Sequence record: NC_070983.1
From: Escherichia phage IME267
Reading direction: 5' to 3' (one strand)
Length of the DNA stretch: 64,000 nt
This document shows positions 1-64,000 of this stretch, piece by piece. Position numbers and translations under genes: made by a program. Positions within the stretch are counted from its first letter, which is position 1. Each line of letters starts with the position of its first letter. The notes beneath the pieces were generated by a model, which saw nothing but the letters and a program-made list of their open reading frames with translations, searched no databases and was not told the origin of the DNA.

Positions 1-1
1 T

Positions 2-271
2 TCAGGGTGTCTTGGTCTTAATTCTGATGCAGGATGGGGTGGTGTAGATGGAGGTTTTGAAATCCCAATAGACCGAAACAAACAACCTAGAGTTTGGCTT
101 GACTATGAGGTTAAAGAGGATGGTTCTCTTTTAATTAAAACTTATCATAGAACCCATTCAACATCCCCAGCTTTTGCTAGAAACGAGTTGGAAGGTTTTT
201 CTGACGGAGACCCTGTTGACATTCCTAAGGATGCTTTCATTTCGGTTCGTGTTGAAATGCCTTCTAAGTAA
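2..271 (+). CDS. 3' end of a structural (tail-associated?) protein whose start lies upstream of the window
   Basis: Open frame 2 from the window edge to TAA at 269-271 (…ISVRVEMPSK*); followed by hairpin and the tail fibre gene. Confidence 0.35.
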   Translation, partial: SGCLGLNSDAGWGGVDGGFEIPIDRNKQPRVWLDYEVKEDGSLLIKTYHRTHSTSPAFARNELEGFSDGDPVDIPKDAFISVRVEMPSK

Positions 272-280
272 ATTAACAAT

Positions 281-300
281 GCTCCCTTCGGGGAGCTTTA
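281..300 (+). terminator. GC hairpin with UUCG tetraloop (GCTCCC-TTCG-GGGAGC) plus short T tract; weak terminator or processing site
   Basis: Perfect 6-bp stem with TTCG loop read directly; only 3 Ts follow. Confidence 0.3.
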
Positions 301-311
301 AGGAGATTTAA

Positions 312-2507
312 ATGTCTAGAGAATTAATGCCCAAATCTGGTATAATGATGCCTCATGTGGTAGTTACTAGAGATGCCGCAGTAGTGGGTGTATCTACTGT
401 AGATGGGGCCGCTGGTGCTATCAACTTAACAGAAAAATACCTTCAGAAGTCTGACGCTGAAGCAACCTATCAAACGAAAGCAGAAGGGGCTACTAAGCAA
501 TATGTAACCGATGCTATTAACCCCATTATGACGAATGCTCTTTTTAAAGATGACCCCTTTGTCAATAATGACACACCTATCCGCTCCGGTGGTGGTAATG
601 GTGTTGAATCAGTAGACATGATTAAAGTCACTCCTGAGAATAATATCAAACTGGGGAGCTATGCTTCTTCTGTTCAGGGGGTTGAGATTCATTCTGCTGG
701 TCGTCTTCAGGTTGTTGATCAGAACGATTCTGGAGTCGAAACTAAATACCCGATATACTCCAAAAGGTATCGCCCGGAAGTTGAGGATTTACCTTTCGCT
801 TCAATCGGTTCCTACGTCAAAGATTCCAAAGGACGCACTATTGGTGTAACTCGTACTGGTATCAACTCTGATATCAAACAACTTACCCAGAAGGTAACTT
901 TCACTCAACCCGTTACTGTTCCTGATGCAGTTGGTGATTATGATGCGGTTACTTTGAGACAGCTTCGAAACAGCGGTGGTGGTTCTGGTGGTCCTACAAT
1001 GAGTGGAATTTCTAACTTTGGGATTGGGGATTTTCATTTACGTGATAGTCGTGCTTTTATTCCAGCTTTTGAAGTTGTGTCTGACGGGCAGCTTTTGAAT
1101 CGTGCTGACTATCCAGATCTGTGGGCTTATGCACAATTATTGTCACCTATAGAGGATTCAGAGTGGCTTTCTGACAAGTTTAAGCGTGGTCGGTACAGTA
1201 CGGGGGATGGTACTACAACCTTCCGTGTACCTGACAGAAACGGCATTCAGGCTGGTTCTGTACGCGCTCTATATGGTCGTGGTGATGGTGGGTCCAGTTC
1301 TGCTAACGGAGACATATTCGAATCCGCCGCACCAAACATCTGGGCGCGGACGGCAAGCTACTCCGGTTCCAGCTATGCACAGGTTTTTGGTGATATAGCG
1401 CAGGGTGCCTTCGTAGCGGATAACACGCTGTTCCCTGCTGCTGCTGGTGATGCTATCCCAGATACAGGCGCAATCGCTATCTCTGGGCGCTATAACACAC
1501 TGACCTTTGACGCATCTCGTTCAAGCCCTATTTATGGCGGGTCCGTTGATGAGATTATGGGTCGTAACTTTGTAGGTGTTTGGACTATTCGTGCTCATGG
1601 AGGTTTTACTGCTGCTAACACCTCTTGGTCTGTTATTAACAGTGACACAAACCGTCCTGCTGGTGGAACTCGGGTAACTAGCGGTTCAGTTGTTTCTGAA
1701 TATAAAATTGGTTCAGAAGTAGAAGCCTCTACTACGCTCCAAACTGATGCTTATATCGACGGAGCTTATTATGGGATTATCAATGTTTATAATAAAACCA
1801 AAGGAGTTACCAAGCAATTAGCTTTTGACGATTCTGGAACCCTGAACTCTGATAGATATGTTGCTCGGTCTAGAACATTGATGTCTTGGAGTGAAACAGG
1901 AAGTCGCAGAGGGACGTTTTCTATAGACAACCAAGGGGTTGGTGCTAACTACTCTTTTAACTCTATACTGAGTGCTTCCCAAGCATCCCAAGGTGGATAC
2001 AAAACTACTACCCATGTAGGGATGATTCACAATGATGCTGGATCTTTTGCTGATTCCTGTTGGCATGTTTCGGGAGATGAAGACAACAAATATGGTTGTC
2101 GTTTAACTCTCCGACCAAACAGGAACGAGATTTACTACTACACTTGGCAGCCAAGTTCAACCGGAACTTATACTCTTGCTATGAATCCTGTATCTGATGA
2201 AAAGTTGAAACATAACATCCAAGATATCTCTCCTGATGAAGCAATTCGTGCGATAAAAGGTTTGGATTTCAAATCGTTTGTGTACAACAATGATAATCAA
2301 GGAAGAACTCGTCGTGGTATCATTGCACAGCAGGCAGAGAAAGTTGAACCTCTTTATGTTAAAACTCGTAAATTCCATGACAACGATGGGGTAGAGCAGG
2401 AACAGAAAGAGTTGGATGCAACTCCAATGCTTTTAGATACCATGCAGGTTGTTCAAGATCTGCTGAAGCGTATTGAAGTTCTAGAAGCGAAGTTAGCAGA
2501 GAAGTGA
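312..2507 (+). CDS. Tail fibre protein with phage tail-collar region and C-terminal S74-type intramolecular chaperone (autoproteolytic) domain
   Basis: Collar-like segment (…DYPDLWAYAQLL…GDGTTTFRVPDRNG…); C-terminal …GLDFKSFVYNNDNQGRTRRGIIAQQAEKVEPLYV… typical of endosialidase-type chaperone domains. Confidence 0.75.
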   Translation: MSRELMPKSGIMMPHVVVTRDAAVVGVSTVDGAAGAINLTEKYLQKSDAEATYQTKAEGATKQYVTDAINPIMTNALFKDDPFVNNDTPIRSGGGNGVESVDMIKVTPENNIKLGSYASSVQGVEIHSAGRLQVVDQNDSGVETKYPIYSKRYRPEVEDLPFASIGSYVKDSKGRTIGVTRTGINSDIKQLTQKVTFTQPVTVPDAVGDYDAVTLRQLRNSGGGSGGPTMSGISNFGIGDFHLRDSRAFIPAFEVVSDGQLLNRADYPDLWAYAQLLSPIEDSEWLSDKFKRGRYSTGDGTTTFRVPDRNGIQAGSVRALYGRGDGGSSSANGDIFESAAPNIWARTASYSGSSYAQVFGDIAQGAFVADNTLFPAAAGDAIPDTGAIAISGRYNTLTFDASRSSPIYGGSVDEIMGRNFVGVWTIRAHGGFTAANTSWSVINSDTNRPAGGTRVTSGSVVSEYKIGSEVEASTTLQTDAYIDGAYYGIINVYNKTKGVTKQLAFDDSGTLNSDRYVARSRTLMSWSETGSRRGTFSIDNQGVGANYSFNSILSASQASQGGYKTTTHVGMIHNDAGSFADSCWHVSGDEDNKYGCRLTLRPNRNEIYYYTWQPSSTGTYTLAMNPVSDEKLKHNIQDISPDEAIRAIKGLDFKSFVYNNDNQGRTRRGIIAQQAEKVEPLYVKTRKFHDNDGVEQEQKELDATPMLLDTMQVVQDLLKRIEVLEAKLAEK

Positions 2508-2511
2508 GATA

Positions 2512-2532
2512 AGCCCCTTCGGGGGCTTTTAG
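2512..2532 (+). terminator. Intrinsic terminator-like hairpin (AGCCCC-TTCG-GGGGCT + TTTT) after tail fibre gene
   Basis: Perfect stem, UUCG tetraloop, T tract. Confidence 0.5.
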
Positions 2533-2596
2533 GAGTGAAACTGGTGAATAAGTAATGAAACTACTATATCCAAAAGGAAAATGAAAGGAGAAGAAA

Positions 2597-2815
2597 ATGA
2601 AAATGATGAAACAGGTAACTTATGGTCTAGCTTGCTTAGGGACAGGTTTTGTGATTTCCACAGCAGTACCTGTAAATGCAGTAGGCTCTCATTCTACTAT
2701 AGAAGCTCCTGTAGAGAAGCTTAGTTCTCAATGTAAACAAAGGACCATTCAAAATAATTTGGTTGTTATTTGCCCAGACGCTCAATCTTCAGCTCTGAGA
2801 AAAATTCTTCCTTAA
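2597..2815 (+). CDS. Small membrane/secreted protein, possible holin
   Basis: 72 aa, one N-terminal hydrophobic helix, immediately upstream of lysozyme gene; strong RBS. Confidence 0.3.
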   Translation: MKMMKQVTYGLACLGTGFVISTAVPVNAVGSHSTIEAPVEKLSSQCKQRTIQNNLVVICPDAQSSALRKILP

Positions 2816-2848
2816 TTGACCTAAAATAACAACAAAAGGAGGTCAAAG

Positions 2849-3340
2849 ATGGACGCTATCGCATTGCCGCCTGTACAGATGAGCCTAAGTCCGGCTGGTA
2901 TGGAGTTTATCATGAAGCATGAAGGCATGAGAACTAAAGCCTATAAAGACTCCGCTGGAATCTGGACTATATGTGTAGGGGCTACGCGCGATATGAATGG
3001 GTATCCAGTAAGACAAGGATTAACGTATTCTATAGAGGATTGTCTAGCTCTGCTAGATAGAGACACACAAGACTCTGTTCGTGCTACTCAGAAAAACATA
3101 AGAGTTCCTATGCTAGCTCATGAATTTGATGCTGTCACTTCTTTCAACTTTAATGTTGGTGGTGGTGCTTTGTCAGCTTCAAAACTTAGGAAAGTGATCA
3201 ACGGAGATGTGAAGGGTGATGTTTACTCAGAGTTCTTACGTTGGGATAAGATAACTGTTAAAGGTGTAAAGCAGCGGAGTCCGGGACTTCACAATCGCAG
3301 GGTTGCAGAAGCAAATCTATACACTACAGGAAAATATTAA
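2849..3340 (+). CDS. Lysozyme (GH24, T4/lambda-R-like muramidase); probable endolysin
   Basis: Motif …EFIMKHEGMRTKAYKDSAGIWTICVGAT… matches catalytic Glu and Gly-rich region of GH24 lysozymes; RBS AAAGGAGG. Confidence 0.8.
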   Translation: MDAIALPPVQMSLSPAGMEFIMKHEGMRTKAYKDSAGIWTICVGATRDMNGYPVRQGLTYSIEDCLALLDRDTQDSVRATQKNIRVPMLAHEFDAVTSFNFNVGGGALSASKLRKVINGDVKGDVYSEFLRWDKITVKGVKQRSPGLHNRRVAEANLYTTGKY

Positions 3341-3352
3341 TGGAGGTGCCTT

Positions 3353-4156
3353 TTGGCTATCGAAACAACTGCGGTAGTAACTACCGATTTAAACCCCCTA
3401 TACCCACGGGACAGGGATTATCTTTATGAAGGGGCTGCCCAGATACGACTGGTCAAACAAGTATTAATTAACACCTTTCCTAACATCACAGAGCCAGTTC
3501 AACTTGACTCAGATTCTTTCAACATCTTAGCAAACAAGGTTTCCTTTACTGGAGATTCTATGGATGTTGGAGGTTTGATGATCAAAAACTTAACTCCGGG
3601 AACTGGTGATAAAGATGCTGTAACCAAAGGTCAGATGGAAGCTTTCATGTTAAACTGGATGCAGAATAAACTCTATCGTATTGGGGCTTACTATATCACT
3701 GAAGAAGATATCAACCCCGGAGATTCTAGCTCTCTTGGTTTTGGTTCTTGGGCTAAAGTAACTGGTGTTGTTATGGGTACTGGTGTTGTTAACCCTGATG
3801 GCTCTGTTCCTAATGCTCAGCGTGTAGAGTTCCAAGCAGGTGGTACTGGTGGTCGTGTATTTAACACAATTCGTGCTGACAACATGCCTCTGACTACAAT
3901 CAATGGTTCTAGTTTTCAAGTTAGTTCTTATTCTCACTCACATAATATCACAATGGGTCGTGGAGATGCTAGTGGTCACAACAGCAGTCCTAATTGGTAT
4001 AGTCCGGGTGGTGGTTATACTCAGGTAACTGACACTAACACCCACTCTCACTCAATTACAGGTTCTGTTAGTTTTGGACGTGATGATGTATCAAGACAAC
4101 CTATTAACACTTTGCCGCCTTTCAGAGCAGCGCATATCTGGAGACGTATTAGCTAA
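3353..4156 (+). CDS. Tail fibre-like structural protein
   Basis: Gly/Ser/Thr-rich beta-type sequence, fibre-like N-terminus; tight operon coupling. Confidence 0.4.
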   Translation: MAIETTAVVTTDLNPLYPRDRDYLYEGAAQIRLVKQVLINTFPNITEPVQLDSDSFNILANKVSFTGDSMDVGGLMIKNLTPGTGDKDAVTKGQMEAFMLNWMQNKLYRIGAYYITEEDINPGDSSSLGFGSWAKVTGVVMGTGVVNPDGSVPNAQRVEFQAGGTGGRVFNTIRADNMPLTTINGSSFQVSSYSHSHNITMGRGDASGHNSSPNWYSPGGGYTQVTDTNTHSHSITGSVSFGRDDVSRQPINTLPPFRAAHIWRRIS

Positions 4157-4165
4157 GGAGGAATT

Positions 4166-7100
4166 ATGGCGCTTTATCCAATAAAATCTTTAGGGGCTGT
4201 AGGGGTTATTGCTGACCAAGCTCCGACTGATTTAGCACCTAATGCTTTCACTAATGCTATCAATGCCCGCTTTGTAGAGCAAAGAGTTTTTAAGACGGGG
4301 GGCAATGCCCCTCTTTCTTATGTAGAAGAAGATAAAGAGATTACACCACTTTCTTTTATATCAATGCCTTTTGACTACTACAGTGCAGGTAATAGCTTTC
4401 TGATTGTTGGTACAGACAAAAAGCTATACAAGCTAACAGATGAAAGTTTGACAGATATTAGCCGAAAGGTTGCTACTGTCACAAAAAGAGCTTCCGCTTC
4501 TATTAAGATATATCCAGTTGTTTCTCAGATTGTTCCTAAAGAAACTTCTATTTCAATGAATTTCAATCAAACTAAAACCTTGGAAGTTTCTATTCTTCCT
4601 GAAGATGCTAACAACACAGCTTTAGTTTGGGAGGTTAGTAATTCTTCTTATGGTAAAGTAGAAGCTGACACCGAGAACCCTAAAACTGCAACCTTGACGT
4701 CTTATGAAAAAGAAGGGAATTTAGTAGTTACTGTATCAACAGCTGATAAATCTATTAGTGCTCAGATTGCAGTAAACATCATAGACGGTGATTCTGGTAT
4801 CTTCTTAAGTCAGGATACAATAACTGTCCGCAAAGGTGGTAACACAACGCTAACTGCTGTTACTGGAAAAACTCCTGTAACTTGGGTCTCTAGTAATGCT
4901 TCTGTTGTGTCTGTAACACCTAATGCTAATACACTGACAGCTACTTTGTCTGCTAATGGTGAGGGTACTGTAACAATAACTGCTGATAACGGAACTAAGA
5001 GTGCTTCTTGTCAAATTACTGTTATATCTCAGATAGACAGTATCACTCTGAGTCAGACAAGCGTTCAAATGAGCAGAGGTACTCAGTATGTTTTAACTGC
5101 TACGGTTAATCCTTCAGATGCTCCCAATAAAAACATAACTTGGACTTCCTCTAATCCTGCCATTGCCACAGTTTCTGGAAATAGTACAGAAGCGGTAATA
5201 ACAGGGTTACTAGCTGGGTTTACTGAAATCACAGCTGTTACTCAAGAGGGTGATAGATCAGCAACCTGTACAGTGAGAGTTGATTTAGCTGGGAGAATGA
5301 TGCGAACTTCTGCAATGGCTTTATCAGAACCTGTTGTAGATTCTATACAAGAAGAAGAAACCAATAATACTCCTATCGAATCAGAAGAGGTTTTATATTT
5401 TGTTAATGAGCCATCTGGAGTTGATACCTCAGGGATGTATGAAGGTAACAACTTCTATGATTACTCAAACGTCAATGATATGGAAGGTTTTGCACGAGCT
5501 GCACTTATGTCCAGCGATACTCCGTTGCAATCTTTATCACTAGATATCATCGATGCCTCTCTTGATGTTGGGGAAGATATTGTAATTACAGCCAATGCTT
5601 TGCCTGAGGGAGAGTATTTCTATCAGTGGACAGTGGACAAAGCAGGATATGTTTCAACCACATCTACTACCGGGAAATCTCTAAAACTGACAGCTATTCG
5701 TAAAGGTGAGATCAAAGTTACTTGTACTGCTAGTCAAATGACTCAGAAAGATTATGATGCTTTTGACGACTATCCTTGGTATCACACCATAATCTCTAAC
5801 TGTGCAGTGGCTACCACTCACTATGAAACACCACAGGTCAAAGAATTTGAATCTGAGTATTTCGTAGATCTTCCGGGATGGGGTGAGCAAACAGTCGTTG
5901 ATAATGATGGCAACCCTTCTGTTAAGAAATTTAACTGGAAGTGTGAGCGTATTCGTGCATTCAACAACAGACTTTTTGCTCTGAATATGAGGGAATCTAA
6001 TGCATCTGGTGTAACTACTCACTACCCTCTAAGACTTCGGTGGTCGAATTTCGCTAACGAAAACAAAGCTCCATCTCTTTGGGATGATTATGCTTATGAT
6101 CGTTTAACAACTTCAGACCTATCAGCAAACATTGTTGGTCAAACTGAGGCTTTGGAAAATGGGTACGCTGGGTATATAGATTTAGCAGATTCTAACGGAA
6201 GCTTGATTGATGTACTTCCTCTGAAAGATTACCTTTTTGTTTACACGGAGTTCGAAACCTACATTGGTTCTCCAACCAATAACACATATCAGCCTCTTAT
6301 GTTTAAGAAGCTGTTTAATGACTCTGGCATACTTGCTCCTGAGTGTGCAGTTGAAGTCGAAGGTGGACACTTCGTAGTAACTCAAAATGATGTGATCTTA
6401 CACAATGGTGCATCTAAAAAATCTATAGCATCTAACCGAGTCAAGAATCTTCTCATTAATGAGATCTGTCTAGTAAACCCTCTAGCTACTAGAGTTCACC
6501 TACACCAAGACAAGAAAGAGGTTTGGGTTTTATATGTAGGTCCGGGAGAGCCTAAAGAGAGTTTTGCTTGTAATAAAGCCGCTGTTTGGAATTATGAGTT
6601 TGACACTTGGTCTTTCCGTACAATACCATATGCTCAGTGTATTGGGTTAGTCGATCCACCAGTTCTTGAGAGAGGTCCAATCTGGGCAGATTTTCAAGAG
6701 ATCACTTGGGATGATCCCTCTATTAACCAATTAGTCTGGAGAAAGGATGCTAATAACTTCCGTCAAAGGATTACAATAGTTGGCTCTTTCCTGAAGGGAT
6801 TCTATCAAGTGGATGTTGGTGCTCTGGACTACATCTATGACAGAACCAATGATAGGATTATAGAAAAACCTTTAGAAATGAGGCTAGAAAGAACTGGTAT
6901 TGATTTTGATAGTGTCACTAACGAGTGGAATCAAAAACATATTAATAGATTTAGACCTCAAGTCACTGGTACGGGTACTTATACTTTTGAAGTCGGTGGA
7001 AGTCAATTCTCAAACGAGTATGGACACAATCACTCAACTAAAGAGTTTAGGGTAGGCTCAGATCGTCATGTATCCGTGAGACTGAACCATCCATACCTAT

Positions 7101-7186
7101 TCTATAATGTTATAGATAATGATGTTAACAGTAATGCTTCTATGAATGGTTTAACCATAGAGTTTAGTGTTGGCGGTCGAAGATAA
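4166..7186 (+). CDS. Large tail protein with tandem bacterial Ig-like (Big_2) domains
   Basis: Repeated ~80-aa segments (…TLTAT…VSSNASVVSVTPNANTLTA…GEGTVTITA…) characteristic of Big_2. Confidence 0.55.
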   Translation: MALYPIKSLGAVGVIADQAPTDLAPNAFTNAINARFVEQRVFKTGGNAPLSYVEEDKEITPLSFISMPFDYYSAGNSFLIVGTDKKLYKLTDESLTDISRKVATVTKRASASIKIYPVVSQIVPKETSISMNFNQTKTLEVSILPEDANNTALVWEVSNSSYGKVEADTENPKTATLTSYEKEGNLVVTVSTADKSISAQIAVNIIDGDSGIFLSQDTITVRKGGNTTLTAVTGKTPVTWVSSNASVVSVTPNANTLTATLSANGEGTVTITADNGTKSASCQITVISQIDSITLSQTSVQMSRGTQYVLTATVNPSDAPNKNITWTSSNPAIATVSGNSTEAVITGLLAGFTEITAVTQEGDRSATCTVRVDLAGRMMRTSAMALSEPVVDSIQEEETNNTPIESEEVLYFVNEPSGVDTSGMYEGNNFYDYSNVNDMEGFARAALMSSDTPLQSLSLDIIDASLDVGEDIVITANALPEGEYFYQWTVDKAGYVSTTSTTGKSLKLTAIRKGEIKVTCTASQMTQKDYDAFDDYPWYHTIISNCAVATTHYETPQVKEFESEYFVDLPGWGEQTVVDNDGNPSVKKFNWKCERIRAFNNRLFALNMRESNASGVTTHYPLRLRWSNFANENKAPSLWDDYAYDRLTTSDLSANIVGQTEALENGYAGYIDLADSNGSLIDVLPLKDYLFVYTEFETYIGSPTNNTYQPLMFKKLFNDSGILAPECAVEVEGGHFVVTQNDVILHNGASKKSIASNRVKNLLINEICLVNPLATRVHLHQDKKEVWVLYVGPGEPKESFACNKAAVWNYEFDTWSFRTIPYAQCIGLVDPPVLERGPIWADFQEITWDDPSINQLVWRKDANNFRQRITIVGSFLKGFYQVDVGALDYIYDRTNDRIIEKPLEMRLERTGIDFDSVTNEWNQKHINRFRPQVTGTGTYTFEVGGSQFSNEYGHNHSTKEFRVGSDRHVSVRLNHPYLFYNVIDNDVNSNASMNGLTIEFSVGGRR

Positions 7187-7191
7187 CAAAT

Positions 7192-7212
7192 AGGGGCTTC
7201 GGCCCCTTTTAT
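7192..7212 (+). terminator. Intrinsic terminator hairpin (AGGGGC-TTCG-GCCCCT + TTTT)
   Basis: Perfect stem, UUCG loop, T tract, directly after stop of 4166..7186. Confidence 0.55.
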
Positions 7213-7221
7213 TGTTTTTAA

Positions 7222-8202
7222 TTGGAGGTACTTATGGGTGCTGGAGGTTTTCGAAAGAACACTGGTAGAAACAACACCACACTTCCGTACAATGTTGGTT
7301 TTCTAAACAATGTGCAGGATACAGAAACTTACAACGTTGCCGTCTATGATGAACTACAAAAAGTTAGTACAGCAACTAATCAGATGTTTCAAGCTATTGA
7401 TGAAATACATGAAGAAATTGATGTTAGGATTAAAGCTCTTAATGCAATGAATCTTCAATTTGATGAACTTGAAAACAGAATTACTACAGAGATCGAAACA
7501 GCTATTGCTGATATTCAAACACAGATGGGCAATCTGTCCACTGAAGATATTTGGGATAATTCAGTACAACCGCCAGTTAAGCTAGAAAGTTCTATGGCAG
7601 GGTTTAAAACTTCTATAGAAGGTAATGAGGTTAAGATACAATCTGTTGAGGGAATCGTAAACCAGCAGGGAGAGGAAATTGGCTTAGTTCAAACAGAGAT
7701 CTCCAACATTAACAGCAGCCTATCTTCTTATATGAAGCTATCTGACTACGAGGCTACGTGGGGGGTTAACTCAAATGTCAACGGTAGGTATGCTGGTGTC
7801 AAGTTAACTAACAACGGAACAAACAGTCAATTCCAAGTAACAGCTAACAAATTTATTGTTGGTGATGGCAGCTCTGGTAACACACCTTTTGTGTTTGAGG
7901 GTGGTAGGGCTAGAATGGAGTTCGCTGACATAAAGAACGTCAACATCACAACTGCTCAGATTGCCAACGCTAGGATCCAATGGGCACAGATTGATAACGT
8001 ATCTATCTCCAATGCTCAGATTCAGAATTTATCAGCGGATAAAATCACTGCTGGTTCTATGTGGGGTTCTAACTGGAGACTTACTGTTGGTGGTGATTTT
8101 GTTATGGGTGGTACAGGTGGTTCTCAGTTGTGGATGAATGGTAATAGAATAGATTTTTATGATGGGAGTGGAACTCTTCGCATAAGAATAGGGAGTTGGT
8201 AA
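7222..8202 (+). CDS. Tail fibre / host-specificity-like structural protein
   Basis: Coiled-coil N-terminal half, C-terminal repeats (…AQIANARIQWAQIDNVSISNAQIQNLSADKITAG…). Confidence 0.4.
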   Translation: MEVLMGAGGFRKNTGRNNTTLPYNVGFLNNVQDTETYNVAVYDELQKVSTATNQMFQAIDEIHEEIDVRIKALNAMNLQFDELENRITTEIETAIADIQTQMGNLSTEDIWDNSVQPPVKLESSMAGFKTSIEGNEVKIQSVEGIVNQQGEEIGLVQTEISNINSSLSSYMKLSDYEATWGVNSNVNGRYAGVKLTNNGTNSQFQVTANKFIVGDGSSGNTPFVFEGGRARMEFADIKNVNITTAQIANARIQWAQIDNVSISNAQIQNLSADKITAGSMWGSNWRLTVGGDFVMGGTGGSQLWMNGNRIDFYDGSGTLRIRIGSW

Positions 8203-8203
8203 C

Positions 8204-9238
8204 ATGGCATATGGAATATGGACACGCCCGGTTGGTCCGGGTCCAGCGGCCCCTGCTGATATTTATATTGATAGTGGTAGCACATTCCCTCAACTCAGAA
8301 ATAGGGTCAGTGGGAATTTCTCTTTTAGTGGAAATACCTGTGACTTGCCTATAAGTGGTTGGGATGGTAGTGGTCAGATAGTTATAGTTCCAACAGGGTC
8401 TGTTGTTTGGGAGAGATACATACCTCCCAATTTAACATCTGATGTATATTGGATAACTGACATATCTGTTATTAATAACTCAACCTTCAGAGTTACTATG
8501 GACTATAATGTAAACGGTTGGATATTTGATATGGCTTTTAATGTGTATCAAATATGGCCTAGAGCTAATAGGAACTATGGAATCACATTCTCCAACTCTG
8601 CTGACTATTTCTCAATCTCTGATTCTGGAGTTGTTGGTCAATGTATTTGGGCTTGGGAAGGTGACATAAATGGTTCTCTTCAAATACCAGATATTGGTGG
8701 TTTTGATATGAGCCGAGCAACTGTCTACGCAAATTGGAGTAACGGAGGAGCAGGGCTTCTATACAATCCATCCAATAGGGTTGTTTATGTGTACCAGAAC
8801 AGGTCTCATGATAATGGTAACACAAACCAAACAGGATCCATTGGCGGTGTTAGAATTGCCGTCTTCTGTGATGGTTCTGGAGTACCGACTCATAATGGAG
8901 GTTTAAATATCTTTTCTCCAAATGGGTCTCAGTGTGTATTTTCTACATATAGAACCCCTTTTAGTGTTGAGGGATTTATGCCTATGAGTGGTGGTAACAC
9001 ATCTCTGGCCTATCCAATGATACCACTATCTTACGGAGCCGGAGCAATAAGAGGCAGGACTAGTGGTTGGTATTTTCAACACACAAGATCTCACATGATG
9101 AATGGCTCTTCTTTCAGCACAGGTTTCGGTAGGATGATTTACTCTTGGAGTGACCAATACGATTTAGGAGGAGGTGGTGCTCTCGGATTAAGCATTCCGA
9201 TATTAGATGCTAGGAAAATATTCAGGAGTATACAATAA
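8204..9238 (+). CDS. Structural protein, unknown function
   Basis: ORF coupled to neighbours in structural operon. Confidence 0.35.
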   Translation: MAYGIWTRPVGPGPAAPADIYIDSGSTFPQLRNRVSGNFSFSGNTCDLPISGWDGSGQIVIVPTGSVVWERYIPPNLTSDVYWITDISVINNSTFRVTMDYNVNGWIFDMAFNVYQIWPRANRNYGITFSNSADYFSISDSGVVGQCIWAWEGDINGSLQIPDIGGFDMSRATVYANWSNGGAGLLYNPSNRVVYVYQNRSHDNGNTNQTGSIGGVRIAVFCDGSGVPTHNGGLNIFSPNGSQCVFSTYRTPFSVEGFMPMSGGNTSLAYPMIPLSYGAGAIRGRTSGWYFQHTRSHMMNGSSFSTGFGRMIYSWSDQYDLGGGGALGLSIPILDARKIFRSIQ

Positions 9239-9247
9239 GGAGTTATT

Positions 9248-10045
9248 ATGTCAATTAGAATGGGTATTGAAGAACTAGACCCAATGGTTCAACAGGCTTC
9301 AAAGAAGTATGGGATTCCTGCTGCTTTGATTCATGCTGTAATCCAAAGAGAGTCTAGTGGTCGTCCTACAGTGGCTTCTGGAACTGGTCCTGTAGGCTTA
9401 ATGCAGATTAGTAAAGGGTTGGCTAAAGATTATGGTTACAAACTTGAAGATAGGTTAGACCCTGCAAAGAATATTGACATGGGTGCTAGATATTTAAGAG
9501 ATAACCTGAAAGCTTTTGACGGTGATGTGAGGAAGGCTTTGGTGGGGTATTCAGAAGGGACTGGTGGTGCTAAGCAAATGTTTGCTGGTAAGAAAGGGTT
9601 TACACCTCAAGCTTTAGATTCAATGAATAATAAGCTGTTCCTACCATTCTTTGATAAGAACACAGCAGCGGCACAAGTGGCTAATCCTGTAGGTGCTTTG
9701 AAAGCAGTACAGCCTGTGGACCAGTTTGATTCTAATACGCTGACTAGAGAAGGTGCTGCAAACGCTCCTACTCAAGCAGAGATAGCTGCAAGCAAGGCTG
9801 GAGCTTTAGGTGGTCGTCCCGTAGAGTTTTACTCTGATGAACAATCTACTGGGGAAAATCAAAAACCTCAACAGAACTTTGGAAATGCTGTATTGGCAGC
9901 TGCTTCTATGCTTGCAGGAAAACAGCCTAACTCTCAAACCGTACAGAGAGCACATGCCCCTACTCAAGCAGGTTCTCGATATAGTCCACAAACACAAGCC
10001 GTGCTGAGACGTTTGTCTAGCATAGGTACTGATATTTACAGATAA
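9248..10045 (+). CDS. Virion-associated lytic transglycosylase (SLT domain)
   Basis: …AVIQRESSGRPTVASGTGPVGLMQI… matches SLT catalytic Glu-Ser and GLMQ motif. Confidence 0.65.
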   Translation: MSIRMGIEELDPMVQQASKKYGIPAALIHAVIQRESSGRPTVASGTGPVGLMQISKGLAKDYGYKLEDRLDPAKNIDMGARYLRDNLKAFDGDVRKALVGYSEGTGGAKQMFAGKKGFTPQALDSMNNKLFLPFFDKNTAAAQVANPVGALKAVQPVDQFDSNTLTREGAANAPTQAEIAASKAGALGGRPVEFYSDEQSTGENQKPQQNFGNAVLAAASMLAGKQPNSQTVQRAHAPTQAGSRYSPQTQAVLRRLSSIGTDIYR

Positions 10046-10054
10046 GGAGGACGT

Positions 10055-11107
10055 ATGTCTCTTTTCGGTTCTGCTCCTAAATCTAAGACTACGGTAGCTC
10101 CGTCTTCTCAGGTTGATGCTCTTCTGAAACAGATTGTAGCAAATGCTCAGGCTATGAATCAAAACGATCAAGGTTTTATTAATCGTAACATAGCAGGTTT
10201 TAATGAAAATCAAACAGCAGCTCTTTCTAATTTAGCAAATTCTAACACACTCAACCAACTCAGTCAGATGTACACCCCTAGAACTCAACAAGGGTTGGAC
10301 CAGATGAATGAGTTGGCTCAGAAATATCAAAACCTAGTTAATAAGGGTGGTATCTCCGCTCAAGATGTTAATAATTTTAGCTCTGGACTGAATAACTCTG
10401 CACTAGCTAAGTCTACAGGCAAAGCTGCTGCTAATGTATCTCTTGGCAATGGCTCTGACTCAGGCTCTCTGAGACGCGCTGCTGCTCAAGGTGCTGCTCT
10501 TTCTTCAGCGAATACTAACCTCTCTCGCTCTATTCAGGGTAAAAATATGGGTGTTAGTAATCTTCTGAATAACAACTCTTATCAGCAAGGTTTGCTCAAT
10601 GCTCAGTCTGGTTTAGCAAATCAGAATCTGAACCTAGGAGCTGCTGGGGTGCAAGCTGGTCAACAGGCAATACAGAATCAGCTCACTGCTGGAAACCTTC
10701 AACAGCAGCAAGATCAACTCCAAGCTAACAACAATTGGGAGAATGCTATTGGTAGTCAGCGGTATGGTTGGAATCAGCTTAACAATCAGCTTAATGTATT
10801 AAACTCAGTAAGTCCAATGGCTGGGTACACTATTACTAATAGAGGTGCTGCCCCTAATGCTTCACAACAAATCCTTGGTGCTGGGGTTACTGGTCTTGGT
10901 ATTGCTGGTCGTCTAGGTGCTTTTACCCCTAATCAGCAAACTACTAATGCTTGGAACTCATACAATGCTTCTGGAGGTCAAGCTGGGATGGCTGGTCCTA
11001 TGATTGGCGGCTCAAACCTGTCTCAACAGAATGGTCAGAGCAACTGGCTATCTACCGCAGGAAGTAATATCTTAGGTGGTGTTCTAGGAGCCTTTGGAGC
11101 AAATTAA
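10055..11107 (+). CDS. Gln/Asn-rich internal virion protein (paralog of 11117..12085)
   Basis: Low-complexity Q/N/G/A composition; N-terminal similarity to next ORF. Confidence 0.35.
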   Translation: MSLFGSAPKSKTTVAPSSQVDALLKQIVANAQAMNQNDQGFINRNIAGFNENQTAALSNLANSNTLNQLSQMYTPRTQQGLDQMNELAQKYQNLVNKGGISAQDVNNFSSGLNNSALAKSTGKAAANVSLGNGSDSGSLRRAAAQGAALSSANTNLSRSIQGKNMGVSNLLNNNSYQQGLLNAQSGLANQNLNLGAAGVQAGQQAIQNQLTAGNLQQQQDQLQANNNWENAIGSQRYGWNQLNNQLNVLNSVSPMAGYTITNRGAAPNASQQILGAGVTGLGIAGRLGAFTPNQQTTNAWNSYNASGGQAGMAGPMIGGSNLSQQNGQSNWLSTAGSNILGGVLGAFGAN

Positions 11108-11116
11108 GGAGGAGCT

Positions 11117-12085
11117 ATGGCTTTATTTAGTGGTGGGAGTAGCAAGACTACTTCTAAAATGACAAGACCTGACTACATTCAGTCCTATATTGATCAGTTG
11201 GTCAATCAGGTTAATAACACTAGTTCAGGCGATTATGTGTATCGAGAAATTGTTGGACTTAATCAAAACCAGCAAGAAGCTCTGAATAATCTATCACAAT
11301 CTGGTGCATTAGGTGCACTTTCTTCTCAGTATATGGATGCTGCTCAATCTGGCTTAGGTTATCTAGATAATGCATACTCTGGATATAACAACCTGTCTAA
11401 CTCTGGTCAAATCACTGGGGAACAGATTGGTGCTCTTGCAGGCCAGCTCTATGACGATGAGGCTGTGCAAGCAGCTATTGCAGCGAATAATGAACAAACC
11501 CAACAGAGTTTGGCTAGGAATGCACTTCCTCAAATCTCTCAGCAGTTTGCTGGTCAGCAAGGTTCTGGTGCACGTATGGCTAAATCTTTTGCTCAGGGTG
11601 ATGCTCTGAACCAGATGCAGAACACAGCAACTAATATTACTAACAGTGCCTACGACTCCGCTCTAACTCAAGCACAGAACATTCTTTCTGGTAATAGACA
11701 AACACAAGCATCTGCTTTAGGTGGTTTATCTAACATTGGCTCCAATCTTGCTAATCTAGGAAACCAAGCTGGTCAGTTATCACAACAGCAAATGATGAAT
11801 CAGTGGAATGCAGGACTGCAACAGCAGCAACAACAGCAATCTGATTTGAACAATGCTTATGAGAATGCTCAGAATGCTGCTAATTGGGGTTGGCAGGATA
11901 TTAACAATCAACTAGGTGCTGCCGGGGTTCTTAATGGAGCTTTAGGGACAACCACAACTACTAAAACATCTGGTGGTAGTGGAGGCTTCCTAGGTGGTGC
12001 TGCGAGTGGTGCTGCTGCTGGTTCAGCTTTTGGCCCTTGGGGCGCTTTAGCTGGCGGTGTTATCGGTGGATTAGCTAGCTCTTAA
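11117..12085 (+). CDS. Gln/Asn-rich internal virion protein (paralog of 10055..11107)
   Basis: Similar N-terminal pattern and composition. Confidence 0.35.
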   Translation: MALFSGGSSKTTSKMTRPDYIQSYIDQLVNQVNNTSSGDYVYREIVGLNQNQQEALNNLSQSGALGALSSQYMDAAQSGLGYLDNAYSGYNNLSNSGQITGEQIGALAGQLYDDEAVQAAIAANNEQTQQSLARNALPQISQQFAGQQGSGARMAKSFAQGDALNQMQNTATNITNSAYDSALTQAQNILSGNRQTQASALGGLSNIGSNLANLGNQAGQLSQQQMMNQWNAGLQQQQQQQSDLNNAYENAQNAANWGWQDINNQLGAAGVLNGALGTTTTTKTSGGSGGFLGGAASGAAAGSAFGPWGALAGGVIGGLASS

Positions 12086-12099
12086 TTAGGAGAATAATT

Positions 12100-13767
12100 A
12101 TGCAACAAACTTCTTATGCGTATCTTCGCAGTCAAGACCCAAGAAATCAGATTTATGGTGTTAAACAAGGGGCCGCTTCGGCCTCTCCATACATGGCAAG
12201 ACCTGCTTATCCAGCTGCTGATGTTTCTATGTATAACCGGAGACCTCCTGCTTCTCCTGTAGGTTTGTCTTCTCTTGTTGCCAATGCTCAAGAAGACCAA
12301 GAAGCTATGTTAAATCCGGGATTTAGACAGCGCCTTATGGAAGCAGAGAATCAAGGAACTCCTACAAGCCTTCAGGGTATTGATATTGGTGAACCAGCTC
12401 CTGCTATGAATAACCCAGATCTATCCTCTGATGAGGGTCTACAAGCTGCTGGGTTGATGCCTAGTGACCCACTTCCTGTTACTCCTCCTCGTAAACCTCT
12501 GGAAGAAACAGATAAAGAGTTCTCTCCAGTTCAAGTGGAACAGGCTCAGAATGTTATTAACACTTTAGCTAATAGTAATCCAGCTCCTGAAGGTATGGCT
12601 GGTGCAACTCGTGCTAAAGACCAAGAACGTATTAATAATGATATTATGGAAGTAGCTAAAGCTAAAGACCCAGCACAAGCTTGGAATGAGCTTCAGAAGC
12701 AACCGTTCTATCAGAAGTCTAGTTTCTATACAGGGTTGATGGGTGTTGGTCTTTCTATTATGTCTGGTAAGTCCCCTATTGAAGCTTTCCAGATTGGCTC
12801 TGGTTTGGCTGCTCAGGATGAAACTAAACAACAGTTAGAAGCTAATCGTGATGCTCTGTTAGAGCAAGGCTACTCTCAAGACTCGGTTGCTGCTGCAATT
12901 GCTTCAGGAGATCCTTCTCTTCTTAAAATGCGTCAAATTAGTCCTCAGGAGAAAATGGCTCTTGCTGCTCAAGATGAAGAACGTGCTAACCGTGAATGGG
13001 ATAGACGTCAGCAGATTCAAGAGAACTCTATGCGAGAGCGTGCTGCTGAGACTCGTCGTGCTGCTGAAGAACGTGCTGATGCACAATTTGCTAAACAGAA
13101 AGAGCTTATTGAATATCGTGATAAGGTTAAAGCAGACCGCGCTGAACAAGCTGCTCAGAGCTTCAACTTCAGTACGAAAGAGCTTCGTAACGTTCAGAAT
13201 ACTGCTGAAGGTTCTGTTGCTAAGCAGTGGGCAGAAAAAGCTGCTCTGTTTAAACAGTCTCATAAGGACTTGGATTTGGCAGATCAGGCTATTAAAGATA
13301 AAGACTACCAATCCGCTCGTACCGCTTACATGCAGGCTATTATGAACTCCGCAAGGGCAGAAATTGGTGCTAACCGCTCTCTCCAAGCTGATGACTTGGC
13401 TCACTTTGCAGAAGACCCATCAATCTTTGTTAAGGTTGGTAATACTTGGTCACTTAAAGCAGGCTATCGTCCTTCTGATGCTGCTCTGTCATACGCTCGT
13501 AAGCAGGCAACTGTTGGTGCTTCTTCGGCTGACAAAGGTGTTCTGGAGTCTAAGAAATCAACTATTGATGCTTATGTGGGTTCTGGCATGAATAAGAAAC
13601 GTGCAACAGCTTTGGTTAACCGTGGTATACCTTCTGGCGGTTTCTATGACCCATACAAGACTTTTGATGCAGAAGCTGAAGAATCTGTTGGTGGAGATGC
13701 AACCAATCCTCGCTTAACAGGTGCTCTTTCTTCTTCAGCGACAGATACGAGTTGGATGTTACAGTAA
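12100..13767 (+). CDS. Internal virion / ejection protein, unknown function
   Basis: 555 aa with charged coiled-coil central region. Confidence 0.35.
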   Translation: MQQTSYAYLRSQDPRNQIYGVKQGAASASPYMARPAYPAADVSMYNRRPPASPVGLSSLVANAQEDQEAMLNPGFRQRLMEAENQGTPTSLQGIDIGEPAPAMNNPDLSSDEGLQAAGLMPSDPLPVTPPRKPLEETDKEFSPVQVEQAQNVINTLANSNPAPEGMAGATRAKDQERINNDIMEVAKAKDPAQAWNELQKQPFYQKSSFYTGLMGVGLSIMSGKSPIEAFQIGSGLAAQDETKQQLEANRDALLEQGYSQDSVAAAIASGDPSLLKMRQISPQEKMALAAQDEERANREWDRRQQIQENSMRERAAETRRAAEERADAQFAKQKELIEYRDKVKADRAEQAAQSFNFSTKELRNVQNTAEGSVAKQWAEKAALFKQSHKDLDLADQAIKDKDYQSARTAYMQAIMNSARAEIGANRSLQADDLAHFAEDPSIFVKVGNTWSLKAGYRPSDAALSYARKQATVGASSADKGVLESKKSTIDAYVGSGMNKKRATALVNRGIPSGGFYDPYKTFDAEAEESVGGDATNPRLTGALSSSATDTSWMLQ

Positions 13768-13792
13768 TCTAAGACCTAAGTCCTATCTCTTA

Positions 13793-13801
13793 TAATGTAT
13801 A
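13793..13801 (+). promoter_or_regulatory. TAATGTATA element upstream of the 1481-aa gene; candidate phage-sigma-dependent late promoter
   Basis: Exact TAATGTATA about 37 nt before ATG at 13838; resembles late-promoter element recalled for phiEco32-type phages (recollection, unverified). Confidence 0.35.
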
Positions 13802-13837
13802 TAGGAGGTAGGACATTTTTATTTATAAGGAGACGTT

Positions 13838-16800
13838 ATGGCTAATTTAAAATCGTGGGAAGAAGCTTCCAAAGCTCCTGCGTATCTGAATGCCTCTCCA
13901 GAGCAACAGGCTCAAATGAGAGAACAATACAAGGCAGCAGGGGGCACTATTCCTGAGACTCAACCACAAGAGCAACCACAACAAGAAGAACGAGGTGCTA
14001 TTGGGGAGTTTGCTCAAGGTGTGTCTAACGCTCTTCAATCCGGTGGTGCTAACATTGCAGCTAGTGCTGCTAGAGGTATAGGTGGGCTGGTAGAGATTGG
14101 TGAAAACTTAACTGGTTCAGAAACAAGCTACGGTAAGCGTATTCAAGAGAACTCCAAGCAATTGCTGGAAGAGCGCTTATCTAAGATAGAAGATGGTTTT
14201 GGTAAAACAGCTGGTCAGTATGCTGGAGTTGCTGCTGATATTGGTTTGACAGTTGCAAACCCTGCTGTTGCTGCTGCTGTTATTGCGGCTCGTGAAACAG
14301 GTCGTGCATATGCTGACCAAACTCCAAAAGAAGACGAAGACAAGTCAGTTCTGGATGCTGCTCTTGTTGGTGGTGCTAACTACGCTGCTCAGAAAATCCT
14401 TCCGGGTATGACTGGTACAGCTTCTACTACTCTTGGTCGTGTAGGACAAAGCGTAGCCTCTAACGCAGTTGCTGGTGCTAAGGGTGGTGCTATTGTTGGT
14501 GCTGCTGAAGCTCAGAACAAATATGGGGATGACACTACTCTAGCTAACATATTAGAAGGGGCTATTGAAGAGGGTGCACTCGGTGCTGCTTATGGTGGGG
14601 CGATTGGTGGGGTTCATGGGTTAATAAGCCGTCCTAGCCCTCAAGTGTTTGATCGTACTCCTGAGCATGTTAAGACTGACATTGCTGCTGAAGATGAGGC
14701 TATTCGTAAAGCTGCTAACGCTGATGAACTCCGTGAAGCCTATGCTAAAGCTGAGAATGCTAATGCTGCCTCTGCTTTAAACCTTCTGGATGAAAATGGT
14801 TTCCGAATCACAGATGCAGTTGCTATGGACTCTCCTGCTGTTCAGCGTATCTTAAATACAGACCAAAGTCGTGCAGAGAAGGCTGCTACGGTTCAGAAAG
14901 ATAGCTCTAACGTTCCCGGTCTTAATCCTCTCGCTTCTCCTAAGAAGACTCAAGGTAAAGCTTTTGCTGACAATGAGTACAACCAGAAACAAGCTGTGGC
15001 AATGAAAGATGCAATGGCTGACTACACTAAAGATAACACCAAAGCCCTTACTGATGTTCTAGACAACCTAGACCGAGAGTTAGTAGCTCTGAGAGCAAGT
15101 GGTGATTTTACTGGTAGTGCTATTGACATTAAAAACCGTACTCAAGCTGATCGTGATTTTATTGATGCTTATAAAACTTTTTACAGTGAAGCTAATCGTT
15201 TCAAAGCTCGTGATGGTGAAGACCTAAACAACTTCATTGATAAAGCTACTCAGTTGCAGAAGCTCTCTGAAAATGTTTCTCCAGAAATGAAGAAGGCCAT
15301 TGGTGGATTAAAGAAACTAAAAGGTATGCCTGAAGGTTTTAACCCTATCCAAGATGCTTTCACTCTGAATAATACAGCTAAGTTCATGAGTAACCAAGAC
15401 CGTGGTTGGACCTCTCTGACTGATGACGGTTTTCGTGAAGCTCCGGCTCCTGTGTTAGTTAAGAATCCTCTCGGTGCAGCCAAGTATGTACTTAACCGCT
15501 TTACTTCCGATCGTGCTCGTGCTCAACGTGAGAAGCAACAGTCAGCTAATAGTGAAGCTATCCGCTCTTTGGCTAGGGCTGATTTAGAAGTACAACGAGC
15601 TAGGACTCAGGCTGAAGAAGCAAGAGCAAAAATGGAAGAAGAACCAACCACAGAAGACATCAAATTCCGTACTCAAAATGATGCACCTTCCGAACCGGTT
15701 CGTGAGGAGCCTTCTGCTACTACTGTGACGGAAGAAATTCCTTCCTCTCCAGCTCCAACTGAAACACCTCTTACTGCGAGGGATTTGGTTGCTCAAAGAC
15801 GTGCTCTCCAACAAGCAGAGCTTAGACGTCAAGAAGCTGAAGCTGCTCAGGCTCAAGAAAGTGCTACACCAGAACCTGAACCGCAGCAAGAAGCTCTTAC
15901 AGCTAGAGAATTAGTAGCTCAGCGTAGGGCTGTAGCAGAGGCTAAGAAGCGTCAAGAGGCAGAGGAAGCAGAACGTGCTAAAGAAGCTCCTGAGGAGGCC
16001 GTAGAAGAGCCTAAAGAGAAACCTGAGCCATTACCTGCTCGTGCTCCTAAAGCTCCTGAGAAGGCTCCTGAGCCTGTTAAACCGTCACTTGGTGTAGAGC
16101 GTCTAGCTTCTATGTCAACTGCTGCTCGTCAAGCAACGAAAGACCGTGCTGATCGATTTGCTCGTTCTTTATATTCGGCTGCTGCTAAAGCTAAAGCCAC
16201 TGCGGAAAACTTCCTTTCTTACAAAGGAGACCCTAAAGAGCTTATGCGTCGTATCCGTCAGGAAGACCAAGCAAACAACACACAGCGTCATGAAGAGATG
16301 GCTAGAAACCAACTAGCTTCACAGCAAGGCATTGCTTCTGCTAAATCTCAACATGTTCGTGCTTCTTTTGCTGGTTGGGTGAAAGAACGTGGGTTGCCTT
16401 CTGATATTGCTACTAAGGCTTTACGGGCTGAAGAGAAAGGTTTAGGTGGGAACGTCACAAGTCTAGATTCACTGAAGCGAAGAGCTGAGCGTTTATATCA
16501 GAAACAAAGAGATGATGAGTTTGACCGTCTCTATCGAGAGGCTCTGGAAGAGAATAAAGCTTTTGATAAGAGAGATGCTCCTAAACTGGTAGACCAGAAG
16601 AAAGAGCTTCAGGATGAAATTGGTGCGTTGCTTGATGCTGAACCGTTACGTCCTGCTCAGAAAGATGCTATGCGTAGGATTATGGAAGACTTCGTGGAGA
16701 GTAAGTTTAAATCTTCAGAGAGAGCTGGAAGGGTTGAGGCTTTGGAAGTTGGTCAGATGAAGGATGTGTGGGATGGGTTTATTAATACCTATAACCGAGA

Positions 16801-18283
16801 AGTTAACATGTTCAACAAGGCTAACAAGAATTCTCAATACGAAGCAGCAGCTAAACACTTGCAAGCACGTCAAGAACGTCTTGAGACGCTCCGTAACAGA
16901 GCTAAAGCTCGCAGTGATGCTAAGGCAGCCATGGAGGCTGAGAAGCAGTCCTTGGAGGCTATAGCGGCTCAGAAATCAGAGATAGAGAAGATGTTCAAAG
17001 AATTGCCTGAAAGTGTCAGAGAGGCTCAGGAAGGGCGTACTTTGAAACAGCTTGCTGCTCACCATGATAAGAACTCTCCAGTACCACCAGAGCGTTTCCG
17101 TAGTATCATTGAACGTATTCACAACGCTGAGAGTGATTACCTCGATCGCAAACGTCGTTTGACCGAAGCAGAGGAAGATGCTCGTGAAGCTAAGTGGAAT
17201 AGGATGTATGAACAGGCTGAGGAAATGAACCGTAAGTTTGATATCGATGCTAGAGTGAAGAGAGATAAGGCTCTGAAGGAAGCTCAAGAACGAGAAAATG
17301 ACTTAATGGCAGTTCAACGTCAGCGTGACGACATTCATAAGCGTTTGGTCAATACTCTGGAAGAGAAGGGAGTTTCTAGAGAAGATGCTGAAGCATATGC
17401 TGGGTCTTACATGGATAATCGGTATGCTTTGTTAGAGAAACCAATGACTCCAGTGGAACATCAGAATGCTCGTGCTCGTATCGAATCTGACGTAGAGAAG
17501 TTTGTTAAGAAATACGAAACAGCTACTCCAATCGAAAGAGAGATTGCTAAAGCAACTGGTGATGCAGATGGGAAACCTTCTGACTTAGATGCAGAAACAT
17601 TAAAAGCTATCGAAGATGCTCGTAAAGTTGATTCCGATTTTAAGAAACTCTTAGATGAAGAGAAGGAAATGGAGAAGATTCGTTCAGCTCTACCTGAAGA
17701 TGAAAGATCTCAGGCGAACTCTGATATTCTGGAAAGTATTAAGAAACAGGAAGATGATTTTGCTAGCAAAGCAGAGAAAGCTTTTATTGAAGGGAAGGAC
17801 TTGCAGGAGTTAGCGAGTGTTGCAGAAGTTCTAGATAGGGTTCATGGTGCAGACAAGGCTGGTAACAACCGTCGATTTGTACGTGCTCTACAGACTGCTG
17901 CCGAGAACAAGAAACGTTATGGGGATAATCCAGTGGCTTGGTTTAGTGCTGATGATTACTCTGCTATTGCGAAACTTGGTGCTGCTTCGGCAGGTGGTAA
18001 CAAATCTCGAGCACTTGAGAAAATCTTTGGTTCTACAGCAGAACAAGCTAAAGGGAAACTTTTAGGGCGGGATGATGTAGCTAAGATTAGACGTGTGATT
18101 GAAGCGAATCCCAATGTTAAGATTCCTTCTTACAAGACAACTACTCGACAAGAGTACATGCAGTTCTTGGAGAAGTATAATGACGAGGGAGAGTTGAAAG
18201 TCAAACGTGGTTCTCTGTCTGACAAGTTGGAGAGAGGTAAGCGTCAAGCTAAACTCCGTGTTAGAGTTCGAGCTAAGGAGTAA
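13838..18283 (+). CDS. Very large internal virion / ejection protein with Ala/Glu/Arg-rich coiled coils and internal repeat
   Basis: 1481 aa; duplicated segment TAR(D/E)LVAQRRA…; last gene of + block. Confidence 0.45.
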   Translation: MANLKSWEEASKAPAYLNASPEQQAQMREQYKAAGGTIPETQPQEQPQQEERGAIGEFAQGVSNALQSGGANIAASAARGIGGLVEIGENLTGSETSYGKRIQENSKQLLEERLSKIEDGFGKTAGQYAGVAADIGLTVANPAVAAAVIAARETGRAYADQTPKEDEDKSVLDAALVGGANYAAQKILPGMTGTASTTLGRVGQSVASNAVAGAKGGAIVGAAEAQNKYGDDTTLANILEGAIEEGALGAAYGGAIGGVHGLISRPSPQVFDRTPEHVKTDIAAEDEAIRKAANADELREAYAKAENANAASALNLLDENGFRITDAVAMDSPAVQRILNTDQSRAEKAATVQKDSSNVPGLNPLASPKKTQGKAFADNEYNQKQAVAMKDAMADYTKDNTKALTDVLDNLDRELVALRASGDFTGSAIDIKNRTQADRDFIDAYKTFYSEANRFKARDGEDLNNFIDKATQLQKLSENVSPEMKKAIGGLKKLKGMPEGFNPIQDAFTLNNTAKFMSNQDRGWTSLTDDGFREAPAPVLVKNPLGAAKYVLNRFTSDRARAQREKQQSANSEAIRSLARADLEVQRARTQAEEARAKMEEEPTTEDIKFRTQNDAPSEPVREEPSATTVTEEIPSSPAPTETPLTARDLVAQRRALQQAELRRQEAEAAQAQESATPEPEPQQEALTARELVAQRRAVAEAKKRQEAEEAERAKEAPEEAVEEPKEKPEPLPARAPKAPEKAPEPVKPSLGVERLASMSTAARQATKDRADRFARSLYSAAAKAKATAENFLSYKGDPKELMRRIRQEDQANNTQRHEEMARNQLASQQGIASAKSQHVRASFAGWVKERGLPSDIATKALRAEEKGLGGNVTSLDSLKRRAERLYQKQRDDEFDRLYREALEENKAFDKRDAPKLVDQKKELQDEIGALLDAEPLRPAQKDAMRRIMEDFVESKFKSSERAGRVEALEVGQMKDVWDGFINTYNREVNMFNKANKNSQYEAAAKHLQARQERLETLRNRAKARSDAKAAMEAEKQSLEAIAAQKSEIEKMFKELPESVREAQEGRTLKQLAAHHDKNSPVPPERFRSIIERIHNAESDYLDRKRRLTEAEEDAREAKWNRMYEQAEEMNRKFDIDARVKRDKALKEAQERENDLMAVQRQRDDIHKRLVNTLEEKGVSREDAEAYAGSYMDNRYALLEKPMTPVEHQNARARIESDVEKFVKKYETATPIEREIAKATGDADGKPSDLDAETLKAIEDARKVDSDFKKLLDEEKEMEKIRSALPEDERSQANSDILESIKKQEDDFASKAEKAFIEGKDLQELASVAEVLDRVHGADKAGNNRRFVRALQTAAENKKRYGDNPVAWFSADDYSAIAKLGAASAGGNKSRALEKIFGSTAEQAKGKLLGRDDVAKIRRVIEANPNVKIPSYKTTTRQEYMQFLEKYNDEGELKVKRGSLSDKLERGKRQAKLRVRVRAKE

Positions 18284-18289
18284 ACAAGA

Positions 18290-18332
18290 AAAGCCCCCAA
18301 CCTGTAAAAAGGAAGGGGGCTTCTTTATTTCT
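18290..18332. terminator. Bidirectional terminator at the convergence of + and - transcription blocks
   Basis: AGCCCCC…GGGGGCT 7-bp stem with T-rich tracts on both strands, between stop at 18283 (+) and stop at 18401 (-). Confidence 0.5.
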
Positions 18333-18400
18333 AGATGTTAGAATCCATCAAATTCATCATACATCCCAATTTTCTTCTTCAAAGTCAACCATAAAACCTC

Positions 18401-18700
18401 CTAGATTAAATCGTAATACTTAATAATATCAGAGAGCTTAAACTCTCTAATGTCATTCTTGTCATTATCCCAAGCAGTCATTATCCAACAAGGTTTGCCC
18501 CCATTATGATAAGGGGAAGAAGCAACTGAGGTTCGTATAGGAATAACGGAGCGGTCTGCAATCTCGCCTCTCCAATTACGATAGCTAAAGCGAAGAATTT
18601 GTTTCGTAGATACTTGATCATTTGTGCTTTCCTTGTTCATTGATTCAAAGACTTCTTTTTCTTCAGGAGTCTCTAGATTTTTTAAATTCACGTCTTGCAT
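18401..18700 (-). CDS. Hypothetical protein
   Basis: Start moved to internal Met (MQDVNLK…) with AGAGGA RBS; avoids overlap with HNH gene. Confidence 0.35.
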   Translation of the reverse strand: MQDVNLKNLETPEEKEVFESMNKESTNDQVSTKQILRFSYRNWRGEIADRSVIPIRTSVASSPYHNGGKPCWIMTAWDNDKNDIREFKLSDIIKYYDLI

Positions 18701-19067
18701 CGTTTTCCTCTTTAGTTTTAATCTTATGGCACGGTTCTTTACATAAGACCTGAAAGCCATCTTTCTCAACCAAAGCTCTCTCAATAATCTCATCCCAAGT
18801 AGCTTCATGGTCCACTGGAACAATAGGCTCGATGTGGTCGACAGCCACCTCTTTCAGAGGAGAGTCATTACCGCACATGGCACACTTGTAGTGCATTGCC
18901 AGCTTGCCAGTCTTAGGATTGATTTTACGTTCTGTCTGAGCTTCTTTGAGAGCATCAAACATAGGCTTCCACTTTCTAGTCAGAGAACGAATCCCTGACT
19001 TAATGAAGGAGTTGTAACGTGCTTCAGTCCACTGATTTGAACATCTTGTCTTCTCAGCCTTCGCCAT
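18663..19067 (-). CDS. HNH endonuclease
   Basis: …HYKCAMCGN…VAVDHIEPIVP…LCKEPCHKIK… Cys/His pattern of HNH nucleases. Confidence 0.5.
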   Translation of the reverse strand: MAKAEKTRCSNQWTEARYNSFIKSGIRSLTRKWKPMFDALKEAQTERKINPKTGKLAMHYKCAMCGNDSPLKEVAVDHIEPIVPVDHEATWDEIIERALVEKDGFQVLCKEPCHKIKTKEENDARREFKKSRDS

Positions 19068-19255
19068 AACCTACATCCATATCAGCGTCTTCCCAAATGC
19101 GTTTATTGACTCGGTGTGATTCTTTATCAGCACGAGGGATACGACCTGTGCGACGATCAAATGCTTGGTGCTTAATCTTTTGATCTTTACGAGATTCACG
19201 AGTAGAGAAGTTTTCATCATACGAACGATAGTCAAATTTACCCATTATAATATCC

Positions 19256-20077
19256 TTATTCCCAAGTTTTATCTAACCATGACCAATCAAAGAGGTCACC
19301 TTCAGCTTGTCCAACGAAGAGCAATCGAGCGTTTTCTAACATCTTATCTTCTGCTTCTTCCTCGAACCTCTTATAGTATTCCATTCGTATAATATGATAA
19401 AGAGTCCACTTATCGAATACCTTCTCAATAAGTTTGATTGCAGCCTTGCTACCAATGCCTTTACGGCGCATAACCAAGTTGCCACCCCACATCATTTCAA
19501 CCTTCTCACCACAACCGGGAATATTATCTGTATTATCCCCAATCAACATTTGGTAGAAGAAATTCTGCCATGCTACTTCTTCTGATACATAATGAGGAGG
19601 TACTTCTTTCTGTCTTTCTCCACAAGCCCAACGATAATGCCATCCGGGAGTGATTAACAAATCTTTATCACGAGTACAGATAATCGTATTCTTATCTCGT
19701 CTCTGTCTTTCAGCTAGGGCATCATCTGCCTCTCTCCCAAAGACTTCTATATACTCGTAATTTTCTTTAATATAATCACTAACGTTCTGCCAGTGGTGGG
19801 GTCTTTCTCCCGGTGGGCGATTAGCTTTGTAGCCTTGCTGTTTAGCAATGTTAAATCGAAAGTTACCACCTTCACTGAAGTAAAAGATTGTTTTCTCACA
19901 ACCTGACCTTGCAATGATTACATCAATTTTGTGTTGAAGTCGTTCAATCAAGAATCCATAATCAACTGGAACACGACCTGTGTCTAGAAAAGGATGCTCT
20001 TGTGTAAGAGCACCGACTTCATATCGCAGAACATCTGCATCCACAATTGCTACTTCAGGATAGATTACATCAGACAT
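19256..20077 (-). CDS. 5'-3' exonuclease / flap endonuclease (FEN, RNase H-like)
   Basis: …GYKANR…, …EADDALAE…, …TRDKDL… motifs; start set to Met after upstream stop. Confidence 0.75.
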   Translation of the reverse strand: MSDVIYPEVAIVDADVLRYEVGALTQEHPFLDTGRVPVDYGFLIERLQHKIDVIIARSGCEKTIFYFSEGGNFRFNIAKQQGYKANRPPGERPHHWQNVSDYIKENYEYIEVFGREADDALAERQRRDKNTIICTRDKDLLITPGWHYRWACGERQKEVPPHYVSEEVAWQNFFYQMLIGDNTDNIPGCGEKVEMMWGGNLVMRRKGIGSKAAIKLIEKVFDKWTLYHIIRMEYYKRFEEEAEDKMLENARLLFVGQAEGDLFDWSWLDKTWE

Positions 20078-20666
20078 AGAGTTCTCTCCGTGTCCGTACA
20101 ACAATCCAGTTTAAATAATCTACTGCATCTTCTACAGTAGAATTATTCGCTAGGTAGTATGTATTTCTCTGACTACCTTCAATGTAGGAACGAGAATCTC
20201 CTTTAAAATCACAACCTTCACGAATCACCTGAATTACCTGAACATGGAAATGTTTCTCTAGTTCTTCAACTTCGGCTTTGAACCCACCATCAGAGAAGAC
20301 GATAACATCATTCTGTGATGGGATACGTTGTTGAATACTGCTAACAGCAAGTTTACCCATGCAGGTCTCACCAAACATAGGCTTCAGGTAATTCTCGCTA
20401 GTTGCAATCATCAAGTCTCGAACTGACTTACCGTCCCATTCAGGACGGCTATGCTCTTTCCACTCACGATCGTTGTACAGCTCCATGAACTCATAAAGAG
20501 GTAGACCTAATGCAGCAGCAGCCACTCGATACATAGGCTCCTTAAAAGCCTTTACATGAGGCCTAAACTCGGTGTTACCAAGTGTTTTCTCTAACCAAGA
20601 ATTAGCGATTGTATCTTTACCACAACCCGGTGGTCCATTCAGAATTACTACTAATGGTTTACTCAT
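20070..20666 (-). CDS. P-loop kinase, probable (deoxy)nucleoside monophosphate kinase
   Basis: Walker A VVILNGPPGCGKDT at N-terminus; ~200 aa. Confidence 0.5.
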   Translation of the reverse strand: MSKPLVVILNGPPGCGKDTIANSWLEKTLGNTEFRPHVKAFKEPMYRVAAAALGLPLYEFMELYNDREWKEHSRPEWDGKSVRDLMIATSENYLKPMFGETCMGKLAVSSIQQRIPSQNDVIVFSDGGFKAEVEELEKHFHVQVIQVIREGCDFKGDSRSYIEGSQRNTYYLANNSTVEDAVDYLNWIVVRTRRELYV

Positions 20667-21316
20667 TATTGAATCATCCCTTGAAGATCTTCTTTATCAA
20701 AGTGCTTCTCTACTACCGCTTCATACAGATCACGATTCTCTGAATAACGACGATAGAAGGTTCCGTGTGAAATTCCCAACTCTTGCTGGATGTGATCATG
20801 TGGGATGCCGAGAAAGAGCATTGAGAACATGCTTGCCATCTTACGGTTTTCCATAATGTCACTCAGGTCTTGGAAGAAGAAAAAGATTCTAGATTCCAAG
20901 AACGGGTCTCCAGTAGAATCATGCTTATCCATCGCAATCTCTAAAGGACTTTCCCATGAATTCATCTCAGGAGGTCTAAACATATCAGCCTCTGGAATAG
21001 AGTAGATACGTCGGTCTCCAACTGTCTGGCGATTAGAACGAATCGACCAGATGATATTCTTGACACGATAAGTCATGTGCTCAATATCTTTTTCATCAGT
21101 GAGCAGAAGTTCTTCTTGCTTTGCAAACACAAAACGCCAAGCGTTCAGTAATACTTCCTGAGCAACATCCTCTGCCTCGTGATAGTCTTTAATGTCATAC
21201 ATAAAATACTTATGCACAACTTTCCAGTTCTCTCGATAAAATTCATCGAAGGTTGGATAATATTTAATAGGAATGCCATGAATACGATAGCGTGTGGGTG
21301 TTGTCTTCTTCTTCAT
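20666..21316 (-). CDS. Phage-encoded sigma factor (sigma70/ECF-like regions 2 and 4)
   Basis: Region-2-like [16 protein letters not shown] and region-4 HTH-like …[16 protein letters not shown]…. Confidence 0.65.
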
Positions 21317-21561
21317 AAGTCGTCCTTAACTTACTTTATGTTAGGCTACACAGAATAGATACATTGCTGTGTCAGGACAAGGAATGGCTGTCTGAATACC
21401 ACTTACCTTAATCCACATATCTTCTTCAGAGTCATAATAGGCCCAATAGGATTGGTCTCCATCTACAAAGAACTTAAAGGTTCGTCCCCAAACTTGATTG
21501 TTGTATTCCCATACTGCATGAAGTTGGGTAACGCCTTCTGGTATTGTAAGTTCTGCTCTTA

Positions 21562-21822
21562 TCATTGTATCCCTCTCTCTTTGAGAGCTTTAAGTAAACC
21601 ATTGTGATTAGCAGCACAGGTTGTATAATTATCCTGATACCACTCAAGTGTTGTTGCAAGTGCTACTCCCTGTCCACTCTGAAGTAAAGGGAGGTCTATA
21701 TCACACTCAGTTTTTAGGTTTGTTGGTAAGGGCACTAACTGCCTGCTGTTGTCTCTCGTTGAACAAGCTGACATACTCATCGCTAGCACACACATTGTAA
21801 AAAACTGGCTTAGTCTTTTCAT
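21562..21822 (-). CDS. o-spanin (Rz1-like lipoprotein), overlapping the i-spanin gene in another frame
   Basis: Signal peptide with Cys (…LAMSMSAC…), Pro-containing short mature region; overlapped architecture. Confidence 0.4.
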   Translation of the reverse strand: MKRLSQFFTMCVLAMSMSACSTRDNSRQLVPLPTNLKTECDIDLPLLQSGQGVALATTLEWYQDNYTTCAANHNGLLKALKERGIQ

Positions 21823-22054
21823 AATGCATCTCTTTGTAAATAGTTTCTGTGTTCTTCTTCCAGTTTGATAAACTAGTTAGAACTTTCTGAGCCACTTCAT
21901 CAGCAGCCTTAGCTCTCTCAATCTCGATCTCTTGTTGTTTCTTCTCTTGGTCAAGAGTGTTACTATCATTTCTATATTGCTCAAACTTCATGCCACCAAA
22001 GAAAATAATAGCTGTGAAAATAAGAAAGCCTATATTGTTTTGAAGCTTTTCCAT
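21707..22054 (-). CDS. i-spanin (Rz-like): N-terminal TM helix plus periplasmic coiled coil
   Basis: TM segment IGFLIFTAIIFFGG then charged helical region; start set at MEKLQ with GGAG RBS. Confidence 0.45.
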   Translation of the reverse strand: MEKLQNNIGFLIFTAIIFFGGMKFEQYRNDSNTLDQEKKQQEIEIERAKAADEVAQKVLTSLSNWKKNTETIYKEMHYEKTKPVFYNVCASDEYVSLFNERQQQAVSALTNKPKN

Positions 22055-22065
22055 TTTAACTCCAA

Positions 22066-22090
22066 CGAAAAAAGCCACCCGAAGGTGGCT
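22066..22090 (-). terminator. Intrinsic terminator on - strand (GCCACC-UUCG-GGUGGC + U6)
   Basis: Perfect stem, UUCG loop, 6 Ts on - strand, between SSB and spanin genes. Confidence 0.6.
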
Positions 22091-22113
22091 AAGCTATTAC
22101 AAGGAGAGATTCA

Positions 22114-22854
22114 TTAGAAAGGGCTGTCATCTTCTTCAAAGGTAGACTGCGGCTCTTCGTTAATAGTAGGGATACTTGGAGTAGCATCTTTCTGTTCCGT
22201 ATCAGAAGCTTTAGTAACTTCACGACCAGCCAGAGGGATATTCTTAGCATCGTTAGCTTGAGTCAAGAGGTTGCGTTGGAATGGAAAGATTGCTTGATAA
22301 GCAGCTAAGTTAGCGTCAGTCTCAGCATACGGTTCGAAGAAGATCAACTCACTACGAGGAGCACCTACCGCGTCACGATATTTAGTCGGGATTGGAGTGA
22401 TGCTTTTAATGGAGTTTTTCTTCTCACCAGCTTTATTGGTGTAAGAGTTAACCAGAATGTTAACAGGCTGACCTAACAGCATATCTTTAAACCAACCCAA
22501 ATCACCTTTCAGTGCTTGAACACTTGGGTCGATCATTTTAATCAGATTTAGAATACCAGAGTTCTTAGCTCGTGGGTTTACATCGAAAGATTTAAACTGG
22601 CAAGCAGGACGAGGGTCCAGAGGTTTGCCTTCATTATCAGTCCCTGTTGCATCTACGCCAATCAGCTCAAAAGCTAAGTCCATACGGAAAGCTGGGTTCT
22701 TAGGGGTAACTGCTTTGGTCTTAGGGTCAATCCAAGGGTCACGATTGTGAACACCCAAACCTACAACACGAACAATACGTGCTTCGTACTCACCATCAGG
22801 GATTACATCGTAGTTGGATTTACGGGATACAGACAGTTCAGGGATCATAGACAT
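22114..22854 (-). CDS. Putative single-stranded DNA-binding protein
   Basis: Acidic C-terminal tail ending …FEEDDSPF, as in SSB C-termini; position in replication block. Confidence 0.45.
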   Translation of the reverse strand: MSMIPELSVSRKSNYDVIPDGEYEARIVRVVGLGVHNRDPWIDPKTKAVTPKNPAFRMDLAFELIGVDATGTDNEGKPLDPRPACQFKSFDVNPRAKNSGILNLIKMIDPSVQALKGDLGWFKDMLLGQPVNILVNSYTNKAGEKKNSIKSITPIPTKYRDAVGAPRSELIFFEPYAETDANLAAYQAIFPFQRNLLTQANDAKNIPLAGREVTKASDTEQKDATPSIPTINEEPQSTFEEDDSPF

Positions 22855-22913
22855 ATTAATATTTCCTTATATAGATTTAAGATTGTTGCTCTCTTTGAGC
22901 GGTTTGTATACTA

Positions 22914-22922
22914 TATACATTA
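22914..22922 (-). promoter_or_regulatory. TAATGTATA element on - strand ~60 nt upstream of the putative SSB start
   Basis: Reverse complement of tatacatta read directly; lies in a 415-bp AT-rich intergenic region. Confidence 0.3.
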
Positions 22923-23399
22923 CACTTATACAGATAAGGTTCTATTATACTATAACCTTTTTGGTAGTAGATAATGACAAGTAGTAATGTATATATGGTA
23001 TAGCTAGTAAAGCTATTGCAGGCTTGTATATTGGGCAATCATTGTAACCCTTGCAAGTACCGAAGGGCAGGAGACACCTGCGAGATAAAAATAGAGAATT
23101 AAGGAAATCCTTGATTTAGGTTGTAGGGACTCCTAGGGACTTTGATTCTCTATTTAAAAGAATATTAATTACTTACTACCTAAATAATTAACTAACTTAC
23201 TTAAACCAAATTCAATAATAATAGATAAAAAGATTATTCCTAAGAAAGCTAAGAAGTAAAGAACATAAGTTACCACTCCATCATTCCTTTTAATCTAGAT
23301 TCTTCTACTATTCGCTGATAAAGTAAGTTAGATTCAGCTTGATCTTTTAACATCTTACTGTATTGATCTCTGAGACTATCTTTATAAACAACAGGTGGT

Positions 23400-23906
23400 T
23401 TAAATAGTGATGATACTTTGTTCTTTTCTTCTTTCATCAAAAATCTTCCTAATCTCTTGCAGAGATACAGCTTTAAAGTTGATTTGTTCCATCGAAGTAC
23501 AGAAGTATCTCCAATCACCAATCACATGATTATGAGTATGAGCATAGATGTTGAACTTCCCTCTCATTTCATCAGAGTGAATAGGAATATGAGTTACCCA
23601 AAACTCTTTGTACTTATAATCACCACTGATGTGTCTAAAGACTTTCATCATATCAGGGAGAAGTTCTAATCTATCATGGTTCCCTAAGACAAGATGTTTC
23701 TCTCCCTTTACTTCAGCGATAATATCAAGTGCATACTTCTCAAACACCCAGTCACCTGTAAAGAAAGTTTTATCACGTTTAGTAACATGGTCAAACGCTG
23801 CTAAGATAGCTTTGTCGTGTTCTTCAATACTACTAAACCTCTTCCTAAAGCTACAGATGTTACGATGGCCTAGGTGACCATCACCTGCAAAATAAACTTC
23901 AGCCAT
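23400..23906 (-). CDS. Calcineurin-like metallophosphoesterase
   Basis: …YFAGDGHLGH…, …LVLGNHD…, …HTHNH… metal-binding motifs; start set to MAEVYF. Confidence 0.6.
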   Translation of the reverse strand: MAEVYFAGDGHLGHRNICSFRKRFSSIEEHDKAILAAFDHVTKRDKTFFTGDWVFEKYALDIIAEVKGEKHLVLGNHDRLELLPDMMKVFRHISGDYKYKEFWVTHIPIHSDEMRGKFNIYAHTHNHVIGDWRYFCTSMEQINFKAVSLQEIRKIFDERRKEQSIITI

Positions 23907-24049
23907 TCTCGTATGTGTCCTCATAATATGAATAGTTGAAGGATTCAGCTTTCGTTTCAGCCTCCTCCATATCATCTGTTTCCAGAATAACTTTCCAGCC
24001 AAAACCTTCAGGATACTCAGCTCCTTCATCTAGCCAGACTTTATATCGT

Positions 24050-24535
24050 TTAGATTGAAGAGACATGCTCTTGCTCCTTCTCTTGTCTACACTTGGCAGC
24101 CTCTTCTAAAGTGTCAAAGGTTCCTAAGTATAAGGTCTTCCCTTGAATAAATATATTTGCAATGTATCGGCCTTTGCTTAAGTAGACACCCTTAACTCCA
24201 GACCTGTTATTTGAGTTGAGTCCTTTGTTCCAAGAGTTTACTTCATTGGTCACAAGACGAAGGTTAGAAAGTCTATCATCCAGTGGGTTTCGGTTGATGT
24301 GATCAATCTGAGTTTCCGGAAAAGTTCCGTGCTTTAAACACCAGATAACTTGATATCTTCTAAAAGTAAAACCTTGACAGCAGAGTTTCCATCTTCCGAG
24401 GGAGTCGATACACCCTGCTTCATCTCCTGCCCTGATTTTAGTCCCTCTTCGAACTTTCCAGTATACTTGACCTGTTTCAAAATTGGCTTCAAAGAAGTCA
24501 TGTATGATTTTAGATTTTACATCCTTCGCAATCAT
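24050..24535 (-). CDS. HNH homing endonuclease with AP2-type DNA-binding domain
   Basis: …IDHINRNPLDDRLSNLRLVT… (HNH) and …SGVKGVY…GRYIANIFIQGKTLYLGTFDTLEEAA… (AP2); GGAGG RBS. Confidence 0.65.
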   Translation of the reverse strand: MIAKDVKSKIIHDFFEANFETGQVYWKVRRGTKIRAGDEAGCIDSLGRWKLCCQGFTFRRYQVIWCLKHGTFPETQIDHINRNPLDDRLSNLRLVTNEVNSWNKGLNSNNRSGVKGVYLSKGRYIANIFIQGKTLYLGTFDTLEEAAKCRQEKEQEHVSSI

Positions 24536-25448
24536 CAAGACCTCCAAGTAAAGACAAGGACAGTAAGCGAGACTGTTCATCCGATACTAACGTATCAACC
24601 TCTTCTTTCAGAGCCATAAGCTCAACAAAAGTTAACAGTTCATGTCGGTCAGCAATCACTTGGTATTTGTAGTCATTGATATGTGGTGCGCTTTGTACAA
24701 TGTAAATATTAGACATTATAAAATCTCCCTTTGTTTAGCATTAATGACTGACATTGCTGTGATTGGGTTGTTTGTTCCGAGATACTCCAGAACAGGTGGA
24801 CTACTTGCTGGTTTACCAGCCTCTATATAATTCTTAACCTTACCACCAAGAACTGCCAGAGAAGCCTGAGCTTCTGCCTCATCAGTATGAACTCGGTCAA
24901 CTACTTTCTTTCCAATCTTATAAGTATGAACCCAAATCATTTAACTTCCTCAATATCAACTAATTCAAAACTTCCTATTTCTTCAAGCTTAATAATCTCT
25001 TTAACCTTCTCAACAGCTTTAATAGGGTTTTCTTCTTCTACAACTTTACACCCTGATACTTCAAGACTGCCTGTTCCACGAAGGTATAAATTCAACTTAT
25101 AAACTACTTTGTAGTATTTCATCGTGCTCCCAATTTCTTTCATAATATCCAGAGTTGTAGTTTAGGGCGCATTTCTCGGCCTCTTCTATGTCGTCTGTGT
25201 TTAGGATATTAACCCAACCACCAACTTCATCAAAACCCTCTTCTACCTCATTGAACCACACGCTGTATTTCTTCATCTTGATAAGACCCTTCCCCAATCC
25301 TTGATGTAACATCGACCATCAACCCACTTGGTCTCTGATTTAAACTCTTGAGAGATTCTTGTTTCACAGTCTTCTTTACTGTAATCACCAAGAGCATCCA
25401 TCACCCAAAGAAACAGAGCAATTACAATAGACCAGATTAGAAACTTCT

Positions 25449-25841
25449 TCATCGTATCACCAGAGGCTCTTCAGAGTACACAGGAGAGGTTATTTCTACC
25501 GGAGGTGCTGCTCTAAGGTCATTAAGCCTTACGCCCTTCAGCATACCATCTAGGTGGTCCATTTTAGGGATACCTACAGGGAAGTCATCAATCCAAACAT
25601 CCACAAAGAAACCCAAGCTCTGAGTGACGGAATCCTTCTGAACACCATTGCAAAAGATAACAGGAATATCTAGACTTGCTGCATCTGCTAGAAGCTCCTC
25701 ATTTGAATACCCATTAGGTTGAGCAAAACGATAGGTGACAATACGTACATCATGTCCACGAGATTTCATAAGACCTACAATGTGGGTCCACATCTCTTTG
25801 TCCACTGTAAAAGTATCATCATAATCTAAACCAATATTCAT
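25449..25841 (-). CDS. HAD-family phosphatase-like protein (possible nucleotidase)
   Basis: N-terminal …IGLDYDDTF… fits the DxDxT motif. Confidence 0.35.
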   Translation of the reverse strand: MNIGLDYDDTFTVDKEMWTHIVGLMKSRGHDVRIVTYRFAQPNGYSNEELLADAASLDIPVIFCNGVQKDSVTQSLGFFVDVWIDDFPVGIPKMDHLDGMLKGVRLNDLRAAPPVEITSPVYSEEPLVIR

Positions 25842-25855
25842 ATTAGCCTCTTAGA

Positions 25856-25882
25856 CAAGAAAAGCCACCCGAAGGTAGCTTA
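25856..25882 (-). terminator. Intrinsic terminator on - strand (AGCUACC-UUCG-GGUGGCU + U-rich)
   Basis: Stem with one GU pair, UUCG loop, TTTCTTG after. Confidence 0.5.
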
Positions 25883-26815
25883 TTTATTCTGTGTTTCCAG
25901 TTCGCTGATACGAACTTTCAAACCGTTAATCTCAGCCTGAGCAGCTTCTAGTTTAATTAGAGCTTCTTCAGCGTCAGCTTCTGTTTGAAGAACCGCAGTG
26001 GTTAGTTCGTATAAAGCTTGGCGGAGAGAATCTTTTCCCATAGCATGAATCTGTGCAACAAAGAATTGCTTACCTTCCGTGGTTTCCAAAGTCTCTTTTA
26101 ATTCTTTAGATGTTAAAATCATCATTACTCCCTTTCATAAATTTTAAGAACTGTACCGCCATCTGCTTCAATCTGAGCAACTACTTCATCGCGCTCTTCA
26201 TCAGAATAAACCAGTTGGTTGTGAAATTTGCCTGTACTATCTTGGAAATACACATTCCATTTTGGAGCAGGTTTACGAATCAAATCCATCATTGATCTTT
26301 CTCCTCTCGTTCAACCCATGTATGGAAAAGCTCCCCATACACTTTGGCATCATCAAAACGTCCTTCTTCCTGTGCGAGTTTTTGTTGCTTCAAGCACCAT
26401 TCAGAACTTTTTACTTCTTCCACTTCCTTGTCTCCTTAAAAAGAACTAATCAATAAGACTAGTTCATTTCGTAATACGATTCAGCTCTTCCACTGAACTA
26501 ATCACTACTTCTCCACCACAAAGAGGTTAACTTCAATGAAAGTTTCGTATTGTGTTGACTCCTGCTTACGGGTGTAGTAGAAATGACGACCTTCTAATGC
26601 ACCTCCGTACTGAGTGGCACATCTTTTAACCATCTCTTTTATCACATCTACAACTGATTCGCCTTTCCACGGACGTAACCCCTGAGTTGGGACTTTTGCT
26701 GTACAGGTTACTTGTGTGTAACCTACATCTTGTAGAGATATCTCAAGAATCAGCTTTGCCCAAGCATCAAAATTAAGCTTGGGGTTATATTTAACTTCAG
26801 TTTTGATATCAATCA

Positions 26816-28663
26816 TTAGTGAGTATGATTCCAGTTTAATCCAATCTTACAATCTGATGCAAGAGGACATTCCATCTTGAGGTATTCCCCTGCTTTACGA
26901 ACACATTCTTCAGTGAGGGTACGAAGTTTGTTAACATCATCACGATGTACAGTGAACTGTCCTTCATCATGCATGTCAATAACCTTCGCACAACGAACAC
27001 CATCCCGCTCAATCCATTTATTGAGGAATAGCATTGCATACTTCATAACAATCGCCCCAGCGCTCTGTAAGAGTGTATTTAAGGCTTTATGGACCATAAC
27101 CTTTCCAGTTGCATCTCTTCTCATTGTAATACGACGTCCATCCACACCGTAGATGTATCCACTTTGCGCTTTCTCTGTCATACGTTCAATAAGGATTGCA
27201 ATACAAGGGTTCTCTGCTAAGAATCTTGCTCTCATGATAGCCCCTTCGTCAGAGCCACCACCTACAATACTTCCTAACTTAGCGTCACCTGCCCCATAGT
27301 TAAAGGCATATATAAACGTCTTAGCGTTATCACGAGTAGGAAGACCAGCAAGTTTTTGGTTATGTGAGTGAATGTCTCCTTCTAAAAGAATATCTCTGTA
27401 CATAACAGCAGAAGCTAGACCACGTTCAGCTTCTCGTTTCTTAGCCGGGTTGTTTTCTCGCTCTGCTTCAGCGAGCATCTCACGACATTCTTTAATAAGG
27501 TAGTGAGCTAGCATCCTCAGCTCAAGACCAGAGCCATCGTAACCTAAGAAGATTTCACGACCAGCAGGAACATAGAACTTATAGGCACCTACAGGTTTGT
27601 CTTTCTTGCCCGGTTTTCCCACTTCGTAGATAATGTTAGTACCCTTTCGTACGTAACACCCATCAGGGATATGGTTGGTAATGATGAAAGGATGGTTATG
27701 ACTATCGTCTGAGGAATAGTCAGATTGAAAAAGACTGCGGCACTCGTGACCAAACAAACCGCGAGAAGGAATATTAACAACAATGCGATGTTTAAAACGA
27801 AATGTCGGAGTAGCGCAGCTATTAGCTTCGGCGGACAACTTACCATCTTTACGTTCCTTGTCGATAAGCCCGCTAATCAAACCTAGCCTGTGAGCCGCTA
27901 CAACGCGTCTCTTAAGCAAACTTCCTACACCCCCTAGCTCACCCCCAAGCCCCTCTTCAAGAGTCTCCTCAAGGTTTGTAGGGGCTGTGGGCCACTTGTT
28001 TGATGTAGCCAAAGCTTTTTTGATTTCATCAAAGGTTACAGGTTTCTTCCTATTCGGATTAAGACCTAAACCACTGACGTAGGCTTTCATGTAGTTGACA
28101 GTGTGATAACGGAAATGTTTATCCAAAAATCTTCGGATATCAGCATCTATCATCTCCGCTGTCTGTTTCTCTTTAGCATTACCTCGAATCCAAGCAGAAT
28201 ACCATGCAGAGTATGTACCATACTTCTTCATAGCTCTACGGATTTCAAATGTATTCCAAGGTTTCTTAGAATAATTCCACTCTGGAGGTATGAAGCCCTC
28301 ATCCATCAAGGCTTCTTTAATACGTGCATCTTTCGATGGGTCGAAGTCTACATACTCAACGCAAGTAAACGCCCCACCGATATCTTCTCTTTTAAGACCA
28401 ACCCTATCGCAATAGAGCTGAGGCCACTTCTGTAAAGCACCTGATTTCTTAAAAGGCTTAGCATAAGTTGAACCATCCACCCGCATTTTAGGGAGGAGAG
28501 GAATCAGTTCTTTATCAATATTGACAATAATCTCTTTGAGAAGGTGAACAAACCACCGAGCGTTTCTTCTGTTGAAGTTGACTCCATGCTTCGCTTGTTT
28601 TGAGATTATATCAGCGACTGTCATCTCCGTTATGAAAGGTAACTTATCAGGGTTATCCATCAC
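26816..28663 (-). CDS. DNA polymerase, family A polymerase domain (no exonuclease domain in this ORF)
   Basis: Motif A …DGSGLELRMLAHY…, motif B …NAKTFIYAFNYGAG…, motif C …MHDE…. Confidence 0.85.
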   Translation of the reverse strand: MMDNPDKLPFITEMTVADIISKQAKHGVNFNRRNARWFVHLLKEIIVNIDKELIPLLPKMRVDGSTYAKPFKKSGALQKWPQLYCDRVGLKREDIGGAFTCVEYVDFDPSKDARIKEALMDEGFIPPEWNYSKKPWNTFEIRRAMKKYGTYSAWYSAWIRGNAKEKQTAEMIDADIRRFLDKHFRYHTVNYMKAYVSGLGLNPNRKKPVTFDEIKKALATSNKWPTAPTNLEETLEEGLGGELGGVGSLLKRRVVAAHRLGLISGLIDKERKDGKLSAEANSCATPTFRFKHRIVVNIPSRGLFGHECRSLFQSDYSSDDSHNHPFIITNHIPDGCYVRKGTNIIYEVGKPGKKDKPVGAYKFYVPAGREIFLGYDGSGLELRMLAHYLIKECREMLAEAERENNPAKKREAERGLASAVMYRDILLEGDIHSHNQKLAGLPTRDNAKTFIYAFNYGAGDAKLGSIVGGGSDEGAIMRARFLAENPCIAILIERMTEKAQSGYIYGVDGRRITMRRDATGKVMVHKALNTLLQSAGAIVMKYAMLFLNKWIERDGVRCAKVIDMHDEGQFTVHRDDVNKLRTLTEECVRKAGEYLKMECPLASDCKIGLNWNHTH

Positions 28664-29033
28664 CCACTCCTTATAGTTATTGGTATATTAAGTCTGTGAA
28701 TGCTTGGTTGTCTTCAACAATATCTAAAGCTTCATATGAATCAGCCAATTCATCCACATAAAAGACTGCTGGAATATCTTCTGCTCGCTGTCTACGAGAT
28801 TCCCTTTGTTCATTGATATTTCTTTGAACCTGTGCAAGTTTCATACCCCACACCTGATCATACAACTCTGGATATTTGTCACTAACCACTACATAATTTC
28901 GAGCTGGTTGGTTTCTATTAATCTTCGCTGTCAACTCAATAAACTGGCGAAACTCTTGAATAGAGAGGTTGTCATGAATATTATCCCATTTGAGAACGCA
29001 GTGACGTTCTAGGCGTTGAGGTACTGGCATAAC

Positions 29034-29303
29034 TTACTCCACTGTCGGGAATGGTTTTAGGTTGTTCATGGCTGTACGAACATCAGCACAGATTTCAGGA
29101 TCACGATAAGAGAGGAATTTACCATCCTTACCACGAATCATTACATTAGTCCGTGCTGTTTTATTAGGCAATAAAGAAATCCCTCCAATAAGATGGTTGG
29201 TAGGGTGTTGTCCTTGATTAACCTTGTAGTCATGAGTCTGAGCGTCACCATTAAAGAGATGATCACGAATTTGGATTAAGCTAATCTTCATATTATGCAC
29301 CAA
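29034..29303 (-). CDS. Hypothetical protein, tandem paralog of 29293..29580
   Basis: Shared …TARTNV(M/A)(I/L)RG(K/P)DGKF(L/I)S(Y/F)RD…NLKPFP…. Confidence 0.4.
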   Translation of the reverse strand: MVHNMKISLIQIRDHLFNGDAQTHDYKVNQGQHPTNHLIGGISLLPNKTARTNVMIRGKDGKFLSYRDPEICADVRTAMNNLKPFPTVE

Positions 29304-29580
29304 AGTTAGGGAAAGGTTTCAGATTTTCAATAGACTTAGCAATACGCTTAGGAACAGCCTTATCACGGAAGGAGATGAACTTTCCATCAGGACCACGAAG
29401 GGCTACATTAGTACGAGCTGTTGTTTTGTTAAACTGAATCATCTCAACAGAGCTTGTAACATTTTCTACAGGAAAAGTATAGCTCTCAGTTGTGTTCAGA
29501 GAAGGGAGGAAATCAGTTACAGTGATGTAAGTTACTTTAGACATATTTATTACCTTAGGTTCTATAAAAGAAAAGGCCAC
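29293..29580 (-). CDS. Hypothetical protein, tandem paralog of 29034..29303
   Basis: Same conserved blocks as neighbour. Confidence 0.4.
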   Translation of the reverse strand: MAFSFIEPKVINMSKVTYITVTDFLPSLNTTESYTFPVENVTSSVEMIQFNKTTARTNVALRGPDGKFISFRDKAVPKRIAKSIENLKPFPNFGA

Positions 29581-29596
29581 CCGAAATGGGTAGCCT
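29564..29596 (-). terminator. Intrinsic terminator on - strand (GGCUACCC…GGGUGGCC + U-rich)
   Basis: 8-bp stem with one GU pair followed by TTTTCTTTT. Confidence 0.5.
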
Positions 29597-29600
29597 TATA

Positions 29601-29915
29601 TCAACTTGAGCTTAAAGCTCCTTTGCGACCGCCTGCTGATTTTCCAGCACGATCTCCACTTTTGCCGCCGTTCGAGCGATTTCGAGAGACTGATTCAACA
29701 CGTAAGTTACTTGACGCATTAGAACCTCCCGACTTGATTGATCGTTTGTGTCCAACATCTTTACCTCGGACAGCAGCTTTTCCATCGCGCTTTTCAACGA
29801 TGCGACGTGCACGGTGGCGCTGAGCATCTCCGCTCTTGCTACCAACGCCGGTCTCACCCCTTGCGATTGCAGTTCTTCGTTCTTGTGCATAATCACGTTT
29901 CGCCTTATCGGTCAT
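29601..29915 (-). CDS. Small basic Gly/Lys/Ser-rich protein resembling KGG-repeat stress proteins
   Basis: AAGGAG RBS before ATG; …RAGKSAGGRKG… repeats; an alternative 94-aa frame (29612..29896) overlaps. Confidence 0.3.
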   Translation of the reverse strand: MTDKAKRDYAQERRTAIARGETGVGSKSGDAQRHRARRIVEKRDGKAAVRGKDVGHKRSIKSGGSNASSNLRVESVSRNRSNGGKSGDRAGKSAGGRKGALSSS

Positions 29916-29962
29916 CATAACTCCTTAATATATCAGTGTACACTAAGGAGTATACATTATGT

Positions 29963-30700
29963 TTATGATTTTTCAGATTCCATTGCTTTAACAATAGCTT
30001 TACAGAAACCTGAACGAACAATATCATCTGATTCGCCATCTACTAGAGCGGCAAATTCAAATAACTGGTGACGGTAGATGAAATCAGTAGCCCAATCAAG
30101 ACCGCTCTCACCACGCATGTCGTGCTGGTTAGTGTCCCCCATGCAGAACATCTGAGAGGTTTCACCAAGACGTGTCATGATTGAATATGCTTCATCAGGA
30201 GTAGTGTTCTGGAACTCATCAACAATCACGATAGCATCATTGAACGAGCGACCACGTAGATATTCCAGAGGTACGAACTCAATATTACCATTACCTACTT
30301 GACATTCGTAGAAACCTTTACCGTAGCGCTGAGTAATAACATCAACGATTGGCATTAGGTATGGTTCAAACTTCTCACGAAGCCCACCGGGAAGTAATCC
30401 AAGACTATTACCCATACCAACAGCAGGTCGGCTTAGGATAATCTTCTCAATCTTCCCACTCTTCAGAGCATCAATCACTGTAGAAGTGATTACGAAGGTC
30501 TTACCACAACCAGCAGGAGCATCTGTGAATACAACCTGTTTGGTTTTAATTGCATCAAGCAGCTCACTCTGGAATTGGTTCTGAGGTACTACCGGCTTAG
30601 CAAGAACTACTTCTTCAAATTCCCGCTTTCCTTTCTTGGTGACGAGAGCTTCACGACGTAATTCTCTCCGTGATGCTTTCCGAGATTCTCTACGACTCAT
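29963..30700 (-). CDS. phoH: PhoH-like ATPase
   Basis: Walker A …DAPAGCGKTFV… and conserved …ILSRPAVGMGNSLGLLPGGL…. Confidence 0.8.
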   Translation of the reverse strand: MSRRESRKASRRELRREALVTKKGKREFEEVVLAKPVVPQNQFQSELLDAIKTKQVVFTDAPAGCGKTFVITSTVIDALKSGKIEKIILSRPAVGMGNSLGLLPGGLREKFEPYLMPIVDVITQRYGKGFYECQVGNGNIEFVPLEYLRGRSFNDAIVIVDEFQNTTPDEAYSIMTRLGETSQMFCMGDTNQHDMRGESGLDWATDFIYRHQLFEFAALVDGESDDIVRSGFCKAIVKAMESEKS

Positions 30701-30878
30701 TTCCTACCTCCGTGTTCTTCATATAAGAAGCTACAGGATTTACACTCTGAGCAATGGATACCTATAACCTTAATTTCGACAAACTTCTTATTCTTCCCTT
30801 TAGTCGGGGAGCCTTTGGCAAGCTCCCGTATTACTTTCGAGTCCAAATGGAGAAGAGTTGATTCACATTTAAAACATT

Positions 30879-31199
30879 TCAGATTGATTTGTCCTTATGT
30901 AAACGGTATACTTCAGTAGCCATACAAGCTATACGCTCGTCATGTGGGAGATGCATACCAGTAGAGCCGTTCCATCCTTCGAACTCTGAATCAAAGAATC
31001 CAATAGGCTCGGGATACATCTCTTGCAAGGTGGTTAAGTCATCAGCCACTTGTTGCCACTTATCGTCAGACCAGATTGGGTCATCCAACCAATAATACAA
31101 ATAGGAGTGGATAAGCATCTGTGTTCTATGTCGTTTAATCACTTCAGCAGGACTGATTTCATTTCCGTTACCAGTCCTAAATGTATTATTGTTGATCAT
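30879..31199 (-). CDS. Hypothetical protein, weak resemblance to NAD-dependent ligase domain Ia
   Basis: …LIHSYLYYWLDDPIWSDDKWQQVADDL…MYPEP… pattern; tentative. Confidence 0.2.
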   Translation of the reverse strand: MINNNTFRTGNGNEISPAEVIKRHRTQMLIHSYLYYWLDDPIWSDDKWQQVADDLTTLQEMYPEPIGFFDSEFEGWNGSTGMHLPHDERIACMATEVYRLHKDKSI

Positions 31200-31675
31200 T
31201 CCAAAACCCTTTCTTCTAAATCATAAAAGATTTGATTTGTCCCATTATTCTCAACAAGCGCTGTTCCATTATCTAGCAGGGTAGCAACTTGGGAATAAGG
31301 AATGTTCTTTAACATCAGAGCATTAATGGTCGGCTTGTTTTTGAAGTAAGCGACAGGCTCAACATAGAAGGAAATCCCACGACTTCCTTTAATTGGGGTG
31401 CTTGAAGATAGAACCCAAATTGTTTCTGGCTTGTCTATTTCCTTTTCAACACCAACCTCAACAAGAGAGTCAGCAGCGAAACCTACAGGACGCCTAGAAG
31501 AACCAAGCAACCGAACATATCCCGGTAATTTTGACATATTAGACCAACTACCAGTGTTTTCATTAAACACAGGTCTTACATCACCATATGCCCAAACCAG
31601 ATTATCATAGTCACGGGCTATGTATTTAACCCAATCAGGAACATCATACTCCCTTCCTTCAAAAATAGCTTTCAT
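31196..31675 (-). CDS. Hypothetical protein
   Basis: 159-aa ORF coupled to neighbours. Confidence 0.35.
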   Translation of the reverse strand: MKAIFEGREYDVPDWVKYIARDYDNLVWAYGDVRPVFNENTGSWSNMSKLPGYVRLLGSSRRPVGFAADSLVEVGVEKEIDKPETIWVLSSSTPIKGSRGISFYVEPVAYFKNKPTINALMLKNIPYSQVATLLDNGTALVENNGTNQIFYDLEERVLE

Positions 31676-31847
31676 TTAGATAACCTTGTGCTTATAGATG
31701 TTAGGGTTGTAGTAATGCAACCAGTTTATGTATTGCTTCTGTTCGAGGTAGTGCCTGCAATCATGACAAAAAGCATGACCCAAACCTGTTTCCTCGTTCA
31801 GCTTGAAATTGATAAGAAGCTTCTGCTTTCGACAGAAGCTACATGCT

Positions 31848-32498
31848 TTAGTGGGCTTCACGTAATGCATCCCAAGAGATTGGATATATTTTACGAAGCT
31901 CTTCATCAATGGTTGATGCGAACACTCGTACTTCGTACTGAGCATGGTCTGACAGTCGCTGACGACACAACTCTGACCAACCATATAGAGAACCGGTCCA
32001 TACCCACTCAGTGATCATACCCTGAGGTAATACGAATCGAGCTTGTTCTGGAGCAATAAACTTAATCAACTCATCATATGACTCAAGAGCTGTTTCATAT
32101 GCCCGATTAATCAGAACTAGTGCAGAGTTTTGCGCTCCTGTGGTGAGGAGATTCCCTGCACCTGCATGGAGGTCCGAAGGTCTTTCAAAAACCTCTTTAG
32201 GGATGAAGAGTTCAACTGCTCCATCTTTATACCTCCGGGACATTTCGTTCCACGAGAATCCAACTTGATGCTTGCCCAGCTGTCTCGCAATTGCGATTGG
32301 CGCTTTGCATCGGAAGCTAATTGTCGGATGGCGGAATGGTGTGACATGCTTTTCTCTGGCAAGGAACTTGATAAGGCGTTCATCTCGTTCATTTAACTCT
32401 CCTTCACGAGTAACCCCAAAGGAAACTCGAGCTGCATTAACAACAGATTTATCAGAACCCATTGCTTCAATTAGTGTTGCTTGTAATTGTTCGTTCAT
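31848..32498 (-). CDS. thyX: Flavin-dependent thymidylate synthase (ThyX family)
   Basis: …VVNAARVSFG…HVTPFRHP…KHQVGFSWNEMSRRY… matches ThyX conserved blocks. Confidence 0.75.
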   Translation of the reverse strand: MNEQLQATLIEAMGSDKSVVNAARVSFGVTREGELNERDERLIKFLAREKHVTPFRHPTISFRCKAPIAIARQLGKHQVGFSWNEMSRRYKDGAVELFIPKEVFERPSDLHAGAGNLLTTGAQNSALVLINRAYETALESYDELIKFIAPEQARFVLPQGMITEWVWTGSLYGWSELCRQRLSDHAQYEVRVFASTIDEELRKIYPISWDALREAH

Positions 32499-32512
32499 CC
32501 TTGAATTCTTCC

Positions 32513-32728
32513 TTAGTAATGAATCTTTTTATAAATCAGGTTGCTTCCACTTTCTGTTTCAATCCCTTTCTGGATTGTAATCTTAGAAGCACCGGTATTA
32601 GCAATTTTTAAAGCTCGTTTAAAGCGGCGAGCCTCTCTCCGTGTTGTGTATGAGGAGAAGCTAGGGATTGTACTATCAAAATTAAACCACTTAACTACCC
32701 AAAAAGTAATCCAAGGTTTCTTTTCCAT
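32513..32728 (-). CDS. Small protein, member of TRQEAR…GKVHY paralog family
   Basis: Shares W…TRREARRFK…I…Y-ending pattern with 34593..34808 and 34808..35020. Confidence 0.4.
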   Translation of the reverse strand: MEKKPWITFWVVKWFNFDSTIPSFSSYTTRREARRFKRALKIANTGASKITIQKGIETESGSNLIYKKIHY

Positions 32729-32729
32729 A

Positions 32730-33005
32730 TTAAATACCTTTCAGAGCTGTATCTAAAAACGCACGGAGGTTTGATTCAGTTTGCATACCGGACAAGCTGT
32801 AGTGAGCACCACTGTTCATGTTAGGAACCACAAAGGATGGGATACTGCGAACACCATATTCAATGGCTCGCTCTCGACCATCACCTTCAGAGATATTTAC
32901 TTCTTCAACTTCTACGTTGTAATCAGCTACAACTTTCTTAAACACAGGAGCCATAGCTGCACATGGAGCACATGAATTACTATAAAACTTAATTACTTTA
33001 CTCAT
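32730..33005 (-). CDS. Thioredoxin/glutaredoxin-like protein
   Basis: CAPC active-site motif and cis-Pro region …SIPSF…; start set to MSKVIKF with AAGGA RBS. Confidence 0.6.
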   Translation of the reverse strand: MSKVIKFYSNSCAPCAAMAPVFKKVVADYNVEVEEVNISEGDGRERAIEYGVRSIPSFVVPNMNSGAHYSLSGMQTESNLRAFLDTALKGI

Positions 33006-33195
33006 TCTATTCCTTGTTAATAAACAGGTTGATATGACGCTGGGTAGCAGGAACAACAATAAAAGATTTATACTGACCTTTTGCTAAGTCATGAGCAATC
33101 TTCTTTGTCTGACCAAGACCCATCACACAGCCACTAACGATAATGGCATGTGCTTGTAATTCTTCAGGTAGGTTTAGTTTCACTCTTTGGGTTCC

Positions 33196-33381
33196 TTATA
33201 GCATGCAAAGAATAATAACAAGAGGTAGTGTTATAGCAAAATGTACCAGAACAACACTACCTAGCTTGATAGCTTTAACATCCTCTTCTGCTGGGTTTTC
33301 TTTAATTGCTAAATTTCGAGCTTTATATATAACAGTACCAACTATTAACGACCACACGGCCCACACAATCAGTGAAATCAT
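33196..33381 (-). CDS. Small two-helix membrane protein (tandem paralog)
   Basis: Two hydrophobic segments; paralog of 33391..33612. Confidence 0.4.
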   Translation of the reverse strand: MISLIVWAVWSLIVGTVIYKARNLAIKENPAEEDVKAIKLGSVVLVHFAITLPLVIILCML

Positions 33382-33390
33382 ATCAAACCC

Positions 33391-33612
33391 TTATGCAGTC
33401 AACAGGTGGAGAAGGAAAGGAATAACAACAGAGAAAATTACCAGAGCAATGCTGCCATGTTTAATGGGTTTAGCGTCATTCGGGTTCTCTTTAAGCATCT
33501 GTTTCTGAGCTACATAAACGATACCGCCAACAAAAATTGCCCATACAGACCATACGATTGCTGAAAACATACTCATATCCTTATAAAGAAGTTCGCCCCA
33601 CCTCTTAAACAA
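33391..33612 (-). CDS. Small two-helix membrane protein (tandem paralog)
   Basis: Shared …IVWSVW…KENP…IK(L/H)GS…. Confidence 0.4.
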   Translation of the reverse strand: MFKRWGELLYKDMSMFSAIVWSVWAIFVGGIVYVAQKQMLKENPNDAKPIKHGSIALVIFSVVIPFLLHLLTA

Positions 33613-33633
33613 AGAGACAGGGCGGAGGTTTGA

Positions 33634-34209
33634 TTAGTAAGACACATCACCACTGGAGTGGGACATGTTGCTCTTGACGAAGTAACAGAACTTGCCAAGA
33701 CCTTCATTAATTTCTTGAAGCATACTCTGGTCCACTGGATAGGTGCACAAGTCTGAATCAAACTCATCCATCTTCTCAATGATACACATAAGAGTCATGC
33801 ACACGTCGGAAAGCATACCATCCATGTCGAGATCAGCGTTACCTTCTCGGAACCAAGCACGACCTAAATAATTACTAGCAGTAGCATCCACTTTAACACA
33901 ATGAAAGCGCATACGCTCTGCTATTCGGTCGCCTGCCTCACGAGCATAATCTTCTAGTTCATCGAACATACCATGAACACCTTGGAAACCGGCTCCAGAG
34001 ACGTTCCAGTGGTAGTTCTTTGCTTTGATGTGTAGAAGTTCAAGGTTAGCCTGCACACCGCAAAGAATGTGCTCTAGGCTGTTACTGCTAATCAGTTTAT
34101 TCATTCCCTCAAGACGAGAGATAGAAGAGTCAGCAGTAGAGAATGGGTTGCTAGAACCCACTCGTGTTAGTTCTGGTAAGTCGAAGACATTATTATGCAT
34201 TAGGTGCAT
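33634..34209 (-). CDS. Dps-like ferritin-superfamily protein
   Basis: …NYHWNVSGAGFQGVHGMFDELEDYAREAGDRIAERM… resembles the Dps ferroxidase-site region. Confidence 0.5.
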   Translation of the reverse strand: MHLMHNNVFDLPELTRVGSSNPFSTADSSISRLEGMNKLISSNSLEHILCGVQANLELLHIKAKNYHWNVSGAGFQGVHGMFDELEDYAREAGDRIAERMRFHCVKVDATASNYLGRAWFREGNADLDMDGMLSDVCMTLMCIIEKMDEFDSDLCTYPVDQSMLQEINEGLGKFCYFVKSNMSHSSGDVSY

Positions 34210-34592
34210 CCCCTTCTAAGTTAGTTGAATTAGCTACGTTACGAGCAATGTTGTCCATGACCTGCTGGGTAATAACAATGCAATTCTGTGGGTCTACAGA
34301 CTTAGAACGCCCCATTTCAGGGTCATAGACTTTGACTCGCTTGGCTGTTGAGCCAGTAACTTGCAACACTTTGAGAAGATAACCTTGGTTTCCAATAGAC
34401 CATGCAACAACATCACGATTCTTGATATAACGACCAAGCATATCACGATGATAGAACTGCTGCATAACTTTAGCTTTGCTAATCTCTTCAGATGGCGGGG
34501 CCACTTTACTCAAATCTAACATAACTCTCTCCTGTTTCATACAATATTCTTATACTGTATATACATTTGAGAGTTATCATATCTACTACCAA

Positions 34593-34808
34593 CTAGTAAT
34601 AAACTTTGCTGGATATGAATCCAGCACTGTTATGGATATTTTCAATCCAACGATGAATCTCCACCTTTTCAGCGATTCCTAAAGCTTTTGTAGCTTTTAT
34701 AGTTTTCTTAGCAAGACGAGCCTCTTGTCTTGTGTTGAATAATTGAATACAATCACCACCAAGAGCTTTGTTAGCCCATTTAGTACGAACTGCCCACAAT
34801 TTATCCAT
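34593..34808 (-). CDS. Small protein, TRQEAR…GKVYY paralog family
   Basis: …NTRQEARLAKK…SSKVYY. Confidence 0.4.
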   Translation of the reverse strand: MDKLWAVRTKWANKALGGDCIQLFNTRQEARLAKKTIKATKALGIAEKVEIHRWIENIHNSAGFISSKVYY

Positions 34809-35020
34809 TAGTAATGTACCTTTCCACTGATATAGAAACGACCTGATTTAAAGTCCTGAGCTTTATGAATAGTGATCTTGTCGATGGTGCTTTCACAGCT
34901 TAATAGGAACTTCTTATGAGCGCGAGCTTCTTGACGGGTGTTTCTAATACCCATTGACTCTGTACCACTGCTCCAGTGAATACGAACTACCCAACGTCTT
35001 TTCATTGTTCCAAACTCCAT
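34808..35020 (-). CDS. Small protein, TRQEAR…GKVHY paralog family
   Basis: …NTRQEARAHKK…SGKVHY. Confidence 0.4.
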   Translation of the reverse strand: MEFGTMKRRWVVRIHWSSGTESMGIRNTRQEARAHKKFLLSCESTIDKITIHKAQDFKSGRFYISGKVHY

Positions 35021-35216
35021 TATCTGTCAACCGATTTAGGGACAAACTGCATTACACAGACCTGACTACGAGGGAGATTTATTTCACAAGCGGCTCTTCT
35101 CGTCTCAATCTTAACGCTAGAATCTGGACCAACGTTAGATATAAATACTCCCATAGCAAATGCCCCAACTACAAAACCAATAGCTAAGTAAGTAGCTTTT
35201 TCCTCTTTCATCTTGG

Positions 35217-35750
35217 TTATACACCCTTAGATGCAACTACACCATTACTGCCGTTGTATCGACCCTTCACTGCATAAGAGTCATCACCAGCGTGAGAGTG
35301 TTCGAACATAACCATTTGACCAACACGCATCCCAGCACGAACTCGTAAGCTATGATTATGGGTAACGTTATGAAATTCAAAGGTTAGTTTACTGCTGTTA
35401 AACCCTGCATCAGCCCAACCAGCATGGAGGTGGTTTAAACCACAACGAGCCATTGAGGAGCGAAGTACAAACAGGCTTGAGATGTTATCTGGAAGGTTAA
35501 ACTCTTCCATTGAGTGCGCTAAGAAGAATTGCCCCGGAGTGATAACAATACCATCTTCAGGGATTTTTACTTCTTTCCACTTGAGGTTTTCTTTAGCATC
35601 AATGTCAACAATTCCGTCAGCCTGTTCTTCAACAAGGATAGTATCACCAATACGGATATCCACGCTAGCAGCGTTAACATATTTATGCTCCGCATCTAAA
35701 AAGCCATTATCAATAACGCTGTGTAATTCTTGAGAACCTAAAAGACTCAT
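35217..35750 (-). CDS. dcd: dCTP deaminase (dUTPase superfamily)
   Basis: …GLNHLHAGWADAGFNSSKLTFEFHN…GMRVGQMVMFEH… conserved core. Confidence 0.75.
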   Translation of the reverse strand: MSLLGSQELHSVIDNGFLDAEHKYVNAASVDIRIGDTILVEEQADGIVDIDAKENLKWKEVKIPEDGIVITPGQFFLAHSMEEFNLPDNISSLFVLRSSMARCGLNHLHAGWADAGFNSSKLTFEFHNVTHNHSLRVRAGMRVGQMVMFEHSHAGDDSYAVKGRYNGSNGVVASKGV

Positions 35751-37198
35751 GAGTTTCTGTCTCCTTGTACAGATGATGCCAAATTATTAATCATGTTACG
35801 AGCTGTTTCACGAGATAATGTAACACCTGCTAAGTTGTTATGAAGCTCACCAGATAGCTCACGAGCAGCAGCTCGAAGTTCTGTACCAAGTGTAGTATCG
35901 GAGTGAGCCAAACCATTACGACGACTATAAGGTCGAGGAGCTTCGTTAGCGTCATTAGCCAATGATGCAAAACCAATATGAGCAGCTTCACGAGCCGCTA
36001 TAGTTGACACTCGATCTTCCGTAGGGGTTGGCAAATCACCAACTTCTACACGTTCTATATCACCAGCACGTAGACCCTGAACGACTGAGCTTACTGTTTC
36101 CCATGAACGACGAGAACGCTGTAAATCACCCATTGACGGAGAAGGAATAGGACGAGCAGTTCCTCCTTGGACATGCCATGTACGAGTATCCATTCCAGAA
36201 GAGCGTGCACTACCAAAACTGCCAGTGAAAGTGTCACGAGGTGCCATTGTAGGAGGAACTGCGAATCTTTCCTGTTGCCAAGAATCGCGTCTGTTAGTTC
36301 CCGGAGTCCAAGGCTGCGTGATTGCTTCAGCACCTATAGTGGTTAATCCGCTAGACCATTCTGTCTGTAGGTTAACTTCCTCGTCCAGATAACTACGACC
36401 CCTTTCCTGAGGAATGTTTAATATAGTTTCCATCATCTTCAGGGTATAATGACGACGCTGATTCTGATATAAATTTACACCAGCCATAGGTCCAACTAAA
36501 TCACTAATCAGGTGAACTTCTGGCTCACCGAAAGCTCCCATTGCAAGGTGCATATATTCGATAGAACTGCTATAAACTGCAACAGTTGCTTCAGGCCACT
36601 TTTTGTGAACATACTTCATTTCACGACTAGATACCACAGGAATGTCACGAGTGTATGACATTGCAAACAAACCTTCGTTTGACACATACATGTCATCAAG
36701 AGACATGAACCCCTGACAGATCATAGGAAAGCGACGGCTTAAAGTATCCATATCCAAAGGTAGATTAATCATCATCTGGATTTTAACTTGATCAATCTCA
36801 ATTTCCAGAATCTCTTGGAAAGTGAAAAGTGATTCAGTATAGGTTGTTCCACTGATAGGCTGAACTAGTCGAGATGTGACTTGAAGTCCTTTACTCTCTG
36901 TCCAAGACAAGAAGTTGTCAAGGAACAGTGCAGCATTACTTACGTTAGCAGGGCTGTTTTCCTGACGAGTGTTCCAACGAAACCCTCCTTGAACTAGGAA
37001 GATATCAACATCATTCGGAGTTCTATTTTGAAAGAACGTATCACGGATAGCACCACCTGCAATAACAGGGTAGATACCATCAGGAACTACGTTATCTCTG
37101 ATCAGGTTACGAATCAGGTCAAGCCCTACACTGAGGGCTTCTCCTTCTTGAAGGTTTAATTCAGACAATGGAATCTTAATCATTTCTACATTTTCCAA
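35747..37198 (-). CDS. Pol-beta-superfamily nucleotidyltransferase (CCA-adding/poly(A)-polymerase-like head) with low-complexity C-terminal half
   Basis: …[24 protein letters not shown]… fits the GGxVRD…DxD head-domain signature. Confidence 0.45.
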
Positions 37199-37734
37199 TT
37201 TAGAGATGGGGGATTCTTATAATCAAATCCAGCCATTTGACAAAGACACATGTAAACTTTAACTGTCAAGTTAACGTCTTGCTCACAATAGGTGAACATG
37301 TCTTCAGTGAATGCGTCCCATGCCTCCTCCTGTTCTCCATAATCTCCTTTCAGCTCCCCAAGAAACTCGCCCCATTGTTTGAGGCCGTGACCACGAGGGC
37401 CATGTCTAGGGTCGCCTTTGGGGTATTCTGGACTATCACCAATACGGTCAGGCTTGAGATATCTACTCAGGCACAAAGTATCGAAGACGTTAAAGCGAAA
37501 AGGTATCACATGAGAATAAAACTTAAACAAAGCAGGAAGGTCAAAATCAATAATATTGTGACCTATTACTACATCAGCTTCTTTCAGTTTGTGTAGTGCT
37601 TCTTCAATTTGGTGAGGGCGATACCCCCACCGCTCTCCAGATAATACATCAAATATCCAGATACACCAGACATTCTGAATACCATCATAGAGATTATCCC
37701 CCTCGATATCAAACGCATACAGTTTCTTTACCAC
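37186..37734 (-). CDS. Stand-alone 3'-5' exonuclease (DEDDy/DnaQ-like)
   Basis: Exo I …FDIEGD…, Exo II …[12 protein letters not shown]…, Exo III …YCEQDV…. Confidence 0.65.
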
Positions 37735-39518
37735 GGACGTGCCTCCCCTTCTTGTGCAAGTAAGGAAGCTGCATCCTCTCCATTGGTAACGGTAAAAGGA
37801 TGCTCTTCATCAACTTCATGATCTTCTCGTTCTACAAGACGACCTGTTTCATTGATGTATTTGGTATAGCAAACCCCTGTCTGTCCATAGTTACGCTCTT
37901 TGAGCAGTCGTATGATTGACAAGTTTTTACCTAACCCATCCGCTTGTTTGTTACGTTCAAAACCAATAATACACTGACACCAGCGCATCAATGAACGTGA
38001 ACCAGTAAACTGTACTTCTTTAACCTGACCACCTTCTTCGTGGGGTGCACCACCTGCCGGAGCGTTCAAGTGAGATAATACAAAAGCAGTGAAGTCTAAT
38101 TCCTTACACATACCAGCAAGCTCTGAAGCAATCTTGCTGATTTCTGTGTTTACCTCAGATGGGGTTAAGTGAGATACCAATGCAGTGATGTTATCAAGAA
38201 TGATAAATTTACACTGATTCTCAACTACCCAAAAGCGAATACACTGCTTAATGTCTTCCCACTCGTTCTGCCCAAAGTTGTCATACAAGAAAAACTTATC
38301 AGCGTATCGAAGTGCTTCATCTCGTAGCTGGCTTTCTTCGTACTCAACATCCGGTCGGTGGAATGGAATAGATGCAGATTTACCTGCAATGTTCTTAACA
38401 GACATGCCTACCTTCTCTTCCAAGAAGAAGCCACCACCATTAAAACCATGCTCAAGGCAAAGCCATGCTACTAGTTCGTGTGCGATTAAGGTTTTACCTG
38501 AACCAACACCACCGCCGATTGCAACCATCTCTCCCCAACGAATACCAAAGGTCATGTCGTTAAGAGTTTTCCACGGATAAGGAATACCCCATTCCGCTTT
38601 CTTCAGAGCATCTTCGAGGCAATCAAAAACTGTAACAGCTCCAGCAGGAGATTCCCGCTTAGCTGAATATTTCAGATTGTTGAAAAGCTCTTGACCTCTC
38701 CCTGCAAGTAACATGTCGTTTGCATCTTTGATTTCCTTTTCTTGTCCGTTATAAGTGAACGTACCTTTTGGAATCCTTGCAAACTTAACATGCGGGTACA
38801 GAGAACGACCCTTAGTTAAAGCAATCTCACCTGCATCATCATTGTCCATGCAGAGTACAATCTCCTCGAAACCATTAATAAAATCACGGTTTCTTGATAA
38901 TACAGAAGAGATTGAACCTGCACCGAACGGAAGAGAGACGCAAGCAGGTTTGATGTTAGTTGCGTTTGTAAACGCGGTAAGTACGTGGAACCCAGACATA
39001 CAAGAGAGAGGATCTTCAAAGATGAAGAGTTTCTTGTTGTATACGTCACCACGTTGTGCTTGAGCCATACCAAACAAGTCGGCTTCTTTCACATTACCTA
39101 CATAATAGAACTTCTTGCTGTCTAGAAGTTTTACTTCATATCCAACAATGTTCCCATCACGTTCACGAGGGAAGAAGTAGCTGTCAGGAGTTTGACCATC
39201 TGTTTGGCTTAAACCGATACGGCATCCATAACGTTCAGATACAGCTTTAGGAATTAAGCGACGAGTCAACTCTCCCTGAGGAAGCTCTAAGCAATCGTCT
39301 AGGACTTCTCGGAGTTCTTCAGGGGACAGCTCTTTCTTTTCATTAGGAGTGGGCGTCGTTCCTTTCTCGAAGATTTCATACGCACCACATCTGTTACATG
39401 AACCCCACTCCTCACCGGACTCTTCATTTCGGAAGAGAATCATGTGATTGCGGGTCTTATCACGACCATGAGAGATACACTCTTTACAGCCAGTGTCTCC
39501 CAAAATGATCTTTGACAT
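37728..39518 (-). CDS. Primase-helicase (Zn-ribbon + TOPRIM + DnaB-like helicase)
   Basis: N-terminal CxxC…CxxC, TOPRIM …CMDNDDAGE…, Walker A …GGGVGSGKT…. Confidence 0.85.
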
Positions 39519-39746
39519 GCTCTATCCTCCTTGGAATTCCTTGAGCAATCTTCTTAGTAAAACGATCGTATTTCTTCCCACACATCATCTTGCAAGTTTC
39601 TAAAACCCTGCAAGGTTTGCTTTGTTCTGTGAATAAATTCTTCAGAGTGCTTATCAGGTGTGAGCATACTGACAAACTTTTCATAGCGATTAATCTTCCA
39701 CCGCATCTTCAAGTAGTCAGATTCCAGCTTTCTTAACTTCTGCCTG

Positions 39747-40178
39747 TCAGTTACTGTCATCCTTCTCACCTGCCAGATATGCTGTCCAGTCACCAGATTC
39801 AACCAGAACATCTTGTTCTTCGTCGATGTGATAAATCCACGCTTCCACAGTTTCACCGCTGTCTAATAATACTGGAATCAGTGTACGCTTGTAAAAGGTG
39901 TATGGGTTATCATTACCACGATGACCTTCCAGACCGTCATATGGACCTTCCAGACCAGCTTGGGTTGTTTCAAAGACTTCTACACGAACAGGCTTACCAT
40001 TGCTGTCATGCTCCAAAGATACACTTGGGAAGTATGCTGTGCAATACTGATACAGGTTACAGTTGTTTACTGTCCACCCTTCACCAATAGACACACCACC
40101 TGCACGAGCATTGATAGCGTGGTTGTGTTGACCTTTACGAAGAGAACCATACGTTGCAACTAATACTTTATCAGACAT
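39747..40178 (-). CDS. Gamma-glutamyl cyclotransferase-like protein (AIG2/GGCT fold)
   Basis: N-terminal …VLVATYGSLRKGQHNH… is the canonical YGSL motif region. Confidence 0.6.
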   Translation of the reverse strand: MSDKVLVATYGSLRKGQHNHAINARAGGVSIGEGWTVNNCNLYQYCTAYFPSVSLEHDSNGKPVRVEVFETTQAGLEGPYDGLEGHRGNDNPYTFYKRTLIPVLLDSGETVEAWIYHIDEEQDVLVESGDWTAYLAGEKDDSN

Positions 40179-40182
40179 TACA

Positions 40183-40380
40183 TTACCTTTTGTTTAAAAT
40201 TTCTTTTGTACAAGAAGTCCCGTTACACACGAGAACTGTTTGAGTTATAGAATCGACAACTGTTACATGGCTGCCGCATTGAGTTATGATTTGACCTCTC
40301 CCTGAATCTTTAGAGATGCATTCATCAGCGGCGATCGCTGACACACTGAATAAGGAGAGTAAAAATAGAATCTTTTTCAT
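40183..40380 (-). CDS. Small secreted Cys-rich protein
   Basis: Signal peptide MKKILFLLSLFSVSAIA, then 5 Cys in 48 residues. Confidence 0.4.
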   Translation of the reverse strand: MKKILFLLSLFSVSAIAADECISKDSGRGQIITQCGSHVTVVDSITQTVLVCNGTSCTKEILNKR

Positions 40381-41311
40381 GGCTGCTTACCAATCATGTT
40401 GGAAACCAGAATATCCAGAGAAGATGATTGATCGGATTGGCTTTTCAGGGAATTCTTCAAAACATCCCTTAATGGCTTTCTTGGTTTCATCAGAAATTGA
40501 CTCTTTTTCACCAAACCAATATTCTTCAAAAATATCAGAGAAGATATAAGTTCGGTATCTTTCCAAGTCATAAAAACCTTCCACTGCACTTGTAACAGCT
40601 CTACTAATTACACTTGAAGCTACAGGAAATAAGTCACCGTGTTCCAGAAACAAGCACCAACGATCAAAGAGAGGAATCTCTTCATCTTTCAGAAGACTTT
40701 CTAACTCTTCCTTTGCCTCTTTCTTGTGCTTCTCAAAGAGGTTTTTGGAATACTCTACATCTAAGATACGACTTTTAAACATATCCAGTTTATTATTAAC
40801 CATTTTACAACCTCTAGTTAAATTCGAACTAGCCTCCTCTTTCGAAGAGGCTAAAGCAAATTATTCTACTTCGAAGTGTTTGATCACACCAGTCAGTACA
40901 TCAGATTGGAATGTACCAACTAGCTCTGTACCTCGGAAGAAGTTAACACTTGTTCCAAGTGATTCAAAGCGATCTGCTTGAATGTCCAGAGATTGAATAT
41001 TTCCTTCTGCTGACATTGTACGAAACATGATTGTGTATTTATTCACAGACTTGTTACTCCCTTATCTGCTTGTGCAATTGCGATGATACGCTCAGCACAT
41101 TCCATTGAATATTTATCACCTCGTTTGAGGAAGGTGATGATTGCAGAGAACTGATTACCAATCACTCTCTTATTTGTGATACCAAACTCTTCACAGAGTT
41201 GGTTGATAGCTTTACGAGAGCCTACAATCAGAGGCTCTTTTTCTTCGGTCATTCCACGGCTGATCAAATCTTCGATAGACAACATTACAAATTCCTTTTT
41301 GTTTAATTTAA

Positions 41312-42547
41312 TTACAGAGTTACTGCTACTTCGCTACCTTCAACATTGACAGACTCTAACTTGCGAGGGTTATGAATCTGGACTGGATTGACCGGAACGT
41401 TCCAACCACTGCGGTAGAAGTTACGACCATCACAGAACAGGATGACATTGGCAGACATTGCATTCGGTTGCAGGTTGTTGTGGACATGACGGATATTTGC
41501 AATCCAGTAGCCACGAGACAAAGTGTAGCCAGTAGGTGCATTACGAATAGTTTGAGTATTCATCTGACCTTCCAGTTGCATTTCTTCAGGAACCACATCA
41601 ACTGAATCAATCGGCTGTGCTACTTGTCCTTCCAGTGCAAAGTTTTCATCATCAGCACTTTCAATATCATCCACCAACTCACCGTCTCCATCTTCAATCG
41701 GAGTCTGGTAAACCACTTTATACTGAGGAGTATAGAGAGGGTTCTGAGCTTTAACAAACTCAAGAATGTTATGACGGTAGGTATCCAGAGTTGTACCAGT
41801 CAGGCCCGGTGCTGTATTAACTTCCAGTACCCACGCTTCTTGACCTTTGGTGATAATATCAACTGCACCGAAATCCAGACCTATTGATTCAACAGCTTTC
41901 ACTGCATTGATCAGAGAGGCGTCATTCGGAGCATCTGTGAAGGAGCTTGAGTAAACCCAGCCAGTGTGGTGATTACGAATATCTTCACGATAGTTAGGGT
42001 CTTCGCGATAACCATTGCGACGAATCTTCTTCTGAACATAGGTGATTACACCTTTGAACACATGGACACGCCACTCACGACGTGGGCCTTGAATGCCTTT
42101 AGTGTACAGTTCAGCTCGACCAAGACCATCACCCGGTTCTACAACAACAATGCCCGAACCAGAGTGACCAGTCAGCTCATGGCGCTCATACACAATATTA
42201 CCAGTGTTTGACCACTCTTGAGCAGTCTCTTGAACATCTGTGTATTCCACAGTTTTAACACCTGCTTGGTCCATCACGCTGAAAGCACGACGTTTGTTCG
42301 CTGCCATATGTAAGGCTGCGGTACGGTTAAGGACGGTTGCAGAACCAAAGAATGATTCAGGATAGCGACGGTTCCCGTAGTTAACAACCACATCACCTTC
42401 ACGAGAACGCCAGCGGCTATTCTCTGAAAGAAGACCCATCACGTTAGCATTGATTCGTTCATCACGGATAGTATCACTGATAGCAGATACTAGAGCGTTA
42501 ACAGAATCAGACGGGCCATACGGAAGAACACGGATACGAGTAGTCAT
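41312..42547 (-). CDS. ATP-grasp ligase, RimK-like
   Basis: …GHSGSGIVVV…, …EWRVHVFKG…, …FGAVDII…VLEVNTAPGL… ATP-grasp blocks. Confidence 0.6.
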   Translation of the reverse strand: MTTRIRVLPYGPSDSVNALVSAISDTIRDERINANVMGLLSENSRWRSREGDVVVNYGNRRYPESFFGSATVLNRTAALHMAANKRRAFSVMDQAGVKTVEYTDVQETAQEWSNTGNIVYERHELTGHSGSGIVVVEPGDGLGRAELYTKGIQGPRREWRVHVFKGVITYVQKKIRRNGYREDPNYREDIRNHHTGWVYSSSFTDAPNDASLINAVKAVESIGLDFGAVDIITKGQEAWVLEVNTAPGLTGTTLDTYRHNILEFVKAQNPLYTPQYKVVYQTPIEDGDGELVDDIESADDENFALEGQVAQPIDSVDVVPEEMQLEGQMNTQTIRNAPTGYTLSRGYWIANIRHVHNNLQPNAMSANVILFCDGRNFYRSGWNVPVNPVQIHNPRKLESVNVEGSEVAVTL

Positions 42548-42996
42548 TTTTAGATACCTTTTAGTTTAAGAATTTCGTTACGACAGGATTGAATTTTAGC
42601 TTCGATTGCCCAATACTCAGCGAACATTTCGTCTTCTTGGGCATCGCTTGGAGAGTCGATTAAGTTAAAAGCAAACGGATACAGCTTTCGCTGCTCCGTT
42701 ACCAGTTGTTGAAGTCGGAGTTGTTGATACTCCAGCATTGTCAGGTGAGGCTTAGCTCCCTTGCTTGACATGAGGCTCAACTTTAATCCCCTTCATTTTA
42801 ACATAGTCAGCCAACACGTTATTGATAACGGTTGGAAAAGGGATTTCTACTGGAGAGTCAACCAGCTTCCCAATACCTTCTTGCATCCACTTCTGGATTG
42901 CTCGGAGGTTATCACATCCTGTGCTTGTCATCGGAATACGGCGGGTAGTTACCACGTTATCCAACATCAGTTTACGAACTTCCATAACTATACCTC

Positions 42997-45030
42997 TTAG
43001 TGTTTACCTTTACAGTAATCTGAATTACAGATCACCCTGTTTTCTTTGTTCAGTGAGCAAGTTTCTGCATCACGCCACGGAATTTGTTTATAACAGACTG
43101 CACAAAACCCAATTGAAGTCCAGAGGGCTTTTGTAAACTCAGCTGTTCGTTGTCCATCGTAACTGACAACTGTTTTTCGGAGAGAGGTTGACTTTTCTGG
43201 AAATGTCTCCGCTTTCTCAGCGGGTACCTCCTTTGGGGCATTCTTTGGACCATAAACAGAGATGGCATAAGTATCACCACCACGTTTTTCCAAATACGAA
43301 TTAGGAACATCTGCAAGTGTGATGTCCCCTGAACGTTTTGCTGAGCTGACCATTACAATCATACGGCTAAGCATACGTTCATCAACACGAACAGCTACTT
43401 CAGGACGACGTGGGTTGGTTGTGTCTACTGCTTTAGTCCAAATATAACCTTCAGATAGAGTAACATTCTTTACTTTATCTTTGATTTCTTTGGAGCAGAT
43501 ATAACAAACGTCTTCACCACGAAGTTTACTCATTTCGTTGTCAAACTCGAAATCAGTCTTGACTTCACCACAGATAGCACATACACCCAAAGGCACATCT
43601 TCTTCCTCTTCAGAGGTTTTAGATAACGCTTCGAAGCATTCTGGATGCCAGTATGCCTGATAAGCAAACACAGCCTTACGAGCATCTTTCCAGTCAATGT
43701 GCTTATCACAACCACCACAGTCACCATGAGAGTGAGATTCCCAGAACTTACGAGTGACTTCTACACCATTCTTAGTGATGAAGGAGTCCTCTGCATCAAA
43801 AGGGATATCATCATCAAAATCAGCAGTAGTGCTTTGAGGCTCCTTATCTGTAGCATCAACAAACAGCCCTGAAGTTAGTACGAGGCGAATCATACTGTCC
43901 ACTTCGGAGATACAAGCAATCGTCCCGCGATATACTACCTTTGGGTTTTCAAGAGCCTTAAGATATTCATCTTTGGCTACGTTGTGAACATCCCCTTCGA
44001 CATACTCTTGAGCTTTATCATCGTAGATGTAACCAACCATCTTACCACGATCTGTGTTGTTATAAGCATGGAACTCGTGAGGAATAATATCCACACGACC
44101 ATCACGACGATAAGGAAGACCACGATCGGCAGCCAGTTTGTTCTGGTCTTCAATCGCTTTACGACGACGAATGTCTCCGCTTGTCACGCCGGGCTTGTCG
44201 TCTTTGTTTCCGTAAATGTCGCTTGTGCTGCTGCTTGATTTGTTTGTCTGTTGGTTCTGATAAAGAGAGGAGTTCGAGTAATAGCCGCCCCAGCGACTCG
44301 TTACCGTAAAAACCGGAAGCGTGTGCTCCACCTCTTGAACCAGAGTCATACGACTGTTAGACACATCAAAGATATACTCAGTTCCCACTTTACATTCGAA
44401 GTGGTCATTGATACGGTTCTTATGGGACTTAGAACGCTCTAAAATCCACATAAGCATAGCTTCTTCAGAAGCTCCAAACCAATCCAAACCACAGCGGGCT
44501 AGGTGGAAAGGACGCTCATCATTACGGATAATGTGAAGCGTGTTGTCTTTAGCATCATGCCAAATCAAAGTGAATGCACCATCCAGTTTTTGGATAGTCT
44601 CTGCTGCTCCAATGGTGTTAATTGAGTGGCAGATGTTTTCACTATCAACTTCGAAACGCTTACTGTCAGGAAGGAGATCTTGATCTAACAGGGTTCCATT
44701 ATGAACCAGAGTAATATCCCCGTGAGTAAATGGGTGAGCATTTCGAGCATTGACAGCCCCACGAGTGGCATGTCGGCTGTGACCAACAATCCACGAAGGA
44801 GGAACTACGTAGTTCGTAAGCCCTTTGGTAATATTTGTATATTCTGTCTGGAGCATAAAAGCATAAGAAGGAAGAGCTTCTTTATAAGAGAAGACTTGCT
44901 TTTCACCTTTACGCTGACCAAACACACCAGTTGAGTGCTGTCCACGGAAAACACCAGCATACAGAAGTTGGTTGAAAATGTCCAAATCTGCTGAGGTCAT
45001 GTTGCCGCCAGCTAATACGATACCACAAAT
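42997..45030 (-). CDS. Class-II glutamine amidotransferase-like (Ntn) domain fused to Cys-rich C-terminal region; probable ATT start
   Basis: CGIVLAGG…, …GHSRHATRG…, …NAHPF…, …VHNGTLLD…; C-terminus with several CxxC pairs. Confidence 0.6.
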   Translation of the reverse strand: MCGIVLAGGNMTSADLDIFNQLLYAGVFRGQHSTGVFGQRKGEKQVFSYKEALPSYAFMLQTEYTNITKGLTNYVVPPSWIVGHSRHATRGAVNARNAHPFTHGDITLVHNGTLLDQDLLPDSKRFEVDSENICHSINTIGAAETIQKLDGAFTLIWHDAKDNTLHIIRNDERPFHLARCGLDWFGASEEAMLMWILERSKSHKNRINDHFECKVGTEYIFDVSNSRMTLVQEVEHTLPVFTVTSRWGGYYSNSSLYQNQQTNKSSSSTSDIYGNKDDKPGVTSGDIRRRKAIEDQNKLAADRGLPYRRDGRVDIIPHEFHAYNNTDRGKMVGYIYDDKAQEYVEGDVHNVAKDEYLKALENPKVVYRGTIACISEVDSMIRLVLTSGLFVDATDKEPQSTTADFDDDIPFDAEDSFITKNGVEVTRKFWESHSHGDCGGCDKHIDWKDARKAVFAYQAYWHPECFEALSKTSEEEEDVPLGVCAICGEVKTDFEFDNEMSKLRGEDVCYICSKEIKDKVKNVTLSEGYIWTKAVDTTNPRRPEVAVRVDERMLSRMIVMVSSAKRSGDITLADVPNSYLEKRGGDTYAISVYGPKNAPKEVPAEKAETFPEKSTSLRKTVVSYDGQRTAEFTKALWTSIGFCAVCYKQIPWRDAETCSLNKENRVICNSDYCKGKH

Positions 45031-45107
45031 TTTCTAATCCACCTGAAGGGTAAACCCTTTCATCTAATTAACCTTTAAATGCGCCCTGTATAAGAGCGCC
45101 CGTTGTG

Positions 45108-46208
45108 TTACAGCAGTCGTTCTAATTGCATTTCCAGATGGTCTGGAATATAACCAGTGACGTTATCATCACTGCTACCTGATTCACGCATCAATGCAAA
45201 CATGTGACGAATTTCACGAACCGTTGCGATTCGAGTGCTTTCAATCTGAGGGGTGTAGTAGGTCATGATCTCTTCGTAGACACTGTTGGCATTACCGCGC
45301 ACATATCCCAAGAAACCATAGAAGTCATTCATATCACGTAAGTTGATAAGGACTTCACCATCAGGGCCAGTCTGTTGCACACGAACACGACCAACCAAAG
45401 TCACAGATTGCTCACGACAGAAGAGAATATCACGAGCAAGACGATACCCTTCAGTGAGATCACTGTCTCTTGGAGTATAGTCTAGGGGTAGATGTTGAAT
45501 CATAGGAGCGAAGCGCAGCTCATTCAACTTCTCAACATAAGCTTCATTGTCTAAATCTGCATATTCAACAGCCAGTTTCTTGAGAACCAAGAAGCGGTTG
45601 ACCAGATTCAGAAGTTGGCTCTTTTTCCACTTCGGCTCTGAGATACGGAACTCAACAGAACCAAATTGAGATAGAGGCAAAAGATTAAGGGAGGTATATT
45701 TATCCCAGCTATTAACAAGAGAGTGGAAGAAAGCTTCCCCGTCTCGGTTGAACGCTGACGAAGCATTCATAACTTGTGCTTGAACGACAGCAAAAGCTGG
45801 ACAGAAGTTGCTACGATAGCGATGGTATCCAGAACATTTGAACATCATCTTTTCATAGAACGTCCATCCAAGAATAACTTTCTTAAGGATATTACTATCA
45901 GCGTCACGCATATCCATATGAACGTGAGTGGAGCAGCGCCAAGTTCCCTCGGCTCCAGAATCCTGTACTGCTTCACTCAGATTGTTAATAGCACGAAGTA
46001 ATTCTTCACCGTTGTAAGGTCGTGCACACACTAATTCACAACCATCACGAAGAGAGCCATCTTCAGTACAAACCCACATATCAGCGTCAATATCAGTTGT
46101 ACCTTCGACTTCTAACTCAATACCAACACCACACTGAAAAGCAATACTTGGATGCGGTTCAGATAAGCGAGGGTTACGGTATCCAAAAACTTGTGCTACG
46201 GTTGTCAT
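45108..46208 (-). CDS. GS/GCS2-like carboxylate-amine ligase (amidoligase)
   Basis: …GVGIELEVEG… and …CSTHVHMD… resemble GCS2/YbdK-type metal-binding motifs. Confidence 0.5.
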   Translation of the reverse strand: MTTVAQVFGYRNPRLSEPHPSIAFQCGVGIELEVEGTTDIDADMWVCTEDGSLRDGCELVCARPYNGEELLRAINNLSEAVQDSGAEGTWRCSTHVHMDMRDADSNILKKVILGWTFYEKMMFKCSGYHRYRSNFCPAFAVVQAQVMNASSAFNRDGEAFFHSLVNSWDKYTSLNLLPLSQFGSVEFRISEPKWKKSQLLNLVNRFLVLKKLAVEYADLDNEAYVEKLNELRFAPMIQHLPLDYTPRDSDLTEGYRLARDILFCREQSVTLVGRVRVQQTGPDGEVLINLRDMNDFYGFLGYVRGNANSVYEEIMTYYTPQIESTRIATVREIRHMFALMRESGSSDDNVTGYIPDHLEMQLERLL

Positions 46209-46831
46209 AATGATTCCACCAACTCTACATTATATGATGACAGGTCTGAAGAAATATGCTTGAACTTCTCCAGAAGGTTTAAAGATTGACGACCATTGTC
46301 GCCATAACCAGCTTCAAGAAGCACGTTTCCAACGTAAGCTCCTTTGTAATAAACTTTTCCATCGACAGGGTTGATATAGATGAAACGAGTAACCAACCCT
46401 TCAAACTCTGGATTAAACAGGTTGTACACCAAATCACCCGGAATCGAACGTCCGAGAGAAGGTGGAGTACCACGAAGTTTATTCCCCATCAATCCTTTAG
46501 CTCGCTGACGAACAGGGTTGATATGGGTCCAGCTCACCATGTTATTACCATGCTGAAGGTATCCTACATCTGGAGACTCCAGAATGAGGCTGTGATCAAA
46601 CACTGGGATATTACTAACAATCTGACGTTCAAACTGACCTTCGGAGTTTTTAGTCCAGCGTTCCGCCTCAAACACTAAAGACATTTCAGCGTCGTGTGAG
46701 TAGTCGTCAATATCAAAGTTACCTTGCTGACGAACATCAAGCACATATAGAGGGAGGTTTTTACCATCAGGTGATCGCTGAGCAATCCATGTTCCACAAT
46801 AATAGTGTTGAAAATCTCTTAACAAGCTCAC
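46205..46831 (-). CDS. Hypothetical protein within the amidoligase cluster
   Basis: 208-aa ORF coupled to neighbours. Confidence 0.35.
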   Translation of the reverse strand: MSLLRDFQHYYCGTWIAQRSPDGKNLPLYVLDVRQQGNFDIDDYSHDAEMSLVFEAERWTKNSEGQFERQIVSNIPVFDHSLILESPDVGYLQHGNNMVSWTHINPVRQRAKGLMGNKLRGTPPSLGRSIPGDLVYNLFNPEFEGLVTRFIYINPVDGKVYYKGAYVGNVLLEAGYGDNGRQSLNLLEKFKHISSDLSSYNVELVESL

Positions 46832-46840
46832 AATATCACC

Positions 46841-47647
46841 TTATACAATCTGGAGTTTAGAGGAGAATTTATCCGCTTCTTTAACATCGTTACTGTTGAT
46901 GATGTTGTGAAGCTTTTCAATTGGAAGGCGAGAGTGAAGTGACATCAATACTTCCATATCACAGCCTTGAACAACCTTATCAACTTGCTCATAAACAAAC
47001 TTGCGGGTTGACTTCTCGCCAATCCAGAAGTTAGAAAGAGAACGATATTCAATGCCGTAATCCTTGTAACGAATAGCAGAAGCCTTTCCGTATAACTCTT
47101 TACGACGAGTGTCTTTATCCATGATCACAGCTGGCAAGGACAGGAAGTAATCACACAACACACCCAACATCATTTGAGTCTGACGACTAATTTCCAGCGT
47201 ACCAGCGACGCCAAGGTGAACGTGACCGCCAGCAGTACGCAGACCTTTGTCTGTCGCTACTGGTGAAGGGTTCTTTTGTCCAGTGAAGGCATTGAAATCA
47301 GGAGTACAACCAAATACAAAGGCTGACGGATGGAAAGATTCCAGCTCTTCTGAAGTGAACACATGAGAGCTAATCCCAAGTGCTGCCTCCATGCCACGTT
47401 CATTGAGAACTTTGTTAGTCAGATCAATACCACGCTGAATGTTATCATTAAACGCTTCAAACCCTTTCTGTGGGTTAATATCAAACTCGGCCAGAACGTT
47501 GTCTTCTTGAAGACGAACATCAGGAGCCAGATCAATTTTATTATCTTTAGAACAGCCCAGCTTACCAGCCACAGAGGTGATAATACCGGAAGCAGTACGA
47601 ACAAACATTTCAGGGTCAGAGCCAATAAGGAAAGCGCGCTTAGTCAT
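46841..47647 (-). CDS. Second GS/GCS2-like amidoligase-type protein (tentative)
   Basis: …IGSDPEMFV… and …GGHVHLG…; start set to MTKRAFL with GGAG RBS. Confidence 0.4.
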   Translation of the reverse strand: MTKRAFLIGSDPEMFVRTASGIITSVAGKLGCSKDNKIDLAPDVRLQEDNVLAEFDINPQKGFEAFNDNIQRGIDLTNKVLNERGMEAALGISSHVFTSEELESFHPSAFVFGCTPDFNAFTGQKNPSPVATDKGLRTAGGHVHLGVAGTLEISRQTQMMLGVLCDYFLSLPAVIMDKDTRRKELYGKASAIRYKDYGIEYRSLSNFWIGEKSTRKFVYEQVDKVVQGCDMEVLMSLHSRLPIEKLHNIINSNDVKEADKFSSKLQIV

Positions 47648-48590
47648 TGTAATACTCCACGAGTTCATCAAAAAGGGAAACAACACGAGCACCAGCTTCT
47701 TCTGGTGTCATTGAGGAAGGTACTGCTTGCATCAGACGTTCGATAAAACTTTGAACAGTAATTCTGTCCATACGCTGATCTAATACTTCTCGCTTGTGGC
47801 CTGCACAAGTTGACCAGAGACGTAACCACTCACTCATACTCTCATAATGGTCAGGGTCTTGGTCACGACGACGTGCCATACGACGGAGAACTCCATCATT
47901 ATGGTTTCGTACATAACCATCTCGGTTGTCATCAACACCGAATACATTCTGAACCCATACGTTTTCAGAAAATTCATCAGTGGTGCAAATTAATGGCAGA
48001 AATGCAATTGCACTCATGTCGCCATCAAAATAAGTCGCTGCTGACTCATCGGTTGAGTCTACGTCATTACTATAACACCAGCGACCAAAGAAGTTACGAC
48101 TTAAACCAGCTAAGCGTAGAGCTAAACCGATTCGTTGTCGCTTAAGCAACTCTTCCTTGTCTTGTACGCCTTCCTGAAGGAACTCCATTCCATTAAAATC
48201 ACCATCCAAATAGCTACGGATGGTCATTAGTCCAGTAAACACCTTATCTGCTGGATGGTTTCGAAGGTTCACGGCAATAGAGTTCACCGAAGTGACAGAG
48301 AACATATCTTTATAGCAAGACATTGAGTTAAAAATGTCTGTTGCTTCAACTAAAGCTCTTTCGATATCTTTAGCTGGTACGCCATAAAAATTGTGAGGCC
48401 AGAAGTTAATAACTTCAATTTCTGAAGTTCTGTCACGAAGGCTTGTTCGGTTACGACTTTCACCGTTAATGTCTGTAACAGAATACATGTGCATACAGTT
48501 AAAAGTACCAAAGCAAGCTCTTCCTTTGAACACTGACTCACCGAAATCCTCTGCCGGTGTTACCGGAGCAATCGATGCGGAGATTGACAT
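47640..48590 (-). CDS. Hypothetical protein within the amidoligase cluster
   Basis: 316-aa ORF, no recognisable motif. Confidence 0.35.
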   Translation of the reverse strand: MSISASIAPVTPAEDFGESVFKGRACFGTFNCMHMYSVTDINGESRNRTSLRDRTSEIEVINFWPHNFYGVPAKDIERALVEATDIFNSMSCYKDMFSVTSVNSIAVNLRNHPADKVFTGLMTIRSYLDGDFNGMEFLQEGVQDKEELLKRQRIGLALRLAGLSRNFFGRWCYSNDVDSTDESAATYFDGDMSAIAFLPLICTTDEFSENVWVQNVFGVDDNRDGYVRNHNDGVLRRMARRRDQDPDHYESMSEWLRLWSTCAGHKREVLDQRMDRITVQSFIERLMQAVPSSMTPEEAGARVVSLFDELVEYYND

Positions 48591-48598
48591 ATTCGCCT

Positions 48599-49816
48599 CT
48601 ATTTATTAAAGAATAATTTTTCCATAATGGTTTCCCACTCTTCTGAGGGGAGGGTTGAGAACCCGTTTCCGTGAAGCCTGTTTGTCATGCAACTAATAAT
48701 ATTGTACATGTTGTAGCTTCGGGTGGATTCTGTTCCATTGTTCCAGTTATAACCGAAAACAATTTTATCGAAGGAGGTTTTATCCGTAGTTACTTCTCGG
48801 ATAAACTCAACCAAGAGCGATTTCTCTGTGATGACCGCACGTTCACCATCTGGCAGATTGCAATACTGAGGAAGAAGGATTGGTAAGAACATCGAATTGT
48901 TCACTCGACAATCACGAACACCTTCACTGCGATAGATTAGGCTTGAGAAGTCTTCATCACGCAGGTGTCCTTCACCTTCAGTGTATTCACACTGTCGCCA
49001 CTTGGTCTGGCGAGGCTCAATCATTGTACTACCAACGCCTACTGTATACAGAGACGCTTGGAAAATACATGAATCGTAATCATTCCCTGTTAAAGCAACT
49101 TGCTCGTTGCCGAACACATCCACTGAAGAGTTAATCAGTCGGCTGAATGCAAGAGAGGCTAGTGGAGACCAACCTTTCTTATACATCTTGTTCAGCATTT
49201 CATACACAGCAGATTTTTCATCATCTGTATAGAATGTACGATTCAGCATCAGATAGAACAGAGCGCGATCAGCAGGACAACCATCAGTACAAACACCCAT
49301 GAATCCTACTTCATGCCATACCAGACATGAGTCAGAATCTTTATCCATGAATGCTTCAAAGGCTTCCATTACAGCCCTGTCAGTAACATCAGGACGGTTG
49401 TTTTCTTCTGCCCATGTTTCTACATGAGAAGGAGGACGAGGGTCTCCATTCTCCACCCCTTCGCGGAAATATTGAGTGGTAATAGGCTTTTTATCACCAT
49501 AACGTTTTACACCATAAGCGGGAAGGTGTGTACCAGAGTTCCAGATGTACTTAATTTCGGACATAGGCATCATGTTTTCGAGAACGTTCTCTTCAGCAGT
49601 GCCTTGACGAACCATCATATTTTCACTCCACACCTTAATGCGGATATTCCAGCCGTAGTTGCTGTCATACGTGTTATAATAATCAGGATCACCATCTTCA
49701 TCTTCATCATAATCACCACCCTGATAGTAACCTGCTTTCAGGAAACCATAACAAGGAGGCCAGACGGTTACAACATCATCTGATTCTTTCCAGCTTTGAA
49801 GTGTTACAGGGAACAT
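48599..49816 (-). CDS. Hypothetical protein within the amidoligase cluster
   Basis: 405-aa ORF with acidic Tyr-rich N-terminus. Confidence 0.35.
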   Translation of the reverse strand: MFPVTLQSWKESDDVVTVWPPCYGFLKAGYYQGGDYDEDEDGDPDYYNTYDSNYGWNIRIKVWSENMMVRQGTAEENVLENMMPMSEIKYIWNSGTHLPAYGVKRYGDKKPITTQYFREGVENGDPRPPSHVETWAEENNRPDVTDRAVMEAFEAFMDKDSDSCLVWHEVGFMGVCTDGCPADRALFYLMLNRTFYTDDEKSAVYEMLNKMYKKGWSPLASLAFSRLINSSVDVFGNEQVALTGNDYDSCIFQASLYTVGVGSTMIEPRQTKWRQCEYTEGEGHLRDEDFSSLIYRSEGVRDCRVNNSMFLPILLPQYCNLPDGERAVITEKSLLVEFIREVTTDKTSFDKIVFGYNWNNGTESTRSYNMYNIISCMTNRLHGNGFSTLPSEEWETIMEKLFFNK

Positions 49817-49827
49817 CTTTTACCTCT

Positions 49828-50190
49828 TTACTCTGCTACCAAAAGGCTCAGAGATTTGCGAATGTAGTCAATACTACGGAAGTTTCGATAACTCTCTTGG
49901 AAGCGCATCTTTTCAAACTCTGCTTCCTGAAGCTCTACCTCTGCTGCTTTATATCCTGATAAAGCTAAACTTACCACATCCTGAGGTAAGGTATTACGAC
50001 GGCGAATAAGATATTTATTCGCTTTTAGTTTACCTTGTGCACGAGCCATTTTGGCCTTTGCCGCCTTGATACCATGAGAAATCCAAAGCAGTTGCTGTTT
50101 CAGATCTTCCTCATCCATACCACCTAAATCATTTGCTACTTTATGCAGCGTAGACAGGTTCACATGGCCTTTAATGGGGCGTAGGTTCAT
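49828..50190 (-). CDS. Hypothetical protein
   Basis: 120-aa helical ORF; start overlaps stop of upstream small ORF (ATGA). Confidence 0.35.
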   Translation of the reverse strand: MNLRPIKGHVNLSTLHKVANDLGGMDEEDLKQQLLWISHGIKAAKAKMARAQGKLKANKYLIRRRNTLPQDVVSLALSGYKAAEVELQEAEFEKMRFQESYRNFRSIDYIRKSLSLLVAE

Positions 50191-50354
50191 AACTTCTCCT
50201 GTTTGTCACATTGATTGGTTAGCCAGTTGTAAGACCCACTGTTGTTCTTGCTTAACTCGCAAGATGCAAAAGAGTACATCCTGACAAACCCCACAGTGGC
50301 TAAGCAAATAAAGATTGCTGCCAATAAGAATTTAGCTTTCAACTTATTATCCAT
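50187..50354 (-). CDS. Small signal-peptide protein (55 aa), not in the ORF track
   Basis: Translated by hand: MDNKLKAKFLLAAIFICLATVGFV…; AAGAAGAGG RBS; ATGA coupling to next gene. Confidence 0.35.
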   Translation of the reverse strand: MDNKLKAKFLLAAIFICLATVGFVRMYSFASCELSKNNSGSYNWLTNQCDKQEKL

Positions 50355-50372
50355 ACAACCTCTTCTTTGAGC

Positions 50373-50400
50373 TTAAAAAAGGACTCTCCTAAGAGAGCCA
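50373..50400 (-). terminator. Terminator-like hairpin on - strand followed by U6
   Basis: GGCTCTC-TTAG-GAGAGTCC then TTTTTT on - strand. Confidence 0.4.
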
Positions 50401-50489
50401 AGCTTTAAGGCCAATTAAATAGATATCACCCAATATCTGTGGATAACCTGCTCTTAAAATATTCTATCCGACGGATGTTCGAGGATTAT

Positions 50490-50600
50490 TCCTCTCCCTA
50501 GCATCGGCCCCATACGGGAAAGATTAAATTAAGTTTAGGTTAGTTGAGCCAGAATAGCTCACATAGCCCTCTGATACTCACAAGGGCTATAGATGTTACT
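50490..50600. repeat. Copy 1 of ~110-nt repeated element with conserved hairpin, immediately 3' of paralog gene 50596..50844
   Basis: Blocks tctccctagc…tagttgagtgag…ctcacATAGCCCTctgatactcacaAGGGCTATa…gatgttact shared with 56030..56150. Confidence 0.6.
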
Positions 50601-50844
50601 CTGTGGCTCCGTCGAATCGGAGGATTGCTGCTGGAACAGGGTATACTTCCAGATCTTCATCCAGTCGGTATAGATGCCCTGTACTTAAATTTACAGCTGT
50701 TACTGGCTTAGAGTGGCCTCCAGCCTGTATGGAAGGAACTCTGATAAAGAACTCTTCTGGATATTCAACAGAGTGGAACACACTTCCTGAATAAAGATCT
50801 TTTATTTTAGAAGTTTGTTTAGGAGTTTTATCAGCAATTTTCAT
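50596..50844 (-). CDS. Small protein, L-x-x-G-(D/E/S)-x-F paralog family
   Basis: …IKDLYSGSVFH…YPVPAAI…. Confidence 0.45.
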   Translation of the reverse strand: MKIADKTPKQTSKIKDLYSGSVFHSVEYPEEFFIRVPSIQAGGHSKPVTAVNLSTGHLYRLDEDLEVYPVPAAILRFDGATE

Positions 50845-51105
50845 TACAGACCTTTCTTAGCACGATCTTTGGCAGTTTTGCCAGTGCGGATACGATGGGA
50901 AACATTAACCAGCTCGCCACCTTCGACGATGGTTACGCTTTTGTTTTTCGCAATATCAAACACAGTTTTCTCTGTGCCGCCCAGACGAATCTGTTTAGGC
51001 TCACTGTGGGTCTGAGTTGATTTAGACTGGAACTGGAACGGCTGACGGATGGCATCAATTGCGCTAACTTTAGACATGTTTTTATTACCTTACATTAAAG
51101 AGAGA

Positions 51106-51534
51106 TTAAACAACGAATTGGAACGCTTCGTATCCAAACTTGTATAAGAAATCGTGTTTGAACTTTACTACACGACCACGATCGCGGAAAGCTTTCAGGC
51201 GACTGCTGAACCCAACCATTGGCTCAGGGTCAATAGGGCTACGAATCTTCATAGCTACAGAGTGCAGCTTGAAGCGTTTACCAGTGCTACAGGCCATCAT
51301 CACATACTCCATACGAGTAGTCCAGATGTTGAGCACCATGCTTGTTTTCTCCGCTGACCAACCAGTCTTGCGGGCGATTTCTTTATGGACATTAAGCTCC
51401 AAAGGAAGAGGGAATTGCTTGTTGAATGAAGCCGGATATAGCTTGACCAGAAGGTCAATGTTTTCTTTATACGTTAAGTAAGCCAATTTCTTGCTTACGT
51501 TAGGGAATTTCCCAGACATTTTTTGAAGCTCCAA
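51106..51534 (-). CDS. ProQ/FinO-domain-like RNA-binding protein
   Basis: …KKLAYLTYKENIDLLVKLYPASFNKQFPLPLELNVHKEI…LNIWTT… resembles the ProQ N-terminal FinO-like domain. Confidence 0.45.
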   Translation of the reverse strand: MELQKMSGKFPNVSKKLAYLTYKENIDLLVKLYPASFNKQFPLPLELNVHKEIARKTGWSAEKTSMVLNIWTTRMEYVMMACSTGKRFKLHSVAMKIRSPIDPEPMVGFSSRLKAFRDRGRVVKFKHDFLYKFGYEAFQFVV

Positions 51535-51965
51535 AACAGCGCCGAAAAGAGAGGCGTCATAGTAGCTAAAAGGAGGAGAGAAGAGGGCTTATTTACTTGC
51601 CTTTTTCTGTCCGTTAATGTACCAGATAACTGAACCGTCAGGCTGTCGTTGACCGAAGCCTTTCAAGTTAACCATTTCTTCTTCAGAGTAGGCACGTTTT
51701 CTCACTGATTTTCTCCTGTCAGTAGAAGGTGTGTGTAGAGTCGTCGTTCATAGATAACCAAACGAAGAAGACAATCACACAGAAAGCAATAATACCGAGA
51801 GTTGCAAGGATTATAGTGTTAGCTAATGTGATATCTAACACGCTTTGCAGATATATAAAGAACTGTACGACACCACATACCATCAGCACAACCCCAACGA
51901 CAATGAGGAGCCAATATGTGCAGAGAAGGACTGCATCTAATAGTGATACATACTTTGGATGATCT

Positions 51966-52232
51966 TTATGTCTCACTGATCTTTTCCACTAAATCCAGAG
52001 TTGCTGATTCAAATACAACACCAACTACCATATTAGGTGCCATATTACGAACGTATCCGCTCTGCATAGACACGGCCCGAGAGTATTCAGAACCGTTAGA
52101 ACTTTTGTTTACCTTCATGTAAAGGGTTTGCTCTTTATCTTCTTTCAGAGTAAAGAAAGAGCCGGGAAGAAGCCTCTGAACAGTCAGAGGGATATCTGCA
52201 ACATGAGTCTTATTGATAGTAAGAACTGTCAT
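51966..52232 (-). CDS. Small protein, L-x-x-G-(D/E/S)-x-F paralog family
   Basis: …VQRLLPGSFFTL…. Confidence 0.4.
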   Translation of the reverse strand: MTVLTINKTHVADIPLTVQRLLPGSFFTLKEDKEQTLYMKVNKSSNGSEYSRAVSMQSGYVRNMAPNMVVGVVFESATLDLVEKISET

Positions 52233-52235
52233 TGC

Positions 52236-52490
52236 TTATTCCTTAATAGTTGCTTCAGCTTTAACAGGAATAACAGCAACATCTTTACGAGGTGCTGTCG
52301 CTCGGCCCGTATTAAGACAGGCTACAAGTCTGTGCTCATCTGCACCCTTAATACAAAGTCGAGTAGAGAACTCAGTAGACAGTAAGATGTACAAATCATC
52401 ATCTTCACTGTTAGGGTACATGAAGCAATCCCCAAGTCGCAAAGCACTGAGAGGTATTGAGTTTTTACCTGCTGGTTTATTAACTTTCAT
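52236..52490 (-). CDS. Small protein, L-x-x-G-(D/E/S)-x-F paralog family
   Basis: …SALRLGDCFMY…VIPV…; start set to internal Met. Confidence 0.4.
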   Translation of the reverse strand: MKVNKPAGKNSIPLSALRLGDCFMYPNSEDDDLYILLSTEFSTRLCIKGADEHRLVACLNTGRATAPRKDVAVIPVKAEATIKE

Positions 52491-53323
52491 TTTACCACCT
52501 TTAGTTATGGACCAAATAGAATTATTAAAGAGTGCACTAGCTCTGGGCCACGTTGTGAACATCGGCCTACCTTTCACAACTAATCAACTAATGCACTCAT
52601 TAATAGCTTATCTACTCCAATAAAATAGGGGGAGGGGACGAATCCTCCCATATCCTATTAATTAATATTGCATGTAAGACCTAACAATCCGATGCTGTAG
52701 TGGATAGCGTAAAACGCTTACCGGCATTAAACCCAGCCCATGAGGGGCTTATGTGAATAAAATGCTCAACATTGAGCGGTTAGTTGATAGGAGACCTGAA
52801 GTCCTATCTCAAAGGACTCTCGTAAGAATCCTTCACGATATTACTTAGTAATAAAGACTGTCATCTTGTCCAACACCCACTCTAACAGGAGCATGAAAGG
52901 GATGAGTAAGAGGAATAATAACAAAATAGGCCAGAAGAATATTGCTATCCAGATAGAACATTCATCAGGCTTACCACTCCACGGGTTGTGGAAGAAGTTA
53001 TAGAACGTATTGGTTTTGAAGCACCACTTAACTACGATGGCTGCTAACCACCAACCAATAACATAAATCAGGAAGACATACGATGCTGTAACCATTGACC
53101 ATTCCATTGATAGTTGCGAGTGACCACGTTTCCGTGGATAAGAAAGTGCTGGCGGCGAAGGATATCTTTAACGTTGTAATAGGCAGCGTTTCCGATATGA
53201 CCTTCTTTGATAAGCCAGCGCAGGTTACGAATATCAACCAACAACATCTTTACTTGCTGTTGGCATGAAGTTTGAGCTGCTGTTTCAAGCAGAGATTTCG
53301 TATCAGAATAATGACCAGACATA

Positions 53324-53629
53324 TCACCACTCCTTACCTGTTGTTGTCACAGAGCCACCACACCATAATGCGGTGTCAACCACAACCTTATCCGGTGTAG
53401 ACTTCTCTTCGTTGATAGACGGATTCGCATTAGAACAAGTTGCCCCGTTATATCGCATATCAACCTCACCACTAGGAATCTTCTCCCCGCTATGCCAACG
53501 GGAAACACAGACACCTTCTACAGATAATGCACACCATCCATCAGGACGATGCTGTACACAGCCTGTAAGAGCTACACAGGCGATAAAGATACAGGTTAAG
53601 GTAATTACACCACCCCAACTCATAAGCAC
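53324..53629 (-). CDS. Putative lipoprotein
   Basis: Signal peptide with lipobox-like LTGC; Cys-rich mature part. Confidence 0.4.
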
Positions 53630-53763
53630 CTCCTATTTGATTTGGTGGACTATCTGGAATCGAACCAGAAGCTCACTAAGAAAGCAATTCCCACTGTTAT
53701 AAAAGCACTTGCCTCAACAGGGATACACTAACTCTGGTGCCGTACCCATACTAGCCCTAAATG

Positions 53764-53839
53764 TGGTGCACCCTACAGGACTCGAACCTGTAACCAACGA
53801 CTTAGAAGGTCGCTGCTCTGTCCGTTGAGCTAAGGGTGC
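53764..53839 (-). tRNA. tRNA-Arg(UCU): tRNA-Arg (anticodon UCU), 76 nt with encoded CCA
   Basis: Hand-folded cloverleaf: 7-bp acceptor stem, D arm, anticodon loop CTTCTAA, T arm ACAGG-TTCGAGT-CCTGT, 3' ACCA. Confidence 0.8.
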
Positions 53840-53848
53840 TGAATTTGT

Positions 53849-54058
53849 TTAACTGAAGATACGCAAGGCCACATCGTGACCGATATGACCGGGAACTTTA
53901 TGCTGTTCTATTTTCAAACAGTGTTTACAGATACGAGATACACGAGATTCTTTTCTCTCTACTGGAGTGTCTTTAGCGTGAGTGATATGTAAGTTTTCAG
54001 TGACCACCCATTCATGTTTACATCCAGAATCTTCGGGCTTTTTCTTACGAAAGAACAT
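53849..54058 (-). CDS. Small Cys/His-rich protein, tandem paralog family
   Basis: …GCKHEW…CKHC…; start set to internal Met. Confidence 0.35.
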   Translation of the reverse strand: MFFRKKKPEDSGCKHEWVVTENLHITHAKDTPVERKESRVSRICKHCLKIEQHKVPGHIGHDVALRIFS

Positions 54059-54066
54059 AACACCTC

Positions 54067-54231
54067 TTAGATCAGATCTGTTTTCTTGTGCAGACCACAC
54101 ACTTTACAGCGAGAGTAGATACGCAACCCTTGTCGCTCTCTGTCAGTAAGTTTATTTGTGATCGTCAGTTCATAAGTATGAAGATCTTCCCACTCATGGA
54201 AATGAAAGAAACGTTTGAACCATTTAATCAT
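54067..54231 (-). CDS. Small Cys/His-rich protein (54 aa), not in the ORF track; tandem paralog
   Basis: Hand translation MIKWFKRFFHFHEWEDLHTYELTITNKLTDRERQGLRIYSRCKVCGLHKKTDLI*. Confidence 0.45.
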   Translation of the reverse strand: MIKWFKRFFHFHEWEDLHTYELTITNKLTDRERQGLRIYSRCKVCGLHKKTDLI

Positions 54232-54240
54232 AATGATTCC

Positions 54241-54402
54241 TTAGATTACATCACGATGACTAACATCACCACACACCTTACACTGAATAACGTAACGTGT
54301 GCCCTTGTCATTGTTCCCATCTGAATCTGTATAGACCAGAGGACGGGTGTTAATAATCTTCCAATCATGACAATGGAAGACACGCTTTAGCCATTTAATC
54401 AT
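54241..54402 (-). CDS. Small Cys/His-rich protein, tandem paralog
   Basis: MIKWLKRVFHCHDWK…CKVCGDVSH…. Confidence 0.45.
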   Translation of the reverse strand: MIKWLKRVFHCHDWKIINTRPLVYTDSDGNNDKGTRYVIQCKVCGDVSHRDVI

Positions 54403-55469
54403 ACTAAGCACACGCCGGTAATTCAATTAACTGAGGAGTACGACAAGGGCCATCCTCATACACACCTACTAGTGTTGGCATGTAAGGCCCAGCGCACTGG
54501 TATTCATCGAACAGTTCATTGTAAGTAGGCTTCCACTTCCAAGCCCACACATAACCCATTCGATCAATGGCAATGTAACGAGTGTTCAGAGGAACCTGCA
54601 TCATCACATCACCAACTGCTATTACTTTCGTAATAACTACTGCTCGGAAGTTTGTCTTCATGACTTTGCAGCCTCCATCATTTTATTCATTTTAGCCACA
54701 CCTTTACGGATAAGAGGCATAAATTCATCAGCCAGTTCAGTGGATAAAAGTTTAAGCCCGCCTGATTTAATACCGTTCACCGCCTTCTCAACTTCATCCG
54801 ACAGCAATGTCATTGTTAACCACGGGGATTTTATTACCACAGTAAAGCCCGGTTCATACCGCGAGTGACTGTAGGTGAACTCTAAATGAGTAACACCGGG
54901 CATCTTAGACATTTGAGCACGGATATCTACATTAGGGTTGCAGCGAGTTGAAGATGAAATTGTCATGGCGCTTTAATCTCAATCTGAACGTTGACGACGA
55001 ATACAGTATGGTTTGCACTGTACACTGAAGTGCCTATGATTGGCTTATCATCACTGAGGATTTCAACAGCGTGCTCAAGGTTAATCTTCAGATGAAGACG
55101 CCCTGATTCCATGAAGAAATCACCAGCACGTATCTCACCGAACTTAGCTGGCACACCGATAGAGGGTATCAGTATGTCAGTGCGACCTTTACGGTCAAAT
55201 AAACGATTGAACATATCAACCCCTTATGTAATATCAACCTCAAACCAACAGGTAAGAGCTTTTTCATTGTTGCGTTTTGGCTCAAAGGATTTAACAACCG
55301 ATAATACTCGGCGCTGTTCTCCATCAAACCAGATAGTTTCATCTTTTTCAGGGAGTAGGTTGTGTGCAGCACAAACGATTTCACCTAGCACAACCTGTCT
55401 GCCATCTTGCTTACGAACTAAACGAATGTTCATAACAACCTCTCTTGTTAGTTTAAGTAAGAGTTGTCC

Positions 55470-55510
55470 CTTAATTAAAACAACAAAGGCCACCCCTAAG
55501 GGCAGCCTCT
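55470..55510 (-). terminator. Terminator-like hairpin on - strand with U-rich tail
   Basis: GGCTGCCC-TTAG-GGGTGGCC (two GU pairs) then TTTGTTGTTTT. Confidence 0.4.
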
Positions 55511-56029
55511 TATTTAAGCGCAAGCACTACGCAGTTTGTTATTCAAGAAGCGATCTTCTGCATTATACAGGAATGCATAGAACAACTCTTTTGCTACATC
55601 CCGATCGCAATTGAGACATTTAGAGATCTGTAACAACAAACCATCACGACTATTAGGATGGTCAATTATCGCAAGACGAATAATCTCACGAATACCAATG
55701 TCATGCTCAGCCGCCATAGAACCAATCACCCTGACGTTTACGAATGTTAGTTGTCAGACGAAGCATGGCAGACTCAATCTTCAGAGCACCATTTGCTACT
55801 GCATCCATACGTTCAGGACGGTTCATACGTTTGGTTGTCTTTTTCATAATGTTCTCTCTTTATTGATGGAGGCAGGATTGCCAGTTGATATAAAGGGAAG
55901 CCCTACACGTTAAGGCTTCCGCTTGTACAAACTGTCGAGAACTCTCTACCCCTAGATTGTTCTCTATCCCAAACCGATACATACCCCTACATATCGGAAT
56001 GCCATTCGAAAATTAACAGGTTTTAGTCT

Positions 56030-56150
56030 ATCACCGGATGTTTGAGACAAGTCTCTCCCTAGCGGTGAGCCATATGGCGTTGAGATTATAGTTAATTGAG
56101 GAACATCCTCACATAGCCCTCTGATAAACACAAGGGCTATAAGTCGATGT
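56030..56150. repeat. Copy 2 of ~110-nt repeated element with conserved hairpin, immediately 3' of paralog gene 56150..56374
   Basis: ctcacATAGCCCTctgataaacacaAGGGCTATa differs from copy 1 at only 2 loop positions. Confidence 0.6.
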
Positions 56151-56374
56151 TACTTGTTGGTTAGTCGTGCGTTAGGTACAGGTCTGACTACAGTCGATTT
56201 ACACTCAGAATCACGCTTACCTGTATAAAGGTTAACAAAATAACTTTTGTTTTCACCATAACACGCAGTACGCATGTAATATTGAGTTTCGTTATAGTTA
56301 AACTGGAAGACTTCACCCGGATTTAGATCACCGAGAGTTACAATCTCTGGTGTATTATCGATATCAATTTTCAT
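56150..56374 (-). CDS. Small protein, L-x-x-G-(D/E/S)-x-F paralog family
   Basis: …TLGDLNPGEVFQF…VRPVPNA…. Confidence 0.45.
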   Translation of the reverse strand: MKIDIDNTPEIVTLGDLNPGEVFQFNYNETQYYMRTACYGENKSYFVNLYTGKRDSECKSTVVRPVPNARLTNK

Positions 56375-56605
56375 TTAACCACCAATATTAGTCACTTGAA
56401 CATCAAATACAGGGATAACTTCATGATGTTCCTGTAACTGGAATAGTGTTCCCTGACGAAGACCAACCACACGATGCATATCATTCAGGCAGGTGTCTGT
56501 CTTTAGATAGAGGTGTTCAGAGTTAGTTGGTAGACGGAATACATCACCCGGACGTAGATCGCTGAGTTTTTTAGTAACAACTAAAGATGGGAGATTAATT
56601 TTCAT
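56375..56605 (-). CDS. Small protein, L-x-x-G-(D/E/S)-x-F paralog family
   Basis: …LSDLRPGDVFRL…VIPVFDV…. Confidence 0.45.
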   Translation of the reverse strand: MKINLPSLVVTKKLSDLRPGDVFRLPTNSEHLYLKTDTCLNDMHRVVGLRQGTLFQLQEHHEVIPVFDVQVTNIGG

Positions 56606-56761
56606 TTGATTAACACCAAATCAGTACGACGTTCGAAGGAAGGGGAGGATTCACCATTCCACTGAACAAGATAACAGAGAACACCATCAATCGTTGTTCT
56701 CCGACGAATAACACCTGTAACAGTTCCACCAACAAGGCGAACGGTGTCGCCAACGGTAAAT

Positions 56762-57067
56762 TTAACCTTTGATCGCATCTCCTGTTTCCTCATTCTGGCG
56801 TTTAATTTCTTCAGTGAGTTGTTTGTTTAGATCTTGAATACGCTTAATCTCCCAACCCAAAGAAGCCAAACGATCGTTACGTGCTTCGATTTGTTCCTGC
56901 ATTTTGAGTAATTTGGAACGAACATCAGCATTAAAAACTTCTTCTTGCTTAAGAAGGAACTCGTAACGACGCTTCCAGCTTGCTGATTTATTTCTTAAAA
57001 TAATAAACCCTAGAGTAGAAACCGTTACAGTGAGTACGAAAAGGAACTTATAAACCTCTAAAGACAT
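56762..57067 (-). CDS. Small membrane-anchored coiled-coil protein
   Basis: N-terminal TM helix then charged helical region. Confidence 0.35.
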   Translation of the reverse strand: MSLEVYKFLFVLTVTVSTLGFIILRNKSASWKRRYEFLLKQEEVFNADVRSKLLKMQEQIEARNDRLASLGWEIKRIQDLNKQLTEEIKRQNEETGDAIKG

Positions 57068-57268
57068 ATCTTTATCCTCTTAAAGTAAGATATTATAAGA
57101 AATATTATTTAGAATTTATTATTTCTAAACTTAATTTCTATCAATAATTTTCAGAGGTCTATATACAGTCATTACCTCTGGTCCCAAATCACTTCCACTT
57201 TTTACAGAGAAAATCATAAGTGTGTGATTTATAAGGAAATTTAGTTTGTCAATATTGGCACCTACGAA

Positions 57269-57655
57269 TCAGTCACGGGAGCTATTATTGAACACTAAAT
57301 CACCACAATACATCGGATTGGTATACCACTTTGGCACCCCTTCGCTCTTACTCTGAAAGTATGTACCGCTGTACAAAGGCACATAACCTTTCTTCAGTGC
57401 ACGCCTTGCAAGCCGCTCGCTCTCTCTGATTGATTTCTTTATCAGAGGGTTATCATCACGAATTAGCTTTACATAACGCTTAAAAGGTTTCTCCTTCTTT
57501 AATAGGACGGGTATCCACTCGAACTGGTTTCGTTGATTTATAACCTGCTCGGCAGTCAGTTTTCGTTGTGACATTCTGTTTATTACGGTATCCGCTACTA
57601 ATGCTTTGCAAGCGGTTGGCTGATTCCCTGCCTCATAATAAATAGTCAATGTCAA
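57269..57655 (-). CDS. SleB/CwlJ-like cell-wall hydrolase domain protein
   Basis: …YYEAGNQPTACKALVADTVINRM…NQFEW…GYVPLYSGTYFQ… resembles the Hydrolase_2 family. Confidence 0.45.
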   Translation of the reverse strand: MTLTIYYEAGNQPTACKALVADTVINRMSQRKLTAEQVINQRNQFEWIPVLLKKEKPFKRYVKLIRDDNPLIKKSIRESERLARRALKKGYVPLYSGTYFQSKSEGVPKWYTNPMYCGDLVFNNSSRD

Positions 57656-57707
57656 AAGTAGCTGGGCTGTCGTTATCAGAACTTACTACCCCCTTGTTTT
57701 ACGGGCA

Positions 57708-57734
57708 TAAAAAAGCCCCATCCGAAGACGGGGC
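57708..57734 (-). terminator. Strong intrinsic terminator on - strand (8-bp stem, UUCG loop, U6)
   Basis: GCCCCGTC-TTCG-GATGGGGC followed by TTTTTT on - strand. Confidence 0.65.
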
Positions 57735-57892
57735 GACCTGAAAAGTGAACATGACTTCACTCATTTAAGAACCCTCTCAAAGACTCTTAAAAAAGAGGCC
57801 TCGTTAAAGGCCCGGTCAAATGACCATCCAATAGGGATTGAACCATGCCAATGATTCACAAAGGGAGTTCCCTTTAGGCATCACTAGCTACG

Positions 57893-57914
57893 AAAAAAGC
57901 CGCACAAAGGCGGC
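57893..57914 (-). terminator. Intrinsic terminator on - strand (GCCGC-CTTTGT-GCGGC + U6)
   Basis: Read directly; second terminator in the same 290-nt intergenic region. Confidence 0.5.
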
Positions 57915-57971
57915 AGACAAAGACGCTCAAGAAGAGCGTCATAGTAGTTGACCACTGGTACAGAAGAGGGC

Positions 57972-58415
57972 TTACTTAACTCTTGCTGTTTTGAGTGGGT
58001 CAATATATTTTTCAACTCCCCACTTATGTTTACTATCAGCGTAGAAAACATCAGGTGCACATTGGCTAGTAGTAGGGAATGCTTTCGGCGGCTTAGTGCT
58101 ACCTTTATTCTTCTGCTTACCTTTAGTGCGACCGTTGCAGAAGATTTCTAAACGCTTTTCTTGTTCCGTTTTCGCCGCCCCGTTGATTAACAAGGAACGC
58201 TTGTGATCAGCAAGAAGAAGCGCATCAGCACGATGAACACGACGACCTAGTACCTTTGGTACAGGAGATTCTTTATGTTCTTGAGCGGCCTGTTTCATAG
58301 CCCTGCGTTTAAGGCTACGTTTGCTAATATGGTTAACAGCGGCTGGCTTTTCTTTTTCCAGCTCATTCATAGAGAACACTCGTCCGCCTTTCATGCTGAT
58401 TTTAGATTTAGCCAT
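57972..58415 (-). CDS. Basic hypothetical protein
   Basis: 147-aa Lys/Arg-rich ORF. Confidence 0.35.
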   Translation of the reverse strand: MAKSKISMKGGRVFSMNELEKEKPAAVNHISKRSLKRRAMKQAAQEHKESPVPKVLGRRVHRADALLLADHKRSLLINGAAKTEQEKRLEIFCNGRTKGKQKNKGSTKPPKAFPTTSQCAPDVFYADSKHKWGVEKYIDPLKTARVK

Positions 58416-58694
58416 TGTTTTATTCCTTTCGCTGATAAATTATATCGTGCAAGCCTTACCACATAGCAAGGCTTAACCAAATAACTTAATCAATTAAACT
58501 AAACGATTTCCAACTACGTGTAATTGCTACCTTTTCGCCATCAAAGAGAACACTTACAGAGATCAGTTTACCGCGACAACTGGATACCGTGGTAATACGT
58601 CCGGTTAATGCCTTACCTTTATTCAGGTAGTGATAGCGGACACGACGTCCTAACAAACGAGTAGCTTTCTTCTCTAACGTGCTTAAGCTGGTCA

Positions 58695-58916
58695 TTAAAT
58701 AGCCCCTTTATATTGGAGTGATCTTACACGACGATACATAACAGTTGATGCACTAATCGCCGCTTGTTTTCTTTCGTGCTCATGCTGATTCTTTCGAATC
58801 TTATCCATCTCGGCATCATTACGACGACGTTGTAAGATTCTGCTACATTTGCGATGGTTATTATTAGCACGTGCTTTCTTACAGATAGGGCAAAGGTGGG
58901 ATTGAGTTAAAATCAT
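58695..58916 (-). CDS. Small basic protein with CxxC motif
   Basis: …HLCPICKK…. Confidence 0.3.
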   Translation of the reverse strand: MILTQSHLCPICKKARANNNHRKCSRILQRRRNDAEMDKIRKNQHEHERKQAAISASTVMYRRVRSLQYKGAI

Positions 58917-59245
58917 TTGCGAAGCCCTAACTTACGAAGTAGACGACCTAACTTAGTTTCCTGCGTAATGGTGTAGGTAACAGAGTTTTCGATTAACGCT
59001 TGTTCTTGAATCGGCGACGGATACCATTCACCGGTAAGGATGCATTTGCATTCGATTCCATATCTATCGGTTTTACGATAGGTCATATTGTTTAAGATAT
59101 TACGATACATCTTAACTTCTGTTTTCAATTTTGGCATGGTGATCATCTCTTTTTAGTTTCTTTGATTAGCACACTGAATCAATGCACTAGTAAAAGAAAA
59201 GGCGCTACCCTTTCGAATAGCGCCTTACTTGTTCTTTATTGTGGG

Positions 59246-60157
59246 TTATGCAGCTTGTTGGCGTGCCGCCATAATCTCGGCAGCTTTGCGTAACACTTCC
59301 TCTTCTTCCTGCGCAGCTTTCTCATTAGCTTTGACAGTTGAAGCGTTTGAGATACGACCGCGAAGGTTAGACAATTTTTCAGTCATTTCATTGATCACCT
59401 TTTCCATTTCATCGGCGTACGAGTCCAGAGATTCAAGCTCTTTAGTTGAGGCATTAATCAGGTAGTCATCGCTGATAGAAACAGTTGAAGCGGTTACTTT
59501 CTTAAGGAGTGAATCGAAAGTTTTCTTAACTTTGCCTACTTCTTCACTCAATGCGATAGTATTGTCAGAAGATGCGCCGTTGCGTTCATCTGCCAGTAGT
59601 GCCGCTTCAATACGGATTGCAGCCAGACGGTCAACCAGTGCATAAATATCCTGATTAAAGTTTTCGTTAACCTTCTGGTTGATCTGGTTTGCTACCGGAA
59701 CATTGTCGTTGCAACCTTTGTAGAATGCTGGGTTATCAACCTGCACGTCTTCACCTTTAGCAAAGCGTTCAAAGGAATTAGACCAGCGGGCGCGGTTTTG
59801 TTCCATTTTGGCCTTAACTTGTTCCGGTTTAGCATCCTCTTTCGCTTTCGCTTCACCTTCCAGATTAATCCATTTCTTTTTACCGTTCGCCCCGTCGCTG
59901 TTGTACTTGATAGGGGTTAAGAAAGAGATGGCAACCGCAATCACGTCTAAGTCACGATAACGCTCAGTTAACAAGAAATCAACCGCCGCCTGCAATACAT
60001 CCAGTTTCTTACCGTTGGTGCGGAAGTGTTGCAAATGGCCTAACAGGAAGTTAGAAACATCTTGTTTGATTGCCGCGTTGTTGCTACGAATGTTGTTAGC
60101 CAGTGCATTAAAGCCGGATTCGTTAACCAGATTAAAAACTTTAGCCATGATATTCAC
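59246..60157 (-). CDS. Hypothetical early protein (helical, 303 aa); first sizeable ORF downstream of the early promoter region
   Basis: Long ORF in the - frame. Confidence 0.4.
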   Translation of the reverse strand: MNIMAKVFNLVNESGFNALANNIRSNNAAIKQDVSNFLLGHLQHFRTNGKKLDVLQAAVDFLLTERYRDLDVIAVAISFLTPIKYNSDGANGKKKWINLEGEAKAKEDAKPEQVKAKMEQNRARWSNSFERFAKGEDVQVDNPAFYKGCNDNVPVANQINQKVNENFNQDIYALVDRLAAIRIEAALLADERNGASSDNTIALSEEVGKVKKTFDSLLKKVTASTVSISDDYLINASTKELESLDSYADEMEKVINEMTEKLSNLRGRISNASTVKANEKAAQEEEEVLRKAAEIMAARQQAA

Positions 60158-61066
60158 CTTTCAACTGTAAGGGCACTATGCCCCGCTCTCTATGAGCTTT
60201 TTAAGTCACTATTGACTTATCAATAATCACTCAATATCAAGTAATTATTGATAAGCGAGGCGGTCTTATCAGGAGTTAACCTTGCCGCCTCCTTATCCGT
60301 GATGTTTCATCTGGTATCTTTAATTAGTCGCTATAAATAAAGCCGACCTGATAGCGATGATCAATCATCACAATAAGGCAGTGCGTCCGACTCTATTTAA
60401 TTACTTTATCGTAACCGTCGGCAATATCGTCTACTTTGCTTTCGCTCCCGCCTATCCTTTTGTACTAACTCTCAATCGCTAACCATCGCCCACTACGGGA
60501 GGTTATTGCGAAAGAGTCATTAGCCGTCTAATACATTGACGTTTTATATCTTTCAGCAGGTTTACTACATAAACTGATTATGTACGCCATCAATAGTGGC
60601 CTCAAATCATTCACATCGTAAACGTTCACACTAAACCTTATTGTTAAATAGCAATTTGCCACTTTTTAACCATTCACCGCCGCCCCCAATTGAGCGTTAA
60701 TTCTTCGGGCTTGCCTACCCTGATTAACTTCTTTCACTGTAGCGCCTTGTTAGCGATGACCGCCGCTACCCTTAACCGTGGGCGATTAGCTTAAGTCTTT
60801 GCGTACACTCAATGAATCCGTTTATCAGTGGTGACGTTTCCAGCAAGGGATTATAAGATTGTTTTCTCTGATAGTTTAGAGAATCTTACACCGTTTTATC
60901 TGGTATGTTATCCGATGGTTATTATCATCTAACATATTCAACCGATATAGGAGAATGTTTAAATTATTAAAGAGCGGTAAATCTATCAGTGTACTTTCTC
61001 ACACTATGCAACTGTTAGCCGTTGTTACGCTTTTCACTGAAGCGGTGATTTGCTTAGTGAGTGCTC

Positions 61067-61095
61067 ATTATGAATCATGTTGTTTTCGCTGTCAA
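61067..61095 (-). promoter_or_regulatory. Near-consensus sigma70-type promoter on - strand (TTGACA-17-CATAAT)
   Basis: -35 TTGACA (rc of 61090-61095), 17-nt spacer, -10 CATAAT (rc of 61067-61072). Confidence 0.5.
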
Positions 61096-61379
61096 CCACT
61101 TTTTAATCTTTTTTCGTCGTTCCCGCTATTGGGAGGATATATCAATCAGCTTTATTTGATTGAAGACTAAGCGGTGATGCTTATCTTATGATTCATATTG
61201 TTAAAGAGCGGTTACTACATTTACAGCTTAACACATCGTGTTAGCTTGTCAAACTCTTTTTATCATCTTCTTTTAATTCCTTTCCCTTATCTCGCGTGAA
61301 TCTATGCGAAAGGGCAAGATGATAAGTTTTTAAAGAGCGGGATATTTCACGTCATCGCTGACTATGCTCACTATATATC

Positions 61380-61408
61380 AGGCTGTTTTCGGTGTCAATA
61401 CTCTTTTT
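61380..61408 (-). promoter_or_regulatory. Near-consensus sigma70-type promoter on - strand (TTGACA-17-TATAGT)
   Basis: -35 TTGACA (rc of 61403-61408), 17-nt spacer, -10 TATAGT (rc of 61380-61385); homologous to the 61067-61095 promoter. Confidence 0.5.
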
Positions 61409-61509
61409 AAGAATATTTTCACTTTCTAGCCTGATTTTTAAAGAGCGGGGCAAGTGGTAAACCTGCCTTGTATGTTTTACATCGTACCCGATGAATTGAA
61501 GTATACATT

Positions 61510-61537
61510 AACCAATGACGGTTGCAATAGGGTAAAG
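61510..61537 (-). promoter_or_regulatory. Promoter-like element on - strand (TTGCAA-16-TATACT) overlapping a TAATGTATA motif
   Basis: Read directly; could be sigma70-type or phage-sigma-type. Confidence 0.35.
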
Positions 61538-61689
61538 CAAAATATTTTAAACTTTTTCACTATAGGAAGGTAAAAGAGCGGGAGCGCGTGATACATCATA
61601 GGAAACGGCATGTAAAGTGATATTTAGCGGCCTAAAACGCACTATAGCGAGCTAAAAGGGAGTAAGGCATACAATCACCTCATAAAAGA

Positions 61690-61722
61690 GAAAAGCCTCA
61701 CTAGGAGGCTTACAGGAAGGAT
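61690..61722 (-). terminator. Terminator-like hairpin on - strand after 61788..62153
   Basis: AAGCCTC-CTAGT-GAGGCTT followed by TTCTCTTTTAT. Confidence 0.45.
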
Positions 61723-61787
61723 TTAAAGCATCAGATAGATTATGACCATAGGCATGACCACGGCACAATACAGGAGAAAGATTAGTC

Positions 61788-62153
61788 CTATGGATTTACA
61801 CATTGACCGTTACCGGATGCCATTTCATTCATGGACTCATCAAAGAGCGTTAACGATGAGCGCATCAAGTGATCGACCGTGATTTGTTTACCAGTGGATT
61901 CATTTACCAGTTGAATAGTTTTATCATATGATTGCACATGATCGAAATCATTTACATGCAAAATAATAACTTTAGGTGACTTTTTACCGGTATCATAATT
62001 TTCTATCAAATAGGTGCACTGTAAACCTTCCACCGTAGCAGGGGAAAATGTTGCAGCCTTAACGCTACCCATAGCCGATAACAGGACACCTAACAGAAGA
62101 ACAACCAGAAAGAAGCCTACAACCGTTTTAACGATGAATTTAATAAACCACAT
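61788..62153 (-). CDS. Membrane-anchored / secreted hypothetical protein
   Basis: N-terminal hydrophobic helix (…VVGFFLVVLLLGVLLSAMG…). Confidence 0.4.
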   Translation of the reverse strand: MWFIKFIVKTVVGFFLVVLLLGVLLSAMGSVKAATFSPATVEGLQCTYLIENYDTGKKSPKVIILHVNDFDHVQSYDKTIQLVNESTGKQITVDHLMRSSLTLFDESMNEMASGNGQCVNP

Positions 62154-62256
62154 AGCAATAAACCTCTTAATTAAAGAACGTAAGAATAAAGCATATCAGC
62201 GACGAATAACGCCACTGTAACAACGAACAAGCAACGCCAAAAATAATCATGAATCA

Positions 62257-62529
62257 CTAGTTGCTATCCTCGCCAAAAAATGCTACGCTAACCTGTTCCA
62301 CTTCTTCCAGCGACAGAAGAATCCCACGTTGGGCTAAATACTTCCCAATAGTTAGATAATCTTGCACTAAGCAGACAATAGGAAAGCGTATATTTTGTAT
62401 CTCACCTTTGGAAAGAAAAGACAAATAACCAACGTCGGTTGATTCATCAAAGGATAGTGTAACGCCACCGTAATTATGCGTATCAATTAACGCGATAGTT
62501 TCATTTCCCATAACGTTTCCAATCCTCAT
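62257..62529 (-). CDS. Small hypothetical protein
   Basis: Overlapping-stop operon with neighbours. Confidence 0.35.
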   Translation of the reverse strand: MRIGNVMGNETIALIDTHNYGGVTLSFDESTDVGYLSFLSKGEIQNIRFPIVCLVQDYLTIGKYLAQRGILLSLEEVEQVSVAFFGEDSN

Positions 62530-62731
62530 AATGATTAACTAGTGCCTGATAATCATCAGATGATAACTCACCGCCTAAATAGGCAACGGTTATGCGTGCT
62601 TTGTATTCTGACAAGCTGCATAGCGCGGGAGCGGATAACCTGCTTTCGCCATAACATCCTAGCACTTCAACGATACAACCGTTTAAAGATACTGATTTAT
62701 TAATCACAATACGGTTAGCCATTAATATCAC
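62501..62731 (-). CDS. Small hypothetical protein
   Basis: Coupled ORF. Confidence 0.35.
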   Translation of the reverse strand: MILMANRIVINKSVSLNGCIVEVLGCYGESRLSAPALCSLSEYKARITVAYLGGELSSDDYQALVNHYEDWKRYGK

Positions 62732-62978
62732 CCTTAATTAGTCCATGATTGAGCAGGTTAACCAGTGACAAGTCACCGTCAATGTAGATTGATTTGAAAT
62801 CTTCACGGGTAATTTCGAAATCAGCAAAGGCTAGCCAGTCTTTAAGAGGCTGATATTCCATCCTGCAAAAAGTGATAACAGGCAAGATTATCTGACCATC
62901 AAGTGTATTAAACATGATAGAGCTTCCACCAACAAAACAAGAAAAACCGTTAGATAATTTAACTTCTTTAATAGCCAT
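62715..62978 (-). CDS. Small hypothetical protein
   Basis: Coupled ORF. Confidence 0.35.
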   Translation of the reverse strand: MAIKEVKLSNGFSCFVGGSSIMFNTLDGQIILPVITFCRMEYQPLKDWLAFADFEITREDFKSIYIDGDLSLVNLLNHGLIKGDING

Positions 62979-63004
62979 TTTTTACACTCCCAAAAATAGA
63001 TTAT

Positions 63005-63496
63005 TTACTTACTAGCCTTAATACAGTTGGCTAAATTAACGTGAACAGTATAAACAGCATTATCAGCATTATTGTAAACAGTGGTGGCAAGTATTGATTC
63101 ATTCATCTGACCATAACTCACCAGATTCGTGACAGCTTTCGCATGGCTGTAACGTTGTACAGTACCAAAAGTAACTAGTTCGGGATCGTTATCACTACGC
63201 TTTAAGACTAAATCTTCGTTGCCCTGATTATCCAGTGTTTTAGTACTAACAACCAGACCACTGCGGGAAACGTTACTAAATTTAACCTTTAAAACTACTT
63301 GATTAGTATCACTATCCGCACCGTTGCAAATCATCCAACCTTTATTGATGGAACTAACAAAGACGTCAGCGGCATTAGTTGCAGGAGCAGGACTAGCGAT
63401 AGCCTTATCAGAAAGAGATGTGACCAGTGCACTAACACCGATCGCTGCAACCAGTGCATAACTTGCCAGATTAACTACCTGCATTGCTTTAGCCAT
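63005..63496 (-). CDS. Secreted hypothetical protein; first gene of the - strand early block in this window
   Basis: Signal peptide with AXA-like site (…SDKAIA|SP…); preceded by a sigma70-like promoter and AAGGAA RBS. Confidence 0.45.
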   Translation of the reverse strand: MAKAMQVVNLASYALVAAIGVSALVTSLSDKAIASPAPATNAADVFVSSINKGWMICNGADSDTNQVVLKVKFSNVSRSGLVVSTKTLDNQGNEDLVLKRSDNDPELVTFGTVQRYSHAKAVTNLVSYGQMNESILATTVYNNADNAVYTVHVNLANCIKASK

Positions 63497-63534
63497 TTCG
63501 TTATTCCTTAGATAGATTCAATCAACTGTCATCA

Positions 63535-63562
63535 ACTATATATTAAAGGAAAAACCTGTCAA
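63535..63562 (-). promoter_or_regulatory. Near-consensus sigma70-type promoter on - strand (TTGACA-16-TATAGT) upstream of 63005..63496
   Basis: -35 rc of 63557-63562, -10 rc of 63535-63540; about 35 nt upstream of the start codon. Confidence 0.5.
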
Positions 63563-64000
63563 CCATTTATTTTCTAACTTTTTCATAACTCACTGAATAC
63601 TAAAGGAATTTAATTTACTAAATTTTCTATACTCAGGGTATCAGCTTACTAGCTATTGTTACTTTATAACACCAATTCTACGGGCAGCAGACCAACAGAC
63701 CAGGACACGGGGAGCATACAACCGCAGGGTAGACCACGGGGAAACATAGCAAGATAGTGCGGTAATAATATACCACTTAAATAATCATCAACTCATAAAA
63801 GAAAAAGACCAACAGAACGCTGAAAAAAGAAAAGAATAAAAGAAATACAATCATCCACTTAATTAATACATACATCATTATTGCACTCATAACAATCACT
63901 ATTGAAACTATTTACATTCAAACTATGGGGGAAGAGGGTAGTAACTAGGGGGTATTATTAGCACTTCTATTGTCACTATGACTACGCCTTATACAGTGCT

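Follow-up and report, generated by a model that had tools for sequence, protein, structure and literature searches.

Orthologues of phiEco32 gp36 promoters in Escherichia phage IME267 and a conserved divergent promoter-like site in front of a structured non-coding stretch

We analyzed 64,000 nt of the DNA of Escherichia phage IME267 (NC_070983.1, one strand; hereafter the window) and found five exact copies of the 9-mer TAATGTATA, at 13793(+), 22914(-), 22985(+), 29951(-), and 61502(-), along with a functionally equivalent one-mismatch copy, AAATGTATA, at 34560-34568(-). The copies would be the -10-type elements to which a gp36-type sigma factor, encoded by the phage itself, directs host RNA polymerase, and it is very probable, on orthology, that the gp36 promoter mechanism established in phiEco32 transfers to this phage. 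The phage sigma would serve the orthologues of P26, P40, P58, and P68 and a divergent site that we call Pdiv, with the copy at 61502(-) being served by sigma-70. As a promoter class the motif is already known and is no discovery in itself; what goes past the literature reviewed is a seventh promoter-like site, unlisted there and fully conserved, with a structured non-coding stretch behind it.

Judging by its closest relatives, the window phage is an E. coli podophage of the phiEco32 type, in the subfamily Gordonclarkvirinae. Of the 97 phage records matched by 10.5 kb of sequence around the motif, vB_EcoP_HC-25922 was the best (98% identical), followed by MLP3, 101114UKE3, and SU7, with phiEco32 at ~79%; relative to phiEco32, the window phage falls in the Suseptimavirus/Kuravirus group, nearest to HC-25922 and SU7. 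Late genes occupy the plus strand up to 18283, beyond which the rest of the window carries middle and early genes on the minus strand; base composition is ~42% G+C and only ~9% of the window is non-coding. A tRNA-Arg (anticodon TCT) lies at 53764-53839(-), and phiEco32 has one at the same position.

The sigma factor that a preliminary description had recognized from the sequence was borne out by homology. Its product is 80% identical to phiEco32 gp36 over 215 aa and matches PHROG 1740 (sigma factor), and in the PDB it is related only to the gp36 chain of 9m7y (chain F, 'RNA polymerase ECF sigma factor', E=1e-117). The contact residues of gp36 were taken from PMC12276001 and then checked on the alignment of gp36 with the window sigma: E79, H80, Y83, R84, W90, S91, S94, and N95 are all identical, and the C-terminal pair is conserved as Y188/R189 (Y186/R187 in gp36 numbering). 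We infer a specificity identical to that of gp36 for a protein that differs from it at 20% of positions. A search of IMG/VR with the window sigma protein returned only ECBP2. The phage also encodes an orthologue of gp79, in which the residues that bind gp36 (L6, L9, V10, and M14) are I, L, I, and M, conserved or conservatively replaced. As gp79 inhibits the sigma-70 holoenzyme and co-activates the gp36 holoenzyme, displacing sigma-70 and stabilizing gp36 (PMC12276001), this orthologue would displace sigma-70 and stabilize the phage holoenzyme. The sigma is annotated as a 'hypothetical protein' in HC-25922, and the authors of the SU7 paper were unable to identify a sigma factor (records OQ555404 and MZ342906); annotation of the HC-25922/SU7 clade lags behind the phiEco32 literature.

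Six gp36-holoenzyme promoters of phiEco32, before genes 6, 13, 26, 40, 58, and 68, are cited from Pavlova et al. 2012 in Lavysh et al. 2022 (PMC8948821) and in Guzina and Djordjevic 2015 (PMC4331800). Where these two papers and PMC12276001 treat the gp36 promoters, they give a single common element, tAATGTAtA, and place the start of transcription 6-8 nt past it, which agrees with the statement in the preliminary description that phiEco32-type sigma factors recognize an element of this kind. In our search of phiEco32 the motif preceded just these six genes, and a seventh copy stood at 36704(+). Xu et al. 2025 (PMC12276001) solved the open complex on P68 by cryo-EM; in it, AATGTA spans -14 to -9, the gp36 residues E79 to N95 listed above read -14 to -11, and R187 and Y186 contact -37G and -34A, bases whose mutation abolishes activity; P26 was transcribed in vitro by the gp36 holoenzyme in the same study. 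Following this published work, the N-terminal domain of the window sigma would read AATGTA from -14 to -9, recognizing -14A, -13A, and -12T in duplex DNA with melting from -11G, the C-terminal domain would touch -37 and -34, and transcription would start ~7 nt past the 9-mer.

Four of the sites can be assigned to mapped promoters, because the genes downstream match phiEco32 genes 26 (81% identical), 40 (84%), 58 (90%), and 68 (92%): those at 13793, 22914, 29951, and 34560 are the orthologues of P26, P40, P58, and P68, and by this orthology they would function as such, with start sites that are predicted (Table 1). The architecture of the P26 orthologue is identical to that of P26 in phiEco32, and P68 has the AAATGTATA variant together with TGGTAGTAGATA in both the window and phiEco32. 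The P40 orthologue differs from its phiEco32 counterpart by a shift of one base in the upstream element, TAGAA, which stands one base closer than in the other promoters. All six sites, the five exact copies and AAATGTATA, lie in DNA that is annotated as intergenic by phiEco32, SU7, and HC-25922.

The preliminary description had counted four exact copies and proposed them as late or middle promoters. Its reading holds for the motif class and for three of the four sites, as 13793 and 22914 correspond to P26 and P40 and 22985 has the full architecture; the fourth lies 10 nt from where it had been placed (61502-61510, not 61512-61520) and is an early copy of the sigma-70 type, and the count missed 29951-29959(-), which is P58, as well as AAATGTATA at P68. 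Its label of 'putative SSB' for the 246-aa gene found no support in Pfam or PHROGs. It had also remarked that no copy precedes the structural genes at 312-13767, which is true within the window: these genes belong to the P13 operon and P13 lies to the left. HC-25922 places the copies at P6 and P13 at 1660 and 9430, both outside the window, and window base 1 is HC-25922 position 12324, so P13 is ~2.9 kb away. For the gene-68 homologue, the list of open reading frames gives a start at 34540 (115 aa), whereas an ATG at 34522 (109 aa) has a Shine-Dalgarno sequence; alignments with the PHROG and with phiEco32 begin 6 residues after the 34540 start, and the predicted P68 start at 34553 agrees with the shorter version.

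Table 1. Features of the window and gp36 promoters of phiEco32
Feature	Genome	Position	Strand	Elements or basis
P26 orthologue, late, before 1481-aa gene	Window	13770..13808	+	TAAGA 13770-13774; TAATGTATA 13793-13801; predicted start G13808
Phage sigma factor, gp36 orthologue, 216 aa	Window	20666..21316	-	Homology
P40 orthologue, middle, before 246-aa gene	Window	22907..22945	-	TAATGTATA 22914-22922; TAGAA; predicted start A22907
Pdiv, predicted seventh gp36-type promoter	Window	22962..23000	+	TGGTA 22962-22966; TAATGTATA 22985-22993; predicted start A23000
Candidate structured RNA, ~160 nt, non-coding	Window	23000..23158	+	Conservation, covariation, folding
5' hairpin of candidate RNA	Window	23001-23015	+	Starts at predicted +2; compensatory changes
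Hairpin GCAGG/CCTGC	Window	23067-23081	+	
Long hairpin	Window	23089-23155		Two G-U pairs, plus strand only
35-aa phiEco32 gp41 homologue, small hydrophobic peptide	Window	23169-23276	-	VTYVLYFLAFLGIIFLSIIIEFGLSKLVNYLGSK
P58 orthologue, middle, before 105-aa gene	Window	29944..29982	-	TGGAA 29978-29982; TAATGTATA 29951-29959; predicted start A29944
P68 orthologue, middle	Window	34553..34591	-	TGGTA 34587-34591; AAATGTATA 34560-34568; predicted start A34553
gp79 orthologue, 80 aa	Window	41043..41285	-	75% identical to phiEco32 gp79
Sigma-70-type early promoter	Window	61500..61527	-	TTGCAA-N16-TATACT; -10 region holds TAATGTATA 61502-61510
P6	phiEco32	1677		TAATGTAGA
P13	phiEco32	9101		
P26	phiEco32	26014		
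P40	phiEco32	36632	-	
P58	phiEco32	42937	-	
P68	phiEco32	46862	-	AAATGTATA, TGGTAGTAGATA

An upstream element accompanies the 9-mer at these promoters. In an alignment of 44 promoter instances (29 distinct sequences, seven promoter classes, nine genomes) in which the 9-mer is numbered -15 to -7, the AATGTA core was invariant in all 29 distinct sequences, as were A at -34, a purine at -36, and a purine at +1, while -37 was a purine in 27 and -38 was T in 25. The resulting element, T-R-R-n-A from -38 to -34, agrees with the two upstream contacts of the cryo-EM structure (PMC12276001). At a fixed offset, 2.1% of window positions carry it. The sites at 13793, 22985, 29951, and 34560 have a purine at -37 and A at -34, as does 22914 with a 1-nt shift, and all five of these proposed gp36-type sites have a purine 7 nt past the 9-mer. 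When the window was scanned for a near-consensus -10 with the upstream element, the full -10 was found only at these five positions. Matches to NAATGTANA at 2729, 8506, 24698, 37185, 44389, 46224, 54926, 62780, and 63911 were rejected as promoters, being in coding sequence or lacking the upstream element. A sixth match of the scan, TAATGTATT at 10792-10800(+), lies inside the gene-23 homologue with TGGAA at -38 to -34 and a T at -7, a position otherwise invariant; the match is kept in HC-25922, E20-1, and 172-1, reads AAATGTATT in Bas88, and could be a weak internal promoter or merely conserved coding sequence.

The 314 bp that separate the homologues of genes 40 and 41 hold both P40 and Pdiv, which point away from each other, and no gene lies downstream of Pdiv on the plus strand. 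Its upstream element begins at -38 within TGGTAGTAGATA, the same 12-mer as at P68. The exact 9-mer and the upstream element were present in 16 of the 16 phage genomes compared, which include the window, phiEco32 (36704+), ECBP2, HC-25922, Bas88, E20-1, 172-1, KBNP1711, myPSH2311, SU7, 4E8, Paul, ev_rybdy8, Bas94, and XT73, and in three of four metagenomic contigs. A scan of IMG/VR for GGTAGTA-N15-WAATGTATA gave 85 loci, and two hits occurred only in five kuravirus contigs, where they are Pdiv and P68; the remaining loci were set aside as chance matches. On this sequence evidence, Pdiv is likely an active gp36-type promoter, from which transcription would run in the direction opposite to P40, through conserved non-coding DNA, and yield an RNA of at least ~160 nt that begins with a conserved hairpin. 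Pdiv is not among the six phiEco32 promoters that PMC8948821 and PMC4331800 cite from the primary mapping study, and literature searches for an antisense RNA, a small RNA, or a divergent promoter in phiEco32 returned nothing relevant.

Two sequence variants lie in this region. The fourth metagenomic contig (L023, ERZ1034915 NODE-75, ~3370) is the only sequence seen with an altered Pdiv: it reads TAATATATA, with -11G changed, and its downstream conserved block is intact. Either a sequencing error or a natural knock-down could explain this. HC-25922 has a 2-nt insertion between the Pdiv -10 and the 5' hairpin (L004 18324-18340, TATATATATGG vs TATATATGG), which shifts the predicted start relative to the hairpin. 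The 'promoter' annotations of SU7 and 4E8 in the same intergenic region are software calls unrelated to the motif.

No ATG occurs for ~160 nt from the predicted Pdiv start, and the stretch is a candidate structured RNA. Its first 17 nt form the 5' hairpin, whose pairs covary among relatives (UA to GC, CG to UA or AU, and GC to GU), so that the stem ATAGCT/AGCTAT appears elsewhere as ATAGTT/AACTAT, ATAGA/TCTAT, or AGAGTT/AACTCT; the change from G-C to G-U, found in four sequences, gives pairs on the plus strand only. Farther downstream, a block of ~100 nt (23060-23158) is nearly invariant across genomes that are ~79% identical overall. In Rfam searches, the tRNA-Arg was the window's only hit at the gathering threshold, and 22850-23300 gave none at E<=1. 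Complementarity between the candidate RNA and the phage's own mRNAs came to only one 11-mer, which is at chance level, so action in trans on phage messages by long pairing is unsupported. The segment between hairpin and block (23016-23060) exists in two unrelated versions, one of ~45 nt in most genomes and one of ~70 nt in ECBP2, myPSH2311, and some metagenome contigs; which of the two a genome has is independent of overall phylogeny (homologous positions compared in L003 and L009), which suggests recombinational mosaicism inside the candidate RNA.

We tentatively propose that the site at 22985(+) is a real gp36-dependent promoter, conserved throughout the phiEco32-like phages, and makes a discrete structured RNA of ~160 nt (23000 to ~23158) that annotation and the published lists of promoters have passed over. 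With the same reserve, this RNA would have a 5' protective hairpin and an invariant 3' domain and might act as a middle or late regulatory RNA or as a replication primer; that Pdiv makes a discrete functional RNA at all is a possibility that we put forward no more firmly.

Rather unlikely, in our judgment, is that 22985(+) is inactive, one arm of a 12-bp inverted repeat (GTAATGTATATA) formed with P40, and that the block is a minus-strand terminator or protein-binding DNA. On the minus strand, the stop codon of the gene-41 homologue stands 14 nt ahead of the long hairpin, which is followed by TTTTTATCTC, its 11-bp A/T-rich stem by TTTTTAT. The hairpin may also be the terminator of the upstream minus-strand operon, which would explain part of the conservation without a plus-strand RNA. 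The segment that it encloses is ~45 nt, and the terminator scan made no call. Two TAGGGACT direct repeats 10 nt apart within the hairpin, the failure of the scan to find a plus-strand terminator downstream, and the loss of -11G in one natural variant are also consistent with an inactive site. The minus strand folds better than its shuffles too (-35.7 kcal/mol, z -2.0), although the fold of the plus strand exceeds it in stability by 10 kcal/mol (-45.4 kcal/mol, z -2.5) and the G-U pairs of the long hairpin form on that strand only. Covariation is seen in the 5' hairpin, whose start falls at the predicted +2, and the G-U pairs there would be A-C mismatches on the minus strand. A mere repeat arm, moreover, needs neither the full upstream element at the right spacing, within the TGGTAGTAGATA of P68, nor a purine at +1, and Pdiv has both.

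An active Pdiv could instead have a role in DNA replication, its transcription priming or activating an origin in the intergenic region, by analogy with phage T7, in which the phi1.1A/B promoters serve a primary origin made up of promoter and A/T-rich stretch; we consider this improbable. No conserved non-coding stretch in the middle region is longer than the one that holds the divergent promoters, and an A/T-rich stretch comes after it; annotations of these phages list a T7-like primase-helicase and split Pol I-type polymerases. However, the A/T-rich stretch is mostly coding sequence of the gene-41 homologue, which is absent from ECBP2, Bas88, E20-1, Paul, and XT73, the stretch being deleted there. 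The literature reviewed holds no mapped origin for this phage group, and GC skew tracks gene orientation only and is uninformative on an origin.

The sequence does not support a gp36 promoter at the early-region copy, 61502. Positions -38 to -34 read ACCCT there, with none of the four upstream gp36 contact bases, and the predicted +1 is T. In an alignment of six genomes (the window, ECBP2, Bas90, SGF2, O18-011, and MN05), TTGCAN, TATACT, and an upstream A/T tract were kept in all six while the spacer varied, and the AATG part was replaced by GGCG or AGCG in three (SGF2, O18-011, and MN05); the exact 9-mer stands at this position in the window, ECBP2, and Bas90, and the segment has no counterpart in phiEco32. 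The setting is that of an early spacer: in phage SU10, three sigma-70 early promoters are preceded by a terminator after the gene-125 homologue (PMC4281155), and a scan of the window found a terminator at 61711-61693 with three minus-strand promoters below it. Because the upstream gp36 bases are absent and relatives keep only the sigma-70 hexamers, the copy is, to judge from these alignments, an early sigma-70 promoter that spells the 9-mer by chance in some lineages. We regard as very improbable that it is a dual promoter, read early by sigma-70 and later by the phage sigma, so that the early spacer is transcribed after sigma-70 shut-off. The 9-mer is exact in three of the six genomes, and the authors of the SU10 study suggested that both holoenzymes read some promoters (PMC4281155); however, -34A and a purine at +1 are invariant among the 29 distinct gp36-type sequences, mutation of -37 or -34 abolishes gp36 transcription (PMC12276001), the relatives without AATG retain the sigma-70 hexamers, and phiEco32 is missing the whole segment.

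The spacer itself, 60158-61787(-), is 1.6 kb without an open reading frame, bounded by the homologues of phiEco32 genes 125 and 124, and holds sigma-70-type promoters at 61527-61500, 61398-61370, and 61095-61067, and four copies of CGCTCTTTAA[A/T/C]AA (61447, 61339, 61210, and 60976) where 0.12 would be expected. These strong early promoters would transcribe more than 1 kb of non-coding DNA.

Finally, that the TAATGTATA copies are chance 9-mers without function, as might be supposed in A/T-rich phage DNA (the window has 41 copies of the 6-mer AATGTA), is refuted by a shuffle test and by orthology: 100 dinucleotide-preserving shuffles of the window gave 0.77 +/- 0.94 copies and none reached the five observed, every copy lies in the ~9% of the window that is intergenic, and four sites, which every relative examined has in exact form, are orthologous to promoters mapped by experiment. 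The preliminary description would have taken a motif no more frequent than expected in AT-rich sequence as a refutation, and the count over the window came out above chance.

Among known systems, phiEco32 is the closest, sharing the 9-bp element, an orthologous sigma, gp79, the sites before genes 26, 40, 58, and 68, and the -37/-34 bases; it differs in that Pdiv is off its published list, as PMC8948821 and PMC4331800 cite it, though phiEco32 has the copy. In Salmonella phage 7-11, the phage sigma gp47 guides host polymerase to equivalent positions, including that before the gene-40 homologue, but gp47 is only ~15% identical, gp79 and a middle class are lacking, and the late promoters follow a bipartite consensus, GTAAtg-N16-aCTA, without TAATGTATA-type elements (PMC8948821).

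The metagenome contig Ga0157366_1000034 (L026) has the same gene order as the window around the sigma and the gene-40 homologue. Before the latter, at 2382-2413, it carries TGGTA-N18-TAATGGATA, the same architecture with one change at position -10 (T to G), and its sigma is 53% identical to gp36, with H80N and R84Q, which suggests a shifted -10 specificity in a sister lineage. Its 10.6 kb contain no NAATGTANA, no divergent copy, and no conserved RNA block. Because this contig has the spacing and the upstream element without NAATGTANA, the promoter architecture is, on the evidence of one contig, presumably older than the exact 9-mer, and by the same contig Pdiv and the RNA block appear confined to the phiEco32-like group.

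Phage lambda makes the oop RNA, a short transcript of the antisense or origin-proximal kind. Like lambda oop and the T7 primary origin, Pdiv would be a strong promoter without a coding gene that lies in intergenic regulatory DNA and converges on an upstream operon. There is no sequence or Rfam relationship, and Pdiv would be read by a phage sigma with host polymerase.

For the annotation of these phages, in which the main value of the work lies, SU7 and HC-25922 were deposited with the sigma as 'hypothetical' and with software-called promoters that miss the sites described here. The T-R-R-n-A element, which is an addition to the literature reviewed, tells true gp36-type sites from look-alikes. 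Carried over from phiEco32, the model would set the temporal map of the window phage, with the late operon read from P26 and the middle operons from P40, P58, and P68. Transcription of the stretch behind Pdiv, should it occur, would give the phiEco32-like group its first non-coding RNA and offer a simple test case for phage-sigma-driven RNA.

Follow-up and report, generated by a model that had tools for sequence, protein, structure and literature searches.

Why would a virulent coliphage keep a mini-ferritin gene amid its replication genes, and what would the encoded protein do in the infected cell? This question is raised by a locus of Escherichia phage IME267 (record NC_070983.1), from which a stretch of 64,000 nucleotides, hereafter the window, was analyzed. 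A first-pass annotation of the sequence had proposed that positions 33634-34209 encode a Dps-like protein of the ferritin superfamily, that a peptide within it represents the ferroxidase-centre region, and that this gene, carried by a replication block next to thioredoxin, ThyX and dCTP deaminase genes, could protect replicating phage DNA or manipulate host iron and redox state.

The open reading frame and the quoted peptide are both real. They had been given without a strand and were found on the minus strand, where the longest ORF (33634-34209) begins with an ATG and encodes 191 aa; the plus-strand frame across the same positions is riddled with stop codons. The peptide NYHWNVSGAGFQGVHGMFDELEDYAREAGDRIAERM corresponds to residues 65-100 of this long ORF (window positions 33910-34017). 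A second ATG at position 34200 is M4 of the long ORF, the start initially proposed being three codons further upstream. The motif GAAGGGG directly abuts the first ATG and precedes the second one by 9 nt. Furthermore, all public homologs have 186-196 aa and an N-terminus starting with MHNN... Because of this Shine-Dalgarno spacing, of the length of the homologs and of their MHNN... starts, the true start of dps is most likely the second ATG, which predicts a protein of 188 aa.
33634..34200, minus strand: dps (mini-ferritin) gene, ortholog of phiEco32 gp67, 188 aa plus stop (based on the ORF, the Shine-Dalgarno spacing, homolog lengths, Pfam, PHROG, PDB and the structural model)
34210..34216, minus strand: Shine-Dalgarno motif GAAGGGG, read from the sequence
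Residue numbers used below (H64 and others) are counted from the M at 34200; those of the long ORF are higher by 3.

The membership of this protein in the Dps family is a firm prediction from sequence and from modelled structure. It matches the Pfam Ferritin family (PF00210; E = 8e-8, 32.8 bits for a gathering cut-off of 24.5), this match covering helices A and B only, and PHROG 3636 over residues 40-184 (E = 4.5e-52). A single-sequence search of PDB sequences retrieved about 50 Dps chains at E < 0.1, the best one being Dps2 of Mycobacterium smegmatis (1.1e-9). When a profile of 28 phage homologs was compared with the PDB, Dps structures were matched over the whole domain with E-values ranging from 3.5e-27 to 1e-12, the top matches being Dlp-2 of Bacillus anthracis (3.5e-27), then MrgA of Bacillus subtilis and Dps of Staphylococcus aureus. 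The AlphaFold2 model of the monomer has a mean pLDDT of 81.5, with values above 90 at residues 41-178 and low values at residues 1-39. It displays a four-helix bundle (helices 26-66, 72-99, 126-147 and 155-178) with a short helix (108-113) in a long B-C loop. The best 50 PDB matches of this model found by Foldseek are all Dps proteins, with target-normalised TM scores of 0.8-0.9 and, for the best ones, rmsd of 1.2-1.7 Å. Thus, the ferritin-like fold, on whose recovery by profile or structure searches the first-pass annotation had made its proposal depend, was recovered by every method that was run: Pfam, sequence and profile searches of the PDB, and AlphaFold2 followed by Foldseek.

The quoted peptide had been likened to the Dps ferroxidase-centre region, and the positions of the ligands bear this out.
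33916..34011, minus strand: ferroxidase codons H64, W65, H76, D80, D91 and E95, located in helices A and B
The spacing of these residues (H67, W68, H79, D83, D94 and E98 in the numbering of the long ORF) is identical to that of H51, W52, H63, D67, D78 and E82 of E. coli Dps, in a sequence whose numbering reproduced the published ligand positions. In an alignment of 28 homologs, H64, W65, H76, D91 and E95 are invariant and D80 is conserved in at least 90% of the sequences.

The phage protein has the same bundle and the same ligand spacing as cellular Dps proteins such as M. smegmatis Dps2 (2z90), B. anthracis Dlp-2 (1jig), B. subtilis MrgA (2chp) and E. coli Dps (1dps). However, it is only 18-26% identical to them, lacks a Lys-rich tail, and has six cysteines and extra N- and C-terminal segments. 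Its score against NCBIfam NF006975, the equivalog of enterobacterial Dps, is 34.8 bits for a cut-off of 114, the match being restricted to residues 56-97; since this score falls short of the equivalog cut-off, the host Dps and the phage protein are not orthologs. When 1.84 billion representatives were searched exhaustively with HMMER, only 13 clusters were retrieved at E <= 1e-10, compared to 554 at E <= 1e-3, which places the protein on a small, isolated branch. In GenBank, the same gene is labelled "integrase" in IME267, 101114UKE3, ES17, MLP3 and other phages. This label is refuted, and we leave it no probability at all: it is backed by product names only, no tyrosine or serine recombinase domain was found with Pfam or NCBIfam, the sole Pfam family matched is Ferritin, the fold is that of Dps, and the phages are virulent. 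"Integrase" is therefore a propagated annotation error.

The window belongs to a phiEco32-like prolate podophage. Its Dps protein is 100% identical to that of IME267. The DNA of the region is 95-98% identical to that of Escherichia phages HC-25922, 101114UKE3, Bas87, ECBP2 and SU7 (Gordonclarkvirinae, Suseptimavirus-like) and 80-90% identical to that of the Kuravirus group, which includes phiEco32. The gene is the same as phiEco32 gp67 and its Gordonclarkvirinae orthologs (SU10 CDS67, SU7_66, ECBP2, IME267), protein identity reaching 82% with phiEco32 gp67 and 94-100% with the Suseptimavirus-like orthologs. In phiEco32 too, this gene lies between gene 68 and the thioredoxin and ThyX genes, with the same promoter sequence upstream, and no substantial difference was found apart from a variable linker described below. 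The Dps reading is thus correct but already known: the record of phiEco32 gp67 (ABY52868.1; genome paper of 2008) reads "DNA-binding protein; member of the Dps family", and the claim made for the window is an existing annotation. The study of phage SU10 (PMC4281155, 2014) found that CDS67, which has a Dps domain, is one of the few genes common to all five C3 phages then sequenced, thioredoxin CDS65 and CDS68 being likewise in this shared set. In the literature searched, we found no biochemical or genetic study of any phage Dps.

The setting in a replication and nucleotide-metabolism block is borne out by the neighbour genes, all located on the minus strand:
29963..30700, minus strand: PhoH
31848..32498, minus strand: ThyX
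within ORF 32730..33059, minus strand: thioredoxin
35217..35750, minus strand: dCTP deaminase
37186..37734, minus strand: DNA polymerase exonuclease subunit
37728..39518, minus strand: primase/helicase
The thioredoxin, ThyX and dCTP deaminase genes announced by the first-pass annotation are therefore present, but none of them is immediately adjacent to dps.

A tblastn search of 50,697 phage records detected the Dps subfamily in 132 of them, nearly all being C3-morphotype podophages of Escherichia, Shigella, Salmonella, Cronobacter, Proteus and Aeromonas, plus two cyanophage records. A second tblastn search with the distant Dps of the Aeromonas phage LAh_8 gave the same set, the only additions being three weak matches in Streptomyces phages. 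The phage protein belongs to a small and divergent branch of Dps which, in the phage collection searched, is limited to such phages. In four divergent lineages (Gordonclarkvirinae, 7-11, Privateer and LAh_8), dps is always found amid genes encoding ThyX, thioredoxin, dCTP deaminase, PhoH or anaerobic RNR: (i) ThyX, thioredoxin, dCTP deaminase and PhoH in the window and in phiEco32, (ii) ThyX, directly upstream of dps, in 7-11, (iii) thioredoxin and a small NrdD-like gene in Privateer, and (iv) NrdD, NrdG and an ATP-cone regulator in LAh_8. The Dps proteins of the 7-11-like, Privateer-like and Lahexavirus prolate podophages are short forms that also belong to PHROG 3636, are 34-42% identical to the window protein and carry the same ferroxidase residues. 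They differ by the lack of the N-terminal extension of about 40 aa and of its MHNNxFDLP peptide.

The closest partner of dps is a small gene located just upstream.
34193..34522, minus strand: gp68-like gene, 109 aa, basic protein (pI 9.1), PHROG 10984 (E = 1.8e-62)
The end of this gene, stop codon included, shares 8 nt with the beginning of dps (ATGCATAA), so that both genes are coupled in translation. The gp68-like proteins are basic in all lineages (pI 8.8-9.7). The one encoded by the window has no match in Pfam, NCBIfam or PDB sequences. Its AlphaFold2 model, a small five-stranded beta-barrel, is of low confidence (pLDDT 64), and Foldseek run with this low-confidence model gave no match below E = 0.01, retrieving only generic small barrels of the Tudor, SH3 or KOW type. 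Homologs sharing 36-38% identity are encoded by 7-11, Privateer and LAh_8, so that gp68-like genes accompany all three short-form lineages. In Privateer and LAh_8, the gp68-like gene is immediately upstream of dps with the same TAATG overlap as here; in 7-11, it is present but separated from dps. That a basic and an acidic protein are conserved together as a coupled pair suggests that their functions are linked.

On the minus strand, the elements of the locus follow each other in the order hairpin (34626-34607), promoter element (34568-34560), gp68-like gene (34522-34193), dps (34200-33634) and second hairpin (33624-33594). Two other genes of the window, homologous to transcription regulators of phiEco32, are also relevant here.
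34607..34626, minus strand: 8-bp hairpin upstream of the promoter, at the 3' end of the preceding small ORF (terminator scan; -13.5 kcal/mol, z = -3.95)
34560..34568, minus strand: AAATGTATA, putative middle promoter element for the phage sigma factor (gp36 type), one mismatch to the consensus tAATGTAtA
33594..33624, minus strand: 13-bp hairpin in the gap of 57 nt that follows the dps stop (terminator scan; -18.8 kcal/mol, z = -2.5)
20672..21316, minus strand: ECF-type sigma factor, homolog of phiEco32 gp36 (tblastn, 80% identity over 215 aa, E = 4e-119)
41046..41285, minus strand: homolog of phiEco32 gp79 (tblastn, 75% identity over 80 aa, E = 9e-40)
Over the 40 nt that surround AAATGTATA, the sequence is identical to that found upstream of gene 68 of phiEco32. 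According to a passage of PMC8948821 that refers to earlier mapping, a gp36-dependent promoter lies upstream of phiEco32 gene 68 and is one of six mapped experimentally, with tAATGTAtA as their consensus. The combination found in the window, a predicted promoter element and a phage-encoded gp36 homolog, is that of a putative middle transcription unit of the phiEco32 type, and this homolog would be expected to drive the promoter at 34560-34568. A scan for sigma-70 promoters gave fewer sites than expected by chance and, therefore, no host-type promoter is proposed for the gp68-dps unit. The gp79 protein inhibits host sigma-70 transcription and activates gp36-dependent transcription (PMC8948821). 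The downstream hairpin could plausibly terminate the gp68-dps transcript or stabilise its 3' end. In phiEco32 and SU7, the 11 pairs closest to the base of the stem are identical and the loop differs; no covariation was seen and the U-tract is weak. The upstream hairpin, common to SU7 and absent from phiEco32, is a candidate terminator that would insulate the gp68-dps unit.

The most distinctive features of the protein are its charge and its tails. The subunit is acidic (pI 4.8, net charge -13, i.e. about -156 per 12-mer). The N-tail, i.e. the 49 residues ahead of the conserved QANLELL of helix A, includes only three K/R and has a net charge of -2; the C-tail has a net charge of +1 and is not basic. 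Across the long-form clade, N-tails have two to six K/R per 45-56 residues and a net charge of 0 to -3. A Lys/Arg-rich DNA-contacting tail like that of E. coli Dps is absent from both the N- and the C-terminus; since neither tail is basic, DNA binding by a Lys-rich tail as in E. coli is not available to this protein. For this clade, the "DNA-binding" label thus appears doubtful from the composition of the tails.
34075..34200, minus strand: clade-specific N-terminal extension of about 42 aa (based on the alignment, tail charges, region-wise pN/pS and low pLDDT)
The extension, negatively charged and not rich in Lys/Arg, consists of (i) a terminal peptide MHNN[VPI]F[DN]LPx[LVM], (ii) a variable linker and (iii) a conserved helix SxSRL[E/D]xM, of which helix A is the continuation. 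In the alignment, the family can be divided into three forms: long (found here, with peptide, linker and helix), medium (helix only) and short. In the short form of the 7-11-type phages, a short basic tail MLxARPKR with a net charge of +2 replaces the extension in most of the sequences sampled (P0029, P0030 and P0032-34).

The comparison with phiEco32 gp67 shows how unevenly this protein is constrained. Identity and pN/pS are 75% and 0.14 for residues 1-12, 25% and 0.55 for the linker (residues 13-25), 89% and 0.10 for the core, and 100% and 0.00 for the last 10 residues. For the whole gene, the Nei-Gojobori dN/dS is 0.055, with dS saturated; dps is therefore under strong purifying selection. 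A conserved peptide on a variable tether, which would be displayed in twelve copies per presumed cage, looks like a docking motif. Its likeness to known clamp-binding or protease-recognition motifs was considered and rejected as too loose. It may also be observed that neither this conserved N-terminal peptide nor the gp68 partner has a role in a model restricted to a ferroxidase cage.

What, then, is this protein for? The roles put forward by the first-pass annotation, protection of replicating DNA or manipulation of iron and redox state, are reasonable suggestions and agree with the data. The reading that we favour, and consider somewhat more probable than all the others together, is that of a ferroxidase cage made in the middle phase, which would limit the damage done by Fenton chemistry while phage DNA is synthesised. 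It starts from what was observed in the window, namely the fold and the catalytic residues of the protein, the purifying selection acting on its gene, and the gene arrangement and promoter sequence of the locus. The gp68-like gene and dps would be transcribed during the middle phase, if the timing in this phage is that of phiEco32, by the RNA polymerase of the host associated with the phage sigma factor, and translation of Dps would be coupled to that of gp68. The four-helix bundles would assemble, presumably like those of relatives, into a hollow cage of 12 subunits. At the dimer interface, a ferroxidase site formed by H64, H76 and D80 of one subunit and by D91 and E95 of its partner would oxidise Fe2+, and Fe3+ would be deposited within the cage. 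Dps proteins carry out Fe2+ oxidation preferentially with H2O2. Both reactants of the Fenton reaction would thus be removed from the infected cell and hydroxyl radicals would be suppressed while phage DNA and dNTPs are made, which would be the physiological benefit for the phage.

This ferroxidase-cage reading also offers a rationale for a phage-driven copy of dps. At the middle stage, host sigma-70 transcription is thought to be shut off by gp79; because of this shut-off, the host would probably be unable to induce its own dps and OxyR response, and a copy under phage control would make sense. During lytic infection by phage YerA41, some of the strongest inductions in the host concern the genes for Dps, catalase and peroxiredoxin (PMC7354516), and this induction indicates that infection is accompanied by oxidative stress. 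However, phage 7-11 lacks gp79 and host shut-off (PMC8948821). Since it nevertheless keeps dps, compensation of the host shut-off cannot be the whole rationale.

Other functions have to be weighed against the ferroxidase cage. The protein could coat and condense phage DNA that is being replicated or is about to be packaged, much as E. coli Dps does with the nucleoid, iron chemistry being secondary. The location of dps within the replication block and the "DNA-binding protein" annotation in phiEco32, SU7, 7-11 and other phages would fit, as would the basic N-tails of the short-form relatives of 7-11 type; moreover, the co-conserved basic gp68-like partner could provide the contact with DNA in trans. 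However, this annotation looks like a transfer of the family name, and DNA binding is lacking in many true Dps proteins, for example in those of Listeria innocua and Agrobacterium tumefaciens. As the protein is acidic and devoid of any basic tail throughout this clade, direct coating of the E. coli type is unlikely in it, and we consider DNA coating as a whole improbable, though less so than the readings that follow. The cage could instead store host iron and, in mid-infection, donate it to the diiron site of the host class Ia RNR or to the Fe-S clusters of the anaerobic RNR activase. This would agree with the intact ferroxidase ligands and with the persistent linkage of dps to nucleotide-metabolism genes, in particular the NrdD/NrdG-type genes that adjoin it in LAh_8 and Privateer. 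Yet no RNR gene was found among the neighbouring genes examined in the window and no iron-release partner is evident. In addition, Dps cages, which hold little iron (about 500 atoms), are generally seen as detoxifiers rather than stores. A role as iron donor therefore seems quite unlikely to us.

A location in the virion deserves separate consideration. Dps could be packaged in the elongated head of C3 podophages, where it would organise or protect the packaged DNA or be delivered with it. In Privateer, the Dps homolog was one of about 10 proteins detected by mass spectrometry in virions purified through a step gradient and an equilibrium gradient of CsCl, its function being stated as unverified (PMC7881722, 2021). 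A purely intracellular enzyme does not predict this detection. Furthermore, the subfamily is almost confined to lineages of C3-morphotype podophages in the 50,697 phage records. Against a packaged protein, dps belongs to the middle (replication) cluster, behind a predicted middle promoter, and not to the late structural cluster. A cage of 9 nm could not exit by way of the portal and, once loaded with iron, may be dense enough to co-band with phage in CsCl. The SU10 CDS67 protein was also detected by mass spectrometry (35.8% coverage), which speaks for expression of the gene, but in a crude preparation, a PEG-precipitated lysate without CsCl, in which thioredoxin and DNA polymerase were detected as well and for which the authors warned of the possible presence of middle proteins (PMC4281155). 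In the main text of the cryo-EM study of SU10, the ejection proteins are identified as gp20-24 and Dps is not mentioned; the text of its supplement matches neither gp67, Dps nor thioredoxin, nor even gp24, and is therefore uninformative on virion content. Taken as a whole, a virion component is, in our view, very unlikely. A bolder proposal covers two variants, either that the Dps of C3 phages is truly enclosed in or associated with the capsid, or that an acidic cage is tethered to phage DNA or to the replisome by its N-terminal peptide and the basic gp68; we would give it only a slight chance. If either variant were true, it would explain the confinement to C3 phages, the detection in CsCl-purified Privateer particles, and the conservation of both the terminal peptide and gp68. 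If the capsid variant were true, a ferritin-superfamily protein would lie inside an HK97-fold head, as a viral counterpart of encapsulin-ferritin compartments.

Comparison with other systems helps to delimit these readings. Encapsulin nanocompartments with ferritin-like cargo provide no more than an analogy, which bears on the virion-cargo reading alone. Their shells have the HK97 fold, and the likeness lies in the association of a ferritin-superfamily protein with such a shell. They differ from the present case in that no encapsulin-type targeting peptide was recognised, by eye, in the phage Dps, in that dps lies outside the structural module, and in that its enclosure in the capsid is hypothetical. 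Dps-like genes have also been described in Lactobacillus plantarum myophages, in the gut 'Gratiaviridae' and in 36 other gut phage genomes. Like the gene studied here, they lie near DNA-metabolism genes, and the literature reads them as a putative protection against oxidative stress. They belong to unrelated phages, were not detected by tblastn with the window protein and are independent acquisitions.

The annotation of this gene as Dps adds nothing in itself, since the label dates back to the phiEco32 genome and the gene is a listed core gene of C3 podophages. What this analysis adds beyond annotation is (i) the acidic character of a protein devoid of a basic tail, (ii) its clade-specific N-terminal extension, (iii) its coupling with gp68 and (iv) its putative gp36-type promoter, the sequence of which is identical to that of a promoter mapped in phiEco32. 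Two labels that are widespread in the records also prove problematic: "integrase" is an error, and "DNA-binding protein" lacks support in this clade. The residual interest of the gene thus lies in this doubtful DNA-binding label, in the conserved peptide and gp68, in the restriction to prolate podophages and in the single report of virion association. The subfamily offers a clean test system, with virulent coliphages, a defined middle promoter, a conserved partner, and natural forms with either a long acidic tail or a short basic one. A packaged Dps, if shown, would be a different and more surprising result. Overall, knowing whether a lytic phage needs its own protection against Fenton chemistry once the stress responses of its host have been shut off would clarify how oxidative and iron stress are handled during phage replication.

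The long-form phage Dps, the clade form with an N-terminal extension of about 42 aa found in the window, carries 5-6 cysteines per protein, whereas E. coli Dps is not known to have any. Within the clade, several of these cysteines are conserved, namely those of LC close to helix A, of MCMTLxC on helix C and of CYFV on helix D. They may be redox-active or may just form part of the buried core. All C3 phages (prolate podophages) have a thioredoxin gene conserved together with dps.

Other ORFs in the region of the dps gene and the overlapping basic gp68-like gene are:

30879-31199, minus strand: 106-aa protein, PF22745 match (E=8e-34)
32513-32728, minus strand: small ORF (70-71 aa), between thioredoxin and ThyX
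33196-33381, minus strand: 61-aa protein with two hydrophobic segments, PHROG 9296 match (unknown function)
33391-33576, minus strand: 61-aa protein with two hydrophobic segments, PHROG 9296 match (unknown function)
34593-34808, minus strand: small ORF (70-71 aa), just upstream of the gp68-dps unit
34808-35020, minus strand: small ORF (70-71 aa), in tandem with the preceding one
35747-37198, minus strand: 483-aa protein, PHROG 12715 "nucleotidyltransferase" match (E about 1e-165)

The three 70-71-aa ORFs are paralogous (32-35% identity) and share the motifs W..V..W, TRxEAR..K and K.xI, as well as K[VI]xY at the C-terminus; none of them matches a Pfam family. The tandem 61-aa pair, whose members are 45% identical, lies directly 3′ of dps, whereas phiEco32 has a single annotated gene between dps and thioredoxin. 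Of the domains of NAD-dependent DNA ligase, the 106-aa protein matches just Ia, the NAD+-binding one at the N-terminus, so that Ia stands alone here; the phiEco32 counterpart bears the annotation "NAD-dependent DNA ligase" even though the adenylation, OB and other domains are missing from it. No Pfam family was found for the 483-aa protein, and its Ser/Arg/Gly/Thr-rich C-terminal half looks, by eye, of low complexity or disordered.

The phiEco32 gp36-sigma promoter consensus, TAATGTATA, has five exact copies in the window: 13793 (+), 22914 (-), 22985 (+), 29951 (-) and 61502 (-). Two of them, 22914 (-) and 22985 (+), point away from each other and may lie at a boundary between gene clusters transcribed in opposite directions. 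With at most one mismatch, 23 copies were observed for 19 expected, which is not above chance; a site therefore carries meaning only where its context fits.

In two distant relatives, dps is immediately followed by a gene for a small protein, about 90-98 aa long:

Privateer locus L004, 4398-4694: labelled an NrdD-like ribonucleotide reductase fragment
LAh_8 locus L005, 4429-4701: annotated as a Zn-ribbon/ATP-cone regulator

These annotations hint that Dps is tied to anaerobic ribonucleotide reduction in both phages.

Many GenBank records, including those of IME267, 101114UKE3, ES17, MLP3, IMEP8 and EcoN5, name the product of the dps gene (33634-34200, minus strand) "integrase". This identity was rejected, since the gene product contains no recombinase domain; the label is therefore a propagated annotation error, and the phage group is virulent. 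Such an error could lead phage-therapy screening to misflag virulent phages as temperate.

Follow-up and report, generated by a model that had tools for sequence, protein, structure and literature searches.

A class II CCA-adding-type head without the CCA-defining motifs: a divergent nucleotidyltransferase in the replication gene block of Escherichia phage IME267

Class II nucleotidyltransferases of the CCA-adding and poly(A) polymerase type hold tRNA by means of their neck, body and tail domains. E. coli PcnB (3aql), the T. maritima enzyme (3h37), human TRNT1 (1ou5) and the B. stearothermophilus enzyme (1miv) count among the closest known systems to the protein treated here. The class is further defined by a few short sequence motifs. 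Motif A (GGxVRD followed by DxD) supplies the metal-binding carboxylates. Motif B (RRD) recognises the ribose, and the poly(A) polymerases carry a further signature, [LIV][LIV]G[RK][RK]Fx[LIV]h[HQL][LIV], which lies between motif A and the flexible loop (PMC2910056). Motif D (EDxxR) acts as an amino-acid template that selects CTP and ATP (PMC8563995). Additionally, the third carboxylate of the superfamily follows the pattern h[DE]h, as quoted in PMC7291057.

Much smaller relatives of such enzymes are encoded by phages. A structure search of viral models returns many 'PolyA-pol head' proteins of 167-250 aa from Autographiviridae, including LKD16 gp16, fHe-Kpn01 Gp22 and Pectobacterium phage PP47 gp28 (PHROG 1614), which lack a long tail and are encoded in replication modules beside helicase, ligase or polymerase genes. 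For instance, the LKD16 gene is located between helicase and ligase, and its product has kept a stretch, DYTLN, that is similar to class II motif B. The Pectobacterium T7-like phages have the gene between primase/helicase and polymerase (PMC7693777), and expression of fHe-Kpn01 Gp22 in bacteria proved toxic (PMC7291057). Smaller still is ORF223 of the Vibrio phage ICP1, a minimal nucleotidyltransferase of 137 aa that comprises the head only and probably belongs to PHROG 10174. Furthermore, phages of the subfamily Gordonclarkvirinae encode a longer protein annotated as a nucleotidyltransferase. These phages were described by Humolli et al. in 2025 as 'remarkably resistant to RM systems' without a known modification, and the pair of dCTP deaminase and nucleotidyltransferase was put forward as a possible DNA-modification route (PMC11990801). 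For this resistance, the nucleotidyltransferase is one of only two candidates named by the authors (PMC11990801).

The DNA analysed here, termed the window, is a stretch of 64,000 nucleotides from Escherichia phage IME267 (NC_070983.1). The region matches Escherichia phages vB_EcoP_HC-25922 and 101114UKE3 at 97-99% identity and phages ECBP2 and SU7 at about 92-95%. Judged by sequence, the window is a phiEco32-like podovirus of E. coli in the subfamily Gordonclarkvirinae, and its likeness to SU7 and ECBP2 makes Suseptimavirus the most likely genus. An earlier note on this DNA had read 35747..37198 as the gene of a nucleotidyltransferase with a CCA-adding/poly(A)-polymerase-like head motif that could repair tRNA 3' ends or tail RNAs, with a nucleotide-signalling or DNA-end enzyme as alternatives. 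An ORF of 483 codons exists there on the minus strand, but its TTG start lies 15 nt too far upstream, within the exonuclease gene. The true start is almost certainly the ATG at 37183, giving a protein of 478 aa whose residues are numbered from here, because this codon stands 2 nt past the exonuclease TAG, the PHROG 12715 alignment begins at ORF residue 6, annotated orthologues begin at the same place, and M1 is an invariant column of the family alignment. The match to PHROG 12715 is full-length (E 9.8e-166, ORF residues 6-476 against profile positions 1-456 of 457). The gene and its immediate neighbours are as follows.

35747..37183, minus strand: nucleotidyltransferase gene, 478 codons plus TGA (ORF list, PHROG 12715, orthologue annotations)
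37186..37734, minus strand: upstream gene for the 3'-5' exonuclease subunit of a split family A DNA polymerase (Pfam DNA_pol_A_exo1, synteny in ten loci)
35217..35750, minus strand: downstream dCTP deaminase gene (Pfam DCD, E 1.6e-34, synteny in ten loci)

Pfam searches on the neighbours agree with the earlier placement of the gene between the dCTP deaminase and the exonuclease subunit with the primase/helicase, the latter being of the DnaB type. The TGA of the nucleotidyltransferase overlaps the ATG of the dCTP deaminase (ATGA). No promoter or terminator signal above chance is present inside the gene block, and a strong terminator-like hairpin follows it at 33594-33624. The spacing and overlap of the coding regions, together with the absence of internal promoter or terminator signals, indicate that the nucleotidyltransferase is co-transcribed with the replication genes. 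The same spacing and overlap indicate translational coupling to the polymerase exonuclease subunit upstream and to the dCTP deaminase downstream.

The name 'nucleotidyltransferase' already stands in RefSeq and in the BASEL collection, the gene has been discussed in print, and the CCA-like character of its head has been noted in published work. Of the BASEL phages, Bas86-88 have the allele class of the window. What is new here is the variant architecture of the protein and its evolutionary behaviour. The Gordonclarkvirinae orthologues in PHROG 12715, namely SU10 gp74, KBNP1711 gp076, LAMP gp73 and Bas87_0069, are likewise annotated 'nucleotidyltransferase' and have the same gene position, head and invariant residues as the window protein. 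Outside the genus, however, their identity to it is only about 29% and their tails are unalignable. Literature searches found no biochemical study of any family member, and no solved structure or measured activity for either the family or its small phage relatives. The parts of the protein are listed below.

36752..37183, minus strand: head domain, residues 1-144, a Pol-beta-type nucleotidyltransferase core of the class II CCA/PAP type
37004..37057, minus strand: motif A, GGAIRD…DVD, residues 43-60 (alignment, HMMER, hhalign)
36755..36820, minus strand: beta-hairpin, residues 122-143 (DSSP strands 122-130 and 133-143, alignment columns)
36335..36751, minus strand: lineage-specific alpha/beta subdomain, residues 145-283 (confident in both AlphaFold2 models)
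35750..36334, minus strand: C-terminal tail predicted to be disordered, residues 284-478 (pLDDT below 50, composition, dN/dS)

The GGxxRD…DxD signature that had been read at the N-terminus is indeed present, as G43-G44-A-I-R47-D48 … D58-V-D60. In the family alignment, which comprises the window protein and 24 representatives that are each 21-34% identical to it, G43, G44, R47, D48, D58 and D60 are invariant in 25/25 sequences, and D58 and D60 are the predicted metal-binding aspartates of motif A. Profile searches, which the earlier note had named as a check, pointed to a head of the class II CCA type. The family profile matches the solved CCA-adding enzyme 6ibp (E 0.0023), and hhalign against a class II profile of E. 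coli Cca, PcnB and seven phage CCA enzymes gives a probability of 92.6% (E 4.6e-7). On these two comparisons, the motif likeness to class II enzymes is more than chance. The hhalign extension beyond DxD was disregarded, as it pairs a helix with a strand. Moreover, the window protein has the head-domain fold of a class II CCA-adding enzyme. When E. coli Cca, PcnB, LKD16 gp16 and ICP1 ORF223 are used as single sequences, hhalign matches them to the class II or family profiles over motif A only. PF01743, the PolyA_pol head domain of Pfam, gives sub-threshold matches in 18/25 members (best member E 2.5e-4), and the N-terminal domain of the window protein reaches 12.2 bits, where the cut-off is 23. 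The full window protein yields no significant match in Pfam, neither to PF01743 nor to PF12627, and no match in NCBIfam or PADLOC.

The catalytic centre may depart from the class II scheme in its third ligand. The Pol-beta patterns hG[GS] and [DE]h[DE]h are invariant in the family, and the third metal ligand may come from the hairpin region around E124 and Q136. An acidic residue, D or E, occupies position 124 throughout (E124 in the window protein) and precedes an invariant I125, a combination that fits the superfamily h[DE]h pattern; Q136 is also invariant across the 25 sequences. From the order of the secondary structure, strand 133-143 probably corresponds to the class II strand that bears the catalytic Glu, which we take to be Glu79 in the B. 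stearothermophilus CCA enzyme. Where class II expects this Glu, the family carries the invariant Gln. A further comparison comes from ICP1 ORF223, which aligns with family residues 39-148 (hhalign probability 94.7%, E 6e-8) and has in common with the family Y115, the VK[IF]Q[VM]M strand that contains Q136, and the P153-M motif. Its gene stands in a different context, near PRPP synthetase and Nampt genes, and it has an Arg at the position of family D/E124. With Gln on one strand, and with the carboxylate of the adjoining strand replaced in this relative, the third carboxylate is uncertain, and catalysis may therefore be altered or lost.

The portion following the head has an architecture of its own. 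AlphaFold2 run on the family alignment models residues 1-285 with a pLDDT of 89.5 and a pTM of 0.88, and the full-length model keeps residues 1-283, with a pLDDT below 50 for residues 284-478. The roughly 400 aa that had been called unrecognisable in fact comprise a folded domain to about residue 283, followed by about 195 residues predicted to be disordered. The subdomain, in which P153, Y191 and K195 are invariant, is of alpha/beta type rather than helical and occupies the place of class II motifs B-D and the neck. Compared to the class II enzymes, an insertion of about 40 residues also separates DxD from the catalytic hairpin. The body and tail domains of class II are replaced in the window protein by the 195-residue disordered tail, a segment without net charge in which R, A, S, T and G are abundant. 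The tail is conserved within the genus, with its last 28 residues nearly invariant, and is unalignable between genera. Its dN/dS of 0.22-0.28 argues that it is coding and constrained by purifying selection. The acidic character of the core (pI 4.7) was dropped as an argument against nucleic-acid binding, as the E. coli Cca head is also acidic.

The features that define CCA addition were searched by regular expression in the 25 family members and in nine class II controls. Motif A is found in 25/25 members and 9/9 controls, whereas motif B (RRD[FLY]TxN) and motif D ([DE]DxxRxxR) each occur in 0/25 members and 9/9 controls. The controls with all three motifs include two phage enzymes of 244-246 aa. 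The signature of bacterial poly(A) polymerase I (PcnB) is likewise absent from the family (0/25). In place of EDxxR, the family has [RTK]-[DE]-x-x-Y-x-x-[KRV]-K, whose Tyr and final Lys are Y191 and K195, and a sub-profile comparison of family residues 118-205 with class II motifs B-D detects no similarity. The family stretches FPxxCxG and [DE]xxYxxKK are not claimed as motifs B and D, as only spacing and the order of secondary structure would link them. The E. coli Cca head readily picks out the genuine CCA enzymes of phages (472 phage records at 27-66% identity), and the present family is not among them. Furthermore, the single tRNA gene of the window, tRNA-Arg UCU at 53764-53839, encodes its own CCA, for which reason a link of the protein to tRNA maturation was rejected. 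The proposal of a CCA-adding or tRNA-repair enzyme is not supported, given the missing RRD, EDxxR and PAP signature in 25/25 members, the missing body and tail domains, and a phage tRNA with encoded CCA. By its sequence, the window protein is not a canonical CCA-adding enzyme. The wider assignment to class II holds for the head, which appears to be class-II-derived, but not for the CCA-defining features, which appear to have been lost.

The family is small and was found only in phages. Among 1.84 billion representative proteins, a full HMMER scan gives 29 clusters at E <= 0.001; among prokaryotes, scanned at one genome per species, there are no relatives. Queried with either the full protein or its N-terminal domain, word-indexed protein searches return only relatives that are more than 86% identical, and the same type of search with E. 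coli Cca also returns close relatives only. A match to a protein of 3044 aa (P0045) was ignored, being repetitive in sequence and probably artefactual. Family proteins range from 279 to 490 aa in length, varying mainly in the tail. The small heads of Autographiviridae are structural matches, with E values of 1e-9 to 1e-4 and a TM of 0.5-0.6 on the target; they have motif A in common with the family, and their sequence similarity is limited to about 40 residues.

Ten related loci on viral and metagenomic contigs place the gene in a fixed neighbourhood. The order of gamma-glutamyl cyclotransferase, primase/helicase, exonuclease, nucleotidyltransferase and dCTP deaminase is the same in 10/10. Identity to the window is 78-97% for the primase/helicase, 54-96% for the exonuclease and 73-98% for the dCTP deaminase (56% in one locus), compared to 27-33% for the nucleotidyltransferase, a range that leaves out the one locus that is phage ECBP2 itself. 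Between genera, the nucleotidyltransferase is about 29% identical, and its two neighbours, the exonuclease subunit and the dCTP deaminase, are 80-94% identical. The borders of the gene are marked by an abrupt fall in nucleotide identity, which is 70-90% outside, about 55% over the head and about 30% over the tail. Across these loci, the nucleotidyltransferase is shown to be by far the most divergent gene of an otherwise conserved operon. Within the genus, dN/dS is 0.15-0.20 (0.04-0.09 in the head, with the tail value given above), against 0-0.08 in the flanking genes. These values, together with the conservation of the tail, argue that the protein has a function and is under constraint. Between genera, the divergence exceeds what would be expected from the within-genus rate, which suggests old allele classes exchanged by recombination.

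The reading that we prefer, tentatively and at somewhat less than an even chance, is that the protein is a lineage-specific descendant of the class II enzymes of CCA-adding/poly(A) polymerase type, stripped of tRNA-CCA specificity, which acts without a template and probably on RNA 3' ends. In such an enzyme, Mg-NTP would be bound via D58 and D60, and a nucleotide would be transferred without a template onto a 3'-OH. The most probable acceptor would be an RNA 3' end, so that host RNA, phage RNA or tRNA ends would be tailed. The choice of nucleotide and acceptor would be set by the family-specific subdomain with its P153, Y191 and K195, and the tail may recruit the substrate or a partner. The fast divergence suggests that the target is host-specific or defence-related rather than a core replication component. 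As regards the nature of the acceptor, the likeness to RNA-specific enzymes is confined to the head, and the loss of RRD would be equally compatible with the use of dNTPs. Moreover, the conserved place among genes of DNA replication and dNTP metabolism points to DNA as much as to RNA.

A role in counter-defence or host takeover, in which the protein would transfer nucleotides onto a host protein or a small molecule, or would either produce a nucleotide signal or serve as a decoy for one, so that the acceptor is not a nucleic acid end at all, is unlikely. The protein resembles CD-NTases, MNT, AbiEii and Rel enzymes less than it does the class II RNA enzymes. A direct test for a defence-associated nucleotidyltransferase (CD-NTase, MNT, AbiEii/MenT) found neither a match to any PADLOC model nor a closer match in fold. 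In addition, no candidate target was found, and pairwise dN/dS is well under 1, hence there is no sign of positive selection.

Distinctly unlikely is an action on the phage DNA itself, either as covalent modification or as 3'-end addition, carried out with the replisome and the dCTP deaminase and aiding the unexplained RM resistance. The invariant place between the polymerase exonuclease subunit and the dCTP deaminase, with translational coupling, speaks for such a role, as do the loss of RRD, which would allow dNTP use, and the small relatives that also adjoin helicase, ligase or polymerase genes. The restriction sites of the window bear on it as well. Six-base palindromes number 631 against 1079 expected, CCWGG occurs once against 71 expected, and EcoRI sites number 5 against 20 expected; this strong avoidance of palindromes implies that the phage DNA has been under restriction pressure. 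EcoRV sites are not depleted (22 observed, 20 expected), and therefore site avoidance alone cannot explain EcoRV resistance, which again favours a DNA role. The thymidylate synthase kept by these phages argues against simple dU-DNA. A bolder combination of these elements is improbable. It holds that a replisome-coupled nucleotidyltransferase derived from a CCA enzyme has switched its acceptor to phage DNA or a host immune component, nucleotidylylates it and thereby accounts for the broad RM resistance, as the missing anti-restriction or anti-defence factor of Gordonclarkvirinae, with alleles swapped between genera under host pressure.

Quite improbable is the leading idea of the earlier note, a genuine CCA-adding enzyme that restores tRNA 3' ends after attack by host nucleases. 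In its favour, class II CCA-adding enzymes are the nearest match to motif A and the head fold, the phage has its tRNA-Arg gene, and true CCA enzymes are encoded by many phages. Moreover, tRNA 3' ends are targeted by bacterial immunity, for instance by Cas12a3 (PMC12851939). However, even the phage versions of 244-246 aa keep the RRD and EDxxR that all 25 family members lack, and the body and tail domains are missing, with a C-terminus predicted to be disordered in their place. The PF01743 score stays under its cut-off, the phage tRNA already has its encoded CCA, and the host has its own Cca. Besides, a conserved substrate such as tRNA does not explain an identity of 29% between genera. Finally, a catalytically inactive member of the replication complex that binds nucleotides or serves as a scaffold, with just the NTP-binding motif retained, is very improbable, for although the canonical triad is broken if Q136 stands in for the class II Glu, and a long disordered tail with a conserved C-terminus and coupling to replisome genes suits an adaptor, the invariant aspartates, GG and RD at 21-34% identity are hard to explain without metal-nucleotide chemistry, the conserved D/E124 may supply the third ligand, and a scaffold for such conserved partners would be expected to be conserved too.

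Phages of Gordonclarkvirinae are common therapeutic candidates against E. coli. The verdict that their nucleotidyltransferase is not a CCA enzyme shifts the sensible assays from tRNA repair to a broad choice of acceptors and nucleotides. The many small 'PolyA-pol head' genes found in replication modules of T7-like and phiKMV-like phages raise the same question. Once an activity is defined, this recurrent class of phage genes would gain a function, and it would be seen how an enzyme of tRNA maturation can be stripped down and repurposed.

The family A DNA polymerase of the phage is split, its exonuclease and polymerase subunits being encoded by two genes lying about 8.5 kb apart. The features concerned, together with the hairpin and the sole tRNA gene of the window, are as follows:

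26816-28663, minus strand: polymerase subunit of the family A DNA polymerase, a separate gene
33594-33624, minus strand: terminator-like hairpin with a 13-bp stem, directly 3' of the DNA-binding protein gene
37186-37734, minus strand: 3'-5' exonuclease subunit of the family A DNA polymerase, a separate gene
53764-53839, minus strand: tRNA-Arg (UCU), with its 3' CCA genomically encoded

The hairpin probably ends the transcription unit holding the nucleotidyltransferase gene. A phiEco32-type cluster of peptide-ligase-like genes also occupies 39747-49816 (minus strand), where the large ORFs 41312-42547 and 48599-49816 (minus strand) have no Pfam match and the following members are found:

39747-40178, minus strand: GGACT cyclotransferase
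42997-45000, minus strand: class II glutamine amidotransferase
45108-46208, minus strand: Amidoligase_2
46841-47692, minus strand: COOH-NH2 ligase

Beyond the window, ORF223 of Vibrio phage ICP1 (5402-5815 of locus L029) represents a minimal nucleotidyltransferase of 137 aa which shares the Y, Q, and P-M motifs of the family, and the genes for PRPP synthetase and nicotinamide phosphoribosyltransferase follow it about 2 kb downstream. P0045, a repetitive protein of 3044 aa retrieved by the HMMER scan of representative proteins, gives ten weak matches to residues 83-160 as well as scattered phage Pfam matches, all sub-threshold; an artefact of assembly or gene prediction is its probable origin.

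In the Kuravirus-like metagenome contigs L012-L015, the primase/helicase gene is split by insertions into two or three ORFs (approximately 2300-5450), and these breaks fit the insertions of homing endonucleases that Humolli et al. (PMC11990801) mention. Moreover, the dCTP deaminase of L014 is only 56% identical to that of the window, compared to 91-93% for its sibling loci, a difference suggesting that cassettes have been exchanged here.

Restriction-type palindromes are strongly avoided across the whole window (1-64000), as 631 six-base palindromes are observed against 1079 expected from base composition. EcoRV sites (22 observed, 20 expected) show no depletion over this length, nor do the counts of EcoKI and EcoP1I sites. 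CCWGG occurs once against 71 expected, GATC 118 times against 237, and EcoRI sites five times against 20, while PstI and SacI sites are absent against 10 expected.

Follow-up and report, generated by a model that had tools for sequence, protein, structure and literature searches.

A phiEco32-type amidoligase cassette in an Escherichia coli podophage and its conserved partner proteins

The block at 39747-49816 of the window, the 64,000-nt stretch of phage DNA that we analyzed, is the phiEco32-type phage amidoligase cassette (Table 1). The window belongs to a Suseptimavirus, a phiEco32-like E. coli podophage (99.3% DNA identity to sequenced phages), and its cassette is collinear with phiEco32 gp77-gp88, having the same genes in the same order, 42-84% identity between the cassette proteins and the same location beside the primase/helicase. 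The two differ only at the strain level, the window carrying a 621-bp insert between the cyclotransferase gene and the gp78 homolog. The ORFs of the initial annotation were all recovered on the minus strand at the positions given there, and profile HMM searches against Pfam, NCBIfam and PHROG agreed with its five enzyme-family calls, namely a gamma-glutamyl(amine) cyclotransferase (GGACT), a RimK/MptN-like ATP-grasp ligase, a class-II glutamine amidotransferase (GATase), an Amidoligase_2 and a PF14395 ligase. The phiEco32 cassette was first predicted by Iyer, Abhiman, Burroughs & Aravind (2009; as cited in PMC5498523, PMC11318856 and PMC10580990), is called the 'peptidoglycan modification cassette' by Hardies et al. 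(2013; as quoted in PMC5498523), and lent its name to PF14395 ('Phage phiEco32-like COOH.NH2 ligase-type 2'); the cassette in the window is a rediscovery of this block and not a new system. In the literature to 2025 it is still a 'putative peptidoglycan-modification module', and we found there no experiment on it, only conjecture (cell-wall modification, superinfection exclusion, nitrogen metabolism). Our preferred reading, with a probability of about 0.5, is that the enzymes work in the cytoplasm as one pathway, both forming and trimming amide bonds of the gamma-glutamyl type on some small acceptor.

Table 1. Features of the amidoligase cassette and its surroundings in the window.
Feature	Coordinates	Strand	Matches and remarks
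Primase/helicase	37728-39518		directly downstream of the GGACT gene, the last of the cassette
GGACT, AIG2/GGACT family	39747..40178	-	PF06094 8.9e-16; phrog_2520 4e-41
Secreted Cys-rich peptide	40183-40380	-	4 Cys
DUF7020 protein	40387-40803	-	DUF7020 3e-20
p80	41043-41285		homolog of phiEco32 gp79 transcription factor
ATP-grasp ligase, RimK/MptN/CofF-like clade	41312..42547	-	NCBIfam MptN 2.2e-9, rimK_fam 3.8e-6; phrog_2599 6e-170
DUF7195, small basic protein	42752..42985	-	PF23825 3.3e-19; always directly downstream of the GATase
Class-II (Ntn) GATase	42997..45030	-	677 codons, ATT start
GATase leader	45031..45107	-	hairpin after amidoligase stop codon, mini-ORF, AGGTGG, three bases, ATT start
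Amidoligase_2, GS-like carboxylate-amine ligase	45108..46208	-	PF12224 3.1e-8; phrog_7469 4e-142
p208, conserved uncharacterised family	46205..46831	-	phrog_4877; between the two GS-like ligases
COOH-NH2 ligase type 2, GS/GCS-fold carboxylate-amine ligase	46841..47647	-	PF14395 2.6e-8; phrog_3815 3e-112; ortholog of phiEco32 gp86
p316, uncharacterised	47640..48590	-	phrog_13102; always immediately upstream of the COOH-NH2 ligase
p405, uncharacterised	48599..49816	-	first large cassette gene
Terminator-like hairpin with T-run	50382..50399	-	consensus scan match GGCTCTCTTAGGAGAGTC, then CTTTTTT; pattern match only

The cassette genes lie between the early and the replication genes in a single orientation with hardly any gaps, and apparently form one transcription unit. 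Judging from the sequence, the terminator-like hairpin, at whose equivalent position the SU7 record has an annotated terminator, is probably the upstream boundary of a unit comprising p55, p120 and the cassette. The 621-bp insert, which holds the secreted peptide and DUF7020 genes, is strain-limited, being found in only 9 phage records. The first of its products has the signal-peptide-like N-terminus (MKKILFLLSLFSVSAIA) expected of the secreted Cys-rich peptide originally proposed, while the second, previously called unannotatable, has a recognizable family match. The p80 gene was absent from the earlier list. The small protein p61/gp78 ends in Glu both in the window and in phiEco32; among the loci examined, only those of Gordonclarkvirinae yielded it.

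Both GS-like ligases match their Pfam families above the gathering scores and retain invariant E-x-E, H-x-H and E-x-R motifs. The COOH-NH2 ligase, 80% identical to phiEco32 gp86, belongs to a family present in 309 phage records, and D11, E13, E54, H142, H144, E200 and R202 are invariant among 8 lineage representatives; its start at 47647 is supported by the PHROG match, whose first aligned position is residue 16 in the longer ORF. The invariant residues of the Amidoligase_2 are E31, E33, E58, H95, H97, E186 and R188, and no homolog of this protein was found in the plasmid collection. The ATP-grasp ligase, which has an acidic linker and is extended by ~120 aa at its C-terminus (residues 336-402 match phrog_20552), keeps its Gly loop, E-x-R and D...E-x-N motifs across lineages (G130, G132, E158, R160, K174, D230, E242 and N244, 8 representatives). 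Its nearest curated families are MptN, RimK and CofF, which glutamylate the tails of cofactors or proteins; the MptN and rimK_fam scores lie far under the family cut-offs (26.5 versus 143 bits for the RimK family), the Pfam RimK match is weak (E 0.0019, 18.3 bits, under the 21-bit cut-off), and the PDB RimK match has an E of 0.009. Since the matches to characterised enzymes fall so far below these cut-offs, substrate specificity cannot be transferred to the ligases. In the GGACT, the YGxL motif and the Glu (Y10, G11, L13 and E84) are invariant among 6 representatives. Peptides of the ATP-grasp ligase, the GATase and the cyclotransferase were detected in lysate proteomics of phage SU10 (PMC4281155).

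The GATase consists of a glutamine amidotransferase domain (residues 1-242), a disordered linker, a helix and an OB fold (~283-396), and Cys-rich zinc-ribbon repeats; these stand in the place of a synthase domain, none of which was found in the protein. The Cys-rich tail noted initially was borne out, as it contains 16 Cys with invariant CxxC pairs. Over 90 homologs, the OB fold has a median pI of 5.4 and the first zinc ribbon one of 4.4, so that both are acidic. Although the ORF listing and most GenBank records begin the gene at ATG 45000, the earlier choice of 45030 is correct: the non-ATG (ATT) start supplies the catalytic Cys, and Cys1, R85, N110-G111 and D128 are invariant. The leader comprises the hairpin, a mini-ORF of 9 codons (ATG 45063 to TAG 45034, MKGFTLQVD), the Shine-Dalgarno sequence AGGTGG and three bases ahead of this start; in some metagenomic relatives the mini-ORF reads through as MKGFTLQVDY(K/S)(I/L)CGIV. 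Over the 57 nt from TTTAAAGG up to the ATT start, the window does not differ from SU7, ECBP2 or phiEco32, despite diverged coding regions. The leader (45031..45107) has no Rfam match, and its fold z-score of -0.34 is not significant.

The initial annotation had also listed p208, p316 and p405 as unannotatable; they are indeed uncharacterised, and they are members of the cassette. The p405 protein has a confidently predicted fold with no PDB match and is the fastest-evolving member (42% identity, versus 93% for the primase). The p316 protein is rare (17 homologs; no more than 22 clusters in a set of 1.84 billion representatives) and has no PDB relative, and its profile matches the product of the gene immediately preceding that of the ligase in Aeromonas 4_4572 and in Privateer-like contigs (E 3e-5, 4e-5). 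From the motifs common to both (C[FY]G, PAD[RK]..LM..R, W.Q and G[HY].R), p316 is probably a distant paralog of p405, the hhalign E of 0.08 not being significant. Iterative HMM search tied p208, also without a PDB relative, to Aeromonas 44572_139, PhiCHU gp25 and a Privateer-like contig, and its alignment with TC6_050 and Rhizobium phage EVB99_037 has D6, T14, G90, G113, K163, V167 and G168 in common. The SU10 proteomics detected a 23.3-kDa hypothetical protein, gp86 (PMC4281155), which by size and gene order, without alignment, is probably the p208 homolog. DUF7195 (pI 9.3; 84% identity to the phiEco32 ortholog) also follows the GATase in PhiCHU (5.5e-18), phiEco32, Aeromonas 4_4572 and Privateer-like contigs, and may be a ribbon-helix-helix-like regulator; its C-terminus is not conserved and has no conserved Glu or Gln.

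The COOH-NH2 ligase, Amidoligase_2, ATP-grasp ligase and GATase occur together in all nine loci surveyed, which represent six lineages (Gordonclarkvirinae, Bruynoghevirus, Lahexavirus, Paundecimvirus, a Rhizobium phage and two crAss-like phages), and the cyclotransferase in seven of them. All four families are also present in one Privateer-like contig. Synteny is kept over six or seven phage lineages, and the cassette is retained in ~96 of ~96 Gordonclarkvirinae records. Because the same families recur in the same order in distant lineages, their clustering is not due to chance, and the conserved synteny together with the invariant catalytic residues supports the cassette being a functional unit. 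The coordinated amide-bond-forming system first suggested from this DNA is thereby supported, also by its match to the published phiEco32 prediction. Phage amidoligase, GATase, 'glutathione synthase' and GGCT genes have been read in an eLife paper as auxiliary genes of nitrogen metabolism (PMC10945688), and every family here does touch glutamate or glutamine chemistry. However, we consider it highly improbable that the genes raise host glutamine, glutamate or nitrogen metabolism independently, with no common pathway, given that order and co-occurrence are kept in six or more lineages including three to four phage-only uncharacterised partners, that the ligases are distant from housekeeping GS, GCS and GshB, and that the GATase is without a metabolic synthase domain.

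Like glutathione synthesis and the gamma-glutamyl cycle (GshA/GCS, GshB, GGCT/ChaC), the cassette unites three enzyme superfamilies: ligases of the GCS fold, ATP-grasp ligases and gamma-glutamyl cyclotransferases. However, it matches neither GshA nor GshB at the equivalog level, and it additionally contains a second GS-like ligase, the Ntn amidotransferase and several phage-only proteins. Gamma-glutamyl groups also serve as carriers or protecting groups in the BtrJ/BtrG (butirosin), PuuA/PuuD (putrescine use) and EgtA/EgtC (ergothioneine) pathways; the apparent likeness to these is confined to enzyme families, and the cassette is without a carrier protein, decarboxylase or other tailoring enzyme. 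Additional Peptidase_C26 genes (gamma-glutamyl hydrolase family) in the cr108_1 and Rhizobium phage versions of the cassette (called by Pfam at 2.6e-12 in one version and by C26 record annotation in the other) and the glutamate-adding nearest ATP-grasp families point to a gamma-glutamyl theme. The following scheme is inferred as regards the order of the reactions, their gamma-glutamyl chemistry and the kind of acceptor. Each of the three ligases would activate a carboxylate ATP-dependently and join it to an amine, and together they would make a short gamma-glutamyl-type peptide or amide on a low-molecular-weight acceptor, for which amino acids, polyamines and nucleotide-linked peptide precursors of the cell wall are candidates. 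The Ntn amidotransferase would give glutamine-derived ammonia to one of the acyl-phosphate intermediates, or, like EgtC, hydrolyze a gamma-glutamyl amide. The GGACT would take off the gamma-glutamyl group as 5-oxoproline, for product release or protecting-group removal, a step modelled on the glutathione cycle or the BtrJ/BtrG pair. The non-enzymatic-looking p208, p316/p405 and DUF7195 may be specificity, scaffold or regulatory subunits. The cytoplasmic location is proposed because none of the cassette enzymes, read by eye, has a signal-peptide-like N-terminus.

Such a small-molecule pathway alone leaves the OB fold and zinc ribbons of the GATase and the fast evolution of p405 unexplained, and both are a better fit to recognition of a macromolecule. 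In the main rival reading, which we regard as somewhat unlikely, proteins of the host or the phage receive glutamate or a short peptide from the ligases, at the C-terminus (RimK-like) or as a gamma-glutamyl-lysine isopeptide (PafA-like), the amidotransferase and GGACT edit or remove the tag, and p405/p316 and the OB/zinc-ribbon region recognize the target for host takeover or counter-defence. RimK, an extender of protein C-termini, is among the nearest characterised relatives of the ATP-grasp ligase, PafA is a member of the GS/GCS-fold superfamily, and GGACT enzymes act on gamma-glutamyl-epsilon-lysine. The OB and zinc-ribbon modules are typical docking domains whose acidity suits protein over nucleic-acid binding, and rapid divergence such as that of p405 is expected of an interface under conflict. 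Other ATP-grasp ligases of phages have been suggested by Aravind and colleagues to act on proteins (PMC4431377). Like the RimK, LysX-LysW and PafA-Pup tagging systems, the cassette combines a RimK-clade ATP-grasp with GS/GCS-fold carboxylate-amine ligases; in contrast to them, it has no recognizable tag or carrier protein, and the RimK score is far under the cut-off. Of the small proteins, DUF7195 has no conserved terminal Glu or Gln, and p61/gp78 does end in Glu but has the restricted occurrence noted above. The literature examined holds no report of modified virion or host proteins.

The location of the cassette could instead reflect nucleic-acid metabolism, which counts against a small-molecule pathway: a primase or primase/helicase adjoins it in five of the six lineages (Gordonclarkvirinae, Bruynoghevirus, Paundecimvirus, the Rhizobium phage and the crAss-like phages), as does a UDG in the crAss-like phages, and the structural neighbours of the GATase OB fold are S1, SSB and DNA-ligase OB domains. 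In some viral contigs, amidoligase and amidotransferase Pfam domains accompany thymidine-hypermodification genes, clusters that are likewise phage-encoded and near replication genes (Lee et al. 2021, PMC8989533). If the cassette decorated DNA bases or tRNA with an amino acid or amide group, restriction protection or altered translation might result. However, the window avoids restriction sites to an extreme (observed versus expected: CCWGG 1 vs 95, GATC 118 vs 283, PstI 0 vs 17, EcoRI 5 vs 22), which implies that the DNA is exposed to restriction, and the DNA of Bruynoghevirus U17, which has the same cassette, was cut by 11 of 16 restriction enzymes (PMC11945000). The region is without the dUMP hydroxymethylase, 5-HMUDK and aGPT-Pplase of the thymidine clusters, the scanned cassette ORFs contain no kinase, glycosylase-like, TET/JBP or transglycosylase domain, and both the OB fold of the GATase and its first zinc ribbon have an acidic pI. 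The BASEL authors credited a possible modification to a dCTP deaminase and a nucleotidyltransferase rather than to the amidoligase cluster. Nucleic-acid modification is thus improbable, and DNA hypermodification in its global form is the least supported of the targets initially considered.

In the parts available, the published description of the phiEco32 cassette covers five enzyme families. To these we add the wide synteny, p208, p316/p405 and DUF7195 as members of the cassette, and the OB/zinc-ribbon architecture of the GATase.

At the DNA level, the 10-kb region that carries the ligase genes shares 99.3% identity with the Escherichia phages vB_EcoP_HC-25922, 4E8 and vB_EcoP-101114UKE3, 98% with SU7, 89% with ECBP2 and ~74% with the phiEco32-type Kuravirus phages. 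On these matches, the window is assigned to Suseptimavirus, subfamily Gordonclarkvirinae. Every gene of the region lies on the minus strand, and the window is collinear with phiEco32 gp77-gp88. The Amidoligase_2, class-II glutamine amidotransferase (GATase), ATP-grasp and cyclotransferase (GGACT, or GGCT) genes are all encoded on one strand within 39747-47647, in the order seen in phiEco32 and in the Bruynoghevirus PhiCHU. The clustering of amide-bond-forming genes noticed in the initial annotation was confirmed, as every enzyme call was reproduced by Pfam and PHROG matches (PHROG values from 1e-41 to 1e-179). Its reading as an amide-bond-forming system is supported, yet the system has been described before, since PF14395 bears the Pfam name "Phage phiEco32-like COOH.NH2 ligase-type 2" and the genes are collinear with those of phiEco32. 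Later papers trace the "peptidoglycan modification cassette" to Iyer et al. 2009 and to Hardies et al. 2013, and it is listed (PMC5498523) for phiEco32, 7-11, PA11, tf, LUZ24, PaP3, CW02, RIO-1 and PSA-HP1. Papers of 2023-2025 restate the cell-wall conjecture and say that the function awaits exploration, and a role in nitrogen metabolism has been put forward by one paper (PMC10945688). Among the papers that our literature search could draw on, there was no experimental study of the cassette. Our analysis adds little novelty to the finding itself; the additions are a longer parts list, the amidotransferase architecture, a start codon, and the exclusion of gp79, of a strain-limited insert and probably of a DNA target.

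Features of the amidoligase cassette and its surroundings, in the direction of transcription
Feature	Coordinates	Strand	Place	Protein identity to phiEco32
tRNA-Arg(UCU)	53764-53839	minus		
142-aa ORF	51106-51534	minus		
Terminator-like hairpin	50382-50399	minus	ahead of unit; matches annotated SU7 terminator	
p55	50187-50354	minus	1st	
p120	49828-50190	minus	2nd	
p405	48599-49816	minus	3rd	42%
p316	47640-48590	minus	4th	55%
COOH-NH2 ligase	46841-47647	minus	5th	80% (gp86)
p208	46205-46831	minus	6th	
Amidoligase_2	45108-46208	minus	7th	
77-nt leader	45031-45107	minus	between Amidoligase_2 and amidotransferase	
9-codon mini-ORF	45063-45034	minus	within leader	
Amidotransferase (GATase)	42997-45030	minus	after leader	69%
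DUF7195	42752-42985	minus	after amidotransferase	84%
p76	42550-42780	minus	after DUF7195	
ATP-grasp	41312-42547	minus	after p76	60%
p80	41043-41285	minus	after ATP-grasp	73% (gp79)
p61	40861-41046	minus	after p80	
DUF7020	40387-40803	minus	after p61	
Signal-peptide protein, 65 aa	40183-40380	minus	after DUF7020	
GGACT	39747-40178	minus	after 65-aa protein	
Primase/helicase	37728-39518	minus	after GGACT	93%
182-aa 3'-5' exonuclease	37186-37734	minus		
483-aa nucleotidyltransferase	35747-37198	minus		

The two GS-like ligases matched Amidoligase_2 (Pfam 3e-8) and PF14395 (E 2.6e-8, 33.8 bits against a cut-off of 25), respectively, and sequence searches of the PDB gave no useful match for either. 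Residues E31, E33, H95, H97, E186 and R188 of Amidoligase_2 and D11, E13, H142, H144, E200 and R202 of the COOH-NH2 ligase are invariant; by these residues, both carry the metal- and ATP-binding motifs of the GS/GCS superfamily (E-x-E, H-x-H and E-x-R). A proposal that this Amidoligase_2 subfamily is common to conjugative plasmids was dropped, as a search of a plasmid collection returned no match. The cyclotransferase scored 9e-16 in Pfam (59 bits against a cut-off of 22.8), with invariant Y10, G11 and L13 (YGxL) and catalytic E84. The RimK-like ATP-grasp call was the weakest in Pfam (RimK E 0.0019, 18.3 bits against 21) but was secured by NCBIfam (MptN 2e-9, rimK_fam 4e-6), by RimK in the PDB (0.009) and by the canonical Gly-loop, E-x-R and D...E-x-N motifs, of which G130, G132, E158, R160, K174, D230, E242 and N244 are invariant in eight distant lineage representatives. 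Since it scores below all curated family thresholds (rimK_fam 26.5 against 143.4 bits; MptN 36.8 against 350), the resemblance to RimK appears to hold at the superfamily or clade level only. The class-II amidotransferase call rests on GATase_6 (Pfam 3e-14). Because the catalytic motifs are invariant in the ligases, the ATP-grasp protein, GGACT and the amidotransferase, the cassette enzymes look active.

In the amidotransferase, R85, N110-G111 and D128 are kept in all 90 aligned homologs, and the protein has the glutamine-binding pattern of GlmS, PurF and AsnB (Arg, Asn-Gly, Asp) on a four-layer Ntn fold (structure model, pLDDT 87). In the model, the C-terminal 430 residues consist of a disordered linker, then an OB fold and zinc-ribbon repeats rich in Cys, in which C437 and C440 are invariant. 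Neither an acceptor nor a synthase domain of the SIS, PRTase, PP-loop or a similar kind was found fused to the protein; therefore, as modeled, the protein would either be a stand-alone glutaminase subunit passing ammonia to a separate enzyme, or an EgtC-like hydrolase of gamma-glutamyl amides. Most of the 90 homologs have an acidic OB fold (median pI 5.4) and an acidic first zinc ribbon (median pI 4.4), and only the last ribbon is basic, so the reading of the OB fold as a nucleic-acid binder is weakened.

The catalytic Cys codon directly follows an in-frame ATT (45030-45028) with a good Shine-Dalgarno sequence, AGGTGG, upstream. Among the homologs, 68 of 89 begin with MCG, and phiEco32 gp83 is annotated from an ATT in RefSeq. 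We predict that the amidotransferase uses the ATT start, placing Cys1 first, and that the ATG at 45000 would lose the Cys; most GenBank records, including SU7 and ECBP2, begin the gene at this downstream ATG, as does ORF calling on the window, which leaves the protein without its nucleophile. Over the 57 nt up to the start, the 77-nt leader has one and the same sequence in the window, SU7, ECBP2 and phiEco32 despite coding divergence. It contains a 9-codon mini-ORF, MKGFTLQVD*, which ends three bases before the ATT; some relatives having TAT in place of its TAG stop read MKGFTLQVDYKI-CGIV, a read-through version that resembles the propeptide of B. subtilis PurF. Just past the amidoligase stop codon is a hairpin whose pairing is kept in phiEco32 via compensatory changes. 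The leader was also considered as a glutamine riboswitch or downstream-peptide motif and was rejected as a known RNA family, with Rfam giving sub-threshold noise only and a fold z-score of -0.34. For gp36-type promoters, the exact TAATGTATA is absent inside the cassette and overall counts are not above chance; a site with one mismatch lies 16 nt upstream of the Amidoligase_2 start.

Of the proteins of the block that had been called unannotatable, p208 (proteins are named by length in residues) belongs to a real family and the ORF at 40387-40803 is DUF7020; PDB sequence searches with p208, p316 and p405 gave no useful match. Iterative searches linked p208 to 44572_139 of the Lahexavirus Aeromonas 4_4572, PhiCHU gp25 and a Privateer-like contig, and it can be aligned with TC6_050 and with EVB99_037 of a Rhizobium phage. 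Except in the Rhizobium phage, where small ORFs intervene, its gene has a GS-like ligase gene as direct neighbour on either side. SU10 yielded a hypothetical protein of 23.3 kDa that, given its size and gene order, is probably the p208 homolog. The p316 family is tiny (22 clusters among 1.84 billion representatives); in Lahexavirus and in Privateer-like contigs, its profile picks up the gene that immediately precedes the ligase. The p405 and p316 proteins have in common a C[FY]G motif near the N-terminus, PAD[RK]..LM..R, W.Q and G[HY].R, and the p405 model matches a 322-aa Lahexavirus protein in Foldseek (E 9e-5), equal in length to the p316-family member 44572_137. Given these motifs and the Foldseek match, p405 and p316 are probable distant paralogs; their profile comparison by hhalign (E 0.08) and hmmsearch was not significant, nor was that of p405 with PhiCHU gp22. 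Meanwhile, p405, having no PDB fold match, is diverging much faster than the neighbouring genes. In a metagenomic protein of 2,860 aa, nine separate stretches match the end of the p316 profile (its final ~45 residues; E 1.8e-4). This protein may be built of repeats and have a small C-terminal module in common with p316, or the match may be noise.

In each lineage where DUF7195 turned up, its gene comes after that of the amidotransferase. The protein is basic (pI 9.3), with a possible ribbon-helix-helix-like pattern. It was rejected as a LysW- or Pup-like carrier, since its C-termini differ (...KQGS, ...ITVH, ...YYFE, ...QSSN), and none of the small proteins encoded alongside was found to end in a conserved Glu or Gln, as in the LysW or Pup type; p61, the counterpart of gp78, ends in Glu, yet among the loci examined it turned up only within Gordonclarkvirinae, as did p76, p120 and p55.

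Two parts of the block appear to lie outside the system. First, p80 (80 aa) shares 73% identity with gp79 of phiEco32, a factor by which the phage displaces sigma-70 of the host and turns on its own sigma factor; although p80 is encoded inside the cassette, by this similarity it is a transcription regulator and not a component of the ligase system. Second, the 65-aa protein, with a signal-peptide-like N-terminus and four Cys, and DUF7020 form a 621-bp insert (40183-40803) that looks like a moron, because no more than 9 phage records (seven phages) carry it and SU7 and phiEco32 lack it. In the surroundings, the 142-aa ORF has a near-threshold match to a ProQ/FinO domain (E 1.1e-5, 25.8 bits against 27) and may encode an RNA chaperone.

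The COOH-NH2 ligase occurs in 309 phage records, led by Pseudomonas (121) and Escherichia (92) phages and followed by those of Vibrio, Aeromonas, Proteus, Salmonella, Cronobacter and others. These records take in all Gordonclarkvirinae, the therapeutic LUZ24/PaP3-like Pseudomonas phages, Zobellviridae, Lahexavirus and some crAss-like gut phages. Iterative local HMM searches of nine annotated loci from six lineages found the COOH-NH2 ligase, Amidoligase_2, ATP-grasp and class-II amidotransferase in 9/9 loci and GGCT in 7/9, and Privateer-like metagenomic contigs provide a seventh lineage. The PhiCHU order (hyp374, hyp315, COOH-NH2 ligase, hyp192, amidoligase, GATase, DUF7195, ATP-grasp, GGCT, hyp, primase/helicase) matches that of the window. 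Within Gordonclarkvirinae the cassette is effectively universal (~96 records, against 96 with the primase/helicase at 60% identity or more), and in five of six lineages it lies at most a few kb from a primase or primase/helicase, Lahexavirus being the exception. In crAss-like phages it also adjoins a uracil-DNA glycosylase (UDG) gene: cr108_1 (3700-10756) and Cellulophaga phage phi14:2 (5650-11294) carry a rearranged cassette between primase and UDG. The crAss-like versions have a longer Amidoligase_2 (486-515 aa), and cr108_1 adds a Peptidase_C26 and two uncharacterised ~300-aa proteins, at least one with an N-terminal C[FY]G motif.

We favour, with a probability of about 0.5, a cytoplasmic pathway that would build up, step by step, and trim a gamma-glutamyl-type peptide or amide attached to a small acceptor, for which a cell-wall peptide precursor would be one candidate, because the enzyme set recurs around gamma-glutamyl chemistry: two GS/GCS-fold ligases, GGACT and an Ntn enzyme that binds a free alpha-amino-acid moiety. 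In addition, the nearest curated relatives of the ATP-grasp protein (MptN, RimK and CofF) add glutamate to tails, and some cassette versions hold an extra Peptidase_C26 gamma-glutamyl hydrolase. The same enzyme set is found in the glutathione cycle and in gamma-glutamyl carrier and protecting-group pathways. For peptidoglycan synthesis or modification, the enzymes appear to offer neither Mur/Ddl-level similarity nor envelope targeting: no Mur ligase domain was found, Ddl matches were weak (E 6e-5 to 0.02) and far under cut-offs, and no signal-peptide-like N-terminus could be read by eye in the cassette enzymes. PADLOC defence models gave no match.

The main rival is protein tagging, which we consider possible but rather unlikely, although it accounts better than the small-acceptor pathway for the docking-type domains on the amidotransferase and for the rapid divergence of p405 (42%, against 93% for the primase/helicase and 80% for the COOH-NH2 ligase). 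Only tentatively can one picture the cassette as a macromolecule-modifying machine in place of a metabolite pathway. Its three ligases would then mark a host protein (a nucleic acid being the less likely target) with a glutamyl group or a peptide, and p405/p316 and the OB and zinc-ribbon arm of the GATase would select the target.

That the cassette hypermodifies DNA is improbable. In its favour, the cassette has replication genes in its neighbourhood, and Gordonclarkvirinae are reported to resist all tested RM systems, by a mechanism not known and with no known modification pathway (PMC11990801); moreover, EcoRV and EcoP1I sites remain in the window (22 observed vs 20 expected and 111 vs 113, respectively). 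However, several restriction and methylation sites are extremely avoided in the window (1-64000), namely CCWGG (1 vs 95), GATC (118 vs 283), PstI (0 vs 17) and EcoRI (5 vs 22), BamHI (2 vs 10) also being strongly avoided, and DNA of a cassette-bearing Bruynoghevirus was cut by 11 of 16 restriction enzymes (PMC11945000). The ORFs scanned between 35747 and 51534 showed no DNA-directed domain, their Pfam, NCBIfam and PHROG matches including no 5-HMUDK, aGPT-Pplase, dUMP hydroxymethylase, TET/JBP or DpdA. Downstream of the primase/helicase, the 182-aa exonuclease is annotated by others as a DNA polymerase subunit and is overlapped by the separate 483-aa 'nucleotidyltransferase' gene, whose product has no Pfam match. 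The SU10 authors liken this protein to a CCA-adding enzyme (PMC4281155), and the BASEL authors suspect it, together with dCTP deaminase, in DNA modification (PMC11990801); a tRNA-Arg(UCU) gene lies 14 kb away.

The cassette is among the most widespread of the still uncharacterised phage enzyme blocks. Roughly 10 kb of a 76-kb genome is given to it and it is never lost within the subfamily; therefore, it must matter to the phage. The analysis sharpens the list of experimental targets, with further conserved subunits, an unusual amidotransferase architecture, an ATT start and a set of genes to leave out of the system; K-12-infecting relatives (BASEL Bas86-Bas91) now exist for genetics. Discovery of the product would reveal either a metabolite newly known to be made by phages or a way of modifying host macromolecules that is new; if the macromolecule-modifying machine is true, it would be a new host-takeover or counter-defence chemistry common to hundreds of podophages and crAss-like phages.
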